Origin: an uncultured virus (IMG/VR IMGVR_UViG_3300022926_000008)
Lineage: Duplodnaviria; Heunggongvirae; Uroviricota; Caudoviricetes
Reading direction: 5' to 3' (one strand)
Length of the DNA stretch: 64,000 nt
IMG/VR virus record: IMGVR_UViG_3300022926_000008
Part shown: positions 1 to 64,000 of the stretch, piece by piece
Layout: each line of letters starts with the position of its first letter
Position numbering within the stretch: position 1 is the first letter of the stretch
Made by a program: the position numbers and the translations under genes
The notes under the pieces: generated by a model
What the model was told of the DNA's origin: nothing
The model's input: only the letters and a program-made list of their open reading frames with translations
Database searches by the model: none

Positions 1-1
1 A

Positions 2-106
2 CCACACTTCCCACCGCACTTCCCCCCACACTTCCCACCGCACTTCCCACCGCACTTCCCACCTCACTTCCCACCGCACTTCCCTCCACACTTCCCGCCG
101 TTCTTC
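2..106 (+). repeat. 12-bp coding tandem repeat (Pro-Pro-His-Phe)
   Basis: ccN ccN cac ttc units varying at synonymous positions; last unit PPFF. Confidence 0.95.
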
Positions 107-160
107 CCAAGATTCTACAGGCACGGATTTGGACAGAAGTTCGAAACAGATGAGAACTAA
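2..160 (+). CDS. 3' end of a PPHF-repeat protein (5' truncated by the window; absent from the ORF track)
   Basis: Frame 2 reads PHF-(PPHF)7-PPFF-PRFYRHGFGQKFETDEN*, stop at 158-160, followed by a terminator. The tail matches that of 11169..12578. Confidence 0.85.
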   Translation, partial: PHFPPHFPPHFPPHFPPHFPPHFPPHFPPHFPPFFPRFYRHGFGQKFETDEN

Positions 161-170
161 ATAACTAAAT

Positions 171-204
171 ACAAAAGGCCCGTCCATTGCGACGGGCCTT
201 TTGT
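171..204. terminator. Intrinsic terminator, probably bidirectional
   Basis: acaaaaggcccgtc-cattgc-gacgggccttttgt perfect inverted repeat with A and T tails. Confidence 0.9.
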
Positions 205-206
205 TA

Positions 207-215
207 TGGTATAAT
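207..215 (+). promoter_or_regulatory. Extended -10 promoter, leaderless start
   Basis: TGGTATAAT, 6 nt, then ATG at 222. Confidence 0.75.
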
Positions 216-221
216 TTTTGT

Positions 222-968
222 ATGGGTATAGAACATAATAATCCTTGGCTGACCAAAGACAGGTCAGAAACTTCTCATAATAGGATGGCTACGAGGACAA
301 TGTCCAGCGGCATTGTAGTAGAAAATCCAGCACTAGGCATTAATGTTTACAAAAATGTTTTTAGCCCAAAAGATGTAGAATACATCATTAGTACTCTGGA
401 GAAAAACCTTTCTAATGGCTCTGAGCATTCATGGAATGGTGCTTTGGTTACTGAGGGGCATGAAAAGATCTCATATGCTAGAGACTGTGTAGATTTTAAG
501 ATTGGTCATAAATGTTTTGGGCCAGAAAATGACAGCAATAGAGAACTCTATGCCGTGCACCAGCTCTCTTTTGATAAAATTCACCCACATGTTAGTGACT
601 ATGGCACATACTGGGGGGTAGGTATGAATTACTATGAAGTTTTTAACTATGTAAAGTATGAGGGAACAGGAAAACATTTTGCTGTACACGCAGATCACGG
701 ACCAGCATATGTAACTACTGTATCTGCTGTTGCATACTTAAACGATAACTATACTGGCGGAGAGCTTACATTCCCTAGGTTTGGCCTAACAATAAAGCCA
801 GAAGTTGGCGACCTTGTGGTTTTCCCGTCTACCTTTATTTATGAACACCAGTCAGAGCCAATTATTGATGGTACGAAGTATTCTATTGTTGTCATGACAG
901 ACTATAACGATAGGGGCGGAGCAAAGTATTTTGACTACACCCAAGCAAAACAAGAGCTGATATATTAG
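222..968 (+). CDS. Fe(II)/2OG oxygenase, prolyl 4-hydroxylase-like
   Basis: HAD...YLNDNYTGGELTFP...HQSEPIIDGTKYS, with Lys at the 2OG-binding position. Start moved to ATG 222, after the promoter. Confidence 0.88.
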   Translation: MGIEHNNPWLTKDRSETSHNRMATRTMSSGIVVENPALGINVYKNVFSPKDVEYIISTLEKNLSNGSEHSWNGALVTEGHEKISYARDCVDFKIGHKCFGPENDSNRELYAVHQLSFDKIHPHVSDYGTYWGVGMNYYEVFNYVKYEGTGKHFAVHADHGPAYVTTVSAVAYLNDNYTGGELTFPRFGLTIKPEVGDLVVFPSTFIYEHQSEPIIDGTKYSIVVMTDYNDRGGAKYFDYTQAKQELIY

Positions 969-977
969 TGAGGAATT

Positions 978-1691
978 ATGGAAGAGCTTAAAGAAATGGT
1001 TGAGCATGAAGAAAGGCTTCATAACTGGTACAACATTGAAGAGCAAACGTGGAGTTCTATAACAGACCTTGGCAATGGAATTCTTGTCTACCACGATGCT
1101 TTGCCAGAAAGTATAAAGATTATTGACAGGCTAGAAGAAGTTATGCAGGAGCCAGATAATGGCTTTGAGTATCAGAAGGCCATGGTGGGCTATGGTATGA
1201 CGATGCCAGAGTATCGAGACTGCTTTGATATCAAGTTTAAAAAGTCAGATATTGAGCACGATACATCAGAATCATCCTTAAAATTGCAGTCTTTATGGGA
1301 AGATGTTTATTTTAGAAAGCTTCAGGCAGTAAAGGATTACACAAAAAGACACAATGTTGGAGAGTTGCGTTATTGGGAGGCAATTAACTTTATTAAGTAT
1401 GGTCCAGGGCAACACTTCCAGGAGCACACAGACCACGGGTATAGCTATAATTGCGTAGTGTCATTGGTTGGTTATGTTAACGATAATTATACTGGTGGAG
1501 AAATCTTCTTTAGGCTTCAGAATGTTCACTATAAGCCAAAGGCTGGAGATCTCTTTATTTTTCCGTCTAACTATATGTACCCACACCGTGCAATGCCAGT
1601 AGTTGATGGCACAAAGTATTCTCTTGTGACAATGCTAGATTATTCTAATAAGTTTCACAGTGAAAAGTTCATGGAAGAGAGTGGCGATTAG
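978..1691 (+). CDS. Fe(II)/2OG oxygenase, prolyl 4-hydroxylase-like
   Basis: HTD...YVNDNYTGGEIFF...HRAMPVVDGTKYS; GAGGA RBS; paralog of the previous gene. Confidence 0.88.
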   Translation: MEELKEMVEHEERLHNWYNIEEQTWSSITDLGNGILVYHDALPESIKIIDRLEEVMQEPDNGFEYQKAMVGYGMTMPEYRDCFDIKFKKSDIEHDTSESSLKLQSLWEDVYFRKLQAVKDYTKRHNVGELRYWEAINFIKYGPGQHFQEHTDHGYSYNCVVSLVGYVNDNYTGGEIFFRLQNVHYKPKAGDLFIFPSNYMYPHRAMPVVDGTKYSLVTMLDYSNKFHSEKFMEESGD

Positions 1692-1693
1692 TT

Positions 1694-2404
1694 TTGCAGA
1701 TTAATGCATATAGCAGAGGCATAGCCTCTATTGACCAACTTCCACTACAGAGAGACTGGATGGACTTCACTTTTGACAGACATGCATACCAGTGTTTTCC
1801 AGTTTCTTTATCGAACAGGCTTGGGTGGGGGATATCACTTCCAGAAGATATTACTTTTATTTGGGATGGGGTAAACGATTCTACTTCGGATCACGTAAAG
1901 ACACTCAAGGGTGAAAGCTATACGCATCCAGGCAGAGGAAACAGGACAATTAGTTTTTATACTGGAATAACCTTTGACGCACCAGATAAAGAAGACCTTT
2001 CTTTACTTACAATGCCAGTTCCAAATCAGTTTATTAGGGGTGCTCAGTGTATGTCTACTATTATTAGCCCCTCAGTTTTGCAGGGAGAGCTTCCAATAGC
2101 ATGGATGATAACAGAGCCAAATATTGAAATTACCATTCCAGCTGGCACCCCAATTGCTGCAATCATCCCTATTTCAACAGCGGGTATTCAAGAGCACGAG
2201 CTGTCGGTTACAGCAGGAGACCCACCATACATGCGTGACGAAACTTGGAAGACTAAGATGAGAGATCGTGGTGATGTCAGTATGGAGCTGAATATGGCTG
2301 GGACATGGACGCATTTTTATAGAGATGCAGTAGACCATAATGGCAACCCAGATGGAAAGCACGAATCTAAAAAGATTGTAATGAGGGTAAGGCATGAGCA
2401 GTAA
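1694..2404 (+). CDS. DUF6065-like protein
   Basis: RDWMD...HAYQCFPVSLSNRLGW and IPAGTPIAAIIP motifs, recognised from memory as DUF6065-like. Confidence 0.6.
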   Translation: MQINAYSRGIASIDQLPLQRDWMDFTFDRHAYQCFPVSLSNRLGWGISLPEDITFIWDGVNDSTSDHVKTLKGESYTHPGRGNRTISFYTGITFDAPDKEDLSLLTMPVPNQFIRGAQCMSTIISPSVLQGELPIAWMITEPNIEITIPAGTPIAAIIPISTAGIQEHELSVTAGDPPYMRDETWKTKMRDRGDVSMELNMAGTWTHFYRDAVDHNGNPDGKHESKKIVMRVRHEQ

Positions 2405-3128
2405 AAAGATTACATTTATCGCTGACTCCTATGCAGTTGATCCAAATGATAATGACACAGACCCAGGACCTATTGGGAAAACAATACCAGAATGGTATCG
2501 CCAAGCTCCAAGGTACTATAAGGACCCAGCAGGAAATAACTATAAAGACCCACAGGGCAACAACATCCACAGCTGGAAGTCATGCCCAGTAGTATATGAT
2601 GGCTTAGAAACTGGCTATGCCTTTAAAACACCATGTGACCTAGTGTTTACTAGAGACGATAAAGGTATCCCTCATGTACAGATTACAGATGAAAGATTCC
2701 CAAACTTTGTACAAGAAAGACCACCTATGCCTGGATTCCAGGTGCCATGGGGGTATGATCAGTTTCATTTTGCTTGGTATGGAGAGTGGGCAGTAAAACT
2801 TCCGTCAGGATATAGTGCATTGTATATACAACCAATGAATAGATATGAGCTTCCTTTTCAAACTACTAGCGGAATCATAGACAGCGATAACGTTAATCTA
2901 TTTGGCACAGTTCCTTTTTTCCTTGCTAAAGACTACCAAGGTGTATTGCCAAAGGGCACACCATTCTTGCAGATTATTCCTTTTAAAAGAGAAAGCTGGA
3001 AGTCAGACTATGAATATCCAGATCATGAAAAGATTTGGAATGACAATATGGCAAACATTGAGAAATATCGCACACCCAAAGGCGGGGTATATCTTAATGA
3101 AGTTTGGCAAAGAAGAAAGTATGAATAG
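2394..3128 (+). CDS. Conserved phage protein, distantly DUF6065-like
   Basis: IPEWY...KSCP...TGY...PMNRYELPFQTTSGIIDSD...KGTPFLQIIPFKRESW; shares GTPxxxIIP with the preceding gene. Confidence 0.55.
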   Translation: MSSKKITFIADSYAVDPNDNDTDPGPIGKTIPEWYRQAPRYYKDPAGNNYKDPQGNNIHSWKSCPVVYDGLETGYAFKTPCDLVFTRDDKGIPHVQITDERFPNFVQERPPMPGFQVPWGYDQFHFAWYGEWAVKLPSGYSALYIQPMNRYELPFQTTSGIIDSDNVNLFGTVPFFLAKDYQGVLPKGTPFLQIIPFKRESWKSDYEYPDHEKIWNDNMANIEKYRTPKGGVYLNEVWQRRKYE

Positions 3129-3151
3129 CAAGTTTGTGATAAAATATTATC

Positions 3152-3874
3152 ATGGATAATACAAAAAGAGAGTACAAAAGTGGAGACGAACTTTGGGAAG
3201 ATCCATTTTATAGATTTTTAGACGATCCCAAGTCAATTACTCCATCGAAATATTTTGGCACATCTGCAGATAATATCGTAGAGATTGAGGATTTTCTTAC
3301 AGAAAATGAGCTTATTTTTCTGAATAATTTTATTCGAAACAATACGCATTGGGACTATACAGAAGATCAGTGGAATGAAGAGGGCGTGCAAATCTATGAT
3401 GCCTCCTACTGGAAAGATCGAGTAGCAACATGGAATACAATCTATGATGCAAATCCAGAAGTGCTTTCCGTTATCTCCAATATTGTCCTAAGGCTTAAGC
3501 CAATTGTTGAAGAGTTTTTTAATGTTACCTGCTTCCCCACAAAGCCTGCAATGGTTAGATGGACTCCAGGAACATTCCAGATACCGCATGCTGATAAAGA
3601 GTTGCATATCGGAGATGATGCTGGCAAGCCAAATGCATTCCCGTGGTATGACCTAGCTGGGCTGTTCTATATTAATGATGACTATGAGGGTGGCGAGCTA
3701 TACTTTCCAAACCAAGGGATTCAGTTTAAGCCAAAGAGGGGTGCTGCATACTTCTTCCCAGGAGACATGCACTACATCCACGGCATTACAGAAATTACTT
3801 CTGGAGAAAGATATACTTGCCCGTTCTTTTGGACCATTACTGAGCTAGGAGAGTTTGATGCCAAGTCAGATTAA
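3152..3874 (+). CDS. Fe(II)/2OG oxygenase
   Basis: PHAD...YINDDYEGGELYFP...HGITEITSGERY; TGATAAAAT 6 nt upstream of the ATG. Confidence 0.9.
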   Translation: MDNTKREYKSGDELWEDPFYRFLDDPKSITPSKYFGTSADNIVEIEDFLTENELIFLNNFIRNNTHWDYTEDQWNEEGVQIYDASYWKDRVATWNTIYDANPEVLSVISNIVLRLKPIVEEFFNVTCFPTKPAMVRWTPGTFQIPHADKELHIGDDAGKPNAFPWYDLAGLFYINDDYEGGELYFPNQGIQFKPKRGAAYFFPGDMHYIHGITEITSGERYTCPFFWTITELGEFDAKSD

Positions 3875-4802
3875 GGGCGGCACGTGGGCAATTGATCCAG
3901 TAGATTCACAAGAGCTAGACAAGGTAGAATTTCAAGAGTTTTATCCAAGAGTTCACATATATAAAAATCTTTTGCCAAATGCTGCAAGACTTGTAGAAAT
4001 ACTTAAAGAGTCTGGCAAAGATAGAGCATCTTCGTACTATTTTAACAAGTGGGATAAGTGGTTCGTTTTTGGAGAAACTATTGGCGGTATTGAGTACAAT
4101 CCAATTTATCCAGAACTAGTTGATCAGGATCGTAAAGCAGAAGAAGAGGCTATAGTTCAAGAGCTAACCGACGCTTTTCGCTATGCCACACAACATTATA
4201 TGCAATACCATGGAGTTACCAGAGAAGAGAACTGGACAACCATGGGCCCATCGATCTGCAAGTATGACTCCGAAATGGAGCACTGTAGAATAGACTATCT
4301 AAGCATGAAGTATCACACAGACTATGACTATATTCGTGGCGATGAGCCAGGAGATAAGTTTGCAATTACCTGTACCATGTATTTAAATGATAGCTATGAG
4401 GGTGGAGAAATGTGGTTTGCCCTAGGTCATCAGCAAGATTCTTTTGGGGAAGAGCCACTCCAAGACGAAGAAATTCATGTGTATAAGCCACAGGCAGGCG
4501 ATGTCTTGGTTTTCCCATCTGGTCATCCAGATATCCTATCCGAAGAAAGCACATACTTTCATGGTGTAAGTAGAACAAGCAAGTCTGAGGAAAAGCCAGA
4601 TGACAAGTATTTTATCAGATCATATCATCTAATACCGTTTGAGGGTACGCCAGAGTGGAATGCAGGTCTAGAAAAATATGGCCCAGAGGTTTGGGAAGCA
4701 ATGGAGCTTGAGCGTATAAAGGCCAGAGTCAAAACCCACGAAGAGCTGCAAATGCTCAAGACAAGAACTGCGGCTAGCGATAAGGAGTGCGGACTTCACT
4801 AA
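3858..4802 (+). CDS. Fe(II)/2OG oxygenase
   Basis: YHTDY...YLNDSYEGGE...FPSGHPD...FHGV...KYF. Confidence 0.85.
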   Translation: MPSQIKGGTWAIDPVDSQELDKVEFQEFYPRVHIYKNLLPNAARLVEILKESGKDRASSYYFNKWDKWFVFGETIGGIEYNPIYPELVDQDRKAEEEAIVQELTDAFRYATQHYMQYHGVTREENWTTMGPSICKYDSEMEHCRIDYLSMKYHTDYDYIRGDEPGDKFAITCTMYLNDSYEGGEMWFALGHQQDSFGEEPLQDEEIHVYKPQAGDVLVFPSGHPDILSEESTYFHGVSRTSKSEEKPDDKYFIRSYHLIPFEGTPEWNAGLEKYGPEVWEAMELERIKARVKTHEELQMLKTRTAASDKECGLH

Positions 4803-5689
4803 TGGAAGATCTAGAATACTATGATATACCAGAAGCACCACTGATCAGAGTTTATAAAAACCTCCTGCCAAAGTGGGAAGACCTTCTTGACGTTCTAATT
4901 AAATCCGAACAAAATCCAGAAGATTTTATTTATTATAACCAGTGGGAAACCTGGAATGATTTGGGTACAAACTTAGCAGACGGTTTGCCAAACCATAATG
5001 CTGGCTGGCTATTGAAAACAGAAGAAGATCCTAAAAAAAGAAGAGAGCTAGAGCTAGTTGATATGATAACAGAGGCTGCACGAAGAGGATTCGAGCATTA
5101 CTCTGAAGATCACGGCATCGATCTTTCTTTAGATTGGCATGCAGATGGTCCAGCTTATTACAAGTATGACCACACATTACCAGCACCGAATATTTCTAGC
5201 CCAGAGTTTAACATGAACTACCACACAGACTATACTTTTTCAATGCAAGATACCCCTGGATTAAAGCCAGTAGTGACATGCACAATGTATATTAATGATA
5301 ATTTTAATGGTGGAGAGATGGTTTTTAATTTAGAAAAAAGATTATCTAGGCCATACCTCAGAAGACCAGAGCAGTTTGGTCCAGACGAGAGTTTAGATGT
5401 TCGTGGTGTGGTCTATAGGCCAGAAGCTGGAGACCTTGTTGTTTTCCCATCTGGACATCCAGATTTCATGCTCGATCAGGACTATTACTATTTTCATTCA
5501 GTTAATAGAGTAACTGGTGGAGATAAATACTTTGTTAGCATATTCTACTCCTTGCTTTCTGAGGGGTCTGATGAATGGCGAGCAAACATGGAAGAGTATG
5601 GCAAGGATTTGTGGTTTTGGCTAGAAAAAAGACGAGTCGTAAATTCTGGATACAAGAAAAAGAAAATTGAGGACCCAGATGGATACTAA
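4802..5689 (+). CDS. Fe(II)/2OG oxygenase
   Basis: YHTDY...YINDNFNGGE...FPSGHPD...FHSVNRVTGGDKYF; TAATG overlap with its upstream paralog. Confidence 0.85.
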   Translation: MEDLEYYDIPEAPLIRVYKNLLPKWEDLLDVLIKSEQNPEDFIYYNQWETWNDLGTNLADGLPNHNAGWLLKTEEDPKKRRELELVDMITEAARRGFEHYSEDHGIDLSLDWHADGPAYYKYDHTLPAPNISSPEFNMNYHTDYTFSMQDTPGLKPVVTCTMYINDNFNGGEMVFNLEKRLSRPYLRRPEQFGPDESLDVRGVVYRPEAGDLVVFPSGHPDFMLDQDYYYFHSVNRVTGGDKYFVSIFYSLLSEGSDEWRANMEEYGKDLWFWLEKRRVVNSGYKKKKIEDPDGY

Positions 5690-6323
5690 TAATAAGACCA
5701 CGTACCTGATACCAGAGCTCGATCCAGAGTCGTTTGTATTTTTTAAGGATGAAGAGATTACAGATGGAAAAGGAAGGCTGGGCGTAGACCGCAACAGAAT
5801 CTTAGAGATTCCACACTTTATTACAGAGTCAACAGCAGAATCTTTGGTAACTTATTTTAAAGAAGAAGATAGGTGGGGAGAAACTGCATTTAATGGATCC
5901 CGTGGTGCACCCTTGCAAGCTGGCTCTGTTTTGCCATCACATTTCGGTATGCCAGACAGCATCTTTGAAGATATCAATGCCAAGCTTAAGCATGCAGTGG
6001 CAACAGTCTATAACAAGGATGTGATTCCAACATCTATTCATGCTCAAAAATGGGATGTCGGTTCATCGGCCAACCCGCACTCAGATAACTCAGATTTTGA
6101 TGGAAACCCCACAGAAGGATTTGACAATCTAAAGTATGTGGGAATCCTATACCTAAATAGCGATTATGCTGGTGGTAATCTATACTTTCCAGATCACGGA
6201 ATTGATATTCACCCTAATGCAGGGTCTATGTATATTTTTAGTGGAGGCGTAGAGAATATCCATGGAGTAACAGAGATTACTTCTGGTACTCGATACTCTA
6301 TAGTATCTTTTTGGGACTTCTAA
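5679..6323 (+). CDS. Fe(II)/2OG oxygenase
   Basis: PHSD...YLNSDYAGGNLYFP...HGVTEITSGTRY. Confidence 0.9.
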   Translation: MDTNNKTTYLIPELDPESFVFFKDEEITDGKGRLGVDRNRILEIPHFITESTAESLVTYFKEEDRWGETAFNGSRGAPLQAGSVLPSHFGMPDSIFEDINAKLKHAVATVYNKDVIPTSIHAQKWDVGSSANPHSDNSDFDGNPTEGFDNLKYVGILYLNSDYAGGNLYFPDHGIDIHPNAGSMYIFSGGVENIHGVTEITSGTRYSIVSFWDF

Positions 6324-7609
6324 TGGGCACTAAGATAAACGAAACTTACTTTGGCAATCGAGAGTATGTCATGCATACAGACAATGTTGCCGAAGCCCCA
6401 GATTTTGCTTCTGATGAGGATGTCCGTGGATTTATTAGTTTTATTGATAGTGAAGATATTTCTTGTGCTCATCACACACACGCAGAACATTTTCCAAATG
6501 TTGACGAAAACTATATTGTATTAACACCAGATTGTATAGATACCAATTCAGATAAGACAGCAGAAGATACCAGCACCCTGGATGGTATTTCTGCATTCTT
6601 CCATAAGCTTTTGGATGCGGCAAACAGATATACCTTTAAGCCTATGAAGCTAAAAAAGGTTGTGATGCATAGGTATATTCATGGTGCTTCTGCTCCCCCA
6701 CATGCAGATGTTTTCCCTTTGGCAACACTCTTATATCTTAATGACGATTATGATGGCGGCGAACTATATTTCCCCAATCAGAATTTTGAAATTAAGCCAG
6801 TGGCAAAGTCCTTGCTAGTTTTTAAAGGAGGCGGTGAAAATCTTCACGGAGTTCGTCAAGTCACAGGTGATATAGATCACATAAGGCCAAGGTATGTTAT
6901 TGTTGCATTTTGGGATTATGAAAGCGAAATAGATCAAGCTAGGTTCTCTGAAATAGCAGATGCTACTGAACACCAGTGGAGAGAAGATGATGGGCCAGAG
7001 GCTGGAACAATTATGTCTAGGTATGGAACAAAGGCCAAGCTTAGATTTGCAAACAAGCTGCCTGTATTAGATATTAAAGATTTTATTACAAGTAATGATG
7101 CTGTAGAAATTATTAGATTCCTAGAGCTAAACCAACGAGAAGACGGTGATGAGTGCTGGTCTCCCGTATGCTTTAGAGAGTATTGGGAAAAACTAAACCC
7201 AGATAGTGATAAGAAGCCTATTTTTACAGATGATACAGATGAAAACACTTTGCCTAATATAAACTTAAAGGTTAAAGAGCACGTAGAATTTTTCTTGCAA
7301 AAGCGGGTGGCATTTTCTAAGTTTAAAGGTCATCGATCAAAGGTTGGCTCTTCTGCACCACCACACAATCACCCAGCAGCAATTGCTGTTGCAATTGTAG
7401 TGCTAGATGATAAGTTTTCTGGCGGGGAGGTCTTTGTTCCTAATTATGATATTGAGTTTAGTTTAGAAGCTGGCCATTTGTATATTTTTGAAGAAAACGA
7501 TATATCTAAGCATGGGTTTAAGAAGGTGCTTGAGGGCAGGCGTTTAGCATTAGTATCGCACTGGCAAGATCTAGACAGCCCATATGATTGGGCTGGAGTA
7601 GACCATTAA
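6323..7609 (+). CDS. Tandem two-domain Fe(II)/2OG oxygenase
   Basis: Domain 1 APPHAD...GGELYFP...HGV...RY; domain 2 APPHNH...GGEVFVP...HGFKKVLEGRR. Confidence 0.85.
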   Translation: MGTKINETYFGNREYVMHTDNVAEAPDFASDEDVRGFISFIDSEDISCAHHTHAEHFPNVDENYIVLTPDCIDTNSDKTAEDTSTLDGISAFFHKLLDAANRYTFKPMKLKKVVMHRYIHGASAPPHADVFPLATLLYLNDDYDGGELYFPNQNFEIKPVAKSLLVFKGGGENLHGVRQVTGDIDHIRPRYVIVAFWDYESEIDQARFSEIADATEHQWREDDGPEAGTIMSRYGTKAKLRFANKLPVLDIKDFITSNDAVEIIRFLELNQREDGDECWSPVCFREYWEKLNPDSDKKPIFTDDTDENTLPNINLKVKEHVEFFLQKRVAFSKFKGHRSKVGSSAPPHNHPAAIAVAIVVLDDKFSGGEVFVPNYDIEFSLEAGHLYIFEENDISKHGFKKVLEGRRLALVSHWQDLDSPYDWAGVDH

Positions 7610-7644
7610 AGTTTGGTATAATAGTATCAAGATTTGAGGAGATC

Positions 7645-8379
7645 ATGGAAAAGGTATATCATCACCCTAAAATTGTTGAGGTCAAGAACTTCCTTGATCA
7701 GCAATACTGCTTAGATGTTATTGAGTTTTTTGAAGGTAACGGAGAAGACGAGGATAACTGGAACCCCATCTGCTTTCCTAGCGTGCTTGGCGTAAACGTA
7801 GGAGAGCCAAAGTCTACTGGAAAAATTTCTGTAGAAGATATGGGGAAGATTCGCGACAAGATGCACACAGTGGTTGAAGAAGTGCTGGGGATTGAAGTTA
7901 AGAATGTAACCATGAGCGGACACAAGTACCCTACTGGTTCTTGGGCAGAGCCACACTCAGACAGCTCAGAGCTAGACGGTACCCCAAATGCATGGCAAAT
8001 GAATAAATATGCCTGTATTCTATATCTAAATGATGCATATACTGGCGGAGAGATTTACTTTCCGCAGCATGATATCGACATTGCTCCAGGTGCAGCAAGC
8101 CTAGTAGTTTTTGAAGGAAGCCATGAGTTTCTTCACGGTGTCCGCAAAATTAATAGTGGAGACAGGTTTACTATTCTAGCCTTCTGGGATGACAAAGATG
8201 CTGTATACGATAAAGACTTTTTAGATAATAAGGTTGAAGAGCAAAGAACAGCACTAGACTATGTTGAAAGCTCTCATGACTATGGTGAGTACAATGGGCG
8301 TACGTTTGGAAAGCAAAAGCCAGAAGACTTGTATTCTATCCTAGCAGATTCTGATAAGCAAGACGACCAGACTCATTAA
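7645..8379 (+). CDS. Fe(II)/2OG oxygenase
   Basis: PHSD...YLNDAYTGGEIYFP...HGVRKINSGDRF; TGGTATAAT at 7614 and GAGGAG RBS before ATG 7645. Confidence 0.9.
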   Translation: MEKVYHHPKIVEVKNFLDQQYCLDVIEFFEGNGEDEDNWNPICFPSVLGVNVGEPKSTGKISVEDMGKIRDKMHTVVEEVLGIEVKNVTMSGHKYPTGSWAEPHSDSSELDGTPNAWQMNKYACILYLNDAYTGGEIYFPQHDIDIAPGAASLVVFEGSHEFLHGVRKINSGDRFTILAFWDDKDAVYDKDFLDNKVEEQRTALDYVESSHDYGEYNGRTFGKQKPEDLYSILADSDKQDDQTH

Positions 8380-8995
8380 TTACAAATGATGGCAGGCTGT
8401 ACCTTATTGGCCCCAAGCCAGGTGCCTTAACGCCATGCCTGTACAGTTCTCCATCTGGAAAAATGAGAATTGAGTTCTTGGGGGGCTTAAGTTCAATATC
8501 AAGGTTTGGGAAGATAAGCTCTCCCTCAGAATAATCATCATTTAGATACCCAATAACTGCATATTGCACGTACGGATCTCCTTCACTATCTACATGCTCT
8601 ACTAGCACAGATCCTTCATAGTGTCTATGTATTGTATGGATGCCTGTAAAATATAGTCCTTTTAGTTGCATAAAAATTTCATCTATACGGTTATTTAATT
8701 TTTCTGAATGTTGTTTGGGAACAGCGATTGCATTGTCTGACCAAAAGTCAGAGTACTCAACCAGCCCCTCCGATATTAAATTATCTAAATCTTCTCTACC
8801 ATATTTAACCTTGGCAAGCTGTATCTGGCTATTTCGGTAGTCCTCTTCCCAATCAGCTTGGGTAGCACTATCAATAATTTTCCATAAATCGTTAGCCTCA
8901 TCTTGGTTAATAAAATTTTCCAATAAAATAATTTTAGGCCCTACCTCTTTGTATTCTATTCCAAGATCAAAAAGTGAAAGTAGTATTTGTTGCAT
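8336..8995 (-). CDS. Fe(II)/2OG oxygenase
   Basis: EHVD...YLNDDYSEGELIFP...HGVKAPGLGPIRY. Confidence 0.88.
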   Translation of the reverse strand: MQQILLSLFDLGIEYKEVGPKIILLENFINQDEANDLWKIIDSATQADWEEDYRNSQIQLAKVKYGREDLDNLISEGLVEYSDFWSDNAIAVPKQHSEKLNNRIDEIFMQLKGLYFTGIHTIHRHYEGSVLVEHVDSEGDPYVQYAVIGYLNDDYSEGELIFPNLDIELKPPKNSILIFPDGELYRHGVKAPGLGPIRYSLPSFVINESGRLAYQNLLG

Positions 8996-9645
8996 TAGGA
9001 TAGTCTCCTTACAAAAGATGGAAGAACATATCTTAGTGGACCATTGCCAGGAGGCTTAACCCCATGAAGGTATCTCTCCCCACTAGGAAAAATCACGGCT
9101 GATTTTGCTGCTGGCTTGAGCTCAATACCCATTTCTGGAAAGACTAACTCTCCATCCGCATAGTCGTCATTGATATAGATAATTACTGCATATTCTATAG
9201 ATGGGTCAGAATGATTGTCCACATGCTCAATTAGTGGTGCCCCCTCATATTGACGCTGAATCGTGCCAATTCCAGGGAACTTGATAGAGGGGTCAAAATC
9301 AAAAATGTCCTGTATTCTTTCGGAGAGTGGTTCAGAAATATAATATGGGAGTTCAAGATTTTTATCAATCCAGTGCGTAGTTATTTCAATTAAGCCTTCT
9401 TTGACAAGATTGTCAATGTCTGCCCTTTGGTATTTTCTTTCAGCGAGGGCCTCTACCCCACGCATATAATGTGTTTCCCAGTCATCTTCTGATGCAGTTC
9501 CTATTACTTTTAATACTTCGTGCACTTCAGACTCCGAAATAAAGTTACGTATTACGTATATTTCGCTTCTTGGATTTCCGTCATTGCTTATAGCCTCTTC
9601 ATATTCATATCCAAGTTTTACCAAAGAAGACTCTACCTTGTTCAT
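8995..9645 (-). CDS. Fe(II)/2OG oxygenase
   Basis: EHVD...YINDDYADGELVFP...HGVKPPGNGPLRY; paralog of 8336..8995. Confidence 0.88.
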   Translation of the reverse strand: MNKVESSLVKLGYEYEEAISNDGNPRSEIYVIRNFISESEVHEVLKVIGTASEDDWETHYMRGVEALAERKYQRADIDNLVKEGLIEITTHWIDKNLELPYYISEPLSERIQDIFDFDPSIKFPGIGTIQRQYEGAPLIEHVDNHSDPSIEYAVIIYINDDYADGELVFPEMGIELKPAAKSAVIFPSGERYLHGVKPPGNGPLRYVLPSFVRRLS

Positions 9646-9651
9646 TGGATA

Positions 9652-9681
9652 ATTATATCATGACATGCCCTATGCTATAAT
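9652..9681. promoter_or_regulatory. Back-to-back divergent extended -10 promoters
   Basis: Minus TGATATAAT (9660-9652) + 6 nt + ATG 9645; plus TGCTATAAT (9673-9681) + 6 nt + ATG 9688. Confidence 0.75.
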
Positions 9682-9687
9682 ATTCTC

Positions 9688-10284
9688 ATGAAGATAAACC
9701 AGATTGAAAACTTCACCCTGTTGCCATATATTAACAAAGTTATTAACCAATATTCTCATAAGCTGATTCATGTAGATGAGCGTCCTGGATTTTATGAAGA
9801 TGTCCATACTAGTAGAGAAATTTTAAGGCCAGTCCCAATTGAAAATAAAGATGATATTAGATTTGAAGGCCACGAAACTGATAGTGAAAAAGAAGCTATC
9901 TTTATTTTGGATAATTGGATTTATCTTGCTAAAAAAGAAATTGAGAAACATTATGGTGTAGGACCGCTAAACAAATTTGAAGGTGGCATGGTTAAGCTTG
10001 TTAAGGGGTCTTTTAATGGCCCACACTCAGATATGTATAACATGGATGGCACAAGATATGATGGCGATGGCAGAGGCGATAGCCTAGAGTATTCTGCACT
10101 GCTATACCTATCGGAGTACGGGGTTGACTTTACTGGCGGCGAGCTATACTTTCCAAATCAAGATTTTACCGTTGAGCCACAAAGAGGCAAGTTGGTATTC
10201 TTTCAGGGAGATCTTGAACACATTCACGAAGTTAAAGAAGTTACCAGTGGGGAAAGATATGCCCTGGTAATGTTTTTTGGCTAA
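9688..10284 (+). CDS. Fe(II)/2OG oxygenase
   Basis: PHSD...DFTGGELYFP...HEVKEVTSGERY. Confidence 0.9.
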   Translation: MKINQIENFTLLPYINKVINQYSHKLIHVDERPGFYEDVHTSREILRPVPIENKDDIRFEGHETDSEKEAIFILDNWIYLAKKEIEKHYGVGPLNKFEGGMVKLVKGSFNGPHSDMYNMDGTRYDGDGRGDSLEYSALLYLSEYGVDFTGGELYFPNQDFTVEPQRGKLVFFQGDLEHIHEVKEVTSGERYALVMFFG

Positions 10285-11126
10285 TCTCTTATCCAGTAAT
10301 TTCTGGGTATATAGTTGATGAGTTTGTCATAGGCGTGTGTTGGTGATCCAGACTTCCACTTTTCTATATCATATTTTATTAGTTTCAGCAAAAAGTCAGC
10401 ACTTTCAGAGTGACCTTCTTTAAGCATCATCCAGGATCCAGCATAGTGTATAAAGTATGAAGAGTGTCGCGACTCCCTTAGAGGCTCGTCCATAAAAGAC
10501 ATTCTGTTAAACAAATAGGGCAGCTCAAATATTGGCAAGCTGTTTGTAAAAATATTAATATTTATTCCTGTTTGTTCATAAAAGTTATCATCATAAAAAT
10601 TGCTAGAGGATTTGAGCATTGCTTCGTGCCCCCTAGACATTACAAAAACACCAGTGTTATAATACTTTCCGCTCCACTTGCTGATGTCCACATTGTACTT
10701 TTTGCACCAATCTTTTATTAGGCCAGCCCTATCGTCTTTGTGAAAAAAATTTTCTTCGCTAAAGATTCCAATTTTATCATTTGGCACCATGTCAAATAGA
10801 TTCGGGGCATCGTCTCTAATAATAATGTCTGTATCAATGTGGAGTATTCTCTCATAATTCTCCAGTAGCTCCACTATGTTAAGTTTATTATATGCACCAA
10901 ATGATGGCTGCGTAAAGTCTCCACTAGTTTTTTTAACTACTGGTTGGTTAGACAAAAGTTTTGATGTAGAGCCATCTGGGTGGTGAATATAGTACTGCTC
11001 ATGATCATAGACAATGTAATCTAAGCCATGCCTAAGAGCATAGGACATCTGTGTTGGATGTGTTAGTTTGGCCATATTGCCATGTCTTTTTCCAATTAAG
11101 ACGGTAACGATAGCATTTTTGACCAT
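10281..11126 (-). CDS. GT-A fold glycosyltransferase, GT8-like
   Basis: YNKL...ILHIDTDII (DxD)...YYNTGVFV...EQTGIN...IHYAG. Start reassigned to MVKNAIVTV, downstream of minus-strand TGGTATAAT. Confidence 0.82.
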   Translation of the reverse strand: MVKNAIVTVLIGKRHGNMAKLTHPTQMSYALRHGLDYIVYDHEQYYIHHPDGSTSKLLSNQPVVKKTSGDFTQPSFGAYNKLNIVELLENYERILHIDTDIIIRDDAPNLFDMVPNDKIGIFSEENFFHKDDRAGLIKDWCKKYNVDISKWSGKYYNTGVFVMSRGHEAMLKSSSNFYDDNFYEQTGININIFTNSLPIFELPYLFNRMSFMDEPLRESRHSSYFIHYAGSWMMLKEGHSESADFLLKLIKYDIEKWKSGSPTHAYDKLINYIPRNYWIRD

Positions 11127-11135
11127 AGTTTCTAC

Positions 11136-11162
11136 ATTATACCAGAGACTTTGTGGTAAAAT
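11136..11162. promoter_or_regulatory. Divergent extended -10 promoters for the glycosyltransferase and the PPHF protein
   Basis: Minus TGGTATAAT (11144-11136); plus TGGTAAAAT (11154-11162) + 6 nt + ATG 11169. Confidence 0.7.
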
Positions 11163-11168
11163 TATTAT

Positions 11169-12578
11169 ATGGCTTACCATCTCCGCTACCGAGGCATTGC
11201 TGATTCCTATAGGCCAACTCAGGCTATCGGCGGAACTGTTGTTACCGCTATGGTAGACAATGTCTTGCACAACGTTCACTATTTTACATCTAGCGGCACC
11301 TTTGAGGTAACCCTGCCTGGCTCTGCTGATCAAGAAATTAAGTATCTTGTTATAGGTGGAGGAGGATCTGGTGGAGATGCAGATAACGAAACCGAGGCGG
11401 GAGCGGGCGGAGGAGCTGGAGGTTTTCGATCTGGCACTATTACCCTACCAACTGATTCATCTTCTGTATCAATTTCCGTAATTGTTGGAGCAGGTGGCCA
11501 GCCAAGCACATCGGCATCATGTAATGTGGGTGTTAGTGGTGCTGCATCTTCGATTACCTCCTCAGAGCTTTCTCTTAGCATTGCAGCTGCGGGCGGCGGC
11601 GGTGGCGGAAATGGTCAGGGTGGGGCAGGGCTTGATGGAGGCTCTGGTGGTGGATCAAATTTCCGAACAACTACTGTTGGGCAAGGAAATGTTCCAGCAA
11701 CTAATCCAGCCCAAGGTTACAATGGTGCCATAGGCACTGGAAATATCGGAGGTGGAGGCGGTGGTGCTGGTGCCGCAGCCAGTGGCCAATCGGGCGGCAT
11801 AGGGGCATCTTCTAGCATAGGAGGGCCATCAGCTACCTACGCTATTGGCGGTGACGGTGGCGACTTTAATACTAGCGTCTCTCCAAATTTTGGAATATAC
11901 GGTTTCTCCCCAGCTGAATTTGGATCTGGTGGAGGCGGTGCTGGTGCACGTGCCGAAAAGGCTGGATTTGCAGACCAAGCAATGAATCCAGGAATTGTAG
12001 GTCAAAATGGTGTTGTTATTTTTGCATACCCAATCTCCCCAACGACAGGATTTTCTAACCCACAAGTTCCAGACAAGCCAGCTAAACCAACGGCTACTCC
12101 AAACATTCTTTTTGACACGGTAAAGTGGTCAGCAGTTAATGATAATGGATCTCAAATTATTGAGTACGGCTGGGAGGCCAGCGATGGAAACGAGGGGACA
12201 ACTACTTCCCTCGGTGTAACCGTGCCACAAGTTGAAAACACATCTCAGACGTATAGGGTTAGAGCACGTAACTCAGTAGGATGGGGCCCATGGTCGGACG
12301 ACTCTTCTCAAGTTACTACCGTTGCACCGTTCTTCCCGTTCTTCCCGTTCTTCCCACACTTCCCACCCCACTTCCCCCCGCACTTCCCCCCACACTTTCC
12401 TCCACACTTCCCTCCACACTTCCCACCGCATTTCCCGCCACACTTTCCTCCACATTTCCCTCCACATTTCCCTCCACATTTCCCACCTCACTTCCCACCA
12501 AGATTTAGCTATTCTCCAAGATTCTACAGGCACACTTTTGGAAAAAAGGTAGAAGGCCAAGAGGAACAAGATGGCTAA
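11169..12578 (+). CDS. Gly-rich + fibronectin type III + (PPHF)n protein, putative virion surface protein
   Basis: YLVIGGGGSGG...GAGGGAGG Gly-rich domain; FN3 (VKWSAVNDNGSQI...YRVRARNSVGWGPWS); (PFF)3-PHF-(PPHF)11-PPRF; PRFYRHTFGKK tail. Confidence 0.8.
   Translation: MAYHLRYRGIADSYRPTQAIGGTVVTAMVDNVLHNVHYFTSSGTFEVTLPGSADQEIKYLVIGGGGSGGDADNETEAGAGGGAGGFRSGTITLPTDSSSVSISVIVGAGGQPSTSASCNVGVSGAASSITSSELSLSIAAAGGGGGGNGQGGAGLDGGSGGGSNFRTTTVGQGNVPATNPAQGYNGAIGTGNIGGGGGGAGAAASGQSGGIGASSSIGGPSATYAIGGDGGDFNTSVSPNFGIYGFSPAEFGSGGGGAGARAEKAGFADQAMNPGIVGQNGVVIFAYPISPTTGFSNPQVPDKPAKPTATPNILFDTVKWSAVNDNGSQIIEYGWEASDGNEGTTTSLGVTVPQVENTSQTYRVRARNSVGWGPWSDDSSQVTTVAPFFPFFPFFPHFPPHFPPHFPPHFPPHFPPHFPPHFPPHFPPHFPPHFPPHFPPHFPPRFSYSPRFYRHTFGKKVEGQEEQDG
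12327..12506 (+). repeat. Coding tandem repeat (PFF)3-PHF-(PPHF)11-PPRF
   Basis: 9-bp then 12-bp units with synonymous third-position variation. Confidence 0.95.
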
Positions 12579-15500
12579 GCCGCTAAACCTTTATGCAACT
12601 AAAGTTTTTGGAGAGCACCCAATTTCAATGTGGGCATTGGATGAGCAGGTTGGGTATATTAGACTTACCTCAGAAGCAGATCAGAATTTGGCCAACTGGA
12701 ATGTTTCGGGGGCAACAATAGTAAACGCCAGAGACTCCCTGGCCTTTTCTGAAGTGCCTTCGTCATTCCCATTTGATGAAGAGTATGCTAGCGGAATTGT
12801 TGAAGCTGCTGGCAACGGGGGCCTGATCACAATAGAAGCATCAGATGTAATTTCAGATAGCAAGATTGATCTAGGACTAGGGTCTATTGCAATTGGTTTT
12901 TATGCTTTTACTTACGACAGAACTGTCCAGGCAAGGATTGGATTTGCTTATGTGAATTCAGAAACCCAAGAAGATGTAGAGTTAATTAGGCTTGTAAATA
13001 TTCCAGCCAATAGGGCCTGGGCTTTTGTAGCAGAAACGATCCCGCTTCCCCCAAACGTCTCGCAAATAAAACCAATTATTGAATTTTTCTATACAGAGAC
13101 AGAGCTGTCTTATGAAATTGCTATTAATGGCATTAGTATCGGTCAATGGTCAGAAGAGTTCCATACGGAGTCTTTGGGGGTTACAGCAATAGACCTACCA
13201 TCGGATATTCCAATTGATGCAAAGGCTGTTGAGGCCCGCCCCTATGGTCTTCAGGGTAGATCTGGTTATTACCTAGCATCCGAAACAAATCTTTATGCAA
13301 AAAATTCTGGTGTGCCACTTGTCTTTGGCTCTGATAATTGTACAAGAATTACCCCAAATGAAAATGGCAAACCATCTCTAATAGTTCCTGGCGAAGGCTT
13401 TTTGAACAATTCTGGTAAATATAAGCCACTAACCTTAGAGTTCTGGGCAAATATCCACTCAAATGCTATAGAGCCTTATAGGATTTTTGGCCCAATAGGA
13501 TCCGATGATGGTATTTATGTGGACAAGCATCTTTTAAAACTAAAAGTTGGAGATTACGTTGGATCACATTCAGTAAAAGAGTGGGGCAGGCCAATGCTAC
13601 TTTCTATCAGGCTAAGGTATAACTTTGCCTCACTTCTTATAAACGGAGAAGAGGTTATCTCCCTAGAGCTTGACCAAAACCTAGTCTCCTATCCCGACGA
13701 GTTCGCTGACGGCAATAGTATGGACTGGCTTGGTTTTTATGCATATGACGATGTGCCAATAGTTCAAATTGAAGCGGTAGCAGTTTATCCATATGAGGTT
13801 CCAGCAATTGTACAAAAACGCAGATTTGTATATGGTCAAGGAGTTGACTTCCCGCTATCGCTGCAGGGCCTAGACAATAGTACAGTTGTGTCGGTAGACT
13901 ACTCTATGTCTAACTACGATAAAAATGTACTATATCCACAGACTAATCGGTGGTCATCTGGGTATTCAGATAATCTACAGGTTTCTACATCGTCTCTATC
14001 TCTGCCTTCTTACACAAGCCCAGATTTATATTTAAGCTCTAAAACATATAACGAGTGGGTAGAGGCTAATACTGATAACTTTAGTGAGTTAGATAAATAC
14101 TTTAGCCTAAGACCCAACAGTGATTGGTCCGACGAAGGTGCATATTTATATTTTGATAACCTGGGCTTTTTGAAAGAGTCTATGTCAGCATTTTATGCAG
14201 TGTTTGAAACTCCTTCCGACAACATGTCTAAGCAAATGCTATTAAGATTTAAAAATGATCTAAGTAACTCTTCATTAGATATTTATTTAAAAGATTCAAA
14301 AATATTTTATAGTCTGTCCTATCTTAATGATGAAAACCAAACAGTCGAGGATATTTTTTATGAAGCATCTGGAAATATTGTTGGAGATAGGTTTTTAGTT
14401 GGCATAGATATTTCAGCAGCCTCAGAGTCTTTTTCTTCAGAAGTTTCTACATTTTTACAAACAATCCAATCCGCAAAACTTTACATTGGCGGAAACGAAA
14501 GCTTTAGCAATACCTTTAGTGGCAAGATCTTGCGTGTTGGTTTCTGTGGCACAAGAAATCTACAAAAAGCAATTAATCTTTTTAATGAACTTGGCGTTCC
14601 GACAGACTATTCTGACGGACAGATAGCTTCTTCTAATAAAGAAACCCATATTGCTACCTATACGCTAGTAGCCACTAGGCCAATCTCAAAGTTTATGTTA
14701 GATGTCGCTGTAGATTCATATTGGGAAGACTATCTTCCGCTTAGTTACTTTGGTTCCTATGTAGAAGATTACCAGGGGAACAAGCTCTTTGCTCTTGACT
14801 TTCTGCAGTTTAACGTCGATTACATAAAACTAAGTAGGTTCGCTGAAGACTCGTATGATACCTCTGGCTTACCAATTAAAACATATGTATCTTTTCAATA
14901 CCTTGCTGACGGGGCCAATGCCGATCCTAATTATTTTACAAAAACATTACCATTATCTAAAACAAGTGTGGTGTCTCCTGGAGAAGACTGGCTAACTACA
15001 AGATATGAAGTGCTGAATGACTCAGTGATTAAGCTACCTATCGGAGCATCAATTAATAGCTTGGCTATTGTTATTTCTATGGAATTTCAGTCTGGCGGCG
15101 TAGCATCAGATAATCTATCTATCACATCTCTTGAACTAGCTTCTCAAGCACTAGGCCAGTCTCCTAATAAAATTAATACAAGGTTTGGCACACCAATTAT
15201 TCCATTTAGAAAATCAGGCCAATATTTTGAGTATAAAAATGTAGATCCATACACAATTCAAAAAAGGCAGCAGCCATATTTATATTTAACAAAAAATAGT
15301 GGGGTTAGAATGAGGGGCGAGTATTCTGCCTCAGATAGAAATGGGTTAAGCATACCAATTAATTCTACAAAGTCTAGCTTTTTTAGGGTTAATATGTTTC
15401 AGTTATTTATGAGGTATTCAGAAGAGGATTTTGCAACAGCACCAAAGCATTTATTTGAAATACAATCTGGAGAATCTCTTATTCAATTTTTCTTAGTAGC

Positions 15501-16071
15501 AGACTCTAATACCAGACAAAGGGGGCAGATTTATGCAATTGATCAGTCCACTAGTAGACTAGTCTCTGGAGTCGTTTATCATATAGATGGTAAGGTAGTA
15601 AAGCGTCCAATACTAAATCTTAATGCTTGGACGGCTCTCTCCGTATCCTTTAATGAACCGCTATCCTTCGACTACTATCCTGGTGCATTAAGAATTACTA
15701 GCCCTACTTTGTTTAATCACATTTCGTATTATCAAACTACTCAGCTAGACGAAGTTCAACGATTTGCATACCGTAAGTGGTCGGCAGTTAGGTCTGGAAT
15801 TGATAACCCACTAGATTGGAGCTATTGGTCTGGAAAGGATCAGACACTAGAGGGGGAGGTATACGAGGTTTCTGATGGATTTAGTTGGCAAGAAGTTCTG
15901 TTTTTGGCAGAGACAGATCCAACAGTTCCAGATGCAGCAAATGTCTATCGTCAATATACTGGAACAGCCAGCGTAATTGTAGACTCAGAGTCTAGCCTTA
16001 GGCTATCTGGCTACGAATCTTCTGTCCTAAAAGATATTTCTTGGTCCACTTCTTCCAGTACTCCAGTATAA
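12571..16071 (+). CDS. Large hypothetical protein, probable virion structural protein
   Basis: 1166-aa ORF rich in aromatic and beta-strand-like segments, upstream of the portal; no catalytic motif recognised. Confidence 0.5.
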   Translation: MAKPLNLYATKVFGEHPISMWALDEQVGYIRLTSEADQNLANWNVSGATIVNARDSLAFSEVPSSFPFDEEYASGIVEAAGNGGLITIEASDVISDSKIDLGLGSIAIGFYAFTYDRTVQARIGFAYVNSETQEDVELIRLVNIPANRAWAFVAETIPLPPNVSQIKPIIEFFYTETELSYEIAINGISIGQWSEEFHTESLGVTAIDLPSDIPIDAKAVEARPYGLQGRSGYYLASETNLYAKNSGVPLVFGSDNCTRITPNENGKPSLIVPGEGFLNNSGKYKPLTLEFWANIHSNAIEPYRIFGPIGSDDGIYVDKHLLKLKVGDYVGSHSVKEWGRPMLLSIRLRYNFASLLINGEEVISLELDQNLVSYPDEFADGNSMDWLGFYAYDDVPIVQIEAVAVYPYEVPAIVQKRRFVYGQGVDFPLSLQGLDNSTVVSVDYSMSNYDKNVLYPQTNRWSSGYSDNLQVSTSSLSLPSYTSPDLYLSSKTYNEWVEANTDNFSELDKYFSLRPNSDWSDEGAYLYFDNLGFLKESMSAFYAVFETPSDNMSKQMLLRFKNDLSNSSLDIYLKDSKIFYSLSYLNDENQTVEDIFYEASGNIVGDRFLVGIDISAASESFSSEVSTFLQTIQSAKLYIGGNESFSNTFSGKILRVGFCGTRNLQKAINLFNELGVPTDYSDGQIASSNKETHIATYTLVATRPISKFMLDVAVDSYWEDYLPLSYFGSYVEDYQGNKLFALDFLQFNVDYIKLSRFAEDSYDTSGLPIKTYVSFQYLADGANADPNYFTKTLPLSKTSVVSPGEDWLTTRYEVLNDSVIKLPIGASINSLAIVISMEFQSGGVASDNLSITSLELASQALGQSPNKINTRFGTPIIPFRKSGQYFEYKNVDPYTIQKRQQPYLYLTKNSGVRMRGEYSASDRNGLSIPINSTKSSFFRVNMFQLFMRYSEEDFATAPKHLFEIQSGESLIQFFLVADSNTRQRGQIYAIDQSTSRLVSGVVYHIDGKVVKRPILNLNAWTALSVSFNEPLSFDYYPGALRITSPTLFNHISYYQTTQLDEVQRFAYRKWSAVRSGIDNPLDWSYWSGKDQTLEGEVYEVSDGFSWQEVLFLAETDPTVPDAANVYRQYTGTASVIVDSESSLRLSGYESSVLKDISWSTSSSTPV

Positions 16072-16089
16072 TGTGGTATACTAGTGGCT

Positions 16090-16470
16090 ATGGAAAACAA
16101 AAAACCACGCTTTCCTGGTCAAGTCGGTGACACGAAGGTCCAGGTTATAGAAGAAAACTTCTCTAATTTTGGAACTTACGTATGGCACAAGGCCAACGGA
16201 AAAGCATTTACTGACGGAAATGGAAATGCCCTGTCTATCGAAGCCATGAAGGGCGACCTTACTAGAGTTCAAGAACTAGAAAATGCTGCTAGATATTGGG
16301 GGTGCCCAGAAGGAACCGCAAAGTTCTACCCAAACATGCGTAAGATCTCTGAAGAAGAGCACAGCGAGCAGCTTGACAGAATGAATCAGGGCCTTATTCC
16401 AAGCATGAATGACCTTGGTGCAGTTATTGCAGCTAAGAATACTCTAGAAGCTTACGGAGACGAGGGATAA
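16090..16470 (+). CDS. Hypothetical protein
   Basis: TGGTATACT + 7 nt + ATG; TAATG-coupled to the portal. Confidence 0.6.
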   Translation: MENKKPRFPGQVGDTKVQVIEENFSNFGTYVWHKANGKAFTDGNGNALSIEAMKGDLTRVQELENAARYWGCPEGTAKFYPNMRKISEEEHSEQLDRMNQGLIPSMNDLGAVIAAKNTLEAYGDEG

Positions 16471-18110
16471 TGGCAGAGCAGTGGACAGTGGGAGCCCGAA
16501 TCGATGACATTGTGGACACACCAGATGTTTTTAAAAACCAGGACCCATTTAACAAATCGTGGGACGATATTAAAGGCCTCAATGGTTTAGACACAAACTT
16601 TAAGCGTAGGGCTACTAGGCTTGCCAAAAATATGGCGTACGGCTACGAGACAAGAACAGACAACTCTCTGGCAAACGACCCCAGCCAGCAATACATGAGC
16701 AGTGCTCTTGCTGTGGCATCTGGCCTAGATGATGCAAAGTCTAAAGAAATTAATCCAGGGCAGGTCTTCCGTAATGGCTACGGCATGTTTGACGTAATTA
16801 CACCTCCCTGGAATCTATATGAGCTTGCTAACTACTACGACACTTCTTTTGCTAACCACGCAGCTATCGATGCCAAGGTTGAAAATATTGTGGGCCTGGG
16901 CTACGACCTTGAAATTTCTCCAAGAACAATGGCAAGGCTAGAGTCTAATGGAGATAAGGCTGCAGTAGAAAGAGCAAGAAACAGAATTGAACGACTAAAG
17001 ATCGAGATGCGAGACTGGCTTGAAAACTTAAATGACGAAGAGTCTTTTACCCACACCTTGACTAAGTTTTACACAGATGTGCAGGCAACTGGAAATGGCT
17101 ATCTTGAAATTGGTAGAACTACTAAGGGCAAGATTGGTTATATTGGACACATTCCAGCAACGACAATGCGTGCTCGTAGACTTCGAGATGGCTATGTCCA
17201 GATTATTGGCAACAAGGTTGTTTACTTCCGAAACTTCGGGGCAACGAACAAGAACCCAATTACAACTGACCCAAGGCCTAATGAAATTGTTCACTATAAA
17301 GAATACTCACCACTAAATACATTTTATGGTGTACCAGATATCATGTCTGCTATTACATCGCTTCACGGAGATCAGCTAGCATCTCAGTACAACATTGACT
17401 ACTTTGGAAACAAGGGTGTCCCACGATATGTAGTAACTCTTAAGGGGGCACAGCTGTCAGCTGACGCAGAAGACAAGATGTTTAGGTTCTTGCAGAGCAG
17501 CCTTAAGGGGCAGAACCACCGCACTCTATATATCCCACTACCTGGAGATAGCGATAATAGCAAGGTAGAGTTTAAGATGGAGCCAATTGAAAATGGAGTT
17601 CAGGAGGCATCATTCAAAGAGTATCGTAAACAAAACCGAGACGACATTCTGATTGCTCACCAAGTTCCGCTATCAAAAATTGGTGGCGGGGATACAACCT
17701 CTATCGCTAATGCTCTATCTCAGGATAGGACATTTAAAGAGCAGGTATCTAGACCAGCACAAAATAACCTAGCTAAGATGATTAACAAAATCATTAAAGA
17801 AGAAACAGATGTCTTAGAGTTTAAGTTTAATGAGCTAACTCTAACAGATGAAATTGCACAGTCGCAAATTCTTGAGCGTTACGTTAAGAACCAGATTATG
17901 GTTCCTAATGAGGCAAGAGAAGCATTGGGATTGCCGCAAAGACCAGATGGCGATGACCCATTTGTAATGTCCCCAAGACAGGCAACTGACGCAAGGGCAA
18001 ACTCAGCAGGTAACAGACAGAGAGATGCCGAGAGAGCAAACAATCAGTCTGATAGCCCAGCAACTATCTCTGGCAGAAATGCACAGGGAGAGGGAAGATC
18101 ATCTAGTTAA
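16470..18110 (+). CDS. Portal protein
   Basis: ITPPWNL, HAAIDAKVENIVGLGY, TGNGYLEI, YSPLNTFYGVPD, NEAREALGLP; located before the protease and capsid genes. Confidence 0.9.
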   Translation: MAEQWTVGARIDDIVDTPDVFKNQDPFNKSWDDIKGLNGLDTNFKRRATRLAKNMAYGYETRTDNSLANDPSQQYMSSALAVASGLDDAKSKEINPGQVFRNGYGMFDVITPPWNLYELANYYDTSFANHAAIDAKVENIVGLGYDLEISPRTMARLESNGDKAAVERARNRIERLKIEMRDWLENLNDEESFTHTLTKFYTDVQATGNGYLEIGRTTKGKIGYIGHIPATTMRARRLRDGYVQIIGNKVVYFRNFGATNKNPITTDPRPNEIVHYKEYSPLNTFYGVPDIMSAITSLHGDQLASQYNIDYFGNKGVPRYVVTLKGAQLSADAEDKMFRFLQSSLKGQNHRTLYIPLPGDSDNSKVEFKMEPIENGVQEASFKEYRKQNRDDILIAHQVPLSKIGGGDTTSIANALSQDRTFKEQVSRPAQNNLAKMINKIIKEETDVLEFKFNELTLTDEIAQSQILERYVKNQIMVPNEAREALGLPQRPDGDDPFVMSPRQATDARANSAGNRQRDAERANNQSDSPATISGRNAQGEGRSSS

Positions 18111-18174
18111 CGAAAACTTTAATTATATCGTTTTTTTAACAATTTGATAAAAAGTATTGTATAATGGATCTAGT

Positions 18175-19524
18175 ATGACTATGTTTAAGGCACACTGGGA
18201 TACGGAAGGCGACGCTGTTCGTCTTTCAATGCCCTTCAGTAAAGTTGACGTTCAGAGACGTATTGTCTCTGGCTTTGCCACGCTTGATAACATTGACAAG
18301 CAAAACGATATCGTAACCACAGATGCCTCCATGAAGGCATTTTCTAAGTTTCGCGGGAACATACGCGAAATGCACCAGCCTTCTGCAGTAGGCAAGATGG
18401 TCTCCTTCAAAGAGGACAAGTATTTTGATCCCGAGACCAAGAAATTCTACTCTGGTGTCTATGTTTCCGCGTACATTTCTAAAGGTGCTCAGAACACTTG
18501 GGAGAAGGTAATTGACGGAACTTACACAGGTTTCTCAATTGGTGGTAGAATGAATAAGTGGGACGACGCATACGATGAGAAAGCAGATCTGCAGATTAGG
18601 GTAATTAAAGAATACGACCTAGTAGAGCTATCCCTTGTGGATAATCCAGCTAATCAGTTTGCCAGCATTCTTTCTGTAGAAAAGGTAGACGGCGTTGACG
18701 TTCTTAAGGGAGAGTCTATGGAAGCAGAGATTGAAAACGTTTTCTGGGATGCAGATAACGGACTAGTAATGCTATCCTCCGATGAAGAAGTTGTTAGCCC
18801 AACAACTGGAGTGAGCATGAAGAACATTGGTTTTGTTGAAAAGAATGATGAAGATAAGAAAGATTTAATAAAGTTCTTGGTTGATAGTGCTAAAGGCATT
18901 GGAACTGAGATAACAAAGGAGGTTAGTCCTATGACTGATGAAACCACAGAACTCGTTGACGTTGTTGACGAGGTAGTAGAAAAATCAGATGAGGTCGCTC
19001 CAGAGGCAGATGCCGCAGCTGAAAGCGAAGTTGCCGTCGAAACCAAGGCCGATGAAGAGGTTGAGGTAGAGAAGGCCGACGATGCTGAAGCAGAGGTCGA
19101 GGTCGAAGAGGCCGAGGCTACTGATGAGGCCGAAGCAGTCGAAAAGGCTGACGAGGTTGTCGAAGAGGCTGCTGAGGTGTCGAAGTCAGATGACGTTGCT
19201 GTTGATGCAGTTGCCGAAATCAAAGACACAATTACATCAGCCTTTAGCGATCTTGCAGATACCGTTAAGGCACTACATGCCGAGGTAGATGCACTAAAGA
19301 AATCAATTACTGGCGTATCCGAGGAAGTTTCTGCAGCCAAGCAGGAAATTTCAGAAACAAAGGGCCAGTTTGATGAGTTTGGAAAGAGGGTAGATGCTGT
19401 AGAGCAAGATACCGCTTTCCGCAAATCTGGCGATCTTGGCGAGATCGTGCAGGAACAACCTGAATTGGTTGAAAAATCCCTATGGGGCGGTCGTTTCCTC
19501 AAAACTGCCGACTTATTTAAATAA
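18175..19524 (+). CDS. Prohead protease fused to scaffold
   Basis: RIVSGFATLDNIDKQND, IREMHQ, GFSIGG, ELSLVDNPAN, followed by an acidic coiled-coil C-terminus. Confidence 0.85.
   Translation: MTMFKAHWDTEGDAVRLSMPFSKVDVQRRIVSGFATLDNIDKQNDIVTTDASMKAFSKFRGNIREMHQPSAVGKMVSFKEDKYFDPETKKFYSGVYVSAYISKGAQNTWEKVIDGTYTGFSIGGRMNKWDDAYDEKADLQIRVIKEYDLVELSLVDNPANQFASILSVEKVDGVDVLKGESMEAEIENVFWDADNGLVMLSSDEEVVSPTTGVSMKNIGFVEKNDEDKKDLIKFLVDSAKGIGTEITKEVSPMTDETTELVDVVDEVVEKSDEVAPEADAAAESEVAVETKADEEVEVEKADDAEAEVEVEEAEATDEAEAVEKADEVVEEAAEVSKSDDVAVDAVAEIKDTITSAFSDLADTVKALHAEVDALKKSITGVSEEVSAAKQEISETKGQFDEFGKRVDAVEQDTAFRKSGDLGEIVQEQPELVEKSLWGGRFLKTADLFK
18931..19524 (+). CDS. Probable nested in-frame scaffolding protein
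   Basis: AAGGAGGT RBS at 18916-18923 precedes in-frame ATG 18931, at the start of the acidic region. Confidence 0.6.
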   Translation: MTDETTELVDVVDEVVEKSDEVAPEADAAAESEVAVETKADEEVEVEKADDAEAEVEVEEAEATDEAEAVEKADEVVEEAAEVSKSDDVAVDAVAEIKDTITSAFSDLADTVKALHAEVDALKKSITGVSEEVSAAKQEISETKGQFDEFGKRVDAVEQDTAFRKSGDLGEIVQEQPELVEKSLWGGRFLKTADLFK

Positions 19525-19548
19525 GTAAAATCACTTAGGAGGTGACAT

Positions 19549-20679
19549 ATGTCGGAAGAGATCAAGAAAAACCAGCCTGGTGAGGCTGGTGAGCTTGGTG
19601 GCACCACTCCAGGTAACTTCCAAGCACAAGGTGCATTTGCATCTGGTGGAATTGGAGGAGTAACTGACCCTGGTGCTGACACACTTGGTAACATTCCTAA
19701 CGCCGAGTTCGGTGTAACTACTGGTCCAAACGCAGTTAACCCTTCGGGTGATGCGGCTAGTGGTATTCTCCGTCCCGAGCAAGCACGTCGTTTTATTGAC
19801 TACGTGTGGGATGGCACAGTTCTCGCCAAGGATGGTCGTCGCGTAACTATGCGTGCAAACTCAATGGAACTTGAAAAAGTTAACGTTGGTGAGCGTGTAA
19901 TTCGTGCGGCTGCACAGGGTATTGGTAACTATAACAATACTGGAGCAACTTTCAGCAAGGTCGAATTGACTACAAAGAAGATTCGTCTCGACTGGGAGGT
20001 CTCAGCTGAGGCCCTAGAAGATGGTGTCGAGGGTGCTGCCCTTGAAGACCACCTAGTACGCCTAATGACCAATGCATTCGCTAATGACATTGAGGACCTA
20101 GCCATTAATGGCGATGGTTCTACTGGAGACTTCTTGTCCATCATGGACGGATTCGTCAACAGAGTCAAGACAAACGGTGACGCACACGAGTACGTTACTA
20201 CTGTCACAGACAACGCCTGGACTACAGAGGTTATGCAGGGACTGCTCCTTGCTATGCCACGTAAGTACCGTGCACTTAAGAATAACCTTAAGTTCTACGC
20301 TGGTACTGATGCATTCCAGGGCATTGTAAAGAACAACGGTACACTTGCTGACGCTATTGCTGAGGCATTTGCTGGTACACCAGCTGGAACCGAGCGTAAC
20401 CGTCAGGCTTACCTTGACGGACAGGCCCAGACTCTGGGTACTGCACGTTCAACTCGCGTTCTGGGTATCGAAGTTCAGGAAGTACCTTACTACCCAGCTG
20501 GATATGTAGACCTTACATTCCCAGCTAACCGTGTATGGGGCTTCCAGCGTGACATCACAGTAAACCGTGAGTACGTTGCTAAGAAGGACACCATTGAGTA
20601 CACCGTATTCGTACGTTTCGGTATTCAGTGGGAGGAAGAGGATGCTGTATCATACGCTGACGCAGCAGCTGACTCCTAA
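19549..20679 (+). CDS. Major capsid protein
   Basis: AGGAGGTG RBS; GILRPEQARRFID, VELTTKKIRLDWEVSAEALED, DIEDLAINGD; followed by a strong terminator. Confidence 0.9.
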   Translation: MSEEIKKNQPGEAGELGGTTPGNFQAQGAFASGGIGGVTDPGADTLGNIPNAEFGVTTGPNAVNPSGDAASGILRPEQARRFIDYVWDGTVLAKDGRRVTMRANSMELEKVNVGERVIRAAAQGIGNYNNTGATFSKVELTTKKIRLDWEVSAEALEDGVEGAALEDHLVRLMTNAFANDIEDLAINGDGSTGDFLSIMDGFVNRVKTNGDAHEYVTTVTDNAWTTEVMQGLLLAMPRKYRALKNNLKFYAGTDAFQGIVKNNGTLADAIAEAFAGTPAGTERNRQAYLDGQAQTLGTARSTRVLGIEVQEVPYYPAGYVDLTFPANRVWGFQRDITVNREYVAKKDTIEYTVFVRFGIQWEEEDAVSYADAAADS

Positions 20680-20700
20680 TCCATAGTCAACCATAAATGA

Positions 20701-20733
20701 GGGGCAGGGACTTCGGTCCCTGCCCTTTATTTT
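20701..20733 (+). terminator. Intrinsic terminator with cUUCGg tetraloop
   Basis: GGGCAGGGAC-TTCG-GTCCCTGCCC-TTTATTTT. Confidence 0.92.
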
Positions 20734-20774
20734 ATTGTTTTAATCTGGTATAATATTAGATAGGAGGCACAAGC

Positions 20775-21122
20775 ATGTCAAACACAAAAAAGAAGACAAG
20801 CACGGCAAAAGAAGGCATTATTGCTTCGCCAGAACCAAAGGCGGCAGCAAAGAAAAAGCCAACTACTGCTAAGAAGCAGCTGTCTGATGATATTATTGGA
20901 TCTAACATTCCAGTAACTGCACCAAAAGAAACATCAGCACCAGCAGCTCAGAGAAAGGCTACTGTAGCTATTCACTCAACCAAGAATGTAGTTTGGGAAG
21001 GTGTTGGCAAGGTAGAAAAGGGGTACAACATTGTGACGAAGGCTCAGGCAGATAAATGGGTAACGAGATCACACATTCGTCTAGCAACGCCAGAAGAAGT
21101 GGCAAGAGAATACGGAGCATAA
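20775..21122 (+). CDS. Hypothetical Lys/Ala-rich protein
   Basis: TGGTATAAT at 20746 and AGGAGG RBS. Confidence 0.6.
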   Translation: MSNTKKKTSTAKEGIIASPEPKAAAKKKPTTAKKQLSDDIIGSNIPVTAPKETSAPAAQRKATVAIHSTKNVVWEGVGKVEKGYNIVTKAQADKWVTRSHIRLATPEEVAREYGA

Positions 21123-21123
21123 A

Positions 21124-22002
21124 ATGGAAATAGCCAGAGTCCCTCACACCGTACCAACAACTACGGTTGCAGTGACATCCCCAAATACAGAGTATGAGTA
21201 CAAGATTGTAGATCTTTCCGACCACTCTGTGAGGACTGGCTCAGAAACCTCTGATGCAGACGGTAACCTTACTTTAGACTTTCCTACAAGATACGACGGC
21301 TCATATGAAGTCACTGTAGATGGTCAAGAGTATAACTTCGATGTTGTCAGGCCCTATGTGGATGCTACGTCAAAATTTAGCGTGGCATCTGAAATTGAAG
21401 AATATGCACGTAATGAAGAAATTGCTAGAGCAATTATTGATTCTGTTATTACAGAAGGTTTTTATTACAAGAAAAAGCTGGTACAAAGAGTTGGCCTTGG
21501 ATCAGACTACTTGCCAATCTGGGACGATGCAAAAAAGCTACTAAAGCTTTATGAGAATAATGTCCTAGTCTTTGATGCAGAAAACCCAGACTCGTACAGC
21601 CCAAAGTATAGAATTTCTGGAGATAAAACAGCAATTATGATGGACTACTCTGAAGAGGTAAACTTTGCAGAGCAGAAGCCAAATATTTTGCCACAGGCAG
21701 AGTCCGACCTGCTAGATATGACTTTTGGGTATCACGGTTTCCCACAAGGATTCGATTACTCTGTCTTGCTAGAAGTAGGATACCCAGCGATACCATCTGA
21801 CATTGTTAGAGCAACAGAGCTTATCGTAGAAGATATTTCCTGCGGAAGGCTAGAGTATTACAGCAGGTATATCACAGACTATAATACTGATCAGTTTAAG
21901 ATTAAGTTTTCAAGAGAAATGTTTGAGGGGACAGGGAACATTATTGTAGATAAAATACTTTCCAAGTATTACAAGTCTATAAGAACTATTGAGGTGTTGT
22001 AA
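21124..22002 (+). CDS. Putative head-tail adaptor
   Basis: Position after the capsid gene; EEIARAIIDS...GYPAIPSDIVRAT resembles adaptor proteins. Confidence 0.55.
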   Translation: MEIARVPHTVPTTTVAVTSPNTEYEYKIVDLSDHSVRTGSETSDADGNLTLDFPTRYDGSYEVTVDGQEYNFDVVRPYVDATSKFSVASEIEEYARNEEIARAIIDSVITEGFYYKKKLVQRVGLGSDYLPIWDDAKKLLKLYENNVLVFDAENPDSYSPKYRISGDKTAIMMDYSEEVNFAEQKPNILPQAESDLLDMTFGYHGFPQGFDYSVLLEVGYPAIPSDIVRATELIVEDISCGRLEYYSRYITDYNTDQFKIKFSREMFEGTGNIIVDKILSKYYKSIRTIEVL

Positions 22003-22448
22003 TGGAATGCGATGCAAACGACTTCATGTTTCCAATGCAAGCAGAGGTGTTTTACCCAGACGTAGAGCAGTCTGCATATGGTAACGTTACCAAAACTTGG
22101 AAGCTAGATCGTAAGTTTGCTTGCAGCTTTGCACCAGCTGGCACAGCAATTAAAGAAGAAGTTAACCCCAACGTAGATATTAGCCAAGACTCATTGCTAC
22201 TGGGTAGGGCTAGGCAGGACCTTAGAATCTCTTCTTTGAATGAGCAAAACTCTGTAACTAACGTGGTAATCTCAAACATTACAGACAGTGCTGGTAATGA
22301 GATTTATATAGAGACTGCTGGGCCACGTAAAGGAAAGTCGACCATCTTTGAAATTGCAACTATACAGCCATTCAGCAACCCATTTGGAAAGATTGAGTAC
22401 TACAAGGTTATTTTAAGAAGATCAGAGAATCAGGGGACAACGGTATAA
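22002..22448 (+). CDS. Putative head closure protein
   Basis: Size and gene order; QSAYGNVTKTW. Confidence 0.5.
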   Translation: MECDANDFMFPMQAEVFYPDVEQSAYGNVTKTWKLDRKFACSFAPAGTAIKEEVNPNVDISQDSLLLGRARQDLRISSLNEQNSVTNVVISNITDSAGNEIYIETAGPRKGKSTIFEIATIQPFSNPFGKIEYYKVILRRSENQGTTV

Positions 22449-23122
22449 TGATTGCCCCAAGGATTAATGACAAACAGTTTATGAAGGAAATGAATAACCT
22501 TATGAACTACTCTGTTGGCTTTCTAGAAGGAGCAAAGCGGGGCAAGGTTGAGCTGCTCAAAGAAGTTGGCATTAAGACCAAGGAAATTCTTGAGCAATAC
22601 TTGGATGCGAGTGCTAGGGTAAGCCCAGATCTTTTACACCACGTCTATGAATGGTACCAAACTGGTAGCCCAGAGGCTAGGCTTTTTGATATCAATTACA
22701 GTGCTGCTGCAGGATCCCTGTCTATGAATGCAACCTTTAGGCAGTCTACTACTGTAAAGAACGGATCAAAGGTGCCGTTTTATAATAAAGCTACCGTAAT
22801 GGAAAGAGGCATTTCCGTGACAGTGTCTCCAAGATCATCTGAGGTGCTAGTCTTTGAAGACAACGGAGAACAGGTTTTTACTAGGCAGCCCGTAACTATT
22901 GAAAACCCTGGAGGTAAGCAAGTTGTCGGAGCCTTTGAAAAAGTTTTCCGAGAGTTTTTCGAAAGATATTTTACGCAATCATTTATGGTAACTAGTGGCC
23001 TAGACCAGAGAATAAGAAACACTACTGCATTTGTCCAAGGATTTGGCAGGGGCAAGTCTCTGGGTAAGGCATATGGTAATCAAGTTGGCTACCGCTGGAT
23101 TGCTGGAAAGGTTGGTATGTAA
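22448..23122 (+). CDS. Putative neck / tail completion protein
   Basis: Gene order only. Confidence 0.4.
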   Translation: MIAPRINDKQFMKEMNNLMNYSVGFLEGAKRGKVELLKEVGIKTKEILEQYLDASARVSPDLLHHVYEWYQTGSPEARLFDINYSAAAGSLSMNATFRQSTTVKNGSKVPFYNKATVMERGISVTVSPRSSEVLVFEDNGEQVFTRQPVTIENPGGKQVVGAFEKVFREFFERYFTQSFMVTSGLDQRIRNTTAFVQGFGRGKSLGKAYGNQVGYRWIAGKVGM

Positions 23123-23685
23123 TGACTGCTATTCACGCACCACAGGTTTTTATTAATCACTATCTGCAGGATAAGATTGGTCTGTATCTTAACTTTAATA
23201 TGCCTTTCATTCCTACATCACCAACAAACATCGATGACCTGACGGAACAATTCCCAGATGGTGCTTTTGCCGTATACGACCGCATGTTTAAAATGCGTAG
23301 AAAACCTTTTCCACATATTAAGTGTGAGCAAATTATGTATTACCTTTATAGGACTAGTGATAACATTGCAGACTTATACAGAACCCAGCAGCTCACTCAA
23401 GACCTCTTGGACAGAGGGGACGAGTCTGCACAGGATCTTAATGCTTGGATTTATGATAAGTGGGTAGAGGGAGGCAAGATTCAGGAGACAGGCGTTGACA
23501 TTGTTACTGGATTAGAAGAAACACATGATGTGGTTAAATTTGCTGGAGAATCATTTTTGCTACCATATTTTCATGAAATTAAGATTTTTCAGCTAGAAGA
23601 GTCCAGAGACATTATCGATTTTGGAACAGCTAGAACCTGGGCTGGCAATAAGATCATTATTGACTACGAATGGCATTCTTCGTAA
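23122..23685 (+). CDS. Putative tail terminator
   Basis: Gene order: immediately before the tail tube gene. Confidence 0.4.
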   Translation: MTAIHAPQVFINHYLQDKIGLYLNFNMPFIPTSPTNIDDLTEQFPDGAFAVYDRMFKMRRKPFPHIKCEQIMYYLYRTSDNIADLYRTQQLTQDLLDRGDESAQDLNAWIYDKWVEGGKIQETGVDIVTGLEETHDVVKFAGESFLLPYFHEIKIFQLEESRDIIDFGTARTWAGNKIIIDYEWHSS

Positions 23686-23762
23686 AGTTATAAAAAGCTA
23701 GTATAATTGTAACTGAGGAAACGAAGCCTGCTAATTTCTTAAGAAAGAAGAGGTGAAACAAT

Positions 23763-24398
23763 ATGGCATACACACGTGGTACAAGTGCTAACATTATCGT
23801 TGGTGCTGCAGCTCTGTTCACATACGAACAGGGTGAGCTTAGTGATGTAGACCTTCCAGATTACGTTGACAACGTATCATTTAGAGACACTCTAAGCGAT
23901 ACCTCGTCATTCCGTAATGTTGGATACACGATGAATGGTTTGGAAGTTGTATTCCAGCCAGACTTCGGTGAAGTACAGGTAGACCAGGTTCTTGACGTAG
24001 CCAAGCTTTATAAGCAGGGCATGCAGGTTAACCTAAACACCGCATTTGCCGAGGCCACACTCGAAAACCTATTGTTCGCTATTGCTGGTACTGACTCAGA
24101 CCTAACTTCTGTAGACGGAAACGACACTCTAAACATGTCCGCTGGTGACATTGGTGAGTGCCCCGTCGAGCGTGGTTTGGTTGCAGTTGGTCCTGGTACT
24201 GGTGACTGTGCAATTGGTGACGAGATCGAACGTGTCTACGTTGCATACCGTGCTCTTTCCATTGAGAATGTTACCGTTTCTGCAAAGCGTGACGAGCCTT
24301 CGATGTTCGAGGTCTCCTTCCGTCTTCTGCCAAACGACGTAGCATCTTATGGTAAGATTGTAGACCGCATTATTCCAGCTGGCGGACTTTCCAGCTAG
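23763..24398 (+). CDS. Major tail (tube) protein
   Basis: NIIVGAA, VGYTMNG, EVQVDQ, AEATLENL, FEVSFRLL; GAGGTG RBS; terminator downstream. Confidence 0.8.
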   Translation: MAYTRGTSANIIVGAAALFTYEQGELSDVDLPDYVDNVSFRDTLSDTSSFRNVGYTMNGLEVVFQPDFGEVQVDQVLDVAKLYKQGMQVNLNTAFAEATLENLLFAIAGTDSDLTSVDGNDTLNMSAGDIGECPVERGLVAVGPGTGDCAIGDEIERVYVAYRALSIENVTVSAKRDEPSMFEVSFRLLPNDVASYGKIVDRIIPAGGLSS

Positions 24399-24409
24399 GT
24401 TTAATCCAA

Positions 24410-24451
24410 AGTAAAGCCCAGGAGATATTTACTCCTGGGCTTTACTCTTTT
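24410..24451 (+). terminator. Intrinsic terminator
   Basis: agtaaagcccaggag-atattta-ctcctgggctttact 15-bp stem followed by T-rich sequence. Confidence 0.88.
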
Positions 24452-24465
24452 GGTATACTTATTAG

Positions 24466-25161
24466 ATGGCAACTACAGTTTACGATGCGGGGTATATTAA
24501 ACTCGTTGACGGCACAGAAATATATATAAAGCCACTAAAGATAAAATACCTGAGGGAGTTCATGTCCGCCTTTGAACTGTTAGACATTTCTAAAAACGAT
24601 GAAGACTCTATAAATATTCTTTCATACTGTGCAATGATAGCTCTTAAATCACAGTACCCTCTAATACAAACAATCGAAGAGTTCGAAGATCAAGTAGATA
24701 TGCCAAACGTTTATAAAATTTTAGATCTTGCTGCAGGAATTAAAATTAATGAAAAATCAGAGGATTCTGTTAAAAAACAAGCAGAAGATAGTAAGGCTAG
24801 CACCTGGGATGAGCTAGACCTAGCTGAGCTAGAGGCAGAGTTATTTTTATTGGGCATTTGGAAAGACTACGAAGATCTAGAAACATCATTATCTATGCCA
24901 GAATTAGTTGCAACATTATCTTCTAAAAGAGATTTAGACTATCAAGAAAAGAAATTCTTAGCTGCAATTCAGGGGGTAGATTTAGATAAGCAATCTGGAA
25001 AGGCCTCACAGAACGAATGGGAGGCCATGAAAGCTAGAGTATTCAGCAAGGGCAAAACTTCCGATCCAAATGACATTACATCCTTCCAGGGTACGAAGGC
25101 CGCACAGGCTGGATTTGGCTTGGGAATGGGCCTAGGCTACGAGGATTTAACCAAAAAATAG
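24466..25161 (+). CDS. Tail assembly chaperone, long (GT-like) form
   Basis: N-terminal half paralogous to 25218..25529, plus an extra C-terminal domain; TGGTATACT + 6 nt + ATG. Confidence 0.65.
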   Translation: MATTVYDAGYIKLVDGTEIYIKPLKIKYLREFMSAFELLDISKNDEDSINILSYCAMIALKSQYPLIQTIEEFEDQVDMPNVYKILDLAAGIKINEKSEDSVKKQAEDSKASTWDELDLAELEAELFLLGIWKDYEDLETSLSMPELVATLSSKRDLDYQEKKFLAAIQGVDLDKQSGKASQNEWEAMKARVFSKGKTSDPNDITSFQGTKAAQAGFGLGMGLGYEDLTKK

Positions 25162-25217
25162 TATTGCATTGTGTTATAATTGAGATACCGTTTATATACG
25201 TATATGGAAGGAAATAA

Positions 25218-25529
25218 ATGGCTACTGTAAATGAAGAGAAGGAACTTACTCTCATTGATGGAACAAAGATTAGTGTGCGTCCCCTAAAGATTTCACTGCT
25301 TCGTCCATTTATGAAAAAGTTTGAGGGTATTGCTAACGTAGCGAATGACAACGACAAGTCTATGAACCTACTCATGGAATGTGTTCAAATTGCCATGCAG
25401 CAATACAACCCTGAGCTAGCAAAAGATGTCAAGGCATTGGAAGAGAATATTGATCTCCCCACTGTCTATAAAATTGTCGAGGAGGCTTCGGGCGTAAAGC
25501 TTGGTGAAGTCGCCAATCTTATGAACTAG
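25218..25529 (+). CDS. Tail assembly chaperone, short (G-like) form
   Basis: Between the tail tube and tape measure genes; LIDGTKISVRPLKI...IDLPTVYKIVE. Confidence 0.65.
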   Translation: MATVNEEKELTLIDGTKISVRPLKISLLRPFMKKFEGIANVANDNDKSMNLLMECVQIAMQQYNPELAKDVKALEENIDLPTVYKIVEEASGVKLGEVANLMN

Positions 25530-25551
25530 TTAACAAACAAGGAGTTTGTGG

Positions 25552-28500
25552 ATGGCTGATGCTCAGGCCAATATTGGCATAGGTATTGATACTACCCAAG
25601 CCCTCGCAGCTATTCGACAGCTGCAGCGAGAGATATCAGTCTTCCACACTCTCATGGCAAAGGGCGGTGCTAACGTCGCCGCCGAGTCCCTGCGAATGCG
25701 TCAGGGGCTTATAAATAATATTAATGAGACTGGCAAGTTTTCTGCCAGAATGACTCAGATCAGCTCCAGCACCGAGAGCTTTACAAACTCCCTTGAGAGA
25801 AATAAATTCTCAATGGGCCAGTACTTCAAGTACGCTGGGGCATCCACTAAGACTTTCGGAAAGCTTTTTACCAGAGAGTTTGACACAATTAATCGTGTTG
25901 CAACTGAAAGAGTAAAAGACCTACAAACACAATACATTAGCATGGGTAGAGATGCTAATGGTGCACTGCAAGCAATTAAAGTAAGACCACTCGCCCTTGA
26001 CATGGAGAGCTTGTCTACAAGAACTATGATGGCTGCTCAAAAGCAGCAGCTATTCAACCAGGTACTAAAGCAAGGTTCTACAAATCTTCTAAACTTTGGT
26101 AAGAACACCCAGTGGGCTGGTAGACAGCTTATGGTTGGTTTTACAATTCCACTAGCAATTTTTGGTACTGCTGCTGCTAGAGAATTCCAAAAGCTAGAAG
26201 AGCAAGCTATTAAGTTTAGACGTGTCTATGGTGACATGTTCACTACTACTGGTCAAACTGAAAGAGCACTAGAAAATGTTAGAGAGCTGGCCTCAGAGTT
26301 TACTAAGTATGGCATTGCCGTAGAAAAGACGGTTGGCTTGGCAGCTAGGGTAGCCCAGATGGGAAACATGGGTGATGCCCTAGATGCTCAGGTTCGTCAG
26401 GCTACAAGGCTTTCTGTTTTGGGCGGATTGGAGCAGGAAGAAGCACTAGACACCACAATCTCGCTAACTAATGCTTTTGGTGTTTCTGTAGATGAGCTGG
26501 CAGATAAAGTTAACTTTCTAAATGCTGCAGAAAACCAAACCATCCTATCCATTGAAGACTTTAACGAAGCTATTCCAAAAGCTGGTTCTGTTGTTAAAGC
26601 TTTGGGTGGAGACGTAGAAGACCTCGCCTTCTTCCTGACCGCCATGCGAGAAGGAGGCATCTCGGCTAGCCAAGGTGCTAACGCCCTGAAGTCGTCCCTC
26701 GGTCGCTTAATTAATCCGACTGAAGAGGCAAGGAAGAGGCTGGCAAATCTTGGAATTGATGTTGTTGGTATTGTAGAAGCAAATGCTGGCAATCTACGCG
26801 GAACAGTAATGGCTCTTGCCCAAGCTCTAGATACACTAGACCCACTACAAAAATCAAGAGCTATCGAACAGTTGTTCGGTAAGTTCCAGTTTGCGAGAAT
26901 GTCCACAATGTTTAACAACATTGTAGATAGTGGAAGCCAAGCAAACAAGGTGCTACAGCTAACTGGTAATTCAGTGCAAGAGCTTGGCATTCTAGCAGAT
27001 CGAGAAATGAGCAGGGTTGAAGACTCTGTAGCTTATAAGTTTAATAAGAGCCTAGAAGACTTCAAAGCAACCCTGGCACCTTTGGGAGAGGCATTCCTCA
27101 AAGCAGTTACCCCGCTGGTTGAGTTTGGAACTAAAATTCTTAATAAGTTTAACGAAATGGGCGATGGTGCCAAACAGTTCGTTGTAGTTATGGCAGCCGT
27201 TCTTGGTGCTATTGGTCCAGTAGCCCTGATGTCATTTGGTTTGTTAGCTAACGGTGTAGCAAACCTAATTAAGATGTTCGCCAACCTTGGCATATTTTAT
27301 CAAAGGATAACTGGTCAAAGCAAGGGGCTTGGGCTTTCTACAGAGTATATGACTCAACAGCAAATAGAAGCAGCCGCTGTTGCATCCTCACTTAATCAGT
27401 CACACGCAACCCTGATACAAACATTTAGTGCTGAGGCAACTGCCGTTGACAGGCTGACAGCAGCATATAGTAGAGCTGTTGCTGCTCAAAGAACTTTCCA
27501 GGGAAGTGCGGTAGCACGAGGTGGTGCTGGCGGAACCAAGAAGTATGCTGCAGGTGTTGTTTCGGTTCCAGGACCTAGAGGTGCTGGAGATGTTGTTCCA
27601 GCTATGCTTTCTCCAGGAGAAGCTGTTATTCCAGCAGACATGGCTAAGAGGTATGCCCCTGTAATTAACCAGATGATTAGTGGCAAGATTCCAGGGTACG
27701 AGCAAGGCCTAAAGGCTGAAGAAACAAAGGCTACTACAACTAGAGGACAAAGGCCAGCGACACCTGCAAGAGTTGCTGGATACACAAATGCTGTAATGTA
27801 CTTGCCTGGCAGAGAAAATCTAAGACTCAATAGTGGCGGAGCGGATGTCAAAGACCTCAGGTCAGCACTAGGATATCAGGGTGCAAATAAGCCTATGGCA
27901 GCTGGTAGTGCAGCGGCCCAGGCCCCAATGGTGGATAGTATTGCTAGAGCACTAGGTAAGACCTCTAACTCTAAACAAATTGCACAGCAAATTCAAAATA
28001 ACCCAGAGTTCAAGAAGTTCGCTAATAATGTTAATAAGGGCATTGCTCAGGCTTTGCCAAAATCTGGAAAGATTGCAGATCCCCAATTCCAAAAAATTGC
28101 TACAGCTGCAATTGATAAGGAGCTAAAGACTGGTGGGTATAGCAAAGAATTCCAAAAAGCTGGCCGCGGTGTTCTTACTCAGCAAACAATGTTCCAAGAC
28201 CCCACAAATAAGAGAATAAGGTCAAACGGCAAGCTAGATCTGCAGGGCAGGGGGCAGGTCAGGGCTGGTGTCCCAGGCTATAGAAGAAACTATACTTCTG
28301 CAATAACTGCTCTAGGTGGAAAGGCTCAAGCATTTGTTGGTCAGCATTTGAGCCACATGACTGGATCAAAGCAACTAGACCTATCTAAAGTTTCTAATCT
28401 TTCAAAAGAGGCATCTGATGCAAAAGCTAGACTTAAAAGCGGTGTTGATAGGGTAACTTATAAAGATACAGAAGGCAACAAGCGTTCTGTTACCGTAAAG

Positions 28501-31500
28501 CGTGGTTCAAGCGTTGCAGAAGTTCAGGCAAAGATTGCAAAGTCTGGCGGGACATTAGTTAAAGAAACAGATAAGGCTGCTAAGGAAACTAAGAAGGCAG
28601 CTGCAGCAACTAAGAAAGAGACAGCTGCCAAAACAAAGAACGCTAAGGCTGTCGAAAAAGCTACCAATGCCGTTGCAGCTAAAAAACCTGGGCAGGTAGT
28701 GTCTACAGTTGATAAGAATGGCAATGTTCGCTTCTACCAAGATGGCAAGAGAATCACTAACGAAAAGGGTACTGCCGCAGTTAAAAGATCAGAGGCAGCA
28801 CAAAAGGCAGCTCAGACTAGGGCAGCAAACAAAGCTTCAGCTCCAGCTTCCCCAGCCGCTAAGCCCGATGCCGCTGGTGCAGCTGCTAAGTCCAGACTAG
28901 GACTTGGTGGTATGGCAGCTATAGCTTCTGTAGGTGCGATGGCTGCATCTTTTGCTCCTGGAAAGGTTGGAGAGGTTGCACAACAGCTGATCTTGCCTTT
29001 GATGATGCTGCCAACAATTTTGCCACTTCTTAAGAATCCAATTGTTCTTGCAATCGCAGCCGTGGCAGCCCTTGGTGTTGGCATTTTTATGTTGCATAAA
29101 AAACTAAAGGATGCTACAAAATCAGGAATTGATGCTGGCCAAGCATTGTCTATGACAGCAGACAAACTAAAGAGCATCTCTGAAGTAACTGGAACTGTCA
29201 GTGCTACCGAGCTTAGACAACAGCAACAGCAGGCTCAGCTCACAGCTTCTGGTCCAGAGTTTAACTCATTTGGTCTTGGATTTGTGCAAGATTCTGAGCA
29301 GGGCAAGGCAATGCTTGCCGATATTGAAAAACAGTTTACGAGCGGCTCTTCAGTAGAACAGGTTGGCGAAAATATGGGCCGCCAGCTTGCTATGGCTATC
29401 ACTCAAGGTGCTGTGTCAGTTGATCAAGCACGATCAATTGCCGTTGCTCTTGGTACAGAGCTTGGTGATTATACCTTGTCGACAAATATTTCTGGAAAGC
29501 TCACAGAATTGCTTGGCGTAGATGGAAATGATTTAACTCAAAATCCGCTAGAGGTTGCAATTAGGATTAAAGAAGATTCTATACAAGAGCAAGTAGATAT
29601 ATTTGAAAATGCTTTGTCTGTTATTTCAGATAACTCCGAAAAGGTTGGCGGCTGGCAGAATTTGCCTTTTGTCAACATGTTTGCCGTGCCGATTGAGTTC
29701 TTTAACAGAACTAAAGAAAACAAAGAGGTTACTGCAGCTGCTGTGCAGCTTGGGGTAGAACAGCTTTCACAAAACCAAATGCTTCTAGACTCAGTTAATC
29801 AAAGATATGACATGCTAGTAGCTCAGGCCACTACAGAAGAAGAAATTAACAGGTTACAGGCAGAACGTAGAACGGCTATTCAAGAAATTAATGAGGCAAA
29901 CGCAGAGACAACTGCACAAATACTTGAGCAGGCCAAGGCATTTGATGACATTGGGTTGTATCAAGACGCTATGGCAGAGTCCATTAGGCAGAGATATTCT
30001 GAAGGACCAATGAAGGTATTCTCAGAAGAAGCACTTAAGCAGCTTGCTGAAGTAGATAATCAAGATTTTGCTATGACACTGTCTCTTCAGATGGCTACTG
30101 GAGAGCTAAGTCCAATCTCTGTTCTTAAGTTGATTGAGGTGGGGGAAAATAACGAGTCGTTCCAGGTCTCATTTGAAACATCAATGAAAACTCAGGGCAG
30201 TGCCCAGACCAATCAGCTAATGACACTGCTAACTCAGAATAACGTATCTAACAATGCATTCCCAGTAATGTTTGATTTTGTTGTAAACTCTGGGGGTGAA
30301 TTTGACAACATGCTTGAAGCTCTTGGTGTTATTTCAAGCCTAGGAACAAGGTACGGATTTGAGTTTGACCTATCAACTAATGGTGAAGAGCAGCTACAAG
30401 AGGTTGCTGAAATTATTGGAAAATACCAAGGCTTGCCAGACGTAATTACCAAAGAAGCATTTATTGAAACTGCTGCAGGCGACGCAAACCTTACCAAGCT
30501 ACTAGATAATTGGGAAGACCTAAACCTAACAGATAATGTTAGCAGGCAGTTTGTAATTGACTTTATTACTAGAACATCACAAGCGGACCCAGACCTAGTT
30601 CGAGCATATATGGCAGATCAGGGAATCGCTATGACTGGCACGCGTTCTAGAAGTCGTAGGGGTAGAACTGTTACTACAAATGCCCCGTCATCAGCTGATA
30701 TGTCTAAGTATGGTACAGCAGCTGCAGTCTGGAACCTTGGTCAAACTATGCCAGTAACCACAGATACCAATGACCCCTCAGGAGAGGGAGAGGGAGAAGG
30801 AACTGGTGCTGGTGCTGCTCCACAGCTAGATAGCCTTCTTAAAAAGATAAGGGATGTAAGACAGGCTACTATCAGTATGCGTAAGGGCTGGGACGGAATG
30901 AACCAGTCAATCAAAGAATTCCTAGACTCTGGCATTAATGGATTTAGTGGTTTGGCTAATCAAATGCGATCCATCGGCGTTGGCGAAAACCTAATTGAGC
31001 GTATTGTCGGAATGGATCCAGATGAATATGCAGAACGCAAGGATGAGCTATTTGTATTTGATAAGAATGGCAACATTGTCGGGGTAACTGAAAAGCTAAA
31101 TAATCTTGGTCTAGCTATGAACAAGGTTGCTATTGGAGAATACATCAATTCTCAGCAAGCATTTATTGAAAATACTAAGAATCAGTTTACTGCAATGCAA
31201 ATGCTTACTGCAGCTGGGCTATCATTTGTGGATGCCTACGAACTAGTTCAGGATCAGGCAATTGCTACGGCTATTGCAATGGCAGCGACCAAAGAAGAAG
31301 TCGAAGAAATTATTGACATTATTGAGCGTCTCAATAGGCTACAGGAAAAGTCAGACAGGCTGTCTGAAGAAAAGCAAGCTGCTGAAGCTTTAAAGAGAAC
31401 CAATGATCAGTTTATGGAGCGTGCAAGAGCAATTAGAAAGCTAGCCTCTGAGCAGGGCAAGTATAGCGATGAGCAAATTAGTGCGATTATGAATGACCCT

Positions 31501-33273
31501 AATCTGACAAAGCTATACCTAAATCCATCAATTAGCCCAACAGAGCTTTCCAGGGCACTTCAGCAAGCTAAGGCAGCTGCTGATCTAGAGCTGCAGATTT
31601 CAGTATCAACTGAAGAAGGAAAGAAGGGCCTATTCGATAGCCTAATGGGAGACATTCAGACTCAGTTTAATAGGCAAGCAACTGAAATAGAACTTGATTT
31701 TAAGGCAGCAACTAGTGGAGACTCAGACATTGTTAGCCAAGCACAGCAACAAATTGCAGCAATTCAGTATGAAATTGATGACTATCAGGCACAGCTCAAA
31801 GGCATTCAAGACCAAGAAGAGGTTATTAACGACAAGTACAATGATAGGTATGAAGCATTAGAGCAGGTGGCCGCAGCTAATGAGCGTATTTCTAGAATTA
31901 GATCTGCAGAGCTAGACATTGCAGATGCACTTTCTCGTGGTGACATTGCAGCAGCGGCTAGAGCACAGCAACAGCTTAGGGCTACGGAAGCAGAAAATCG
32001 TGCACAAACCGAAAGAGAGATGCTAGAAAAGCAGCAGGCTGCAGAAATTGCAAGGCTTAGGTCTGCTTCTGGTCAATCCAGAGAAGAGATTGAGTCTGCA
32101 ATCAAAAACAAGCAAGATGAAATTTTTACAATTGAAGAGGGGCAGCTAGAGCCAGCCCAAGAACGCATTAGGTTGGCAGAATACCAAAAGAATCTAGACA
32201 TTGAAGGTTTGGAAATTGCTGGCAAGACCAGAGATGAGTGGGATCAGATTGCAAATGCAGTAGACCTAGCTTCTGTAAATATGGATGACTTTAATAAGAA
32301 GATTCAGCAAGCACTAGCATTGTTCGAATATTTTGTCAATGGAAAAGACTTGGATGCATCTTTGTTTGGGGCAGACGAAATTCAAGAGCTAGTTGATACT
32401 GGGGTCGTTAGCGGAGATAGGGTCGACTACGGTCCTCAAAAGCCAACTCCAGCCCCTACTCCAACCCCAACTAAGAGTGATAATGGCTCTGGGGGATCAA
32501 AAACAGTTTTGGAGGCACTTCGTGAAGCAGAGACCAAAGACCCAACGGTTGTTCAGGCCAATAAAGATATTGCCTCTGCTAATAAGACTATAGAAGCACT
32601 TAGTGGCAGCAGCATGCCAGGAAATAAGAGCATCGTTGATGCCATGGTTAAGCAAAAAGCCGATGCGGCATATACAAAGTCGTGGGCACTTAAGGCAGTA
32701 GCAACATCCGCAGGTGCTAACTTAACGCCAAAATCATCAACTCCTTCTGGTGGTCAGGCCGCAGCATTGAACAAGCAAAAGTCATCTTCAAGCTCTACAA
32801 GCAGCAGAACGACTCCTATTCCTTCAAAGAGTTCAGCACCAAAACCAAAGACCGATAGTTCAGACAACAAGTTTAAAAACTTGGCTCCCAAGAAGACAAC
32901 CACCACCAAGAGGTTCATCACTGTTGGTGGACAAAAAATTTATTATAACCAAGGTGGCTCGGTTCCAGGATATAGCATTGGCGGAAATGTAAAGGGCTAT
33001 TCCGTAGGGGGAATGTTCACCTCCATGGGATCAGACAATGTTCCAGCTATGCTAAGCCCAGGAGAGTATGTAGTCCGTAAACGTGCAGTGCAAGATTTTG
33101 GAACCAAAAACCTAGAAGCTATAAATAATGGAACATACTCTGGCGGTTCGGTGTATAATTATAACTTGGCAGTTAACGTCAAGTCTGATGCAGACCCAGA
33201 CAGAATTGCTAGAGTCGTAATGAAACAGATTAAACGCGTTGATTCGCAGAGGGTAAGGGGAAATAGGATCTAA
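25552..33273 (+). CDS. Tape measure protein
   Basis: About 2570 aa, Ala/Gln-rich and helical; TP901-like core (FLNAAENQT...GISASQGANALKSSLGRL); hydrophobic segments; gene order. Confidence 0.92.
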   Translation: MADAQANIGIGIDTTQALAAIRQLQREISVFHTLMAKGGANVAAESLRMRQGLINNINETGKFSARMTQISSSTESFTNSLERNKFSMGQYFKYAGASTKTFGKLFTREFDTINRVATERVKDLQTQYISMGRDANGALQAIKVRPLALDMESLSTRTMMAAQKQQLFNQVLKQGSTNLLNFGKNTQWAGRQLMVGFTIPLAIFGTAAAREFQKLEEQAIKFRRVYGDMFTTTGQTERALENVRELASEFTKYGIAVEKTVGLAARVAQMGNMGDALDAQVRQATRLSVLGGLEQEEALDTTISLTNAFGVSVDELADKVNFLNAAENQTILSIEDFNEAIPKAGSVVKALGGDVEDLAFFLTAMREGGISASQGANALKSSLGRLINPTEEARKRLANLGIDVVGIVEANAGNLRGTVMALAQALDTLDPLQKSRAIEQLFGKFQFARMSTMFNNIVDSGSQANKVLQLTGNSVQELGILADREMSRVEDSVAYKFNKSLEDFKATLAPLGEAFLKAVTPLVEFGTKILNKFNEMGDGAKQFVVVMAAVLGAIGPVALMSFGLLANGVANLIKMFANLGIFYQRITGQSKGLGLSTEYMTQQQIEAAAVASSLNQSHATLIQTFSAEATAVDRLTAAYSRAVAAQRTFQGSAVARGGAGGTKKYAAGVVSVPGPRGAGDVVPAMLSPGEAVIPADMAKRYAPVINQMISGKIPGYEQGLKAEETKATTTRGQRPATPARVAGYTNAVMYLPGRENLRLNSGGADVKDLRSALGYQGANKPMAAGSAAAQAPMVDSIARALGKTSNSKQIAQQIQNNPEFKKFANNVNKGIAQALPKSGKIADPQFQKIATAAIDKELKTGGYSKEFQKAGRGVLTQQTMFQDPTNKRIRSNGKLDLQGRGQVRAGVPGYRRNYTSAITALGGKAQAFVGQHLSHMTGSKQLDLSKVSNLSKEASDAKARLKSGVDRVTYKDTEGNKRSVTVKRGSSVAEVQAKIAKSGGTLVKETDKAAKETKKAAAATKKETAAKTKNAKAVEKATNAVAAKKPGQVVSTVDKNGNVRFYQDGKRITNEKGTAAVKRSEAAQKAAQTRAANKASAPASPAAKPDAAGAAAKSRLGLGGMAAIASVGAMAASFAPGKVGEVAQQLILPLMMLPTILPLLKNPIVLAIAAVAALGVGIFMLHKKLKDATKSGIDAGQALSMTADKLKSISEVTGTVSATELRQQQQQAQLTASGPEFNSFGLGFVQDSEQGKAMLADIEKQFTSGSSVEQVGENMGRQLAMAITQGAVSVDQARSIAVALGTELGDYTLSTNISGKLTELLGVDGNDLTQNPLEVAIRIKEDSIQEQVDIFENALSVISDNSEKVGGWQNLPFVNMFAVPIEFFNRTKENKEVTAAAVQLGVEQLSQNQMLLDSVNQRYDMLVAQATTEEEINRLQAERRTAIQEINEANAETTAQILEQAKAFDDIGLYQDAMAESIRQRYSEGPMKVFSEEALKQLAEVDNQDFAMTLSLQMATGELSPISVLKLIEVGENNESFQVSFETSMKTQGSAQTNQLMTLLTQNNVSNNAFPVMFDFVVNSGGEFDNMLEALGVISSLGTRYGFEFDLSTNGEEQLQEVAEIIGKYQGLPDVITKEAFIETAAGDANLTKLLDNWEDLNLTDNVSRQFVIDFITRTSQADPDLVRAYMADQGIAMTGTRSRSRRGRTVTTNAPSSADMSKYGTAAAVWNLGQTMPVTTDTNDPSGEGEGEGTGAGAAPQLDSLLKKIRDVRQATISMRKGWDGMNQSIKEFLDSGINGFSGLANQMRSIGVGENLIERIVGMDPDEYAERKDELFVFDKNGNIVGVTEKLNNLGLAMNKVAIGEYINSQQAFIENTKNQFTAMQMLTAAGLSFVDAYELVQDQAIATAIAMAATKEEVEEIIDIIERLNRLQEKSDRLSEEKQAAEALKRTNDQFMERARAIRKLASEQGKYSDEQISAIMNDPNLTKLYLNPSISPTELSRALQQAKAAADLELQISVSTEEGKKGLFDSLMGDIQTQFNRQATEIELDFKAATSGDSDIVSQAQQQIAAIQYEIDDYQAQLKGIQDQEEVINDKYNDRYEALEQVAAANERISRIRSAELDIADALSRGDIAAAARAQQQLRATEAENRAQTEREMLEKQQAAEIARLRSASGQSREEIESAIKNKQDEIFTIEEGQLEPAQERIRLAEYQKNLDIEGLEIAGKTRDEWDQIANAVDLASVNMDDFNKKIQQALALFEYFVNGKDLDASLFGADEIQELVDTGVVSGDRVDYGPQKPTPAPTPTPTKSDNGSGGSKTVLEALREAETKDPTVVQANKDIASANKTIEALSGSSMPGNKSIVDAMVKQKADAAYTKSWALKAVATSAGANLTPKSSTPSGGQAAALNKQKSSSSSTSSRTTPIPSKSSAPKPKTDSSDNKFKNLAPKKTTTTKRFITVGGQKIYYNQGGSVPGYSIGGNVKGYSVGGMFTSMGSDNVPAMLSPGEYVVRKRAVQDFGTKNLEAINNGTYSGGSVYNYNLAVNVKSDADPDRIARVVMKQIKRVDSQRVRGNRI

Positions 33274-33920
33274 TGGCAACTTCTAATTATATGTCTGGTA
33301 GGCAAAAGTATGGCAGACCACAGGCCATGTTGTTTGCTAATAATCCTGGCACAGTTATTGATGGCAAGATTGTTCCAGACGGAACTGAGTTTGAAGATTT
33401 TATTATCCTGTCTGACGACAATAGGGATCCAATTTCATTTTCAATTGATAGAATTGAAAATAGAGAAAGAATGATTAATGGGCGTATGCGTTCATATCAT
33501 ATTGCCGACAAACTAAAAATTTCTACAGGCTGGAAAAATCTACCATCTAGATCGTATGCCGCATCGCCAGACTTTGGTCAGGGCGGCGTGTCTGAGCTAA
33601 ACACATCTTCTGGCATACGTGTATTTGATGACGGCGAATACGTAACCCTGCCAAAACAATTTTTTACTACCGATGGTGGTGCTGGGGGCGTAGACCTTTT
33701 AAATTGGTATAACAATAACGTTGGATCCTTTTGGGTTTATCTGGCTTATGATAATTATGAAAACTTTGACACCAACTACAGCGTTGATCCAAGATCCAGG
33801 CTGGCTCAATATAACGAAGTCGTTGAAGTCTTGTTTAATGATTTTTCATACACTGTAGAAAAACGAGGAACCCTAACCCATGATTATTGGAATATTGACA
33901 TAGATCTAGAAGAGGTATAA
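33273..33920 (+). CDS. Putative distal tail protein
   Basis: Directly after the tape measure gene; RERMINGRMRSYH, WNIDIDLEEV. Confidence 0.55.
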   Translation: MATSNYMSGRQKYGRPQAMLFANNPGTVIDGKIVPDGTEFEDFIILSDDNRDPISFSIDRIENRERMINGRMRSYHIADKLKISTGWKNLPSRSYAASPDFGQGGVSELNTSSGIRVFDDGEYVTLPKQFFTTDGGAGGVDLLNWYNNNVGSFWVYLAYDNYENFDTNYSVDPRSRLAQYNEVVEVLFNDFSYTVEKRGTLTHDYWNIDIDLEEV

Positions 33921-36900
33921 TGTTTGTTAATGAAAAATTACAAAGCCACTTAAATACTTCTTCAGCTGTTAAACTTCAGTCGAAAGTTATTGCAGAATGG
34001 AACATGAATGAGGCCAACAATATTCTGCAAGTAGGTAACTATAGATATAGGCCAACAGATAGTCTTGGATCACAGTATCAAATTCCACTACAGTCTTTTA
34101 GTTTATCTGATGAAGGAAACTACTATACTAATGCCACCTATTCGGATATTAAAATTGACGGCGGCCTTGACAATAGCGATGTCCCAACTATATTTTTAAG
34201 CAAACAACAAAAAGAGGGTCAGCTATATTCTTTAGAAGAATGCTTTCAGCGAAATAGGCCCAGGTCTGGCATCAATAAAGTTAGGTTTATGAGCTCTACC
34301 CCTGGAAAGTTTTTTTCTCATTTTGACAATGTTCAGATGGCAGAAAGGCCGAGGTATTATGCTGCAAGCAGAGATGATATTTTTAAATACTGGACCTCAT
34401 ATCGTAAAGAGTCTGGCGTAGAGCATGGTGTAGCCAACAAGGTTCAGAATAATAAGTATTACATTACAGACGCAGCCCCATACGTTGTGTATAAAAACAC
34501 TGTTGCGGCAAACAGAGTTGTTGTAAAAATGCAAACAAACGTGGGGTCCGTTGACCTGGGAGTTTTTAATAATAATTCTGTTGGAGTTCCAGACCCATTT
34601 CATGGAACAGAAAACCAGACTACTCCAACTAGATGGAAGATTCAGTATTTGGATGAAACTCAGACGTGGGTAGATGCTACCTCATTTGATGAAAACTCTG
34701 TACGTGCCGACGGCTCCCCAGTAGTAGGGGCTGACGGGTACGTTGAAATTGGTTACGGACCTATCATTCCACAAGAATACAAAAACTCTTTTAATTTTGT
34801 TAAAGCATTAACTCACCCAAGCCTTGTGCCCCCTACAGAATCTCTTAATGAAGGAGATGCATACTTTATTTCTTATTCTGAAGATGTTGCGGGCAGCTAT
34901 TATATTGTTGTAAATGAAACCATAAAAACATTTCCAGCTCAATATGGGTGGCAGGTTATGGAAGAAGGTATTTCAGATCAAACTCCTTTTGTAACTGAGC
35001 TAGTTGACAAACCTTCATATATAAATACAGCTAATGGCCAAACTGTTTTCAGAGAGTTTCAAAATATTAATGGCTTAAGGATAGTCGTTGAAACTATGAA
35101 TAAGTACGACTCTACTTTCGATCTCATTGAGCTATCCCCTAGGCTGGCTATTGATTTATCGGATAAGACGAGTGACTTTTCAATTAAAAAAACCTCAGCT
35201 GATCTTGGCGTAAGCGGAATGCCAGTGTCACAGCTACTTGCCGCTACGGGATCACTCACGCTGTTTGACTATGACCAAGCATTTTTCCCAGAAAATAATA
35301 ATAGTTTGCTGTACGGCCACATGACACAAAATGTGCAGTATAAATTTTATGAGGGCATTTACGATGTCGAGGGCGAAAATTTTATTGTTCCAATTAAAAC
35401 CATGTACTCGGAAGGCTTCCCAACTGCTAAGTCTACGAACAGATCAGTCTCTATTGAGCTAAGAGATTTGTTCTATCTGTTGGAGTCACAGACTGCCCCA
35501 CAAATGCTGGTCCCAAATGTTTCTTTAAGCTATGCGGTTTCATTGCTTATGGATGCAATTGGTTTTTCAAACTATTACTTTAAGAGAATATCCGACGAGT
35601 CCGACCCAGAAATTCCTTTCTTTTTTATTGAGCCAGATACCACAGTAGCAGAGGTACTGAGCCAGCTGGCAATGTCTACGCAATCAGCAATATTTTTTGA
35701 CGAGTATAACAATCTTGTTGTTATGTCTAGCTCATATATTTTGCCCGATGAGGGAGACAGGGACGTTGATCTTGTTCTCTATGGGACAAAAGATTTTGTT
35801 AAAAATAATGAGGTTAAAAATCAACAGACTCAATCTTCTTTAGCTAACATTATAGAAATCGCTTCTCAGGACAAGCAGGTTTTTAATGCTGGGTCAATTA
35901 ATTATACTACTAGATATATCCAGAGGTCCTTTGGTAGCATGAAGCAAGCCATGATGCTAGACCGAGATAAAACATGGTCTTATAAGCCATCGCTACTCTG
36001 GGAAGTCGCCCCATCTGAACAGCTTAAGCCGATTAATGATGAGGTAAGCTCTCAGTCAGCATATGTTTTATCTGCTATCCCATTAAACTCAGATTTTTCC
36101 GATACTGTTCCGTCAGTTAAAAATAGAAAAATTGTAGACAATGTTATGAATATGGGAGATGGCATTTATTGGATTACTAGATATAACGGATACCTCTATG
36201 CCAACGGTGAAATTATTAAATATGATGCAGTACAGTTTAGTGTCCCTGGTCTATCTAACGTGGACCCAAATGATCCTAATGTAGAAGGTGATAACGTATG
36301 GATTACTAGCGTAAGAGACTACTCTAAATATTTTTCCAAAATTCCATTTAATGGAAAAATGTATCCTACTGGTTTAGTAAGGGTATACGCAGAGCCAAAC
36401 TATGAAGTTATTAATGGAGTTACTTTTTTGAAAAACGGAGAGGTAGCCAAGCACGGCAGGGGCCAGTTTGACACTCCAATTGTTTATCACAGTGCTGGAC
36501 TATCTAGCCACTGGTCTTCAAACGATAACGTTCGTGGCTGCGATATGGAGTTCAACTACCTTATTGACCCTACGCTGCAAGCCCCATCTCTTGCTGTTGG
36601 GGCTGCTGGCATTAATGATACTCGTGCCCGCAATACCTCAAGAACCAGCCTGATTAAAAACTTTTTGGCTACTAAGAATGACACAGAAAATAATACATCA
36701 GAGGATAACTCAGCAACCGTGCAGGCCTCAGCATTGGTTTTTAATGGCACTTCGTTCGCTACAACTGATAATCCACTGAATAGCATTTCTTATATTTATA
36801 AGCCACTGAGTGACAGGTTTGTACACTTTGGTACTAGAATGAGAATTATTGGTAAGATTGAAAATAGCGAAATCCGAGGCCAAAGCCCTGTAGGATCTTT

Positions 36901-38257
36901 TACATACTATACGCCAACCGAAACCAGTTCTGATCAGCCAGTTGCCATTGCTGGGGCATCAGGAGGCATTGCTTTTTCTCTCAACCCAGAGACAAATAAC
37001 GGATACTATTTTGAAGTAGTAGCTCTGACAGACTATAGTGCCTCTAACTATGAAGATCTTGGTGTAAAAAATATTTTGTTCTATAAGGTGCAGCAAAATG
37101 CAGATGATCCAGAAAGCAAGGCCATTCCAATACCATTGTGGACAGGTGTTGCAAATATACTAGTTGATGACGGAAAGTTTACTGGACAAGCAAGGCTGGC
37201 TGCAGAAGATAAGACCACCGTGTATGATCTTGCTGCAGAATATGAAAATATCGGAGGCACAAGAAGATTTTATTTGTATATTAATGGATCGCCAGTAGCA
37301 ATCGTAGATGATCCAGATCCGCTACCAGTATATAATAATCTTGCATTATTTATTCGTGGATCTTCTCAGTGCATGTTTGAAAATGTTTATGCTCTTGCAA
37401 ATAACTATAGCCAAAATACTACTTTTGCATTGGGGACCCCAGTATCAGAAGCATTCGATGCAGCAGAAATTACAGCCAATAAGTCTTTTCAAAAATATGC
37501 AATGAGCGGGTTGGTACAGTCAACATATCTGTCTGGGCTTGGGCCATCAGAGCCGCCAGCCTACAACATGTATTTTGAAGAGTTCGGAACTATTATGAGA
37601 GAGGCTGCATACTTTAACGTTAGATATGATAAGGCTTACCCAGCTCTTTATGCCAAGCTCTCGCCAACGTTTAATAGGCTAAAAGGATATACGGTTTCTA
37701 ATTTTAGGGCAAGGTCATATGGTGCAGAGTTCATGATATTTAATGCAACAGATACAGCCTTAAGTTTAGATTCTACAAGTGGTAATTATTTAAGAATCCA
37801 GGGTGTAACTTTTACTCAAGAATCTACTAATGAACTAACTTTGGACAAATATTTTAATAAAATTTCTACTGTTAATGCTATCTCTGTAAACGGAGAAAAT
37901 GTAATTACCCCACCGACAAAGGCAGCCCAAGATTATTTCTCGGTTAAGCTGAGCAGAATGACTCATGGAACCAAGTCTTTTAGTTTAGATACTCCGTATA
38001 TTCAAAGCCATGACGCTGCTGAAGAGTTAATGACTTGGCTGGTCAATAAAATGATGAAGCCAAATAAATCTGTGGGGCTAAAGATTTTTGCTAATCCTAC
38101 AATTCAGCTTGGAGATATGTTACAAATTGACTACACAAATGCTGATGGGGTTCAGGAAATTGCTGGGCCAGAAGCTAGGTTTGTGGTATATCATATAGAG
38201 TATGATAGAGACACCGATGGACCAACCATGAAGCTATATTTAAGTGAGGTGGTATAG
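33920..38257 (+). CDS. Putative tail tip / baseplate hub protein
   Basis: 1445 aa; LAMSTQSAIFFDEYNNLVV and C-terminal NPTIQLGD hub-like motifs. Confidence 0.6.
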   Translation: MFVNEKLQSHLNTSSAVKLQSKVIAEWNMNEANNILQVGNYRYRPTDSLGSQYQIPLQSFSLSDEGNYYTNATYSDIKIDGGLDNSDVPTIFLSKQQKEGQLYSLEECFQRNRPRSGINKVRFMSSTPGKFFSHFDNVQMAERPRYYAASRDDIFKYWTSYRKESGVEHGVANKVQNNKYYITDAAPYVVYKNTVAANRVVVKMQTNVGSVDLGVFNNNSVGVPDPFHGTENQTTPTRWKIQYLDETQTWVDATSFDENSVRADGSPVVGADGYVEIGYGPIIPQEYKNSFNFVKALTHPSLVPPTESLNEGDAYFISYSEDVAGSYYIVVNETIKTFPAQYGWQVMEEGISDQTPFVTELVDKPSYINTANGQTVFREFQNINGLRIVVETMNKYDSTFDLIELSPRLAIDLSDKTSDFSIKKTSADLGVSGMPVSQLLAATGSLTLFDYDQAFFPENNNSLLYGHMTQNVQYKFYEGIYDVEGENFIVPIKTMYSEGFPTAKSTNRSVSIELRDLFYLLESQTAPQMLVPNVSLSYAVSLLMDAIGFSNYYFKRISDESDPEIPFFFIEPDTTVAEVLSQLAMSTQSAIFFDEYNNLVVMSSSYILPDEGDRDVDLVLYGTKDFVKNNEVKNQQTQSSLANIIEIASQDKQVFNAGSINYTTRYIQRSFGSMKQAMMLDRDKTWSYKPSLLWEVAPSEQLKPINDEVSSQSAYVLSAIPLNSDFSDTVPSVKNRKIVDNVMNMGDGIYWITRYNGYLYANGEIIKYDAVQFSVPGLSNVDPNDPNVEGDNVWITSVRDYSKYFSKIPFNGKMYPTGLVRVYAEPNYEVINGVTFLKNGEVAKHGRGQFDTPIVYHSAGLSSHWSSNDNVRGCDMEFNYLIDPTLQAPSLAVGAAGINDTRARNTSRTSLIKNFLATKNDTENNTSEDNSATVQASALVFNGTSFATTDNPLNSISYIYKPLSDRFVHFGTRMRIIGKIENSEIRGQSPVGSFTYYTPTETSSDQPVAIAGASGGIAFSLNPETNNGYYFEVVALTDYSASNYEDLGVKNILFYKVQQNADDPESKAIPIPLWTGVANILVDDGKFTGQARLAAEDKTTVYDLAAEYENIGGTRRFYLYINGSPVAIVDDPDPLPVYNNLALFIRGSSQCMFENVYALANNYSQNTTFALGTPVSEAFDAAEITANKSFQKYAMSGLVQSTYLSGLGPSEPPAYNMYFEEFGTIMREAAYFNVRYDKAYPALYAKLSPTFNRLKGYTVSNFRARSYGAEFMIFNATDTALSLDSTSGNYLRIQGVTFTQESTNELTLDKYFNKISTVNAISVNGENVITPPTKAAQDYFSVKLSRMTHGTKSFSLDTPYIQSHDAAEELMTWLVNKMMKPNKSVGLKIFANPTIQLGDMLQIDYTNADGVQEIAGPEARFVVYHIEYDRDTDGPTMKLYLSEVV

Positions 38258-38788
38258 TTGGCAGAAGAAACCATTGACCCAACGCCAGTATTGCCAGAGT
38301 CAAGCCCCTATTCTACAAAGTCTTCTACCGCAGTGAAGGCAGCTACGCCAGACGTTATTCTTTTTGACGAAGCCAGTATTCCTATAGAATCTCTTTCTTC
38401 ACTTATTTTTGAAAGCCTGGGGGGACAGGAGGCAATTAATTTAGTCAGGTCTAGCACTATTGATGGCACCAACGTAGACTATAGTCCGATATCAAATTTA
38501 AAAAAGTTAGCTAGTGCTTACGGACCTAAAAATATTACAAATGTCTCTGGCGGACTGGAGCAATATTTTAAAAACTTTGCAATTAGGCTAGATATCCATA
38601 TACCAGAAAGAGGCACAGGACCACTTGGTGCATCTGTATATATTGACAGAAACAATCCAGATCAAATTCAAACAAACAGACTGGTTGTAGACGTGACTAA
38701 TATGAAGACAAATGAGCAAGTAGAAATTCAAGTTCTTAACTCTGGAAGCTATGTAGATGGTATAATTGATACTACGGAGGAATCTTGA
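38258..38788 (+). CDS. Hypothetical tail-module protein
   Basis: GAGGTGG RBS before TTG; gene order. Confidence 0.5.
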   Translation: MAEETIDPTPVLPESSPYSTKSSTAVKAATPDVILFDEASIPIESLSSLIFESLGGQEAINLVRSSTIDGTNVDYSPISNLKKLASAYGPKNITNVSGGLEQYFKNFAIRLDIHIPERGTGPLGASVYIDRNNPDQIQTNRLVVDVTNMKTNEQVEIQVLNSGSYVDGIIDTTEES

Positions 38789-39927
38789 TTACAGACAAAG
38801 GTAGAAATATCTTGGCCAAATATCTAATTGGTCAAGCACCAGCATATGCCTCATTCATTGCACTTGGGGTAGGCCCAAAGCCATTGCTAAACACTGACGC
38901 ATCAGTGGACTATTCTGAAGAAACTGAAATGGAGTTCGAGGTACTGAGAGTTCCTATTTCATCTAGGGGATATGTTTATGATGATTTTGGCAATGCAAGC
39001 ATTGTTTTTTCTGGAGAGCTCCCATCGGAGCAGCGTTACGAATTCTCTGAAATAGGAATTTTTTCTGCTAAGTCAAACCCAGTTGCAGGCTCTCTCGGCA
39101 GCCGAATGATATATACCTTTTCAGAGTCTGAAAACTGGGAGTACCACGATGAAACTCTTGCTAGAGGCCTGGCAACTTATGTAGAGCCACTCTATCTAGA
39201 TGAAGAACAAAATATTATTGCTGTAGATGATGTAGCCTTTAGAGCAAACTCTAACAATGCGTTGTTTTCAACAAGTATTTTACGTGCAGACAGATATGAA
39301 AATTCTCGCTTTCTAGACAAGACCCTGTTAATTAAGGGAAATATGTCAAGATTAGAAAGTGTAGATGGTAGGCTGTCTATTGTTGAGAATGGCGTTGGCT
39401 CCTATAATTCTTCTCACATTCACTTAGCTGGTGCAACACCAAACCTTAATCAGAACCCACCTGGAGATGAGCTAAGGCTGGCCTTTTCTGTTGTCAATAA
39501 GCTAGACAGCCAGCTAGAAGAAATAGACAATGTTAAGATTTTGGTTGAGTTTGCCTCAACTGATGCCGTAGAGCCAGATAACTATGCAAGAATTGAAATT
39601 GACACCTCTATGTCCGACTCAAACCGTTATATGGTTGTAAGAACGAAGCTTGAGGATCTTGTAAAAAGTACTGGGTTTACTTGGTCCAATGTTAATGTTG
39701 TAAAAATTTATGCATCGGTTTATGAATCTTCAGAGTACGGCCCACTGCTATCCGATAATTTTTATGTAGCCCTAGATGGCTTGCGGTTTGAAAACTTAAC
39801 TGCTACTAGCCCATTGTATGGAATGAGCGGGTACTCAGTTATTAGAAACACTGATGCAACAACAATTGTTAAAGAGTCAAACTCTTCTAATATGGTAGAG
39901 TTTAGGTTTGGATTGGACGTTCAGTAA
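38785..39927 (+). CDS. Hypothetical tail/baseplate structural protein
   Basis: MITDKGRNILAKYL...FIALGVG...SEIGIF resembles tail-associated proteins. Confidence 0.5.
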   Translation: MITDKGRNILAKYLIGQAPAYASFIALGVGPKPLLNTDASVDYSEETEMEFEVLRVPISSRGYVYDDFGNASIVFSGELPSEQRYEFSEIGIFSAKSNPVAGSLGSRMIYTFSESENWEYHDETLARGLATYVEPLYLDEEQNIIAVDDVAFRANSNNALFSTSILRADRYENSRFLDKTLLIKGNMSRLESVDGRLSIVENGVGSYNSSHIHLAGATPNLNQNPPGDELRLAFSVVNKLDSQLEEIDNVKILVEFASTDAVEPDNYARIEIDTSMSDSNRYMVVRTKLEDLVKSTGFTWSNVNVVKIYASVYESSEYGPLLSDNFYVALDGLRFENLTATSPLYGMSGYSVIRNTDATTIVKESNSSNMVEFRFGLDVQ

Positions 39928-40373
39928 TGGCCAGCGGACCTCGTAAAGCATCAGTTCTGTCACAAAACTTGCCACCAGTAATTAGGCTAGCCTCAAATGA
40001 ATTTGGGTATCTGACAAGATACAGAATTATTTCTGAAGACCGAAATAGATTTTCAGCTTGGTCTCCTGTTCAAAAGGTGGTAGCGTTTGATCAACAGCAC
40101 CTTCCAGATGTAGTCGAGGGCGATATTGTTTTAATGGGTAATACAATCATGATTACATGGGACGATGCACTAGATAGGCCAGCATATGATATCTTTGTAA
40201 GTTTTAATGGACAAGATTATTTTTATCATGGGACATCCCCTATCCATACGTATTCAATTATTAATAATGCTAATGCCTCCTCTGTTGATGTTGCTATTCA
40301 GATTCAAAGCGTCAACAAAGAGCGTAGCGATATCTTGACAATTTGTGAATTATATAGTATTATAGAGTCTTAA
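39927..40373 (+). CDS. Hypothetical protein
   Basis: TAATG-coupled ORF. Confidence 0.5.
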   Translation: MASGPRKASVLSQNLPPVIRLASNEFGYLTRYRIISEDRNRFSAWSPVQKVVAFDQQHLPDVVEGDIVLMGNTIMITWDDALDRPAYDIFVSFNGQDYFYHGTSPIHTYSIINNANASSVDVAIQIQSVNKERSDILTICELYSIIES

Positions 40374-40381
40374 GGAGAATA

Positions 40382-40828
40382 ATGGCAAAAGTACCACTAC
40401 CAGAAAGAGGGCAACCCCTCGATCTTAGTTATATCTATCAGCTTTCAAACGCAGTAAATGATCTTGCGGATGAGCTGAGCACAACTAGTGCAAGGTACAC
40501 ATCTATTGATACCGTGTCTGCAGGAACACAAACAGTAAGAACCTCAGACTCTAGAGTCATTGGTGGGTATGTAGCCGTAACGAATAGCTCCTCTACTAGT
40601 CCAGACGGCGAAGGTGCTTTCAGCTACAACTTCAGTGATTTTGCATATGTTCCAATTGTAACCGCCACCCCGATTCTGATCGACGAGGGTTCCACTGAGG
40701 CTGGTAAAGATATTACTGTTGTTTTAACAAAAGTAACTACCAACAGGGTAGAGGGTGTCGTTAGGTTTAACACTATTGGTGTTGCTTCTGTCGGACTTAA
40801 TCTGCTTATTGTTGGCATCCCAGTCTAA
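40382..40828 (+). CDS. Hypothetical structural protein
   Basis: AAGGAG RBS; beta-rich C-terminus. Confidence 0.45.
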   Translation: MAKVPLPERGQPLDLSYIYQLSNAVNDLADELSTTSARYTSIDTVSAGTQTVRTSDSRVIGGYVAVTNSSSTSPDGEGAFSYNFSDFAYVPIVTATPILIDEGSTEAGKDITVVLTKVTTNRVEGVVRFNTIGVASVGLNLLIVGIPV

Positions 40829-41352
40829 TGATCTCTCGTGAAGAGTATAATGAGGCACCAGTAATTCCTGGCCATAAAAAGCTATATTTCTTAAATGGAG
40901 ATCTTGTCAAGGCTCATCATTTAAATCGTGCAAACGGTATTATGTCTGTTTATAATATTAACAAAGATAGAATAGAAAGCTGCCTGATCGCAGACTTTAA
41001 AAAGAATCGTGAGCGTGCATACTCAATTAAAAAGACGGCAGAGCTAGTTAATAGACATGTAAAATATCTGCCAACTTTAATTAAAGACGGAGAGATACCA
41101 CCACCAACTGGTGCACAAAAGGGCGGAGATAGAAAGTGGCAGGTCAGAGCATATTACTCAGAATCGCAAGTAAGAGAAATTCGTGATATACTTGCCACTA
41201 AGAATATTGGGAGACCACGAAAAGACGGGCTTATAAATAATAATACAACGCCAACCATTCAGGAGTTGACAAGACGAATGGGAGATGGTATCCTTACATA
41301 TGTGAGAACAGAAGATGGTCGTTTCGTTCCGCTGTGGAGCGAGACAGTATAA
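40828..41352 (+). CDS. Putative MerR-like HTH DNA-binding protein
   Basis: YSIKKTAELVNRHVKYL...RAYYSESQV; GRPRK AT-hook-like motif. Confidence 0.55.
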   Translation: MISREEYNEAPVIPGHKKLYFLNGDLVKAHHLNRANGIMSVYNINKDRIESCLIADFKKNRERAYSIKKTAELVNRHVKYLPTLIKDGEIPPPTGAQKGGDRKWQVRAYYSESQVREIRDILATKNIGRPRKDGLINNNTTPTIQELTRRMGDGILTYVRTEDGRFVPLWSETV

Positions 41353-41371
41353 AAAACAAGAAGGGTATGAG

Positions 41372-41578
41372 ATGAAAAACAGTCCAGCAAAAGTTACTGT
41401 AACGCTAGGCTATACACTAAACCTTGGCAACTTTCAGTCGCTAAGAGTAGACCTTGGCGTAGAGGATTCTGAACGCGAAGGCGAAAACATTAACGAAGCA
41501 TTCAATAGGGTATATGCGTTTGTTGAGGATAAGCTCACCGAAAAGGTGAAGGAAGCTTCCGCAGAGATCCAGAAGTAA
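41372..41578 (+). CDS. Hypothetical protein
   Basis: LGYTLNLGNFQSLRVDLG; start reassigned to ATG 41372. Confidence 0.55.
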   Translation: MKNSPAKVTVTLGYTLNLGNFQSLRVDLGVEDSEREGENINEAFNRVYAFVEDKLTEKVKEASAEIQK

Positions 41579-41886
41579 TGGCAACTTATAAGGAGAGAAT
41601 GTCTCTGCTTGGCAAGTATAAGAAGTTGCACTTACAGCGATATGAAACATCGCCAACACATAATCTTAATGCTGAGCAGTGGGCAGCTGACGGACTAATT
41701 GAGTCATACGGCCTTACTGGTTGCTATGACCTACTAGAATATTATTTTCAGGCAAACCAATCTCCCTCATGGAGACAGTTTAGTTTTAATGCCGAGAAGA
41801 TCCTCGATGCCATGGAGGCAGAGAAGCGGGACAGAATTGAGCGAGAAGAGAGACGTAAAATGGCAAAGGAATGGCTAAATGGATAG
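41578..41886 (+). CDS. Hypothetical protein upstream of the helicase
   Basis: ORF overlapping the dnaB start. Confidence 0.55.
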   Translation: MATYKERMSLLGKYKKLHLQRYETSPTHNLNAEQWAADGLIESYGLTGCYDLLEYYFQANQSPSWRQFSFNAEKILDAMEAEKRDRIEREERRKMAKEWLNG

Positions 41887-43105
41887 TGCAGAGGCCAGAG
41901 TACTATCGGCAGTTTTAAAGGATAAGCAAATACACGTTTTGCTACAGGCTAACGTAGATAACCTAATGCCAACGCATTCAGACATCTGGCAGTTTATCAA
42001 AAAGTATACGGAAAGCAACTCAGAGCTTCCACCATCTAGCTTAGTAAGAGAGCAGTTTCCAGACTTTGCAATTCAGGAAGACGTGGGGGCAACAAAGTAT
42101 CACCTAGAAGAGCTGCAAAGCGAATACCTTAACAATACCCTTAAGGAAATTATTCGCTCTGCCGCATCTGAGGTTCAGGACGGAAAGAATACTAAGGCAC
42201 TTGAAGACCTTATTACTCACACATCAGAGCTAAAGAAAAATACTTCAGTAATTAAAGATATTGATGCTACGGATGCTCAGGATGCCGTTGCTTACTTTGA
42301 GGAGGTCAAGCGTAAGCAAGATCTTGGCATTATGGGAATTCAAACAGGTCTGCCAGGGTTTGATAACTACCTTCCATCTGGCATTATGCCTGGTCAGCTT
42401 GGAGTATTCTTAGCATATCCAGGTATTGGAAAGTCTTGGCTATCTCTGTACTTTGCGGTACAGGCGTGGAAGCAGGGCAAGTCTCCGCTAGTTGTCAGTC
42501 TTGAGATGAGTGAAACAGAGGTTCGTAATAGAGCTATTACAATTATGGGCGAAGGCTATTGGTCCCACCGCAAACTTAGCAGTGGAGAGATCAGCATTGA
42601 TGAGCTAAAGCGTTGGTACCACACCCACCTAGATGGCAAGCCACCATTTAGGATTGTCTCAAATGATACTGGCGGTGACATTACTCCGTCTGTTCTTCGT
42701 GGAAAGATTGATCAGTATAAGCCAGACTTTATTATTGTAGACTATTTGCAGCTAATGAGCCCAAATCAAAAAGCAGACAATGAAACTGTGCGTATGAAGA
42801 ACCTGTCCCGTGAGCTAAAGCTTATGGCTATTTCAGAAAGCGTTCCTATTATTGCAATTTCTTCTGCAACACCAGATGACGTTAGTAAGCTAGATACAGT
42901 GCCCACCTTGGGGCAGACCGCATGGTCTCGACAGATTGCGTACGATGCAGACTGGGTCATGGCACTTGGTCGTGGCACTAATAGCGATGTTATGGAGTGT
43001 GTGTTTAGAAAGAATCGTCATGGTTTTATGGGCGAGTTTATGGTCCAGGTAGACTTTGATAAAGGCCACTATAAGTATAAGGATTTGGAGGATTTCTCTA
43101 ACTAA
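41879..43105 (+). CDS. dnaB: DnaB-like replicative helicase
   Basis: Walker A AYPGIGKS, SLEMS, IIVDYLQLM, IAYDAD, KNRHG. Confidence 0.92.
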   Translation: MDSAEARVLSAVLKDKQIHVLLQANVDNLMPTHSDIWQFIKKYTESNSELPPSSLVREQFPDFAIQEDVGATKYHLEELQSEYLNNTLKEIIRSAASEVQDGKNTKALEDLITHTSELKKNTSVIKDIDATDAQDAVAYFEEVKRKQDLGIMGIQTGLPGFDNYLPSGIMPGQLGVFLAYPGIGKSWLSLYFAVQAWKQGKSPLVVSLEMSETEVRNRAITIMGEGYWSHRKLSSGEISIDELKRWYHTHLDGKPPFRIVSNDTGGDITPSVLRGKIDQYKPDFIIVDYLQLMSPNQKADNETVRMKNLSRELKLMAISESVPIIAISSATPDDVSKLDTVPTLGQTAWSRQIAYDADWVMALGRGTNSDVMECVFRKNRHGFMGEFMVQVDFDKGHYKYKDLEDFSN

Positions 43106-43122
43106 GCCCATATAATTGTGGT

Positions 43123-43449
43123 ATGCAAAATGTACACCACAGGCCAATTAAAAGGTTTAGTCTAGATGGAACAATATACGATGACTCTGCAATATGGAGA
43201 TTAAAGCAAGAGTATCTATACCTGATAGACTTTCAAATGAGATCTGCTGGGTACGTTCCAAGACTTGACATTGACATAGACTTTACAATAGAATATAATG
43301 AGAAGGCACAGATATACAATTTTGAATTATCTGTATATGGTGTCTACGTGGGAAAGAGAAAGAGTGAATGGATACTAGGGGTAGACGAGAGAGCAGTAAT
43401 ACCTATTCAGCAGAACAGGTCAAGAGAGTACTCCTCAAAAGCGGCATAG
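43123..43449 (+). CDS. Hypothetical protein
   Basis: TATAAT at 43111 + 6 nt + ATG; overlaps the primase ORF start. Confidence 0.55.
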   Translation: MQNVHHRPIKRFSLDGTIYDDSAIWRLKQEYLYLIDFQMRSAGYVPRLDIDIDFTIEYNEKAQIYNFELSVYGVYVGKRKSEWILGVDERAVIPIQQNRSREYSSKAA

Positions 43450-44312
43450 GCATCGAGTCTGAGGTCGATACTGACTATATTATATTTTGCCCATTCCATG
43501 GAAACAGCCGCACACCTGCGGGCGAAGTAGATAAAAAGAGTGGAATCTTCTTTTGCTTTTCTTGCCACTATGTCACTGACTTAGCAGACCTTGTTGTTAC
43601 ACAAACTGGTAGGACATACTTCCAGGCGGTTCGTTTTATTAAGTCTAATGAATTAGAGATTGATCTAGCAGCTGAAATTGGCAGCTCGCTAGATTCCAAA
43701 CCCATGTATGTAGAGTATCCATCTGCAGATGTTTATCGCCTCCACGAGGCAGCAGTAGCCTCTGAGCGTGCAATGTCGTACTATTCTGGGAGATCTATTA
43801 CTAAAGGATCTGTCGTAAAGTTTAGTTTGGGATATTCAGAACTTAAGGATATGGTTACAATCCCAGTCCACTCCCCAGATGGCATGCTCTTGGGCTTTGT
43901 GGGAAGGTCTGTAGAAGGCAAAGATTTTAAAAATACTCCTGGGCTGCCCAAGGGTAAGACTCTGTTTAATTTAAATAGAATAAAGAATTCTAAGAATGTG
44001 TACGTGGTAGAGTCCTCTTTTGATGCAATTAGACTAGATCAGTGCGGGCTGCCAGCGGTAGCTACTCTAGGTTCAAACGTGTCTAATTTTCAAATAGACT
44101 TGCTGAAAAAGTATTTCAATGATATAATTGTGATTGCTGATAATGATGAGGCAGGAAGCAACATGGTAAAGAAGCTCAAAGAAAAGCTAACTTCCAAAGT
44201 ATCTGTCGTATCACTTGACAAGCAATACAAAGACATCGGTGATATGGATGATGATCAAATTAAAGATCTTCAGTCAGGATTTGACAAGTCCATAGCCTCG
44301 ATGCTAACATAA
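43368..44312 (+). CDS. dnaG: DNA primase
   Basis: CPFH...CFSC zinc finger; TOPRIM VVESSFDA and DNDEAG. Confidence 0.88.
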   Translation: MDTRGRRESSNTYSAEQVKRVLLKSGIGIESEVDTDYIIFCPFHGNSRTPAGEVDKKSGIFFCFSCHYVTDLADLVVTQTGRTYFQAVRFIKSNELEIDLAAEIGSSLDSKPMYVEYPSADVYRLHEAAVASERAMSYYSGRSITKGSVVKFSLGYSELKDMVTIPVHSPDGMLLGFVGRSVEGKDFKNTPGLPKGKTLFNLNRIKNSKNVYVVESSFDAIRLDQCGLPAVATLGSNVSNFQIDLLKKYFNDIIVIADNDEAGSNMVKKLKEKLTSKVSVVSLDKQYKDIGDMDDDQIKDLQSGFDKSIASMLT

Positions 44313-44348
44313 TATAAATAAAGTATAAACAAAGTATAAGGAGAAAAC

Positions 44349-45005
44349 ATGAGTGTAGTAAAAGGATTGGCAAATATCAACGCACTAGTTGACAAGCCAA
44401 AGTATGACAGCGACAAGCCACGAGTTAAGTGGCTCAAGCTAACAGATGGTCAGGCAGTTAAGATTCGTTTTATCGAAGAGCTTGACGAAGATTCGCCCAG
44501 CTATGGAGAAGGCCGTGGTCTTTCACTAGTTGTCAAAGAGCACACTAACCCCAAGGACTACCGCCGCAAGGCAGTGGACACCATGGAGAGCGAAGGCCGT
44601 GACTGGGCAGAAGAGATGCATCGAAAAGACCCCAAGGCAGGATGGCGTGGTCGCCTCCGATTCTATTGCAACGTTCTAGTTGACGATGGAATTGAGGAGC
44701 CATATGTCGCTATCTGGTCTATGGGTGTTAGCAAGCAGTCTGCATTTAACACTATTCGTGAGTATGCAATTGAGACTGGCAGCATCTCTAATCTTACATG
44801 GAAGCTCAAGAGAAGCGGCTCTGGCACAGAGACCGTCTACACTCTGATTCCATCGGCTCCAGACAGTGAGCCTTACGACTGGAGCGGGGTCGAGCCATTC
44901 GACATCGACTTGGCACTAAACCACGTTCCATATGCGGAGCAGGAGGCTTATTACCTCGGCTTCGACACGCCATCCGCTTCTTCCGCCACAAACGTGGAGT
45001 GGTAA
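44349..45005 (+). CDS. Single-stranded DNA-binding protein, gp32-like
   Basis: WLKL..GQAVKIRF, RFYCNV, KLKRSGSGTETVYTL; located between primase and polymerase. Confidence 0.65.
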   Translation: MSVVKGLANINALVDKPKYDSDKPRVKWLKLTDGQAVKIRFIEELDEDSPSYGEGRGLSLVVKEHTNPKDYRRKAVDTMESEGRDWAEEMHRKDPKAGWRGRLRFYCNVLVDDGIEEPYVAIWSMGVSKQSAFNTIREYAIETGSISNLTWKLKRSGSGTETVYTLIPSAPDSEPYDWSGVEPFDIDLALNHVPYAEQEAYYLGFDTPSASSATNVEW

Positions 45006-45011
45006 GAAACA

Positions 45012-48000
45012 ATGGCATATGTTGGTTTACATGTTCACACTCACTACTCACTCTTTGACGGTATTGCTACCCCACAAGAGTACGTAGACAGGGCGGTGGA
45101 GCTTGGTATGTCCGCTTTGGCGATCACAGACCATGGCTCCTTATCGGGACATCGGGAAATGTACAGGGCTGCCCGTGAGAAGAACATTAAACCAATACTT
45201 GGTGTGGAGGGCTATATAACAGAAGACAGGTTTGACCAAAGAGATAGGGACTCCAGGGAAGGACCCCTTGATCTTGTCTACAACCATATAGTCCTCCTCG
45301 CCAAGAACAAGCAGGGGCTAGAAAACCTAAACAAGCTTAATGAAATTGCTTGGACAGAAGGGTTCTATAAAAAGCCACGAATTGACTATGAAGTTTTGAA
45401 GCAGTACAAAGAAGGCATTGTTGTCACTTCTGGGTGCCTCAGTGGTACCGTGGCAAAAGCCATTGAGTCTGGAGAGCTTGCAGCAGCAAAGCAACAGATC
45501 GAATGGCACAAAAATGTTTTTGGTGATGATTACTACATTGAGGTTATGCCTCACAACCCAGCAGAGATTAACCACCAGCTCTTGGCTCTAGCAGATGAGT
45601 TTGGGGTAAAGCCAGTAGTAACGCCAGACTGTCACCATGCTCACGTGGGGCAGAAAGATATTCAAGAACTTAAGCTAATTCTTAATACATATAGCAACAA
45701 GATTCAAAAGGATGCAACGTATGAAAAGTCCACTAAGTTTGAAACTCTCAAGGACCGCCTTCACTATCTATATGGTGATCGTGATATATCTTTCGATAAT
45801 TTCGACATCCACCTAATGTCGGATGAAGAGATGCGTTCTCAAATGCAGGCCCAAGGAATTGACAGGGAAGACATTTACGAGCACACTCTTGAGATTGCAG
45901 GCAAGGTAGAAGACTATGATATTAAAGATAATCTAGACTTGCTTCCAGCACAGTATCAGAATCCAGATACTGAGCTGCTATCCTTGGCAGTAGATGGCCT
46001 GAAAGAGCGTGGAATTACAGATAGTCCAGAGTATCTGGCTAGGCTAGAAGAAGAGATGGGCATTATCTCTGCCAAGAAGTTTAGTCCCTACTTCCTAGTA
46101 GTACGCAACATGATTAACTGGGCAAAGAAAGAGGGCATTCAGGTAGGTCCAGGTCGTGGTTCATCTGCAGGATCCCTGCTATGCTATGCACTTGGCATCA
46201 CCGACATTGATCCGCTAAAGCATGGTCTACTGTTCTTTCGATTTATTAATCCAGAGCGTAATGACTTTCCAGATATTGATACAGATATTCAGGATACTCG
46301 CCGTGAAGAGGTTAAAGATTATCTAGTTAGACAATATCGCCATGTTGCATCTATTGCAACCTTCCTAGAGTTTAAAGACAAGGGTGTAATTCGAGACATA
46401 GCACGAGTTTTACACATACCACTAACAGATGTTAATAAGGTTAGTAAGCTGTTTGATACGTGGGACGAATACTGCAATTCAAAATCTACTAAAGAGTTTA
46501 GAGAAAAATATCCAGAGGTAGAAAAGTATGGAGAGCAGCTGCGTGGGCGTATTAGAGGTACGGGTATCCACGCCGCTGGTGTTGTGACTAGCAAGACACC
46601 AATCTTTAAGCATGCACCAATGGAAACAAGAAACTCACCAGGATCTGGTGAAAGAATTCCTGTGGTGGCCGTAGACATGCAGGAGGCAGAGCGTATTGGT
46701 CTTATTAAGATTGATGCTCTTGGCCTCAAGACGTTGTCTGTGCTGAAGGATGCACTAGATATTATTCAGTCAAGGCACGGCAAAAAGCTTGACCTACTAA
46801 AGATTGAGACAGAAGATAGCAAGGTATATGAAATGCTGTCTAGCGGATATACAAAAGGTGTCTTTCAGTGTGAAGCTACGCCATATACAAACTTGCTTGT
46901 AAAAATGGGTGTCAAGAACTTTGCAGAGCTAGCAGCGTCTAATGCTCTGGTTCGACCAGGAGCAATGAATACTATTGGTAAGGACTATATCTTGCGTAAG
47001 CATGGTAAGCAGAACATCGCATACCACCACCAAGTTATGAAAGACTTTACTGCAGAAACGTATGGATGTATTCTATACCAAGAGCAGGTTATGCAGGCTT
47101 GTACTGAGCTTGGCGGTATGACAATGGCAGAGGCTGACAAGGTTCGTAAGATTATTGGAAAGAAGAAAGATGCTAAAGAGTTCGATGTATTTAAAGATAG
47201 GTTTGTTGAGGGTGCTTCACGCTTCCTTGCTCCTAATGCTGCGAAAGACCTCTGGTCTGACTTTGAAGCTCACGCAGGCTACTCATTCAATAAGTCTCAC
47301 GCTGTCGCGTATTCAACCCTATCGTACTGGACAGCGTGGCTCAAGACGTACTACCCGCTAGAGTTTATGTTCTCTATTTTAAAGAATGAAAAAGACAAGG
47401 ATGCTCGCACAGAGTACCTAATCGAGGCAAAGCGTATGGGCATTCCTATTAGGCTTCCACACGTTAATGACTCAGACATTGATTTTAAGATTGAGGGCAA
47501 GGGAATTAGGTTCGGTTTGTCTGGAATTAAGTACATTTCGGATAACATTGCCACTAAGTTTATTGAGGCAAGGCCATTCAGGTCTTATACAGAGCTAGAA
47601 GAGTTTACAATGAAAAAGGGCACTGGGGTAAACACAAGATCTTTGCAAGCACTAAAGGCTATCGGAGCAGCCACGTTTGAGGATAACCCAAGGGATGACA
47701 ATCAGATTAGGGAGAACCTGTATGAGTATCTCAATCTGCCAGAATTTAACGTTACGGTGCCCACACAGTATCATGCTTTTATGAACTCTGTGGATGAGTT
47801 CGAAGAAAAGGGATCGTTCCTATTGATGGGCATGGTCAAAAGCATTAAGAGAGGGAAGGGGTGGTCACGTGTTGAGGTCCTTGACAAAACTGGCTCGGTC
47901 GGCATTTTCGATGAGGAACAGACCAGTATTGAAACAGGTAGGACTTATATATTACTGGCTAGTGACAATAGGATTGTATCGGCTATTCCTGCTGACGAAG

Positions 48001-48281
48001 CCAGAGCTTCGAATGAAGCGTTAATTAAGTTTCTAAACTACAAGCAGTTGCCATTTGGTGATGAGGAGCAGTATGTGGTATCCTTTAAGCCAAGAGTAAC
48101 AAAGGCGGGCAAGAAGATGGCAACTTTGACAGTTGCAGATACCAACAGAGATTTGCACTCTGTATTGGTCTTCCCCACTACTTTTGCCAAAGCCTATATG
48201 AAGATTCAGGAGGGGAACGCATACAAGTTCTCATTCGGAAAAACAAAAGACGGAACAGTAATATTGGAGGATATACTATGA
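45012..48281 (+). CDS. dnaE: DNA polymerase III alpha subunit
   Basis: PHP HVHTHYSLFDG and AITDHG; GPGRGSSAGS; PDIDTD; GIHAAG; KIDALGL; FNKSHA. Confidence 0.96.
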   Translation: MAYVGLHVHTHYSLFDGIATPQEYVDRAVELGMSALAITDHGSLSGHREMYRAAREKNIKPILGVEGYITEDRFDQRDRDSREGPLDLVYNHIVLLAKNKQGLENLNKLNEIAWTEGFYKKPRIDYEVLKQYKEGIVVTSGCLSGTVAKAIESGELAAAKQQIEWHKNVFGDDYYIEVMPHNPAEINHQLLALADEFGVKPVVTPDCHHAHVGQKDIQELKLILNTYSNKIQKDATYEKSTKFETLKDRLHYLYGDRDISFDNFDIHLMSDEEMRSQMQAQGIDREDIYEHTLEIAGKVEDYDIKDNLDLLPAQYQNPDTELLSLAVDGLKERGITDSPEYLARLEEEMGIISAKKFSPYFLVVRNMINWAKKEGIQVGPGRGSSAGSLLCYALGITDIDPLKHGLLFFRFINPERNDFPDIDTDIQDTRREEVKDYLVRQYRHVASIATFLEFKDKGVIRDIARVLHIPLTDVNKVSKLFDTWDEYCNSKSTKEFREKYPEVEKYGEQLRGRIRGTGIHAAGVVTSKTPIFKHAPMETRNSPGSGERIPVVAVDMQEAERIGLIKIDALGLKTLSVLKDALDIIQSRHGKKLDLLKIETEDSKVYEMLSSGYTKGVFQCEATPYTNLLVKMGVKNFAELAASNALVRPGAMNTIGKDYILRKHGKQNIAYHHQVMKDFTAETYGCILYQEQVMQACTELGGMTMAEADKVRKIIGKKKDAKEFDVFKDRFVEGASRFLAPNAAKDLWSDFEAHAGYSFNKSHAVAYSTLSYWTAWLKTYYPLEFMFSILKNEKDKDARTEYLIEAKRMGIPIRLPHVNDSDIDFKIEGKGIRFGLSGIKYISDNIATKFIEARPFRSYTELEEFTMKKGTGVNTRSLQALKAIGAATFEDNPRDDNQIRENLYEYLNLPEFNVTVPTQYHAFMNSVDEFEEKGSFLLMGMVKSIKRGKGWSRVEVLDKTGSVGIFDEEQTSIETGRTYILLASDNRIVSAIPADEARASNEALIKFLNYKQLPFGDEEQYVVSFKPRVTKAGKKMATLTVADTNRDLHSVLVFPTTFAKAYMKIQEGNAYKFSFGKTKDGTVILEDIL

Positions 48282-48610
48282 GCGGTGCACTGTCGTTTGA
48301 CGGACATGCAAGAGAAGTACACAAGAATGCCACTGAAAAGGGATTCTGGTCTGAAAAGATTGACGACATCTTTATTGCAAAACAATGCATGATGATTGTC
48401 TCTGAAGTCACTGAGCTGATGGAAGCCATTAGAAAGGATCAGGGCAAGGATGCTGTTGCACATGAGACTGCAGACATTCTAATTAGAACCCTAGACCTGT
48501 GGCAAGGGCTCGTAGAGCATGGCTATGCAGAGGGGTCCTTGCAGGCAGCATTTAACAATAAGACAGAACACAACAAGTCAAGACCAGAAAGGCACGGTGT
48601 GCGATTTTGA
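48278..48610 (+). CDS. MazG-like NTP pyrophosphohydrolase
   Basis: SEVTELMEAIRK...ETADILIR...NKSRP. Confidence 0.7.
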   Translation: MSGALSFDGHAREVHKNATEKGFWSEKIDDIFIAKQCMMIVSEVTELMEAIRKDQGKDAVAHETADILIRTLDLWQGLVEHGYAEGSLQAAFNNKTEHNKSRPERHGVRF

Positions 48611-49629
48611 CAGTAACAGCGGAACAGGCTATGGCCTCGCTAAATCCAAAGCTACGTAAAGGCATTAGCAATGGTGTGGGGATTAGTGTTACAACTCAGC
48701 CCACTCCCAGCATTGGTCTAAACCAAGCTCTGGGCGGAGGTTTGCCGTATGGAAGACAGGTACTCGTTTGGGGCAGCAAGTCAAGTGCGAAGTCATCGCT
48801 ATGCTTGCAGACTATTGCAGAGGCACAGAAAGACGGTAAGCTTTGTGCATGGATTGATGCAGAGATGTCTTACTCTGAAGAGTGGGCAGTAAGGCTGGGT
48901 GTTGATCCAGAACAGCTTATTTATTCGCAAGCCCGAACCATTAATGAGATGGTAGATGTTAGTGTTGCCCTGATGGAAGCAGGGGTAGATGTAATTGTTG
49001 TAGATAGCATTACCTCATTGTTGCCAGCCATTTACTTTGAAAAGGGTAGCGAGGAGCTTAAGCAGCTAGAAAATACTAAGCAGATTGGTGCAGAGTCTAG
49101 AGACTTTAGCAACGCCTGGAAGATGATTAACTATGCTAACAATAAGGTTAAGCCTACATTGTTTATCCTTATCTCTCAGTCTAGGAATAACATTAATGCT
49201 ATGTATACTAGTCAGCAACCATCTGGAGGACAGGCTACAAAATTCTACTCATCTACAGTAATTAAATTATTCTCGTCTGAGTCAGACAATCAAGCGTTGA
49301 AAGGAAAGATAGCTGTTGGGGATAAGCTCATTGAGGAAAAGGTTGGAAGAAAAGTACGCTGGGAAGTCCAGTTCTCAAAAACGTCGCCTGCGTTCCAGGC
49401 TGGTGAGTATGATTTTTACTTTAGAGGCGATCGGATTGGCATTGATACTGTGGGCGATCTGGTTGATACTGCAGAGCTACGTGGAATTGTAGAGCGTACT
49501 GGTGCTTGGTATCTAATGCCAGATGGCTCAAAGGTCCAGGGGCGAGATTCATTTATTGAAAAGGTAAGAGAAGATAAAGAGCTGCAAGAGCTGCTTACCA
49601 AACAATTGAATGGTGAAGCAGTTGGCTAG
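48607..49629 (+). CDS. recA: RecA-like recombinase
   Basis: LGGGLPYGR, WIDAE, IVVDSITSL, GGQATKFYSS, GAWY. Confidence 0.88.
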   Translation: MTVTAEQAMASLNPKLRKGISNGVGISVTTQPTPSIGLNQALGGGLPYGRQVLVWGSKSSAKSSLCLQTIAEAQKDGKLCAWIDAEMSYSEEWAVRLGVDPEQLIYSQARTINEMVDVSVALMEAGVDVIVVDSITSLLPAIYFEKGSEELKQLENTKQIGAESRDFSNAWKMINYANNKVKPTLFILISQSRNNINAMYTSQQPSGGQATKFYSSTVIKLFSSESDNQALKGKIAVGDKLIEEKVGRKVRWEVQFSKTSPAFQAGEYDFYFRGDRIGIDTVGDLVDTAELRGIVERTGAWYLMPDGSKVQGRDSFIEKVREDKELQELLTKQLNGEAVG

Positions 49630-49813
49630 TAGATATGTAATCCACGAAGGCTTGTTTCCTTGCCATACATGCAAGGAGGTTGTGAAGACCCTCAGGCACT
49701 ATGTGGAAGATCAAAACCTAACCTGGATGTGTAGCAAGAAGCACATGAGTGAAGTATCTTTACAGGCACGTAAGAAAACAAAGAAAGATTATGAGCGAAA
49801 AGAGCGAAGCTAA
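49610..49813 (+). CDS. Small Zn-ribbon protein
   Basis: CHTC...CSKKH. Confidence 0.5.
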   Translation: MVKQLASRYVIHEGLFPCHTCKEVVKTLRHYVEDQNLTWMCSKKHMSEVSLQARKKTKKDYERKERS

Positions 49814-50078
49814 AAAAATTGGAGCTAAGCTCCACAAGAACTCAGGTCGTAATACCAAAAAGGGCGATGCAACTTGGGATAACTTCTGTGTTGACTTTAA
49901 AGAGGTTGGCAAAAGTTTTACTTTAAATAAAGAAGTCTGGGCAAAAGCTGTAACTGATGCCTTGCGTAATAAGCTAGACCCTGCTATAATTGTAGTTCTG
50001 GGTGAAACCAGCAAAACACGCCTGGCTGTGGTAGAAGTATCATTGCTAGAGCAACTATTGGAAGAGAGAGACAGTTGA
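49791..50078 (+). CDS. Small PD-(D/E)xK nuclease, resolvase-like
   Basis: E...NSGR...KGDA...VDFKE. Confidence 0.55.
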   Translation: MSEKSEAKKIGAKLHKNSGRNTKKGDATWDNFCVDFKEVGKSFTLNKEVWAKAVTDALRNKLDPAIIVVLGETSKTRLAVVEVSLLEQLLEERDS

Positions 50079-50686
50079 AAAATATACTATTGCTAGACAT
50101 TGAGACTAAGCCAATCAAGGCTTATGTCTGGGGTCTATGGGACCAGAATGTTTACATAGATCAGATTATCGAACCTACAGAGATGCTCTGCTTTGGTGCA
50201 CGTTGGCTTGGACAAAAGAAGGTTACCTTTAAGTCTGTACACCACGACGGCAAGAAAGCTATGCTGGAAGAGCTGCACCGCATGATGGACAAGGCAGATG
50301 TGCTGGTAGGCTGGAACTCAGCCGCGTTTGATCACAAGCATATCAATCGAGAGTTCTTGGAGAATGGCATGCAGCCACCATCGCCAGTCAAGGACCTAGA
50401 CCTTATGTCAATTACCAAGGCCAACTTTGCCTTCCCATCTAACAAGCTTGACTATGTTGCCCAGCGTCTTGGCGTTGGTGCTAAGGTAAAGCACTCAGGA
50501 TTCCAGCTGTGGCTTGACTGCATGGCGGGGGACGACAAGGCATGGAGAGAGATGAAAAAGTATCAGCTGCAGGACGTTAACCTGCTCGCTGACCTCTACT
50601 ATGAGCTATTGCCATGGTTTGTTGGCAAGGGTAATGTTACCAGTACAGAGAAGCAAAAGATCCTAGAGTCGGAGTCCGTGGTATAA
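50075..50686 (+). CDS. RNase H-like / DEDD 3'-5' exonuclease
   Basis: LLDIET, GWNSAAFD, NKLDYVA, YQLQDV. Confidence 0.8.
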   Translation: MKNILLLDIETKPIKAYVWGLWDQNVYIDQIIEPTEMLCFGARWLGQKKVTFKSVHHDGKKAMLEELHRMMDKADVLVGWNSAAFDHKHINREFLENGMQPPSPVKDLDLMSITKANFAFPSNKLDYVAQRLGVGAKVKHSGFQLWLDCMAGDDKAWREMKKYQLQDVNLLADLYYELLPWFVGKGNVTSTEKQKILESESVV

Positions 50687-50690
50687 TATT

Positions 50691-51002
50691 ATGGTGGATA
50701 ACGAGAACAAGACTACTATCGATACGGTAAATGGTCTAGCAGAAATTGCTGACTATATGCAGGACGAAGAGTTAACCTCGGCACTCACTATGGTAGCAAA
50801 GTTGATTGTGAAACCAGACATTCCTATCAATATTGCCACGGTAGAGATTGTACGCCTGCAAGCAATTGCAGCCAAGATGTCCTTCAAGGCAACCTGGATG
50901 GCCAATGTAGATAAAGGAGACAGGGCTAAGAAGAATATATACTTTACCGCAGCTAGTTCAATTAATGAGCTTGTAGCAGCACTCAAGTATATTACCCGAT
51001 AA
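50691..51002 (+). CDS. Hypothetical protein
   Basis: Own TGGTATAAT at 50679; possible leaderless GTG start at 50694. Confidence 0.55.
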   Translation: MVDNENKTTIDTVNGLAEIADYMQDEELTSALTMVAKLIVKPDIPINIATVEIVRLQAIAAKMSFKATWMANVDKGDRAKKNIYFTAASSINELVAALKYITR

Positions 51003-51006
51003 TTTT

Positions 51007-51813
51007 ATGAGTAAAACTTTACTTGGCGAACTAATGCAGCAGGGTGCGTCAGAAAACAAAATGGCACAGCCAGAAGAAAGCATGGTAGCCCTTGTTGATA
51101 AAATCAACTCTGGCTATATTGCTAAGCGAGGCCCAAAGCATCAGCAGAAGAAAAGCTTTGCTCCGTCTACTATTGCCTACGGGCATGGAGAGTGTGCAAG
51201 GTATTGGTATCTAGCCTTTGAGGGCGGTACGTTTGAAGACTACGCAGATCCATTTGCTGGTGCTAATATGACTAATGGTATCAAGGGCCACGAAAGAATT
51301 CAGCAAGCAATAGAAGATGCTGGCATTATGATTGATTCAGAGTTTAAGATTACATATGAAGACCCTCCTATTTTTGGATTTGGAGATGTCCTGCTTGACT
51401 GGGAGGGCGAAGAGCTTTTAGGTGAAATTAAAACAGCTATGCAAGAAGGCTTTGAGTATCGTAAGAAGACTCGTAAGGCTAAGACAGGCCACCTAATCCA
51501 GATTCTTATCTACATGAAGATTCTTAAGAAAACAAAAGCAGTATTGATATATGAAAACAAAAATAATCATGAGCTGCTTGCTATTCCAGTAATTGCAACA
51601 CAGCCTAGAATAGATTGGACTAATAAAGCGTTTGATTGGATGAGAGAAGTTCGCAAGGCATGGGAAGAGAGAACTCTGCCTAAAAAGAACTACCGATCAA
51701 ATTCAAAAATATGCAAGACCTGCCCATTGGCAAAGGTCTGTGCGACAGCGGGCGAAGGAGACATTAAGATAAATGCCATGGAGCCGCTAGATGAAAATAT
51801 GTCAATGGTGTGA
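51007..51813 (+). CDS. Cas4-like PD-(D/E)xK exonuclease
   Basis: ECARYWY...G.KGHE...GD...GEIK...Q..IY...CKTCPLAKVC (split four-Cys motif). Confidence 0.8.
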   Translation: MSKTLLGELMQQGASENKMAQPEESMVALVDKINSGYIAKRGPKHQQKKSFAPSTIAYGHGECARYWYLAFEGGTFEDYADPFAGANMTNGIKGHERIQQAIEDAGIMIDSEFKITYEDPPIFGFGDVLLDWEGEELLGEIKTAMQEGFEYRKKTRKAKTGHLIQILIYMKILKKTKAVLIYENKNNHELLAIPVIATQPRIDWTNKAFDWMREVRKAWEERTLPKKNYRSNSKICKTCPLAKVCATAGEGDIKINAMEPLDENMSMV

Positions 51814-52084
51814 TGAGCCCTTCGAACCTAACGTAAAGTATCAGATTTACTGTGGAACAGACTGCAGGGAAGCTGCCACTAAAGAAAAAATTGTAGAGCG
51901 ATATGCAATAAATCGTAGAAATAAGTTGATGGGTAAAGACAGAAAGTGCAAGTCTTGCGGCTGCCAACTTTCTGCATATAATGATGAACAGCTTTGTCAG
52001 TCTTGTATTGTAAACCCCTCGGAAGTTGCAAAAGCTTTAAAGAAAATTAAAGGGGTAGCCAATGGTAAAGCTGAGCTTGATTAA
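51791..52084 (+). CDS. Cys-rich Zn-finger protein
   Basis: CQWC...YCGTDC...CKSC...CQSC. Confidence 0.6.
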   Translation: MKICQWCDEPFEPNVKYQIYCGTDCREAATKEKIVERYAINRRNKLMGKDRKCKSCGCQLSAYNDEQLCQSCIVNPSEVAKALKKIKGVANGKAELD

Positions 52085-52637
52085 CCCACAGCCTAGTCGT
52101 ATCTGTGCTATTGATGCAAGCACAAATAGTTTAGCGTTTGCTATGTTTAATGATGATGATCTTGAGGCTGTTGGCAAGATTGAATTTGCTGGAGCTAATA
52201 CTTATGCCAAGGTTAAAGATGCTGCAAGAAAAACTGCAGCATTCTTTCAGGCCTACGGGGTCCCAGAAGCTGTAGTAATTGAACACACGGTGTTTATGAA
52301 TAGCCCTAAGACCGCAGCTGACCTAGCTTTAGTCCAGGGAGCTTTGCTGGGAGCACTGGGGGTATCTGGATCAAAGATTATTAAATCAATTAATCCTATT
52401 GCTTGGCAAACTTTTATTGGTAATGGTAGATTAACCACACCAGAGAAGCAACTTATTAGATCTGATAATCCAGGCAAAAGTGATTCGTGGTACAAAACTA
52501 AAGAGCGAGAGTTTCGTAAACAAAGAACTATTCGCTTTGTAAACACTATGTATGATAGATCTATTAGTGATAATGATATTGCAGATGCTGTGGGTATTGG
52601 TCATTATGCTAAAGATAATTGGCAAAAGTTGACATAG
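52062..52637 (+). CDS. RuvC-like Holliday junction resolvase
   Basis: CAIDAST, VVIEH, DIADAVGIG. Confidence 0.75.
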   Translation: MVKLSLINPQPSRICAIDASTNSLAFAMFNDDDLEAVGKIEFAGANTYAKVKDAARKTAAFFQAYGVPEAVVIEHTVFMNSPKTAADLALVQGALLGALGVSGSKIIKSINPIAWQTFIGNGRLTTPEKQLIRSDNPGKSDSWYKTKEREFRKQRTIRFVNTMYDRSISDNDIADAVGIGHYAKDNWQKLT

Positions 52638-52657
52638 GGATCATAGTAAGGTAGAAT
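52629..52657 (+). promoter_or_regulatory. Sigma70/SigA-type promoter
   Basis: TTGACA-17 nt-TAGAAT, then 6 nt to ATG 52664. Confidence 0.8.
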
Positions 52658-52663
52658 ATATCA

Positions 52664-52810
52664 ATGGCAAAATTGTATCAAAACGCTGCTTGGCTTCGCA
52701 AAAGATATCACGTGGATAAAAAGACTCCACAAGAGATTGCAAAAGAGTGTGGCGTTAGCGATAAAACAATTTATACACATCTAGATAAATTTGGATTAAG
52801 GAAAAGATGA
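52664..52810 (+). CDS. Small HTH protein, 48 aa (absent from the ORF track)
   Basis: MAKLYQNAAWLRKRYHVDKKTPQEIAKECGVSDKTIYTHLDKFGLRKR. Confidence 0.75.
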   Translation: MAKLYQNAAWLRKRYHVDKKTPQEIAKECGVSDKTIYTHLDKFGLRKR

Positions 52811-52980
52811 GAGTAGTTAGGCACTTTATTAAAGTTGCCAAGTGGCAGTTTAAGCGGATTACCTGTAAGCATAATGTTGCAGGAGAAGCGTCATGCCCAT
52901 TTACTGGGCTGACATACGTTACATGTAATAATTGTGGTAAGCGGATAGGGGCATATAGAACCAATGAGCAGGGAAACTGA
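52807..52980 (+). CDS. Small Cys/His protein, 57 aa (absent from the ORF track)
   Basis: ATGA-coupled; CKH...CPFTG...CNNCGKR. Confidence 0.55.
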   Translation: MRVVRHFIKVAKWQFKRITCKHNVAGEASCPFTGLTYVTCNNCGKRIGAYRTNEQGN

Positions 52981-53239
52981 AAAAGCAATCACAGACGTAA
53001 TGTCTGACATAGCAGCAATGCTAATTGAAAAGAACAGGGCTTATGGAGACTCCGCCCTTGATCCAGTAAGGGTGTTCTCGAAGCAGGACAACATCGAGCA
53101 GCTATACGTACGTATTGATGACAAGCTGTCTCGAATTAAGAGGGGTTATGAGTACCCTGGAGATGATACAATATTTGACTTAGTCGGATACCTTGTGCTG
53201 CTGCTGGTAGCACAAGAAAGACTTAGAAATGAGCTTTGA
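52964..53239 (+). CDS. DUF1599 / Nmad1-like all-alpha protein
   Basis: EKNRAYGDS...VRIDDKLSRI...DTIFDLVGYLVL. Confidence 0.7.
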   Translation: MSRETEKAITDVMSDIAAMLIEKNRAYGDSALDPVRVFSKQDNIEQLYVRIDDKLSRIKRGYEYPGDDTIFDLVGYLVLLLVAQERLRNEL

Positions 53240-53480
53240 AAGATTTAGTTCTTCAGACGTTTATATGTTCCCACATGTAGGTGGTGGCATAGAATGTTGT
53301 GCATGCTTCTTGTCTTTAGAAGACGAGCCATTTCCTAACTTCAAGACTCCTAGAGAGGCCCTGGCCCATCTTGACAGTCACGTAGAAGCAGGGTATAATA
53401 TTGGTAGAGCTAAAGAATCAATACTAGAAGACTATAAAAATTTAGATGAAGTAATAGGGCCTTATCAGAAAGACGGGTAA
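53229..53480 (+). CDS. Hypothetical protein
   Basis: Coupled ORF; ECCAC and HLDSH. Confidence 0.5.
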   Translation: MSFERFSSSDVYMFPHVGGGIECCACFLSLEDEPFPNFKTPREALAHLDSHVEAGYNIGRAKESILEDYKNLDEVIGPYQKDG

Positions 53481-54514
53481 TGAGAGAGTATAGCAACAAA
53501 GAGCACATCGGTTTTGACGACATACTGCTAGTGCCACAATACACAGAAACAAATAGTCGTAGGGATATTTCCTTACATACAATGCTTGGCGGGCTGTCCA
53601 TGGGCATCCCATTCTTGGCAGCACCAATGGATACAGTGTGCGAGGCTGAGATGGCAGCTGCAATTCGCAGGCATGGTGGGTACGGGGTTATCCATAGATA
53701 CATGAGTATCTATGATCAGGTCCAGCAAATTAAAAAGGTAAAAGAGCTTGGTGGATCCGCTATAGGTTCTGTTGGAGCAAGGGGCTCGTTTCTTTCTGAC
53801 GCAATTAGTTTGGGCGAGGCAGGTGCCGTAGGTATTCTGGTTGACACAGCCAATGGACACAACCTAAATGCTATCGAAGCAGTCAAAGGCATTAGAACTA
53901 TTTATGGTGACAATATTCATATTATGGCTGGTAATGTTTCAACATGGGATGGATTTGCACGCTTGGCAGACGCGGGTGCAGACTCCATCAGGGTTGGCAT
54001 TGGAGGGGGCTCAGCTTGCACCACAAGGCTAGTAACTGGTCATGGGGTACCTACACTATCCTCTATTTTGGAAATAAGGGAGCGTATAGGCTATTCAGAG
54101 GGGCCTGGCCTTATTGCAGATGGTGGAATTAGAAACTCTGGCGATGCCGCCAAGGCACTTGCTGCTGGAGCTAATGCGGTTATGCTAGGCAGATTGCTTG
54201 CTGGTACGGATGAGTCGCCAGGCGAAATAGCTGGTGCTCCTGGACACGTTAAGCCGTTCAAGGTATTCCGAGGCATGGCCTCCGAAGAGGCTCAGGCGGA
54301 TGGCAAGGGCAAGGTGTCTGGAGTAGAAGGGGTTTCTACGACAGTGCCCTATATTGGATCCGTAGACCCAGTCCTTGATCAGTTAGTTGCTGGGGTAAAG
54401 AGTGCCCTTTCGTATACTGGTGTAGAAAACCTACTTGACTTTTACACCGAGAGCCTGTATAATAGAGTAACAAGTACAACGCTTAACGAAAGTAAGCCAC
54501 ACGCAAAGGAGTAA
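53480..54514 (+). CDS. IMP dehydrogenase / GMP reductase family enzyme without CBS domains
   Basis: [26 protein letters not shown] (catalytic Cys), IADGGI, FRGMAS. Confidence 0.9.
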
Positions 54515-54515
54515 G

Positions 54516-54806
54516 ATGCCTCGTCGCAAGAAGGTAGCAGTAAAGCCTAGCCCATTTACTATGGAGCCCTACATGGAGGTAGATGGCTTTCCCATTAACG
54601 CTGGTGATATTGTTAAGGTTAAGGGCGAATATGGGACTAAGTTCCAGTTTCGTGGTGTAACTACTAATACTATTACTGGATCTACATGGGTAGACTGCTA
54701 TGAAATCTTTAGGGGTAAGCCTCAGCAATTCCGAGCTTTTAAGGAAGACCGTATTAAGCGAGTACCACAGCGTGGAAAGCGAGCAAAGCGTGTCAGCCAA
54801 TCCTGA
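54516..54806 (+). CDS. Hypothetical protein
   Basis: AAGGAG RBS; basic termini. Confidence 0.55.
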   Translation: MPRRKKVAVKPSPFTMEPYMEVDGFPINAGDIVKVKGEYGTKFQFRGVTTNTITGSTWVDCYEIFRGKPQQFRAFKEDRIKRVPQRGKRAKRVSQS

Positions 54807-55332
54807 GGATCAGGTAGTTCAGCACTTAGACACTGTTAATAAGGTTGTTGGAGAATACCTAAAGGGCAGTGACCCAACTAAGATTTCTAAAGAGCTAGAT
54901 ATTCCCCGCACCAAGGTGACCTCTATGATTAAAGAGTGGCAGGCCATGGCTGCAGATAATACTGTTATTCGTGCCCGTGCTAAGGAAGCTCTTGCAGCTG
55001 CAGACGAACACTACAGCAGACTGATATCAAAAGCCTACGAGGTAATCGATGAGGCCACCACTACTGCAGACCTTCGCAGCAAGTCTGGCGGTATCAAGCT
55101 GGTCATGGATCTAGAGTCTAAGCGTATTGAGATGCTGCAAAAAGCTGGCTTGCTAGAGAACAAAGAGCTGGCAGAAGAAATGCTAGAGATTGAGCGTAGG
55201 CAAGAAATTCTTATGGTTATTCTTAAGGACATTGCAACAGAGCACCCTGAGATTCGTGATAAGATTATGTCTAGGCTTTCAGAAGCTTCGCAGAAACTAA
55301 ATGAAACGGTTACTATAGTACACAATGTTTGA
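54790..55332 (+). CDS. Putative terminase small subunit
   Basis: N-terminal HTH (PTKISKELDIPRTKV), helical, overlaps the large terminase; GTG start inferred. Confidence 0.55.
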   Translation: MSANPEDQVVQHLDTVNKVVGEYLKGSDPTKISKELDIPRTKVTSMIKEWQAMAADNTVIRARAKEALAAADEHYSRLISKAYEVIDEATTTADLRSKSGGIKLVMDLESKRIEMLQKAGLLENKELAEEMLEIERRQEILMVILKDIATEHPEIRDKIMSRLSEASQKLNETVTIVHNV

Positions 55333-57106
55333 TGATTTTTTAGAGGCACTAACAGATAGCCCATTCGAGGAAGAGCCAGTAGATGCTAAAACCTTCGTAG
55401 AGGGCGAAGACTACCTTGGCCAGCCACCCCTGTCTGACATACAGTATGATATCGTCAGGGCCATGAGCCAGATATATAAAGAAAAAGATCTGATGGCCCT
55501 CATGGGGGAAAAGAAAGGCAAGGAATACTTCCGTAAGTATACTAAGAATGAAATTATTCTTCAGCTTGGCAAGGGTAGTGGTAAAGACTTTACCTCAACT
55601 GTAGCAGTATCATATATCGTATATAAGCTGCTATGCCTTAAGGACCCAGCTAAGTATTTTGGTAAGCCATCTGGCGATGCTATTGATATTATTAACATTG
55701 CCATCAACGCACAGCAGGCCAAGAACGTTTTCTTTAAGGGTTTCAAGAGCAAGATCGAAAGGTCCCCATGGTTTGCTGGCAAGTACTATGCAAAAATGGA
55801 CTCCATTGACTTTGATAAATCTATTACTGTTTACTCTGGTCACTCAGAGCGTGAGTCACATGAGGGACTTAACCTTTTAGTAGCTGTACTAGATGAGATT
55901 TCTGGTTTTGCTAGCGAAACAGGTAGCGGCAATGAGCAAGGCAAGACAGCAGATAATATATACAAGGCCTTCCGCGGTACTGTAGACTCTCGATTCCCAG
56001 ACCTGGGAAAGGTAGTGCTCTTGTCCTTTCCGCGTTATCCAGGAGACTTTATTTCAACTAAGTATGAGGACTGCATCTTAGAGAAAGATATTGTAACTCG
56101 TAATCATAAGTTTATTATTAATCCAGATCTGCCAGAAGATGCAGATGGTAATTCTTTAGAGATCGAATGGGACGAAGAACAAATTGTGTCATACAAATAC
56201 CCAAATGTGTTTGCACTAAAGCGTCCCACGTGGGAAGTAAACCCTACAAGGTCTATTGAAGACTTTAAGCTAGCATTCTATACTGACATGGGCGATGCTA
56301 TGATGCGTTTTCTCTGTGTCCCAAAGTATGCTTCGGATGCTTTCTTTAAACAAAGAGAAAAAGTTTCTGCATGTATGACTGGTCGCAATCCAGTAGACAA
56401 CTTTAAAAGATTTGACGAGTCCTTTAAGCCAGACCCAGATAAAAGATACTACGTCCACGCTGACCTTGCACAAAAACATGACAAGTGTGCTGTTGCAATT
56501 GCTCACGTTGAGAAGTGGGTCAATATTCAGGTAGTGAAAGACTATGAGCAGGTAGTTCCCTTTGTTGTAGTAGATGCCGTGGCATGGTGGGAACCGAAGA
56601 TCGAGGGACCAGTCGACCTGTCTGAGGTTAAGCAGTGGATCCAGAACCTTAGGAGGCTCGGTCTTGATATCGGAATGGTATCCTTTGACCGCTGGCAGTC
56701 ATTCGATATTCAGAATGAGCTTAAGGCCGTGGGTATGAGAACCGAAACTGTTTCCGTAGCTAAGAAACACTATGAAGACATGGCAATGCTAATTTATGAA
56801 GAGCGTCTAGTAATGCCTTCTATCGATCTTTTGTTCGAAGAATTGACAGAGCTAAAGATTATGAATAACAACAAGGTCGACCACCCACGCAAAAAGTCTA
56901 AGGACCTAGCAGACGCTGTCTGTGGTGCTGTGTTTGGTGCGATTTCTCACACTCCCAGGAACCGCAATCAAGAAGTAGAGATTCATACCTTCAGGGACAG
57001 GCCGAAGGTTAATGTTGCGGACCTACCAGACAATGTGATAAACTATAGACCCAAGGAAATGACAGACGATGTTCGGAGCTACTTGGACCAGTTTGGTTTA
57101 ATTTAG
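55325..57106 (+). CDS. Terminase large subunit
   Basis: Walker A LGKGSGKD, Walker B VAVLDE, nuclease HADLA, FDRWQS, KDLADA. Confidence 0.9.
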   Translation: MFDDFLEALTDSPFEEEPVDAKTFVEGEDYLGQPPLSDIQYDIVRAMSQIYKEKDLMALMGEKKGKEYFRKYTKNEIILQLGKGSGKDFTSTVAVSYIVYKLLCLKDPAKYFGKPSGDAIDIINIAINAQQAKNVFFKGFKSKIERSPWFAGKYYAKMDSIDFDKSITVYSGHSERESHEGLNLLVAVLDEISGFASETGSGNEQGKTADNIYKAFRGTVDSRFPDLGKVVLLSFPRYPGDFISTKYEDCILEKDIVTRNHKFIINPDLPEDADGNSLEIEWDEEQIVSYKYPNVFALKRPTWEVNPTRSIEDFKLAFYTDMGDAMMRFLCVPKYASDAFFKQREKVSACMTGRNPVDNFKRFDESFKPDPDKRYYVHADLAQKHDKCAVAIAHVEKWVNIQVVKDYEQVVPFVVVDAVAWWEPKIEGPVDLSEVKQWIQNLRRLGLDIGMVSFDRWQSFDIQNELKAVGMRTETVSVAKKHYEDMAMLIYEERLVMPSIDLLFEELTELKIMNNNKVDHPRKKSKDLADAVCGAVFGAISHTPRNRNQEVEIHTFRDRPKVNVADLPDNVINYRPKEMTDDVRSYLDQFGLI

Positions 57107-57152
57107 CACAAAATATTGTGTGTTTTTTCAGGGTAAACAGCAGATGTAGTAA
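57106..57152 (+). promoter_or_regulatory. Tandem NrdR-box-like operators
   Basis: gcaCaAaATaTtGtgt (57106-57121) and acagcAgATgTaGtaa (57137-57152), starts 31 bp apart, upstream of nrdI. Confidence 0.7.
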
Positions 57153-57167
57153 AAAAGGAGTGTACAA

Positions 57168-57567
57168 TTGATACCTATTGACATTGTATACTTCTCAAAT
57201 TATTCGGGAAATACTAAGAGATTTGTGGAGAGACTAGATGGAAACCGTGGTTATCGTATTCCTATCGATACTAGGAGTGATAATGTCGTTGCAGTTGATC
57301 GGGAGTTTGTTCTTTTTGTACCTACTTACGGTGGTGGCGAAGCTAGAACAGCGATCCCCCGACAAGTACGACATTTCTTAAATGTCAAACAGAACCGAGA
57401 GCTGCTCCGTGGAGTAGTCGGTCTTGGCAATACCAATTTTGGTGAACATTACTGCAAGGCTGCAGAACTTATTTGTGAAAAGACAGGGGTACCGTTGATC
57501 GCAAGAGTAGAAGTATTTGGTACCAACGAAGACGTAGACAAAGTAAAAGAAAGGCTGAACCTACTAT

Positions 57568-57584
<17 letters not shown>
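57168..57584 (+). CDS. nrdI: Class Ib RNR flavodoxin NrdI
   Basis: [30 protein letters not shown]. Confidence 0.95.
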
Positions 57585-60644
<3,060 letters not shown>

Positions 60645-60676
60645 TGTATAATAGAAAAGACAGATAAGGAATTATT

Positions 60677-61492
60677 GTGTACAAAGAAAACAGAACTTTA
60701 GACTGGATCCCACGGTTTGATGAGAGATCCAAAAACTATCCTATTAGACCGCTGCTTGGCACAAGGCGTACAGCAAGGAAAGCTACCTTTTGGCAAGAAG
60801 GAACAGTCCTAGACCAAGGTGCTGAGGGTGCCTGCGTAGGATTTGGCTGGATGGCAGATGTCTTGGCTAAGCCAGTTGCTCCAGAACAACAGCCAGCTGA
60901 AGAGCTTGGCAATTCATTGGCACAGTTCTATTATAAAGAAGCACAAAAGGTTGACCAGTGGGATGGCGAAGACTATGAGGGTACTTCTGTTCTAGCTGGT
61001 GCTAAGGTAATGAAAGAGTATGGTCTTATTTCAGAGTATCGTTGGTGCTTCTCTGTAGAAGATATCATTGATGCAGTATGTTTAAAGGGCCCAGTAGTCT
61101 TGGGTGTTCCATGGTTCCAGTCAATGTACCGCACATTGACTGGCGGTCTTGTTTATATTGATACTACAAAAGAGCCAGTCGGCGGACACTGTATTACAAT
61201 TACTGGGTATGATCCTGCCATGCAAATTGGAAGGCAGACACTTGAGGTATTTAGATGGAGAAATTCTTGGGGCCACGACTATGGCGATGGAGGATCTGGA
61301 TACATTAAGGTTTCAGACCTTAAAAGACTTTTTGAGCACGGGCAGGGTGCAGAAGCCTGTATTCCTCTAGTGAGAAACAAGCCAGTTCTTGAGTTCCCAC
61401 CACGCAGCATTATTAAGAAGAGAACCTTCTGGGATATTCTACTTAATGCTGTTATTCAGTGGATTAAGTTTAGGTTCTTTCCTAACGGCTAG
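60677..61492 (+). CDS. Papain-like (C1 family) cysteine peptidase
   Basis: LDQGAEGACVGF, GGHCITITGY, RNSWG: catalytic Q/C/H/N all present. Confidence 0.85.
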   Translation: MYKENRTLDWIPRFDERSKNYPIRPLLGTRRTARKATFWQEGTVLDQGAEGACVGFGWMADVLAKPVAPEQQPAEELGNSLAQFYYKEAQKVDQWDGEDYEGTSVLAGAKVMKEYGLISEYRWCFSVEDIIDAVCLKGPVVLGVPWFQSMYRTLTGGLVYIDTTKEPVGGHCITITGYDPAMQIGRQTLEVFRWRNSWGHDYGDGGSGYIKVSDLKRLFEHGQGAEACIPLVRNKPVLEFPPRSIIKKRTFWDILLNAVIQWIKFRFFPNG

Positions 61493-61521
61493 TTGACAAA
61501 GCTCATGCAGTCATATATACT
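61493..61521 (+). promoter_or_regulatory. Near-consensus sigma70/SigA promoter for the tRNA cluster
   Basis: TTGACA-17 nt-TATACT. Confidence 0.85.
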
Positions 61522-61534
61522 GGTTGCATGACAT

Positions 61535-61606
61535 TGGCCACTAGCTCAACGGCAGAGCAGAGAGCTGTTAACTCTAAGGTTCCTGGTTCGAATCCAGGGT
61601 GGCCAG
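61535..61606 (+). tRNA. tRNA-Asn(GTT)
   Basis: Acceptor TGGCCAC/GTGGCCA, anticodon loop CT-GTT-AA, GGTTCGAATCC; CCA not encoded. Confidence 0.92.
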
Positions 61607-61658
61607 CGGACCCCTATCCTAGCATCACTCAACGATATTTCACTGGATAGGGGTTCAT

Positions 61659-61729
61659 ATCGACCAAGTGTTACGGTAGCACGGCGGTCTCCAAAACCGT
61701 AGGACTAGGTTCAATTCCTAGGGTCGGTG
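61659..61729 (+). tRNA. tRNA-Trp(CCA)
   Basis: Acceptor ATCGACC/GGTCGGT, GCGGT-CTCCAAA-ACCGT, CTAGG-TTCAATT-CCTAG; atypical D arm. Confidence 0.82.
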
Positions 61730-61743
61730 CGATAATTAAATAT

Positions 61744-61817
61744 GGTCTTGTAGCTCAGTTGGTTAGAGTGCCGCCCTGTCACGGCGGAGGTCGCGGGTTC
61801 AAGTCCCGTCAAGATCG
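61744..61817 (+). tRNA. tRNA-Asp(GTC)
   Basis: GGTCTTG/CAAGATC, CCGCC-CTGTCAC-GGCGG, GGTTCAAGTCC. Confidence 0.95.
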
Positions 61818-61820
61818 CGA

Positions 61821-61893
61821 GCCTCTGTAGCTCAGGGGACAGAGCAATGGACTTCTAATCCATGTGTCGTAGGTTCGAATCCTACCAGGGGTA
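61821..61893 (+). tRNA. tRNA-Arg(TCT)
   Basis: GCCTCTG/CAGGGGT, ATGGA-CTTCTAA-TCCAT, GGTTCGAATCC. Confidence 0.93.
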
Positions 61894-61948
61894 CGAGTTA
61901 TGGTAGAATATAAGTATACTTTTATAGATAAGAAAGAGAGAGTATAAG

Positions 61949-64000
61949 ATGAGCGATGAGCCAAAATGCCCATTTCCGCATGAAAAGGTGCAAGGTGCCA
62001 AAGCACTAGCTACTGGTGAAAGTGCTAGAAAGTGGTGGCCAAATCAAGTTTCTGTGGATGCACTGCAACGCAATGGACAGAACAACAGCCCTTTTGAGAA
62101 AGACTTTGACTATTCAAAGGCTTATTCGGAGCTAGATCTCGAAAATTTAAAAAGCTTTGTGTTCGCCCTGATTACAAATTCTGGTCCAAGGTATGAAGAG
62201 GCAATTGCCGCTAGAGGTTTGGATGCAATGCCGTATGGTCAAAAGTACTGGTGGCCAGCCGACTGGGGGCACTATGGCCCTCTGTTTATTAGGCTAGCTT
62301 GGCATGCTGCTGGAACCTATAGAGTTAGTGACGGTCGTGGCGGTGCTGGCAGGGGAATGATTAGGATGGCCCCTCTTAACTCTTGGCCAGACAATGTTAA
62401 TCTAGACAAGGCAATGAGAATTCTGTGGCCAGCTAAGGAAAGGTTTGGAGACGGGATCAGCTGGGCTGACCTGTTTATTTTGGCAGGTAACCTTGCTCTG
62501 GAGTCAATGGGATTCAAGACACTGGGCTTTGCTGCAGGACGAATTGATTCGTATGAAGAAGACGATACGTACTGGGGCAACGAAACTGCATGGCTAGCTA
62601 ATGAGAGACATCGAGAGCAGACTATTCTAGATAACCCATTAGCAGCAACCCACATGGGATTAATCTATGTTAATCCAGAAGGCCCAGATGGCAATGCTGA
62701 AGATTTTACTGGGGCTGCTAGAGATATTAGGATTACATTTGGCCGAATGGCAATGAATGATGAAGAGACCGTTGCCCTTATTGCTGGAGGCCACGCTTTT
62801 GGTAAGGCACACGGCAATGGTGATCCATCTAAGGTCGGTGAGCCGCCAGCAGGAGCCCCCATTGAGCAGATTGGGTTTGGTTGGAAAAATGCTAATGGCA
62901 AGGGCAATGCTGAAGATACCGTGAGCAGCGGTCTTGAGGGGGCATGGACCCCAACACCCACCACTTGGGATAACAAGTACCTAGAGCTTTTGTATAAGTA
63001 TGAGTGGCAAAAGGTTTTAAGTCCAGCAGGAGCACAGCAGTGGGAGCCAATTGACTGCCAGCCAGAAGATATGGTTCCAGACGCACACGTTAAGGGCAAG
63101 ATGAATAAGCCAATGATGCTTACGACAGATCTAGCCCTAAGATTTGGCGACCCAGAATATGATCGAATTGCAAGATCTTTTGCAGAAGACTTCGATCGCT
63201 TCTCAGATGTTTTTGCCAAGGCATGGTTCAAGCTAACTCACCGTGACATGGGGCCCCTGGACAGATACCTTGGTGATGAGGTACCAGAAGAAGTATTTAC
63301 TTGGCAAGACCCAATTCACAAAAATACTTTCCCTGAAATTACTGATAAAGATATTAATAATTTAAGAGGCAATATTATTAAAGAGCTAGAAACTACAGGG
63401 ATTACCTTAAGCTATAACAACAAGGGGTATATTGAAAATAGAAAGCTTGACGTTCGGGATTTGGTTTTTACTGCCTGGGTGTCAGCCAGCACGTATCGTG
63501 ATAGCGATAGGCGTGGTGGTGCTAATGGTGCAAGGATTCTTCTGGAGCCAATGAAATCATGGGAGTTTGTAGACTATGAGCGTGCCCACAAAACAGTAAC
63601 ATTTTTGACAGAGATCAGAGACTCGCTAAAGATTGAGATGTCGATCGCTGACCTGATTGTTGCTGGAGGAAATATTGGTGTAGAGATTCTGGCTAAAAAT
63701 GCTGGCTTTGAGCTTAAAATGCCATTTGTTGGTGGCCGCGGTGATGCTACTCAAGATCAAATTGATGTCGAGTCTGTAGGTCACCTAGAGCCAGTACATG
63801 ATGGTTTCTTGAATTGGACCAAAGTAAAGCGTAGCTATGGCGATGGTGATAGCTCATCTAGTGCCGTTGGCGATGAAGATGGCTCAGTTAACGGCTACTT
63901 TGGTGTCGAGCTAAGTGAAGACGACCTTGAGCTCTTGCCAATTTTGGGTAATGAAAATACTCAGGCAAACGTTTCTGAAGATTACCCTACTCTGTATGGT
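61949..64000 (+). CDS. katG: Catalase-peroxidase (3' truncated by the window; absent from the ORF track)
   Basis: [87 protein letters not shown]. Confidence 0.95.

What the first reader, a model, noticed from the sequence alone, without database searches (positions are those of the whole stretch)
2..12578. Candidate phage protein-modification system: 11 Fe/2OG hydroxylases plus a glycosyltransferase flanked by two (PPHF)n proteins
Seen: a 12.5-kb block holding only 11 Fe(II)/2OG oxygenase genes (12 domains), two DUF6065-like genes and one GT8-like glycosyltransferase, bounded at both ends by genes with long Pro-Pro-His-Phe tracts. Established: the HxD...YxNDxYxGGE...H...R/K pattern is that of the prolyl-hydroxylase-like 2OG clan, which hydroxylates Pro-rich peptides, and hydroxyproline is the sugar acceptor in plant and algal extensin-type glycoproteins. 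Inference: the PPHF tracts are the dedicated substrates. Different paralogs may hydroxylate different positions (Pro1, Pro2, possibly His or Phe), followed by glycosylation. The product would be an extensin-like modified virion appendage or a RiPP-like multi-core peptide.
Basis: partly seen in the sequence, partly recalled or inferred. Interest (0 to 1): 0.93.

Follow-up and report, generated by a model that had tools for sequence, protein, structure and literature searches.

The report
Phage hydroxylase array with Pro-His-Phe tails
An uncultured salt-marsh phage carries eleven collagen-hydroxylase-like enzyme genes between two fibre-region proteins that end in long Pro-Pro-His-Phe repeats; such repeats and enzymes are neighbours in many other phages, so the repeats are the likeliest, still untested, target of these abundant but unexplained viral enzymes.

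Summary
Window 201..10284 holds 11 genes that pass Pfam's 2OG-FeII_Oxy_3 cut-off, with 12 domains, plus two DUF6065-type genes and one GT8 gene. On each side lies an FN3 protein ending in a (P)PHF tract. The oxygenases are closest to protein prolyl 3- and 4-hydroxylases, by profile for all 12 domains and by fold for ox2.

The link between tract and enzymes holds in both directions:
- Of 65 viral loci found with a (PPHF)x3 DNA pattern, 57 carry such oxygenases directly downstream.
- Of 80 loci found with an ox2-type oxygenase, all 30 with at least 8 kb of upstream DNA carry a Pro/aromatic tract gene upstream.
- 32 unrelated viral loci carry neither.

The constant set is a PP-x-F tract (x = H, F, Y or W), an ox2-type and an ox3-type oxygenase, and a dUTPase-fold DUF6065 protein. 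It occurs in unrelated phage backbones with different N-terminal domains (FN3, PASTA, Gly-rich). I read it as a dedicated hydroxylation system for fibre-associated tails (about 0.6). No chemistry is shown.

The glycosylation step is weak, because GT8 accompanies the system in only two phage types. The idea that each paralog serves one position could not be tested, and nothing supports the RiPP reading.

This scan noted the same kind of system earlier on seven other genomes. I found no paper on it.

The parts
2..157 (+). C-terminal 52 residues of a 292-aa FN3 protein: (PPHF) tract plus the tail PRFYRHGFGQKFETDEN. The window start cuts the gene.
   Evidence: translation. One search gives the full gene in the near-identical record G001, just after a tail-fibre-like ORF. 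One search gives fn3, E 3.8e-10.
171..215 (+). Strong hairpin (14-bp stem, 8 G-C pairs) followed by T's, overlapping a promoter-like site (TTGCGA-17-TATAAT with TG). It separates tract gene 1 from the array.
   Evidence: The tool lists the hairpin on the - strand; the + strand reading is mine, from the sequence.
201..968 (+). ox1, a 2OG-Fe(II) oxygenase of the ox1/ox2 class
   Evidence: PF13640, E 9.4e-12. (HxD...H...K). (community 0).
978..1691 (+). ox2, a core oxygenase class found next to tracts in all lineages. The model has a prolyl-4-hydroxylase-like fold.
   Evidence: (alignment A2; pLDDT 80; top matches PPHD, PHD2, vCPH, CrP4H), and the reverse test.
1694..2404 (+). DUF6065 protein (duf1) with a dUTPase-like fold and a conserved HAYxC motif
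   Evidence: PF19541, E 3.7e-21. (H30 invariant, C34 nearly invariant). (dUTPases, E about 3e-4, TM 0.5-0.66 of target).
2394..3128 (+). DUF6065-like paralog (duf2)
   Evidence: phrog_7084, E 2.1e-33. (18% identity to duf1 in the alignment). (relatives in haloarchaeal viruses, away from oxygenases).
3152..3874 (+). ox3, the second core oxygenase class. It is the first gene after the tract gene in the small-protein lineages.
   Evidence: (community 1, 57 of 61 loci).
3855..4802 (+). ox4
4787..5689 (+). ox5, a paralog of ox4. It was seen only in the His-rich sub-lineage.
5667..6323 (+). ox6
6311..7609 (+). ox7, a two-domain oxygenase. The second domain lacks the Asp of the HxD motif.
   Evidence: one Pfam stretch. 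(two domains aligned). (community 20, 7 loci, all with His tracts).
7588..8379 (+). ox8
8336..8995 (-). ox9
8995..9645 (-). ox10
9688..10284 (+). ox11
10281..11126 (-). GT8-family glycosyltransferase, an occasional accessory. The ORF stays open up to 11333; the ATG at 11126 gives the 281-aa form shared by its homologues.
   Evidence: PF01501, 33 bits, cut-off 24.3. (281-aa homologues, 51-98% identity). (same position in L165; 32 other viral homologues have no oxygenase and no tract nearby).
11169..12578 (+). 469-aa Gly_rich_2 + FN3-like + tract protein. The tract lies at about 12324-12500 and is followed by the tail PRFSYSPRFYRHTFGKKVEGQEEQDG.
   Evidence: PF21722. (phrog_2295 and minor tail families). 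(tract and codons). (its C-terminal FN3 + tract + tail module is homologous to that of the 292-aa protein, E 1e-18).

Best explanation
The block is a phage-encoded protein-tailoring system.

**Proposed substrates.** Two fibre-region proteins, of 292 aa and 469 aa, end in a PP-x-F polymer, here mostly PPHF.

**Proposed mechanism.**
- The prolyl-hydroxylase-like Fe(II)/2OG oxygenases encoded between the two genes hydroxylate this polymer in the infected cell's cytoplasm, before or during virion assembly.
- The core of the system is the tract, an ox2-type enzyme, an ox3-type enzyme and a dUTPase-fold DUF6065 protein. The other eight oxygenases are lineage-specific additions.
- The tract holds only Pro, His and Phe, so hydroxylation would most likely fall on the prolines.
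- The result would be a stiffer, more polar polyproline-type rod or sticky tip on a fibre-associated protein.
- GT8 may add sugar in this phage.

**What is shown.** Gene content, intact catalytic motifs in 11 of 12 domains, a P4H-like profile and fold, the linkage of tract and enzymes, and selection on the tract at the protein level.

**What is inferred.** That the tract is the substrate, which residues are hit, that the proteins sit in the virion, and what the modification is for.
For: **1. Enzyme class.**
- 11 of 11 genes pass the PF13640 cut-off.
- 11 of 12 domains keep HxD...H and 12 of 12 keep the basic residue.
- A profile of the 12 domains hits, among solved structures: collagen prolyl 3-hydroxylase 1 (E 3.8e-18), B. 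anthracis P4H (3.4e-13), PHD2 (7.6e-9), algal P4H (2.4e-6), chlorovirus vCPH (5.3e-5) and lysyl hydroxylase LH3 (6.9e-5).
- For the ox2 model (pLDDT 80), Foldseek lists protein prolyl hydroxylases almost throughout: 41 of the 42 rows shown, the exception being a 'putative oxygenase' from Shewanella (3dkq). The best E-value is 5.4e-9, with TM 0.5-0.6.

**2. Forward linkage.**
- 57 of the 65 viral loci found with the (PPHF)x3 DNA pattern hold at least one gene matching an HMM of the window's oxygenases, and 56 hold at least two.
- In the maps the order is: large fibre gene, tract gene, oxygenases, on one strand.
- Of the 8 misses, 4 are cut by a contig end on the array side (L018, L042, L067, L073). 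The other 4 are not this kind of protein (L050, L056, L069, L066).

**3. Reverse linkage.**
- Of the 80 viral loci found with the ox2-type alignment, 63 have a Pro/aromatic tract ORF upstream on the same strand.
- All 30 loci with at least 8 kb of upstream DNA have one.
- Of the 17 without, 16 have less than 3.4 kb upstream. The last (L084) has a shorter tract that my filter missed.

**4. Background.** 32 unrelated viral loci (GT8 homologues L166-L197) have no oxygenase hits and no tracts.

**5. Independence from the phage backbone.**
- The small-protein lineages share no portal or head genes with the window.
- Their tracts hang on other N-terminal domains: PASTA (E 8e-10) or an unassigned ~90-aa domain, against FN3 and Gly-rich here.
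- They still keep an ox3-like then an ox2-like gene right after the tract gene.

**6. Core set.** Of 61 dereplicated tract genes with at least 6 kb downstream, 55 have the ox1/2 class, 57 the ox3 class, 56 a DUF6065 class, and 51 all three.

**7. Selection on the peptide.** The 11 identical PPHF units are written with 8 different 12-mers, and all differences are synonymous.

**8. Both window tract proteins share one homologous FN3 + tract + tail module**.

**9. The system is essentially viral.** There are only 3 hits in the one-genome-per-species collection, all on MAG contigs, and 2 of them carry tracts.
Against: - No chemistry exists for any member.
- Tandem oxygenase arrays also occur without tracts. 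Syn9 gp41-gp54 lies after fibre genes, but gp40 has no tract. The PPxF x3 pattern is absent from both cyanophage records searched, Syn9 and S-RIM4. The array type as such therefore does not need a tract.
- The tract gene is always the last gene of a fibre module, so part of the adjacency could reflect a shared insertion hot-spot.
- A terminator-like hairpin separates tract gene 1 from the array.
- In the His-free sister lineage a collagen-repeat protein lies just after the array in 6 loci. It is an alternative prolyl-hydroxylase substrate there. The window itself has no run of six or more G-x-y units.
- duf2-like proteins occur in haloarchaeal viruses and in one cyanophage beside nucleotide-metabolism genes, with no oxygenase annotated in the stretches shown.
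- No known prolyl hydroxylase is recorded, to my recollection, as acting on PP-aromatic-Phe repeats.
- The loci are not all independent: several come from the same or near-identical contigs.
Confidence: 0.6

Rival explanations
1. The array makes or modifies a small molecule, such as a secondary metabolite, or changes host metabolism by consuming 2OG or repairing DNA. The tract proteins are ordinary fibre parts that merely lie next to a hot-spot for such cargo genes.
For: - Iyer et al. 2010 proposed secondary-metabolite synthesis for the Syn9 array of ten dioxygenases, two halogenases and a dUTPase-fold protein (PMC2938197, passages read).
- Sullivan et al. 2010 proposed 2OG modulation or DNA repair for cyanophage 2OG oxygenases (PMC3037559, passages read).
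- Syn9 has an array but no tract.
- Relatives' arrays also hold TauD-family oxygenases, glutathione-peroxidase-like and NAD-binding proteins and a tryptophan halogenase, all common in small-molecule pathways.
Against: - Pfam finds no peptide synthetase, precursor-making enzyme or exporter in the block.
- Eleven divergent paralogs (18-33% identity to ox1) are not needed just to burn 2OG.
- The profile's matches among solved structures are mostly protein hydroxylases, and neither list names a nucleic-acid or small-molecule oxygenase.
- The tract travels with ox2/ox3-type genes across unrelated backbones and N-terminal domains. A mere hot-spot does not predict that.
Confidence: 0.15
2. The oxygenases do modify phage structural proteins, but their targets are other fibre parts: the large fibre proteins, the Gly-rich domain, or collagen-like fibres in relatives. 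The PP-x-F tract would be an unmodified spacer or docking element.
For: - The arrays always lie in or beside fibre modules.
- A collagen-repeat protein follows the array in 6 loci of the sister lineage.
- Syn9 gp39, beside its array, shows a Gly-rich stretch like that of the window's 469-aa protein, as I read the translation against the sequence. No alignment or family search was run on it.
Against: - The window has no collagen-like run.
- The large fibre proteins and N-terminal domains differ between lineages, while the tract is the one constant partner.
- The tract is the most proline-rich sequence of the neighbourhood, at 37-52% Pro.
Confidence: 0.12
3. RiPP-like system. The N-terminal domain acts as a leader, and the repeat is a multi-core precursor that is oxidised and then cut into small peptides, which are released.
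For: - In the other lineages the tract proteins are small (130-225 aa), with an N-terminal domain and a purely repetitive C-terminus.
- Many tailoring enzymes are encoded beside them.
Against: - No protease, cyclase, recognition element or exporter is found in the window block or among the 35 recurrent accessory gene groups.
- In the window the tracts are fused to FN3 and Gly-rich domains typical of phage fibre proteins.
- The tract has no obvious cleavage sites between units.
Confidence: 0.05

Closest known systems
Chlorella virus PBCV-1 prolyl 4-hydroxylase (vCPH, PDB 5c5t/5c5u) and that virus's proline-rich repeat ORFs
   Same: A virus encodes a P4H-type enzyme and also proteins with short proline-rich tandem repeats that serve as its substrates. 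vCPH is among the nearest solved structures (rank 5) and a profile hit (E 5.3e-5).
   Different: - PBCV-1 is a giant virus of algae with, as I recall, one enzyme and (PAPK)-type repeats. That recollection is of Eriksson et al. 1999, which I saw only as a citation in PMC9301287.
- Here a tailed phage has 11 enzymes in tandem and a PP-aromatic-Phe repeat without charged residues.
- It also has a fixed gene order next to fibre genes and a DUF6065 partner.
- No biochemistry exists here.
Tandem dioxygenase array of Synechococcus phage Syn9, gp41-gp54 (Iyer, Abhiman, de Souza, Aravind 2010, PMC2938197)
   Same: - Many divergent 2OG oxygenases in tandem, plus a dUTPase-fold protein with a conserved Cys, placed directly after tail-fibre genes.
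- A tryptophan halogenase occurs in a relative of the present system (L021).
   Different: - Syn9 has no PP-x-F tract gene.
- Its oxygenases are only 25-33% identical to ox2.
- It includes a JmjC/MINA-type member and two halogenases, which the window lacks.
- The published proposal was secondary-metabolite synthesis, not modification of a phage protein.
Bacterial neighbourhoods of dioxygenases with collagen-like or tail-collar proteins and sulfotransferases (Iyer et al. 2010)
   Same: Hydroxylases are encoded beside a repetitive, proline-containing structural protein that is proposed as their substrate (passage read).
   Different: - Those systems are cellular, use G-x-y collagen repeats or tail-collar domains, and are coupled to sulfation.
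- Here the system is viral, uses a PP-x-F repeat, and has no sulfotransferase.
Plant and algal extensin-type hydroxyproline O-glycosylation
   Same: An algal P4H with a (Ser-Pro)5 peptide (3gze) is among the structural neighbours.
   Different: - No Ser-Pro(n) motif is present.
- The only glycosyltransferase is a GT8, which I do not recall as a Hyp-glycosylating family.
- That GT8 accompanies the system in just two phage types.

Membership tests
Fe(II)/2OG oxygenases, prolyl-hydroxylase-like clade (Pfam PF13640 2OG-FeII_Oxy_3) | Match to the family profile above the curated cut-off | tested here: met
   11 of 11 genes score 29.5-51.4 bits against a cut-off of 27.
Fe(II)/2OG oxygenases, prolyl-hydroxylase-like clade (Pfam PF13640 2OG-FeII_Oxy_3) | HxD...H iron triad and a basic residue for the 2OG C5 carboxylate | tested here: met
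   Triad present in 11 of 12 domains; the second domain of 6311-7609 lacks the Asp. K/R present in 12 of 12.
Fe(II)/2OG oxygenases, prolyl-hydroxylase-like clade (Pfam PF13640 2OG-FeII_Oxy_3) | Double-stranded beta-helix fold nearest to protein prolyl hydroxylases | tested here: met
   The ox2 model has pLDDT 80.3. Its top matches are PPHD, PHD2, vCPH, CrP4H, C-P4H-II and BaP4H, with E down to 5.4e-9. Only ox2 was folded. The profile of all 12 domains hits P3H1, BaP4H and PHD2.
Fe(II)/2OG oxygenases, prolyl-hydroxylase-like clade (Pfam PF13640 2OG-FeII_Oxy_3) | Hydroxylation of peptidyl proline | not testable with these tools
   Needs an enzyme assay or mass spectrometry.
Viral P4H with virus-encoded Pro-rich repeat substrates (PBCV-1 type) | P4H-type enzyme and tandem Pro-rich repeat proteins in one viral genome | tested here: met
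Viral P4H with virus-encoded Pro-rich repeat substrates (PBCV-1 type) | The enzyme hydroxylates the repeat | not testable with these tools
   There is only gene-neighbourhood evidence.
Syn9-type tandem dioxygenase array | Tandem array of several divergent dioxygenases next to fibre genes | tested here: met
   11 genes at 18-33% identity to ox1. Fibre-like ORF upstream in G001.
Syn9-type tandem dioxygenase array | dUTPase-fold protein with a conserved cysteine | tested here: met
   DUF6065 model with pLDDT 80.6. Its nearest structures are dUTPases and dCTP deaminases (E about 3e-4, a weak match). H30 is invariant and C34 nearly invariant.
Syn9-type tandem dioxygenase array | JmjC/MINA-type member and tryptophan halogenases | tested here: not met
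   No such Pfam family among the window's 15 genes at E up to 0.01. A halogenase is present in the relative L021.
Extensin-type Hyp-O-glycosylation system | A glycosyltransferase that is a constant partner of the hydroxylases and the repeat | tested here: not met
   GT8 lies beside the array only in this phage type and in L165. 32 other viral GT8 homologues have no oxygenase and no tract nearby. There is no GT among the 35 recurrent accessory groups.
RiPP biosynthetic cluster | Precursor plus leader-removing protease and/or exporter or recognition element | tested here: not met
   None found by Pfam in the block or among the recurrent accessory groups.
Glycosyltransferase family 8 (PF01501) | Profile match above cut-off and a DxD motif | tested here: met
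   33 bits against a cut-off of 24.3. D98 and D100 are invariant in the 12-sequence alignment.

The most novel reading that the evidence does not exclude
The array builds a so far unknown protein material on phage fibres: a charge-free Pro/His/Phe polymer that carries several different oxidations. These would fall on both prolines and perhaps on the His or Phe side chains. In this His-rich lineage six extra oxygenases and a GT8 would do further work on it. The product would be a polar, metal-binding or adhesive tip used in host recognition. If so, the very abundant viral 'P4H' genes of aquatic viromes would be virion-tailoring enzymes and not metabolic genes.
Probability: 0.2. Interest if true: 0.9.

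Novelty: new variant of a known kind. Interest (0 to 1): 0.7.

Why it matters
**The open question.** Prolyl-4-hydroxylase-like and other 2OG oxygenase genes are among the most common 'auxiliary' genes of aquatic viruses.
- In one Baltic Sea survey P4HA occurred at 62% of water stations, and the authors wrote that its use by viruses 'remains cryptic' (PMC9301287, passages read).
- Earlier proposals were 2OG modulation or DNA repair (PMC3037559) and secondary metabolites (PMC2938197).

**What this adds.** A concrete candidate substrate is encoded next door and always travels with two enzyme classes. That turns the question into a bench experiment with a defined peptide and defined enzymes.

**If confirmed.** It would show that tailed phages tailor their own fibre-associated proteins with collagen-type chemistry, and it would define a new repeat polymer.

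**In print.** My searches found no paper on Pro-aromatic-Phe tracts beside phage oxygenases. Subscription journals are largely outside the library searched.

Tried and rejected
- **Co-folding.** ox2 (alignment A2) with residues 384-469 of the 469-aa protein gave no verdict: score 0.00 in two runs, and the controls were not run. This counts neither for nor against binding.
- **Isolated phages.**
  - The 12.6-kb block by megablast gave no match.
  - The 469-aa protein by tblastn gave no match.
  - Two small tract proteins by tblastn gave no match. The low-complexity filter may hide the repeats.
  - ox2 finds only 25-45% identical pieces, in cyanophage and unclassified marine-virus records.
- **Own genome.** The window's own assembly is not held, so I used the nearest record, G001.
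- **Earlier notes by place.** No notes exist for this genome.
- **Does any enzyme class track His in the tract?** His presence changes only 4 times on the ox3-type tree of 57 rows. That leaves 3-4 independent pairs and no power. The raw contrast is one evolutionary event: the His-free sisters L085-L094 lack ox5, ox7, ox8 and ox11 (a weak ox10-like gene, 42% identity, appears in L094), while the His-rich lineage has all eleven oxygenases.
- **Hint domain of relatives.** A single sequence against solved structures gave nothing. The profile gave only weak intein hits.
- **RNA libraries.** Contigs of four metatranscriptome runs cover the array and both tract genes at 99% identity or more. The tool warns that DNA can be present in such libraries and that contigs cannot show expression, so I do not count this as evidence of transcription.
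- **Paper search for 'PPHF', 'PPFF' and the like.** It returned only unrelated acronyms in the 15 papers listed of 260, and none of those 15 holds the doubled forms.
- **RiPP and extensin readings.** Considered and set aside; see the rival explanations and the membership test.
- **Louvain grouping of oxygenases.** It understates the ox2 class. L062, L122, L124 and L125 count as lacking it, yet they carry an ox2-like gene by BLAST or tblastn: L062 and the locus L015 on L122's contig, and L122, L124 and L125.

Full report
**What is in the window.** The ORFs fill positions 2..12578 without gaps.
- Pfam assigns PF13640 (2OG-FeII_Oxy_3) above its cut-off to 11 of 11 candidate genes.
- It assigns DUF6065 to 1694-2404, GT8 (PF01501) to 10281-11333(-), and Gly_rich_2 to the 469-aa product of 11169-12578.
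- Gene 2394-3128 has no Pfam family but is a DUF6065-like paralog (phrog_7084; alignment).
- In my alignment of 12 domains, 11 keep HxD...H and all 12 keep the K/R after the distal His. The second domain of 6311-7609 has lost the Asp.
- The first 157 bases read PHF(PPHF)7PPFFPRFYRHGFGQKFETDEN and then a stop.
- The second tract reads APFFPFFPFFPHF(PPHF)11PPRF.
- The 11 identical PPHF units use 8 different 12-mers, and all differences are synonymous. The repeat is therefore kept at the protein level. Tandem Repeats Finder scores the DNA arrays at 84-85% matches.

**Context.**
- The window's own assembly is not held. A near-identical 34-kb viral record, G001, shows the upstream protein whole. 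It is 292 aa, has an FN3 domain, and lies directly after a tail-fibre-like ORF.
- The two tract proteins share a homologous FN3 + tract + tail module (55% identity over 185 positions, E 1e-18).
- A strong hairpin and a promoter-like site lie between tract gene 1 and ox1.
- Downstream follow a 1166-aa protein of no family, then portal, protease and head genes.
- Further on lie a 2575-aa tape-measure-like protein, Pol III alpha, DnaB, primase, RecA, NrdI/E/F and a catalase-peroxidase.
- The phage has no close relative among isolated phages. Its portal is 44-47% identical to portals of Streptomyces phages.
- The host is not established. Hints of a Gram-positive host are the portal match, the class Ib reductase, and the PASTA domains on tract proteins of the other lineage.
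- Salt-marsh metagenome runs hold the block. They may be its source.

**Enzyme class.**
- A profile of the 12 domains hits collagen prolyl 3-hydroxylase 1 (E 3.8e-18), B. anthracis P4H (3.4e-13), PHD2, algal P4H, chlorovirus vCPH and lysyl hydroxylase LH3.
- An AlphaFold model of ox2 from a 12-sequence alignment (pLDDT 80) has protein prolyl hydroxylases in all but one (3dkq) of the Foldseek rows shown.
- The fold and profile say 'protein hydroxylase of the P4H kind'. They do not give the substrate.

**The key test, forward direction.**
- A degenerate DNA pattern for (PPHF)x3 found 65 stretches in the viral contig collection.
- With a local HMM of the window's oxygenases, 57 of 65 loci hold at least one such gene and 56 hold at least two.
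- In the maps the order is: large fibre gene, tract gene, oxygenases, on one strand.
- Of the 8 misses, 4 are cut by a contig end on the array side, and 4 are other kinds of ORF.

**The key test, reverse direction.**
- An alignment of ox2-type proteins (A2) retrieved 80 viral loci.
- 63 have a Pro/aromatic tract ORF upstream on the same strand, and all 30 with at least 8 kb upstream do.
- Of the 17 without, 16 have less than 3.4 kb upstream. L084 has a shorter tract that my filter missed.

**Background and caveat.**
- As background, 32 unrelated viral loci had no oxygenase hits and no tracts.
- The two sets of loci overlap in contigs, and several contigs are near-identical. The counts are therefore not counts of independent events.

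**What is constant and what varies.**
- The tract is PP-x-F with x = H, F, Y or W. His makes up 0 to 20% of tract residues, and the window is at the top of that range.
- The tract hangs on FN3, Gly-rich + FN3, PASTA or an unassigned ~90-aa domain.
- The small-protein lineages share no portal or head genes with the window. In them the large gene before the tract gene starts with an Mtd_N domain in 3 of 3 tested.
- They nevertheless keep an ox3-like and then an ox2-like gene, each about 40% identical to the window's, right after the tract gene.
- Among 61 dereplicated tract genes with at least 6 kb downstream, 55 have the ox1/2 class, 57 the ox3 class, 56 a DUF6065 class and 51 all three.
- Of the 10 others, 2 are the second tract copy, whose array lies on the other side. 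Another 4 do carry an ox2-like gene that the grouping placed elsewhere.
- Accessory genes differ by lineage: further PF13640 and PF13759 oxygenases, TauD-family oxygenases, glutathione-peroxidase-like and NAD-binding proteins, and a tryptophan halogenase.
- The window's sub-lineage keeps all eleven oxygenases in order at 40-87% identity. A His-free sister lineage has only ox1, ox2, duf1, duf2, ox3, ox4 and ox6.

**The sugar step.**
- GT8 lies between ox11 and the second tract gene here, in the near-identical contigs, and in one relative (L165, 48% identity, same position).
- Relatives L040 and L026 lack it. 32 more distant viral GT8 homologues have no oxygenase or tract nearby.
- No glycosyltransferase is among the 35 recurrent accessory groups.
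- GT8 is therefore an occasional accessory, not part of the core.

**DUF6065.**
- The model (pLDDT 80.6) is nearest to dUTPases and dCTP deaminases. The match is weak: E about 3e-4, TM 0.5-0.66 of the target.
- An HAYxC motif is conserved. This fits the 'dUTPase-fold protein with a conserved cysteine' that Iyer et al. saw in the Syn9 array.
- Its role is unknown.
- duf2-like proteins also occur in haloarchaeal viruses and one cyanophage beside nucleotide-metabolism genes.

**Comparison with what is known.**
- Syn9 has the published tandem array after its fibre genes but no tract. The array type can therefore exist without a tract, and the tract goes with the ox2/ox3 classes specifically.
- PBCV-1 offers the precedent of a viral P4H acting on the virus's own Pro-rich repeats. 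I recall this from Eriksson et al. 1999, which I saw only as a citation.
- Only 3 hits to the ox2 class occur in the one-genome-per-species collection. All are MAG contigs of three phyla, and 2 carry tracts. The system is essentially viral.

**Verdict.**
- The substrate idea is the best available reading (about 0.6), but it rests on gene neighbourhood, fold and selection only.
- The glycosylation and RiPP parts are weak.
- The same kind of system was noted earlier by this scan on seven other genomes. I re-tested the linkage, the fold and the dUTPase-fold claim myself.
- New here are the His-rich flavour, the GT8, the extra six oxygenases of this sub-lineage, and the Hint-like domains behind the tract in relatives.

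Noticed in passing
window 61949-64000 (+), preceded by tRNAs at 61535-61894: A phage-borne catalase-peroxidase (KatG type; NCBIfam PRK15061, E 4e-243), cut by the window end. It lies just after four tRNA genes (Asn, Trp, Asp, Arg). KatG seems unusual cargo for a phage. Whether it relates to the oxidative chemistry of the array 50 kb away is unknown.
   Followed up: partly
L016:8420-8902(-), L019:10205-10687(+), L022, L026, L040, L090 (relatives): In several relatives the tract is followed by a ~160-aa domain in place of the window's short tail. In five of the six aligned it starts with Cys right after ...PRFHAW and ends in ...VHNK; L090 differs at both ends. The profile hits mini-inteins and a bacterial intein-like domain only weakly (E 0.0026-0.07). 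Pfam gives Hint_2 below cut-off for L090. If it is an autoprocessing domain, the tract's C-terminus would be released or ligated.
   Followed up: partly
L017 versus L063 and L076 (near-identical contigs): Contigs whose oxygenases are 100% identical to the window's carry the upstream tract protein in two lengths, 273 aa and 295 aa. As printed, they differ only in the number and type of repeat units. Tract length is therefore polymorphic within one phage population.
   Followed up: partly
L036:9950-10450(-) and similar small tract proteins: In another phage lineage the tract hangs on a PASTA domain (E 8e-10). As I recall, this domain is known from peptidoglycan-binding proteins of Gram-positive bacteria. 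The large gene before it starts with an Mtd_N tropism-determinant domain.
   Followed up: partly
L087:10114-12699(+) and 5 further loci: In the His-free sister lineage an 862-aa collagen-repeat protein (PF01391, E 4e-61) lies just after the oxygenase array. It is a second possible prolyl-hydroxylase substrate there.
   Followed up: no
L079 (Halorubrum virus HRTV-2) 5851-6723; L078 (cyanophage S-RIM4) 11953-12747: Homologues of the window's duf2 (24-31% identity) occur in 49 haloarchaeal virus records and one cyanophage. In the two records I looked at they lie next to thymidylate synthase or ribonucleotide reductase genes, not oxygenases.
   Followed up: partly
L157 (Syn9) 9150-10328: Syn9 gp39, annotated as tail fibre assembly and lying two genes before the published dioxygenase array, shows Gly-rich stretches that look to me like the N-terminal part of the window's 469-aa tract protein. 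The printed translation also looks internally duplicated. No family search or alignment was run on it.
   Followed up: no
window 1-16100: Contigs from four salt-marsh metatranscriptome libraries cover the array and both tract genes at 99% identity or more. One example is a 2138-nt contig over 10983-13120. DNA carry-over cannot be excluded.
   Followed up: partly
window 53480-54514 and 60677-61492: A GMP reductase/IMPDH-family gene and a papain-like cysteine peptidase (PF00112, E 2.4e-6) lie among the replication and nucleotide genes.
   Followed up: no
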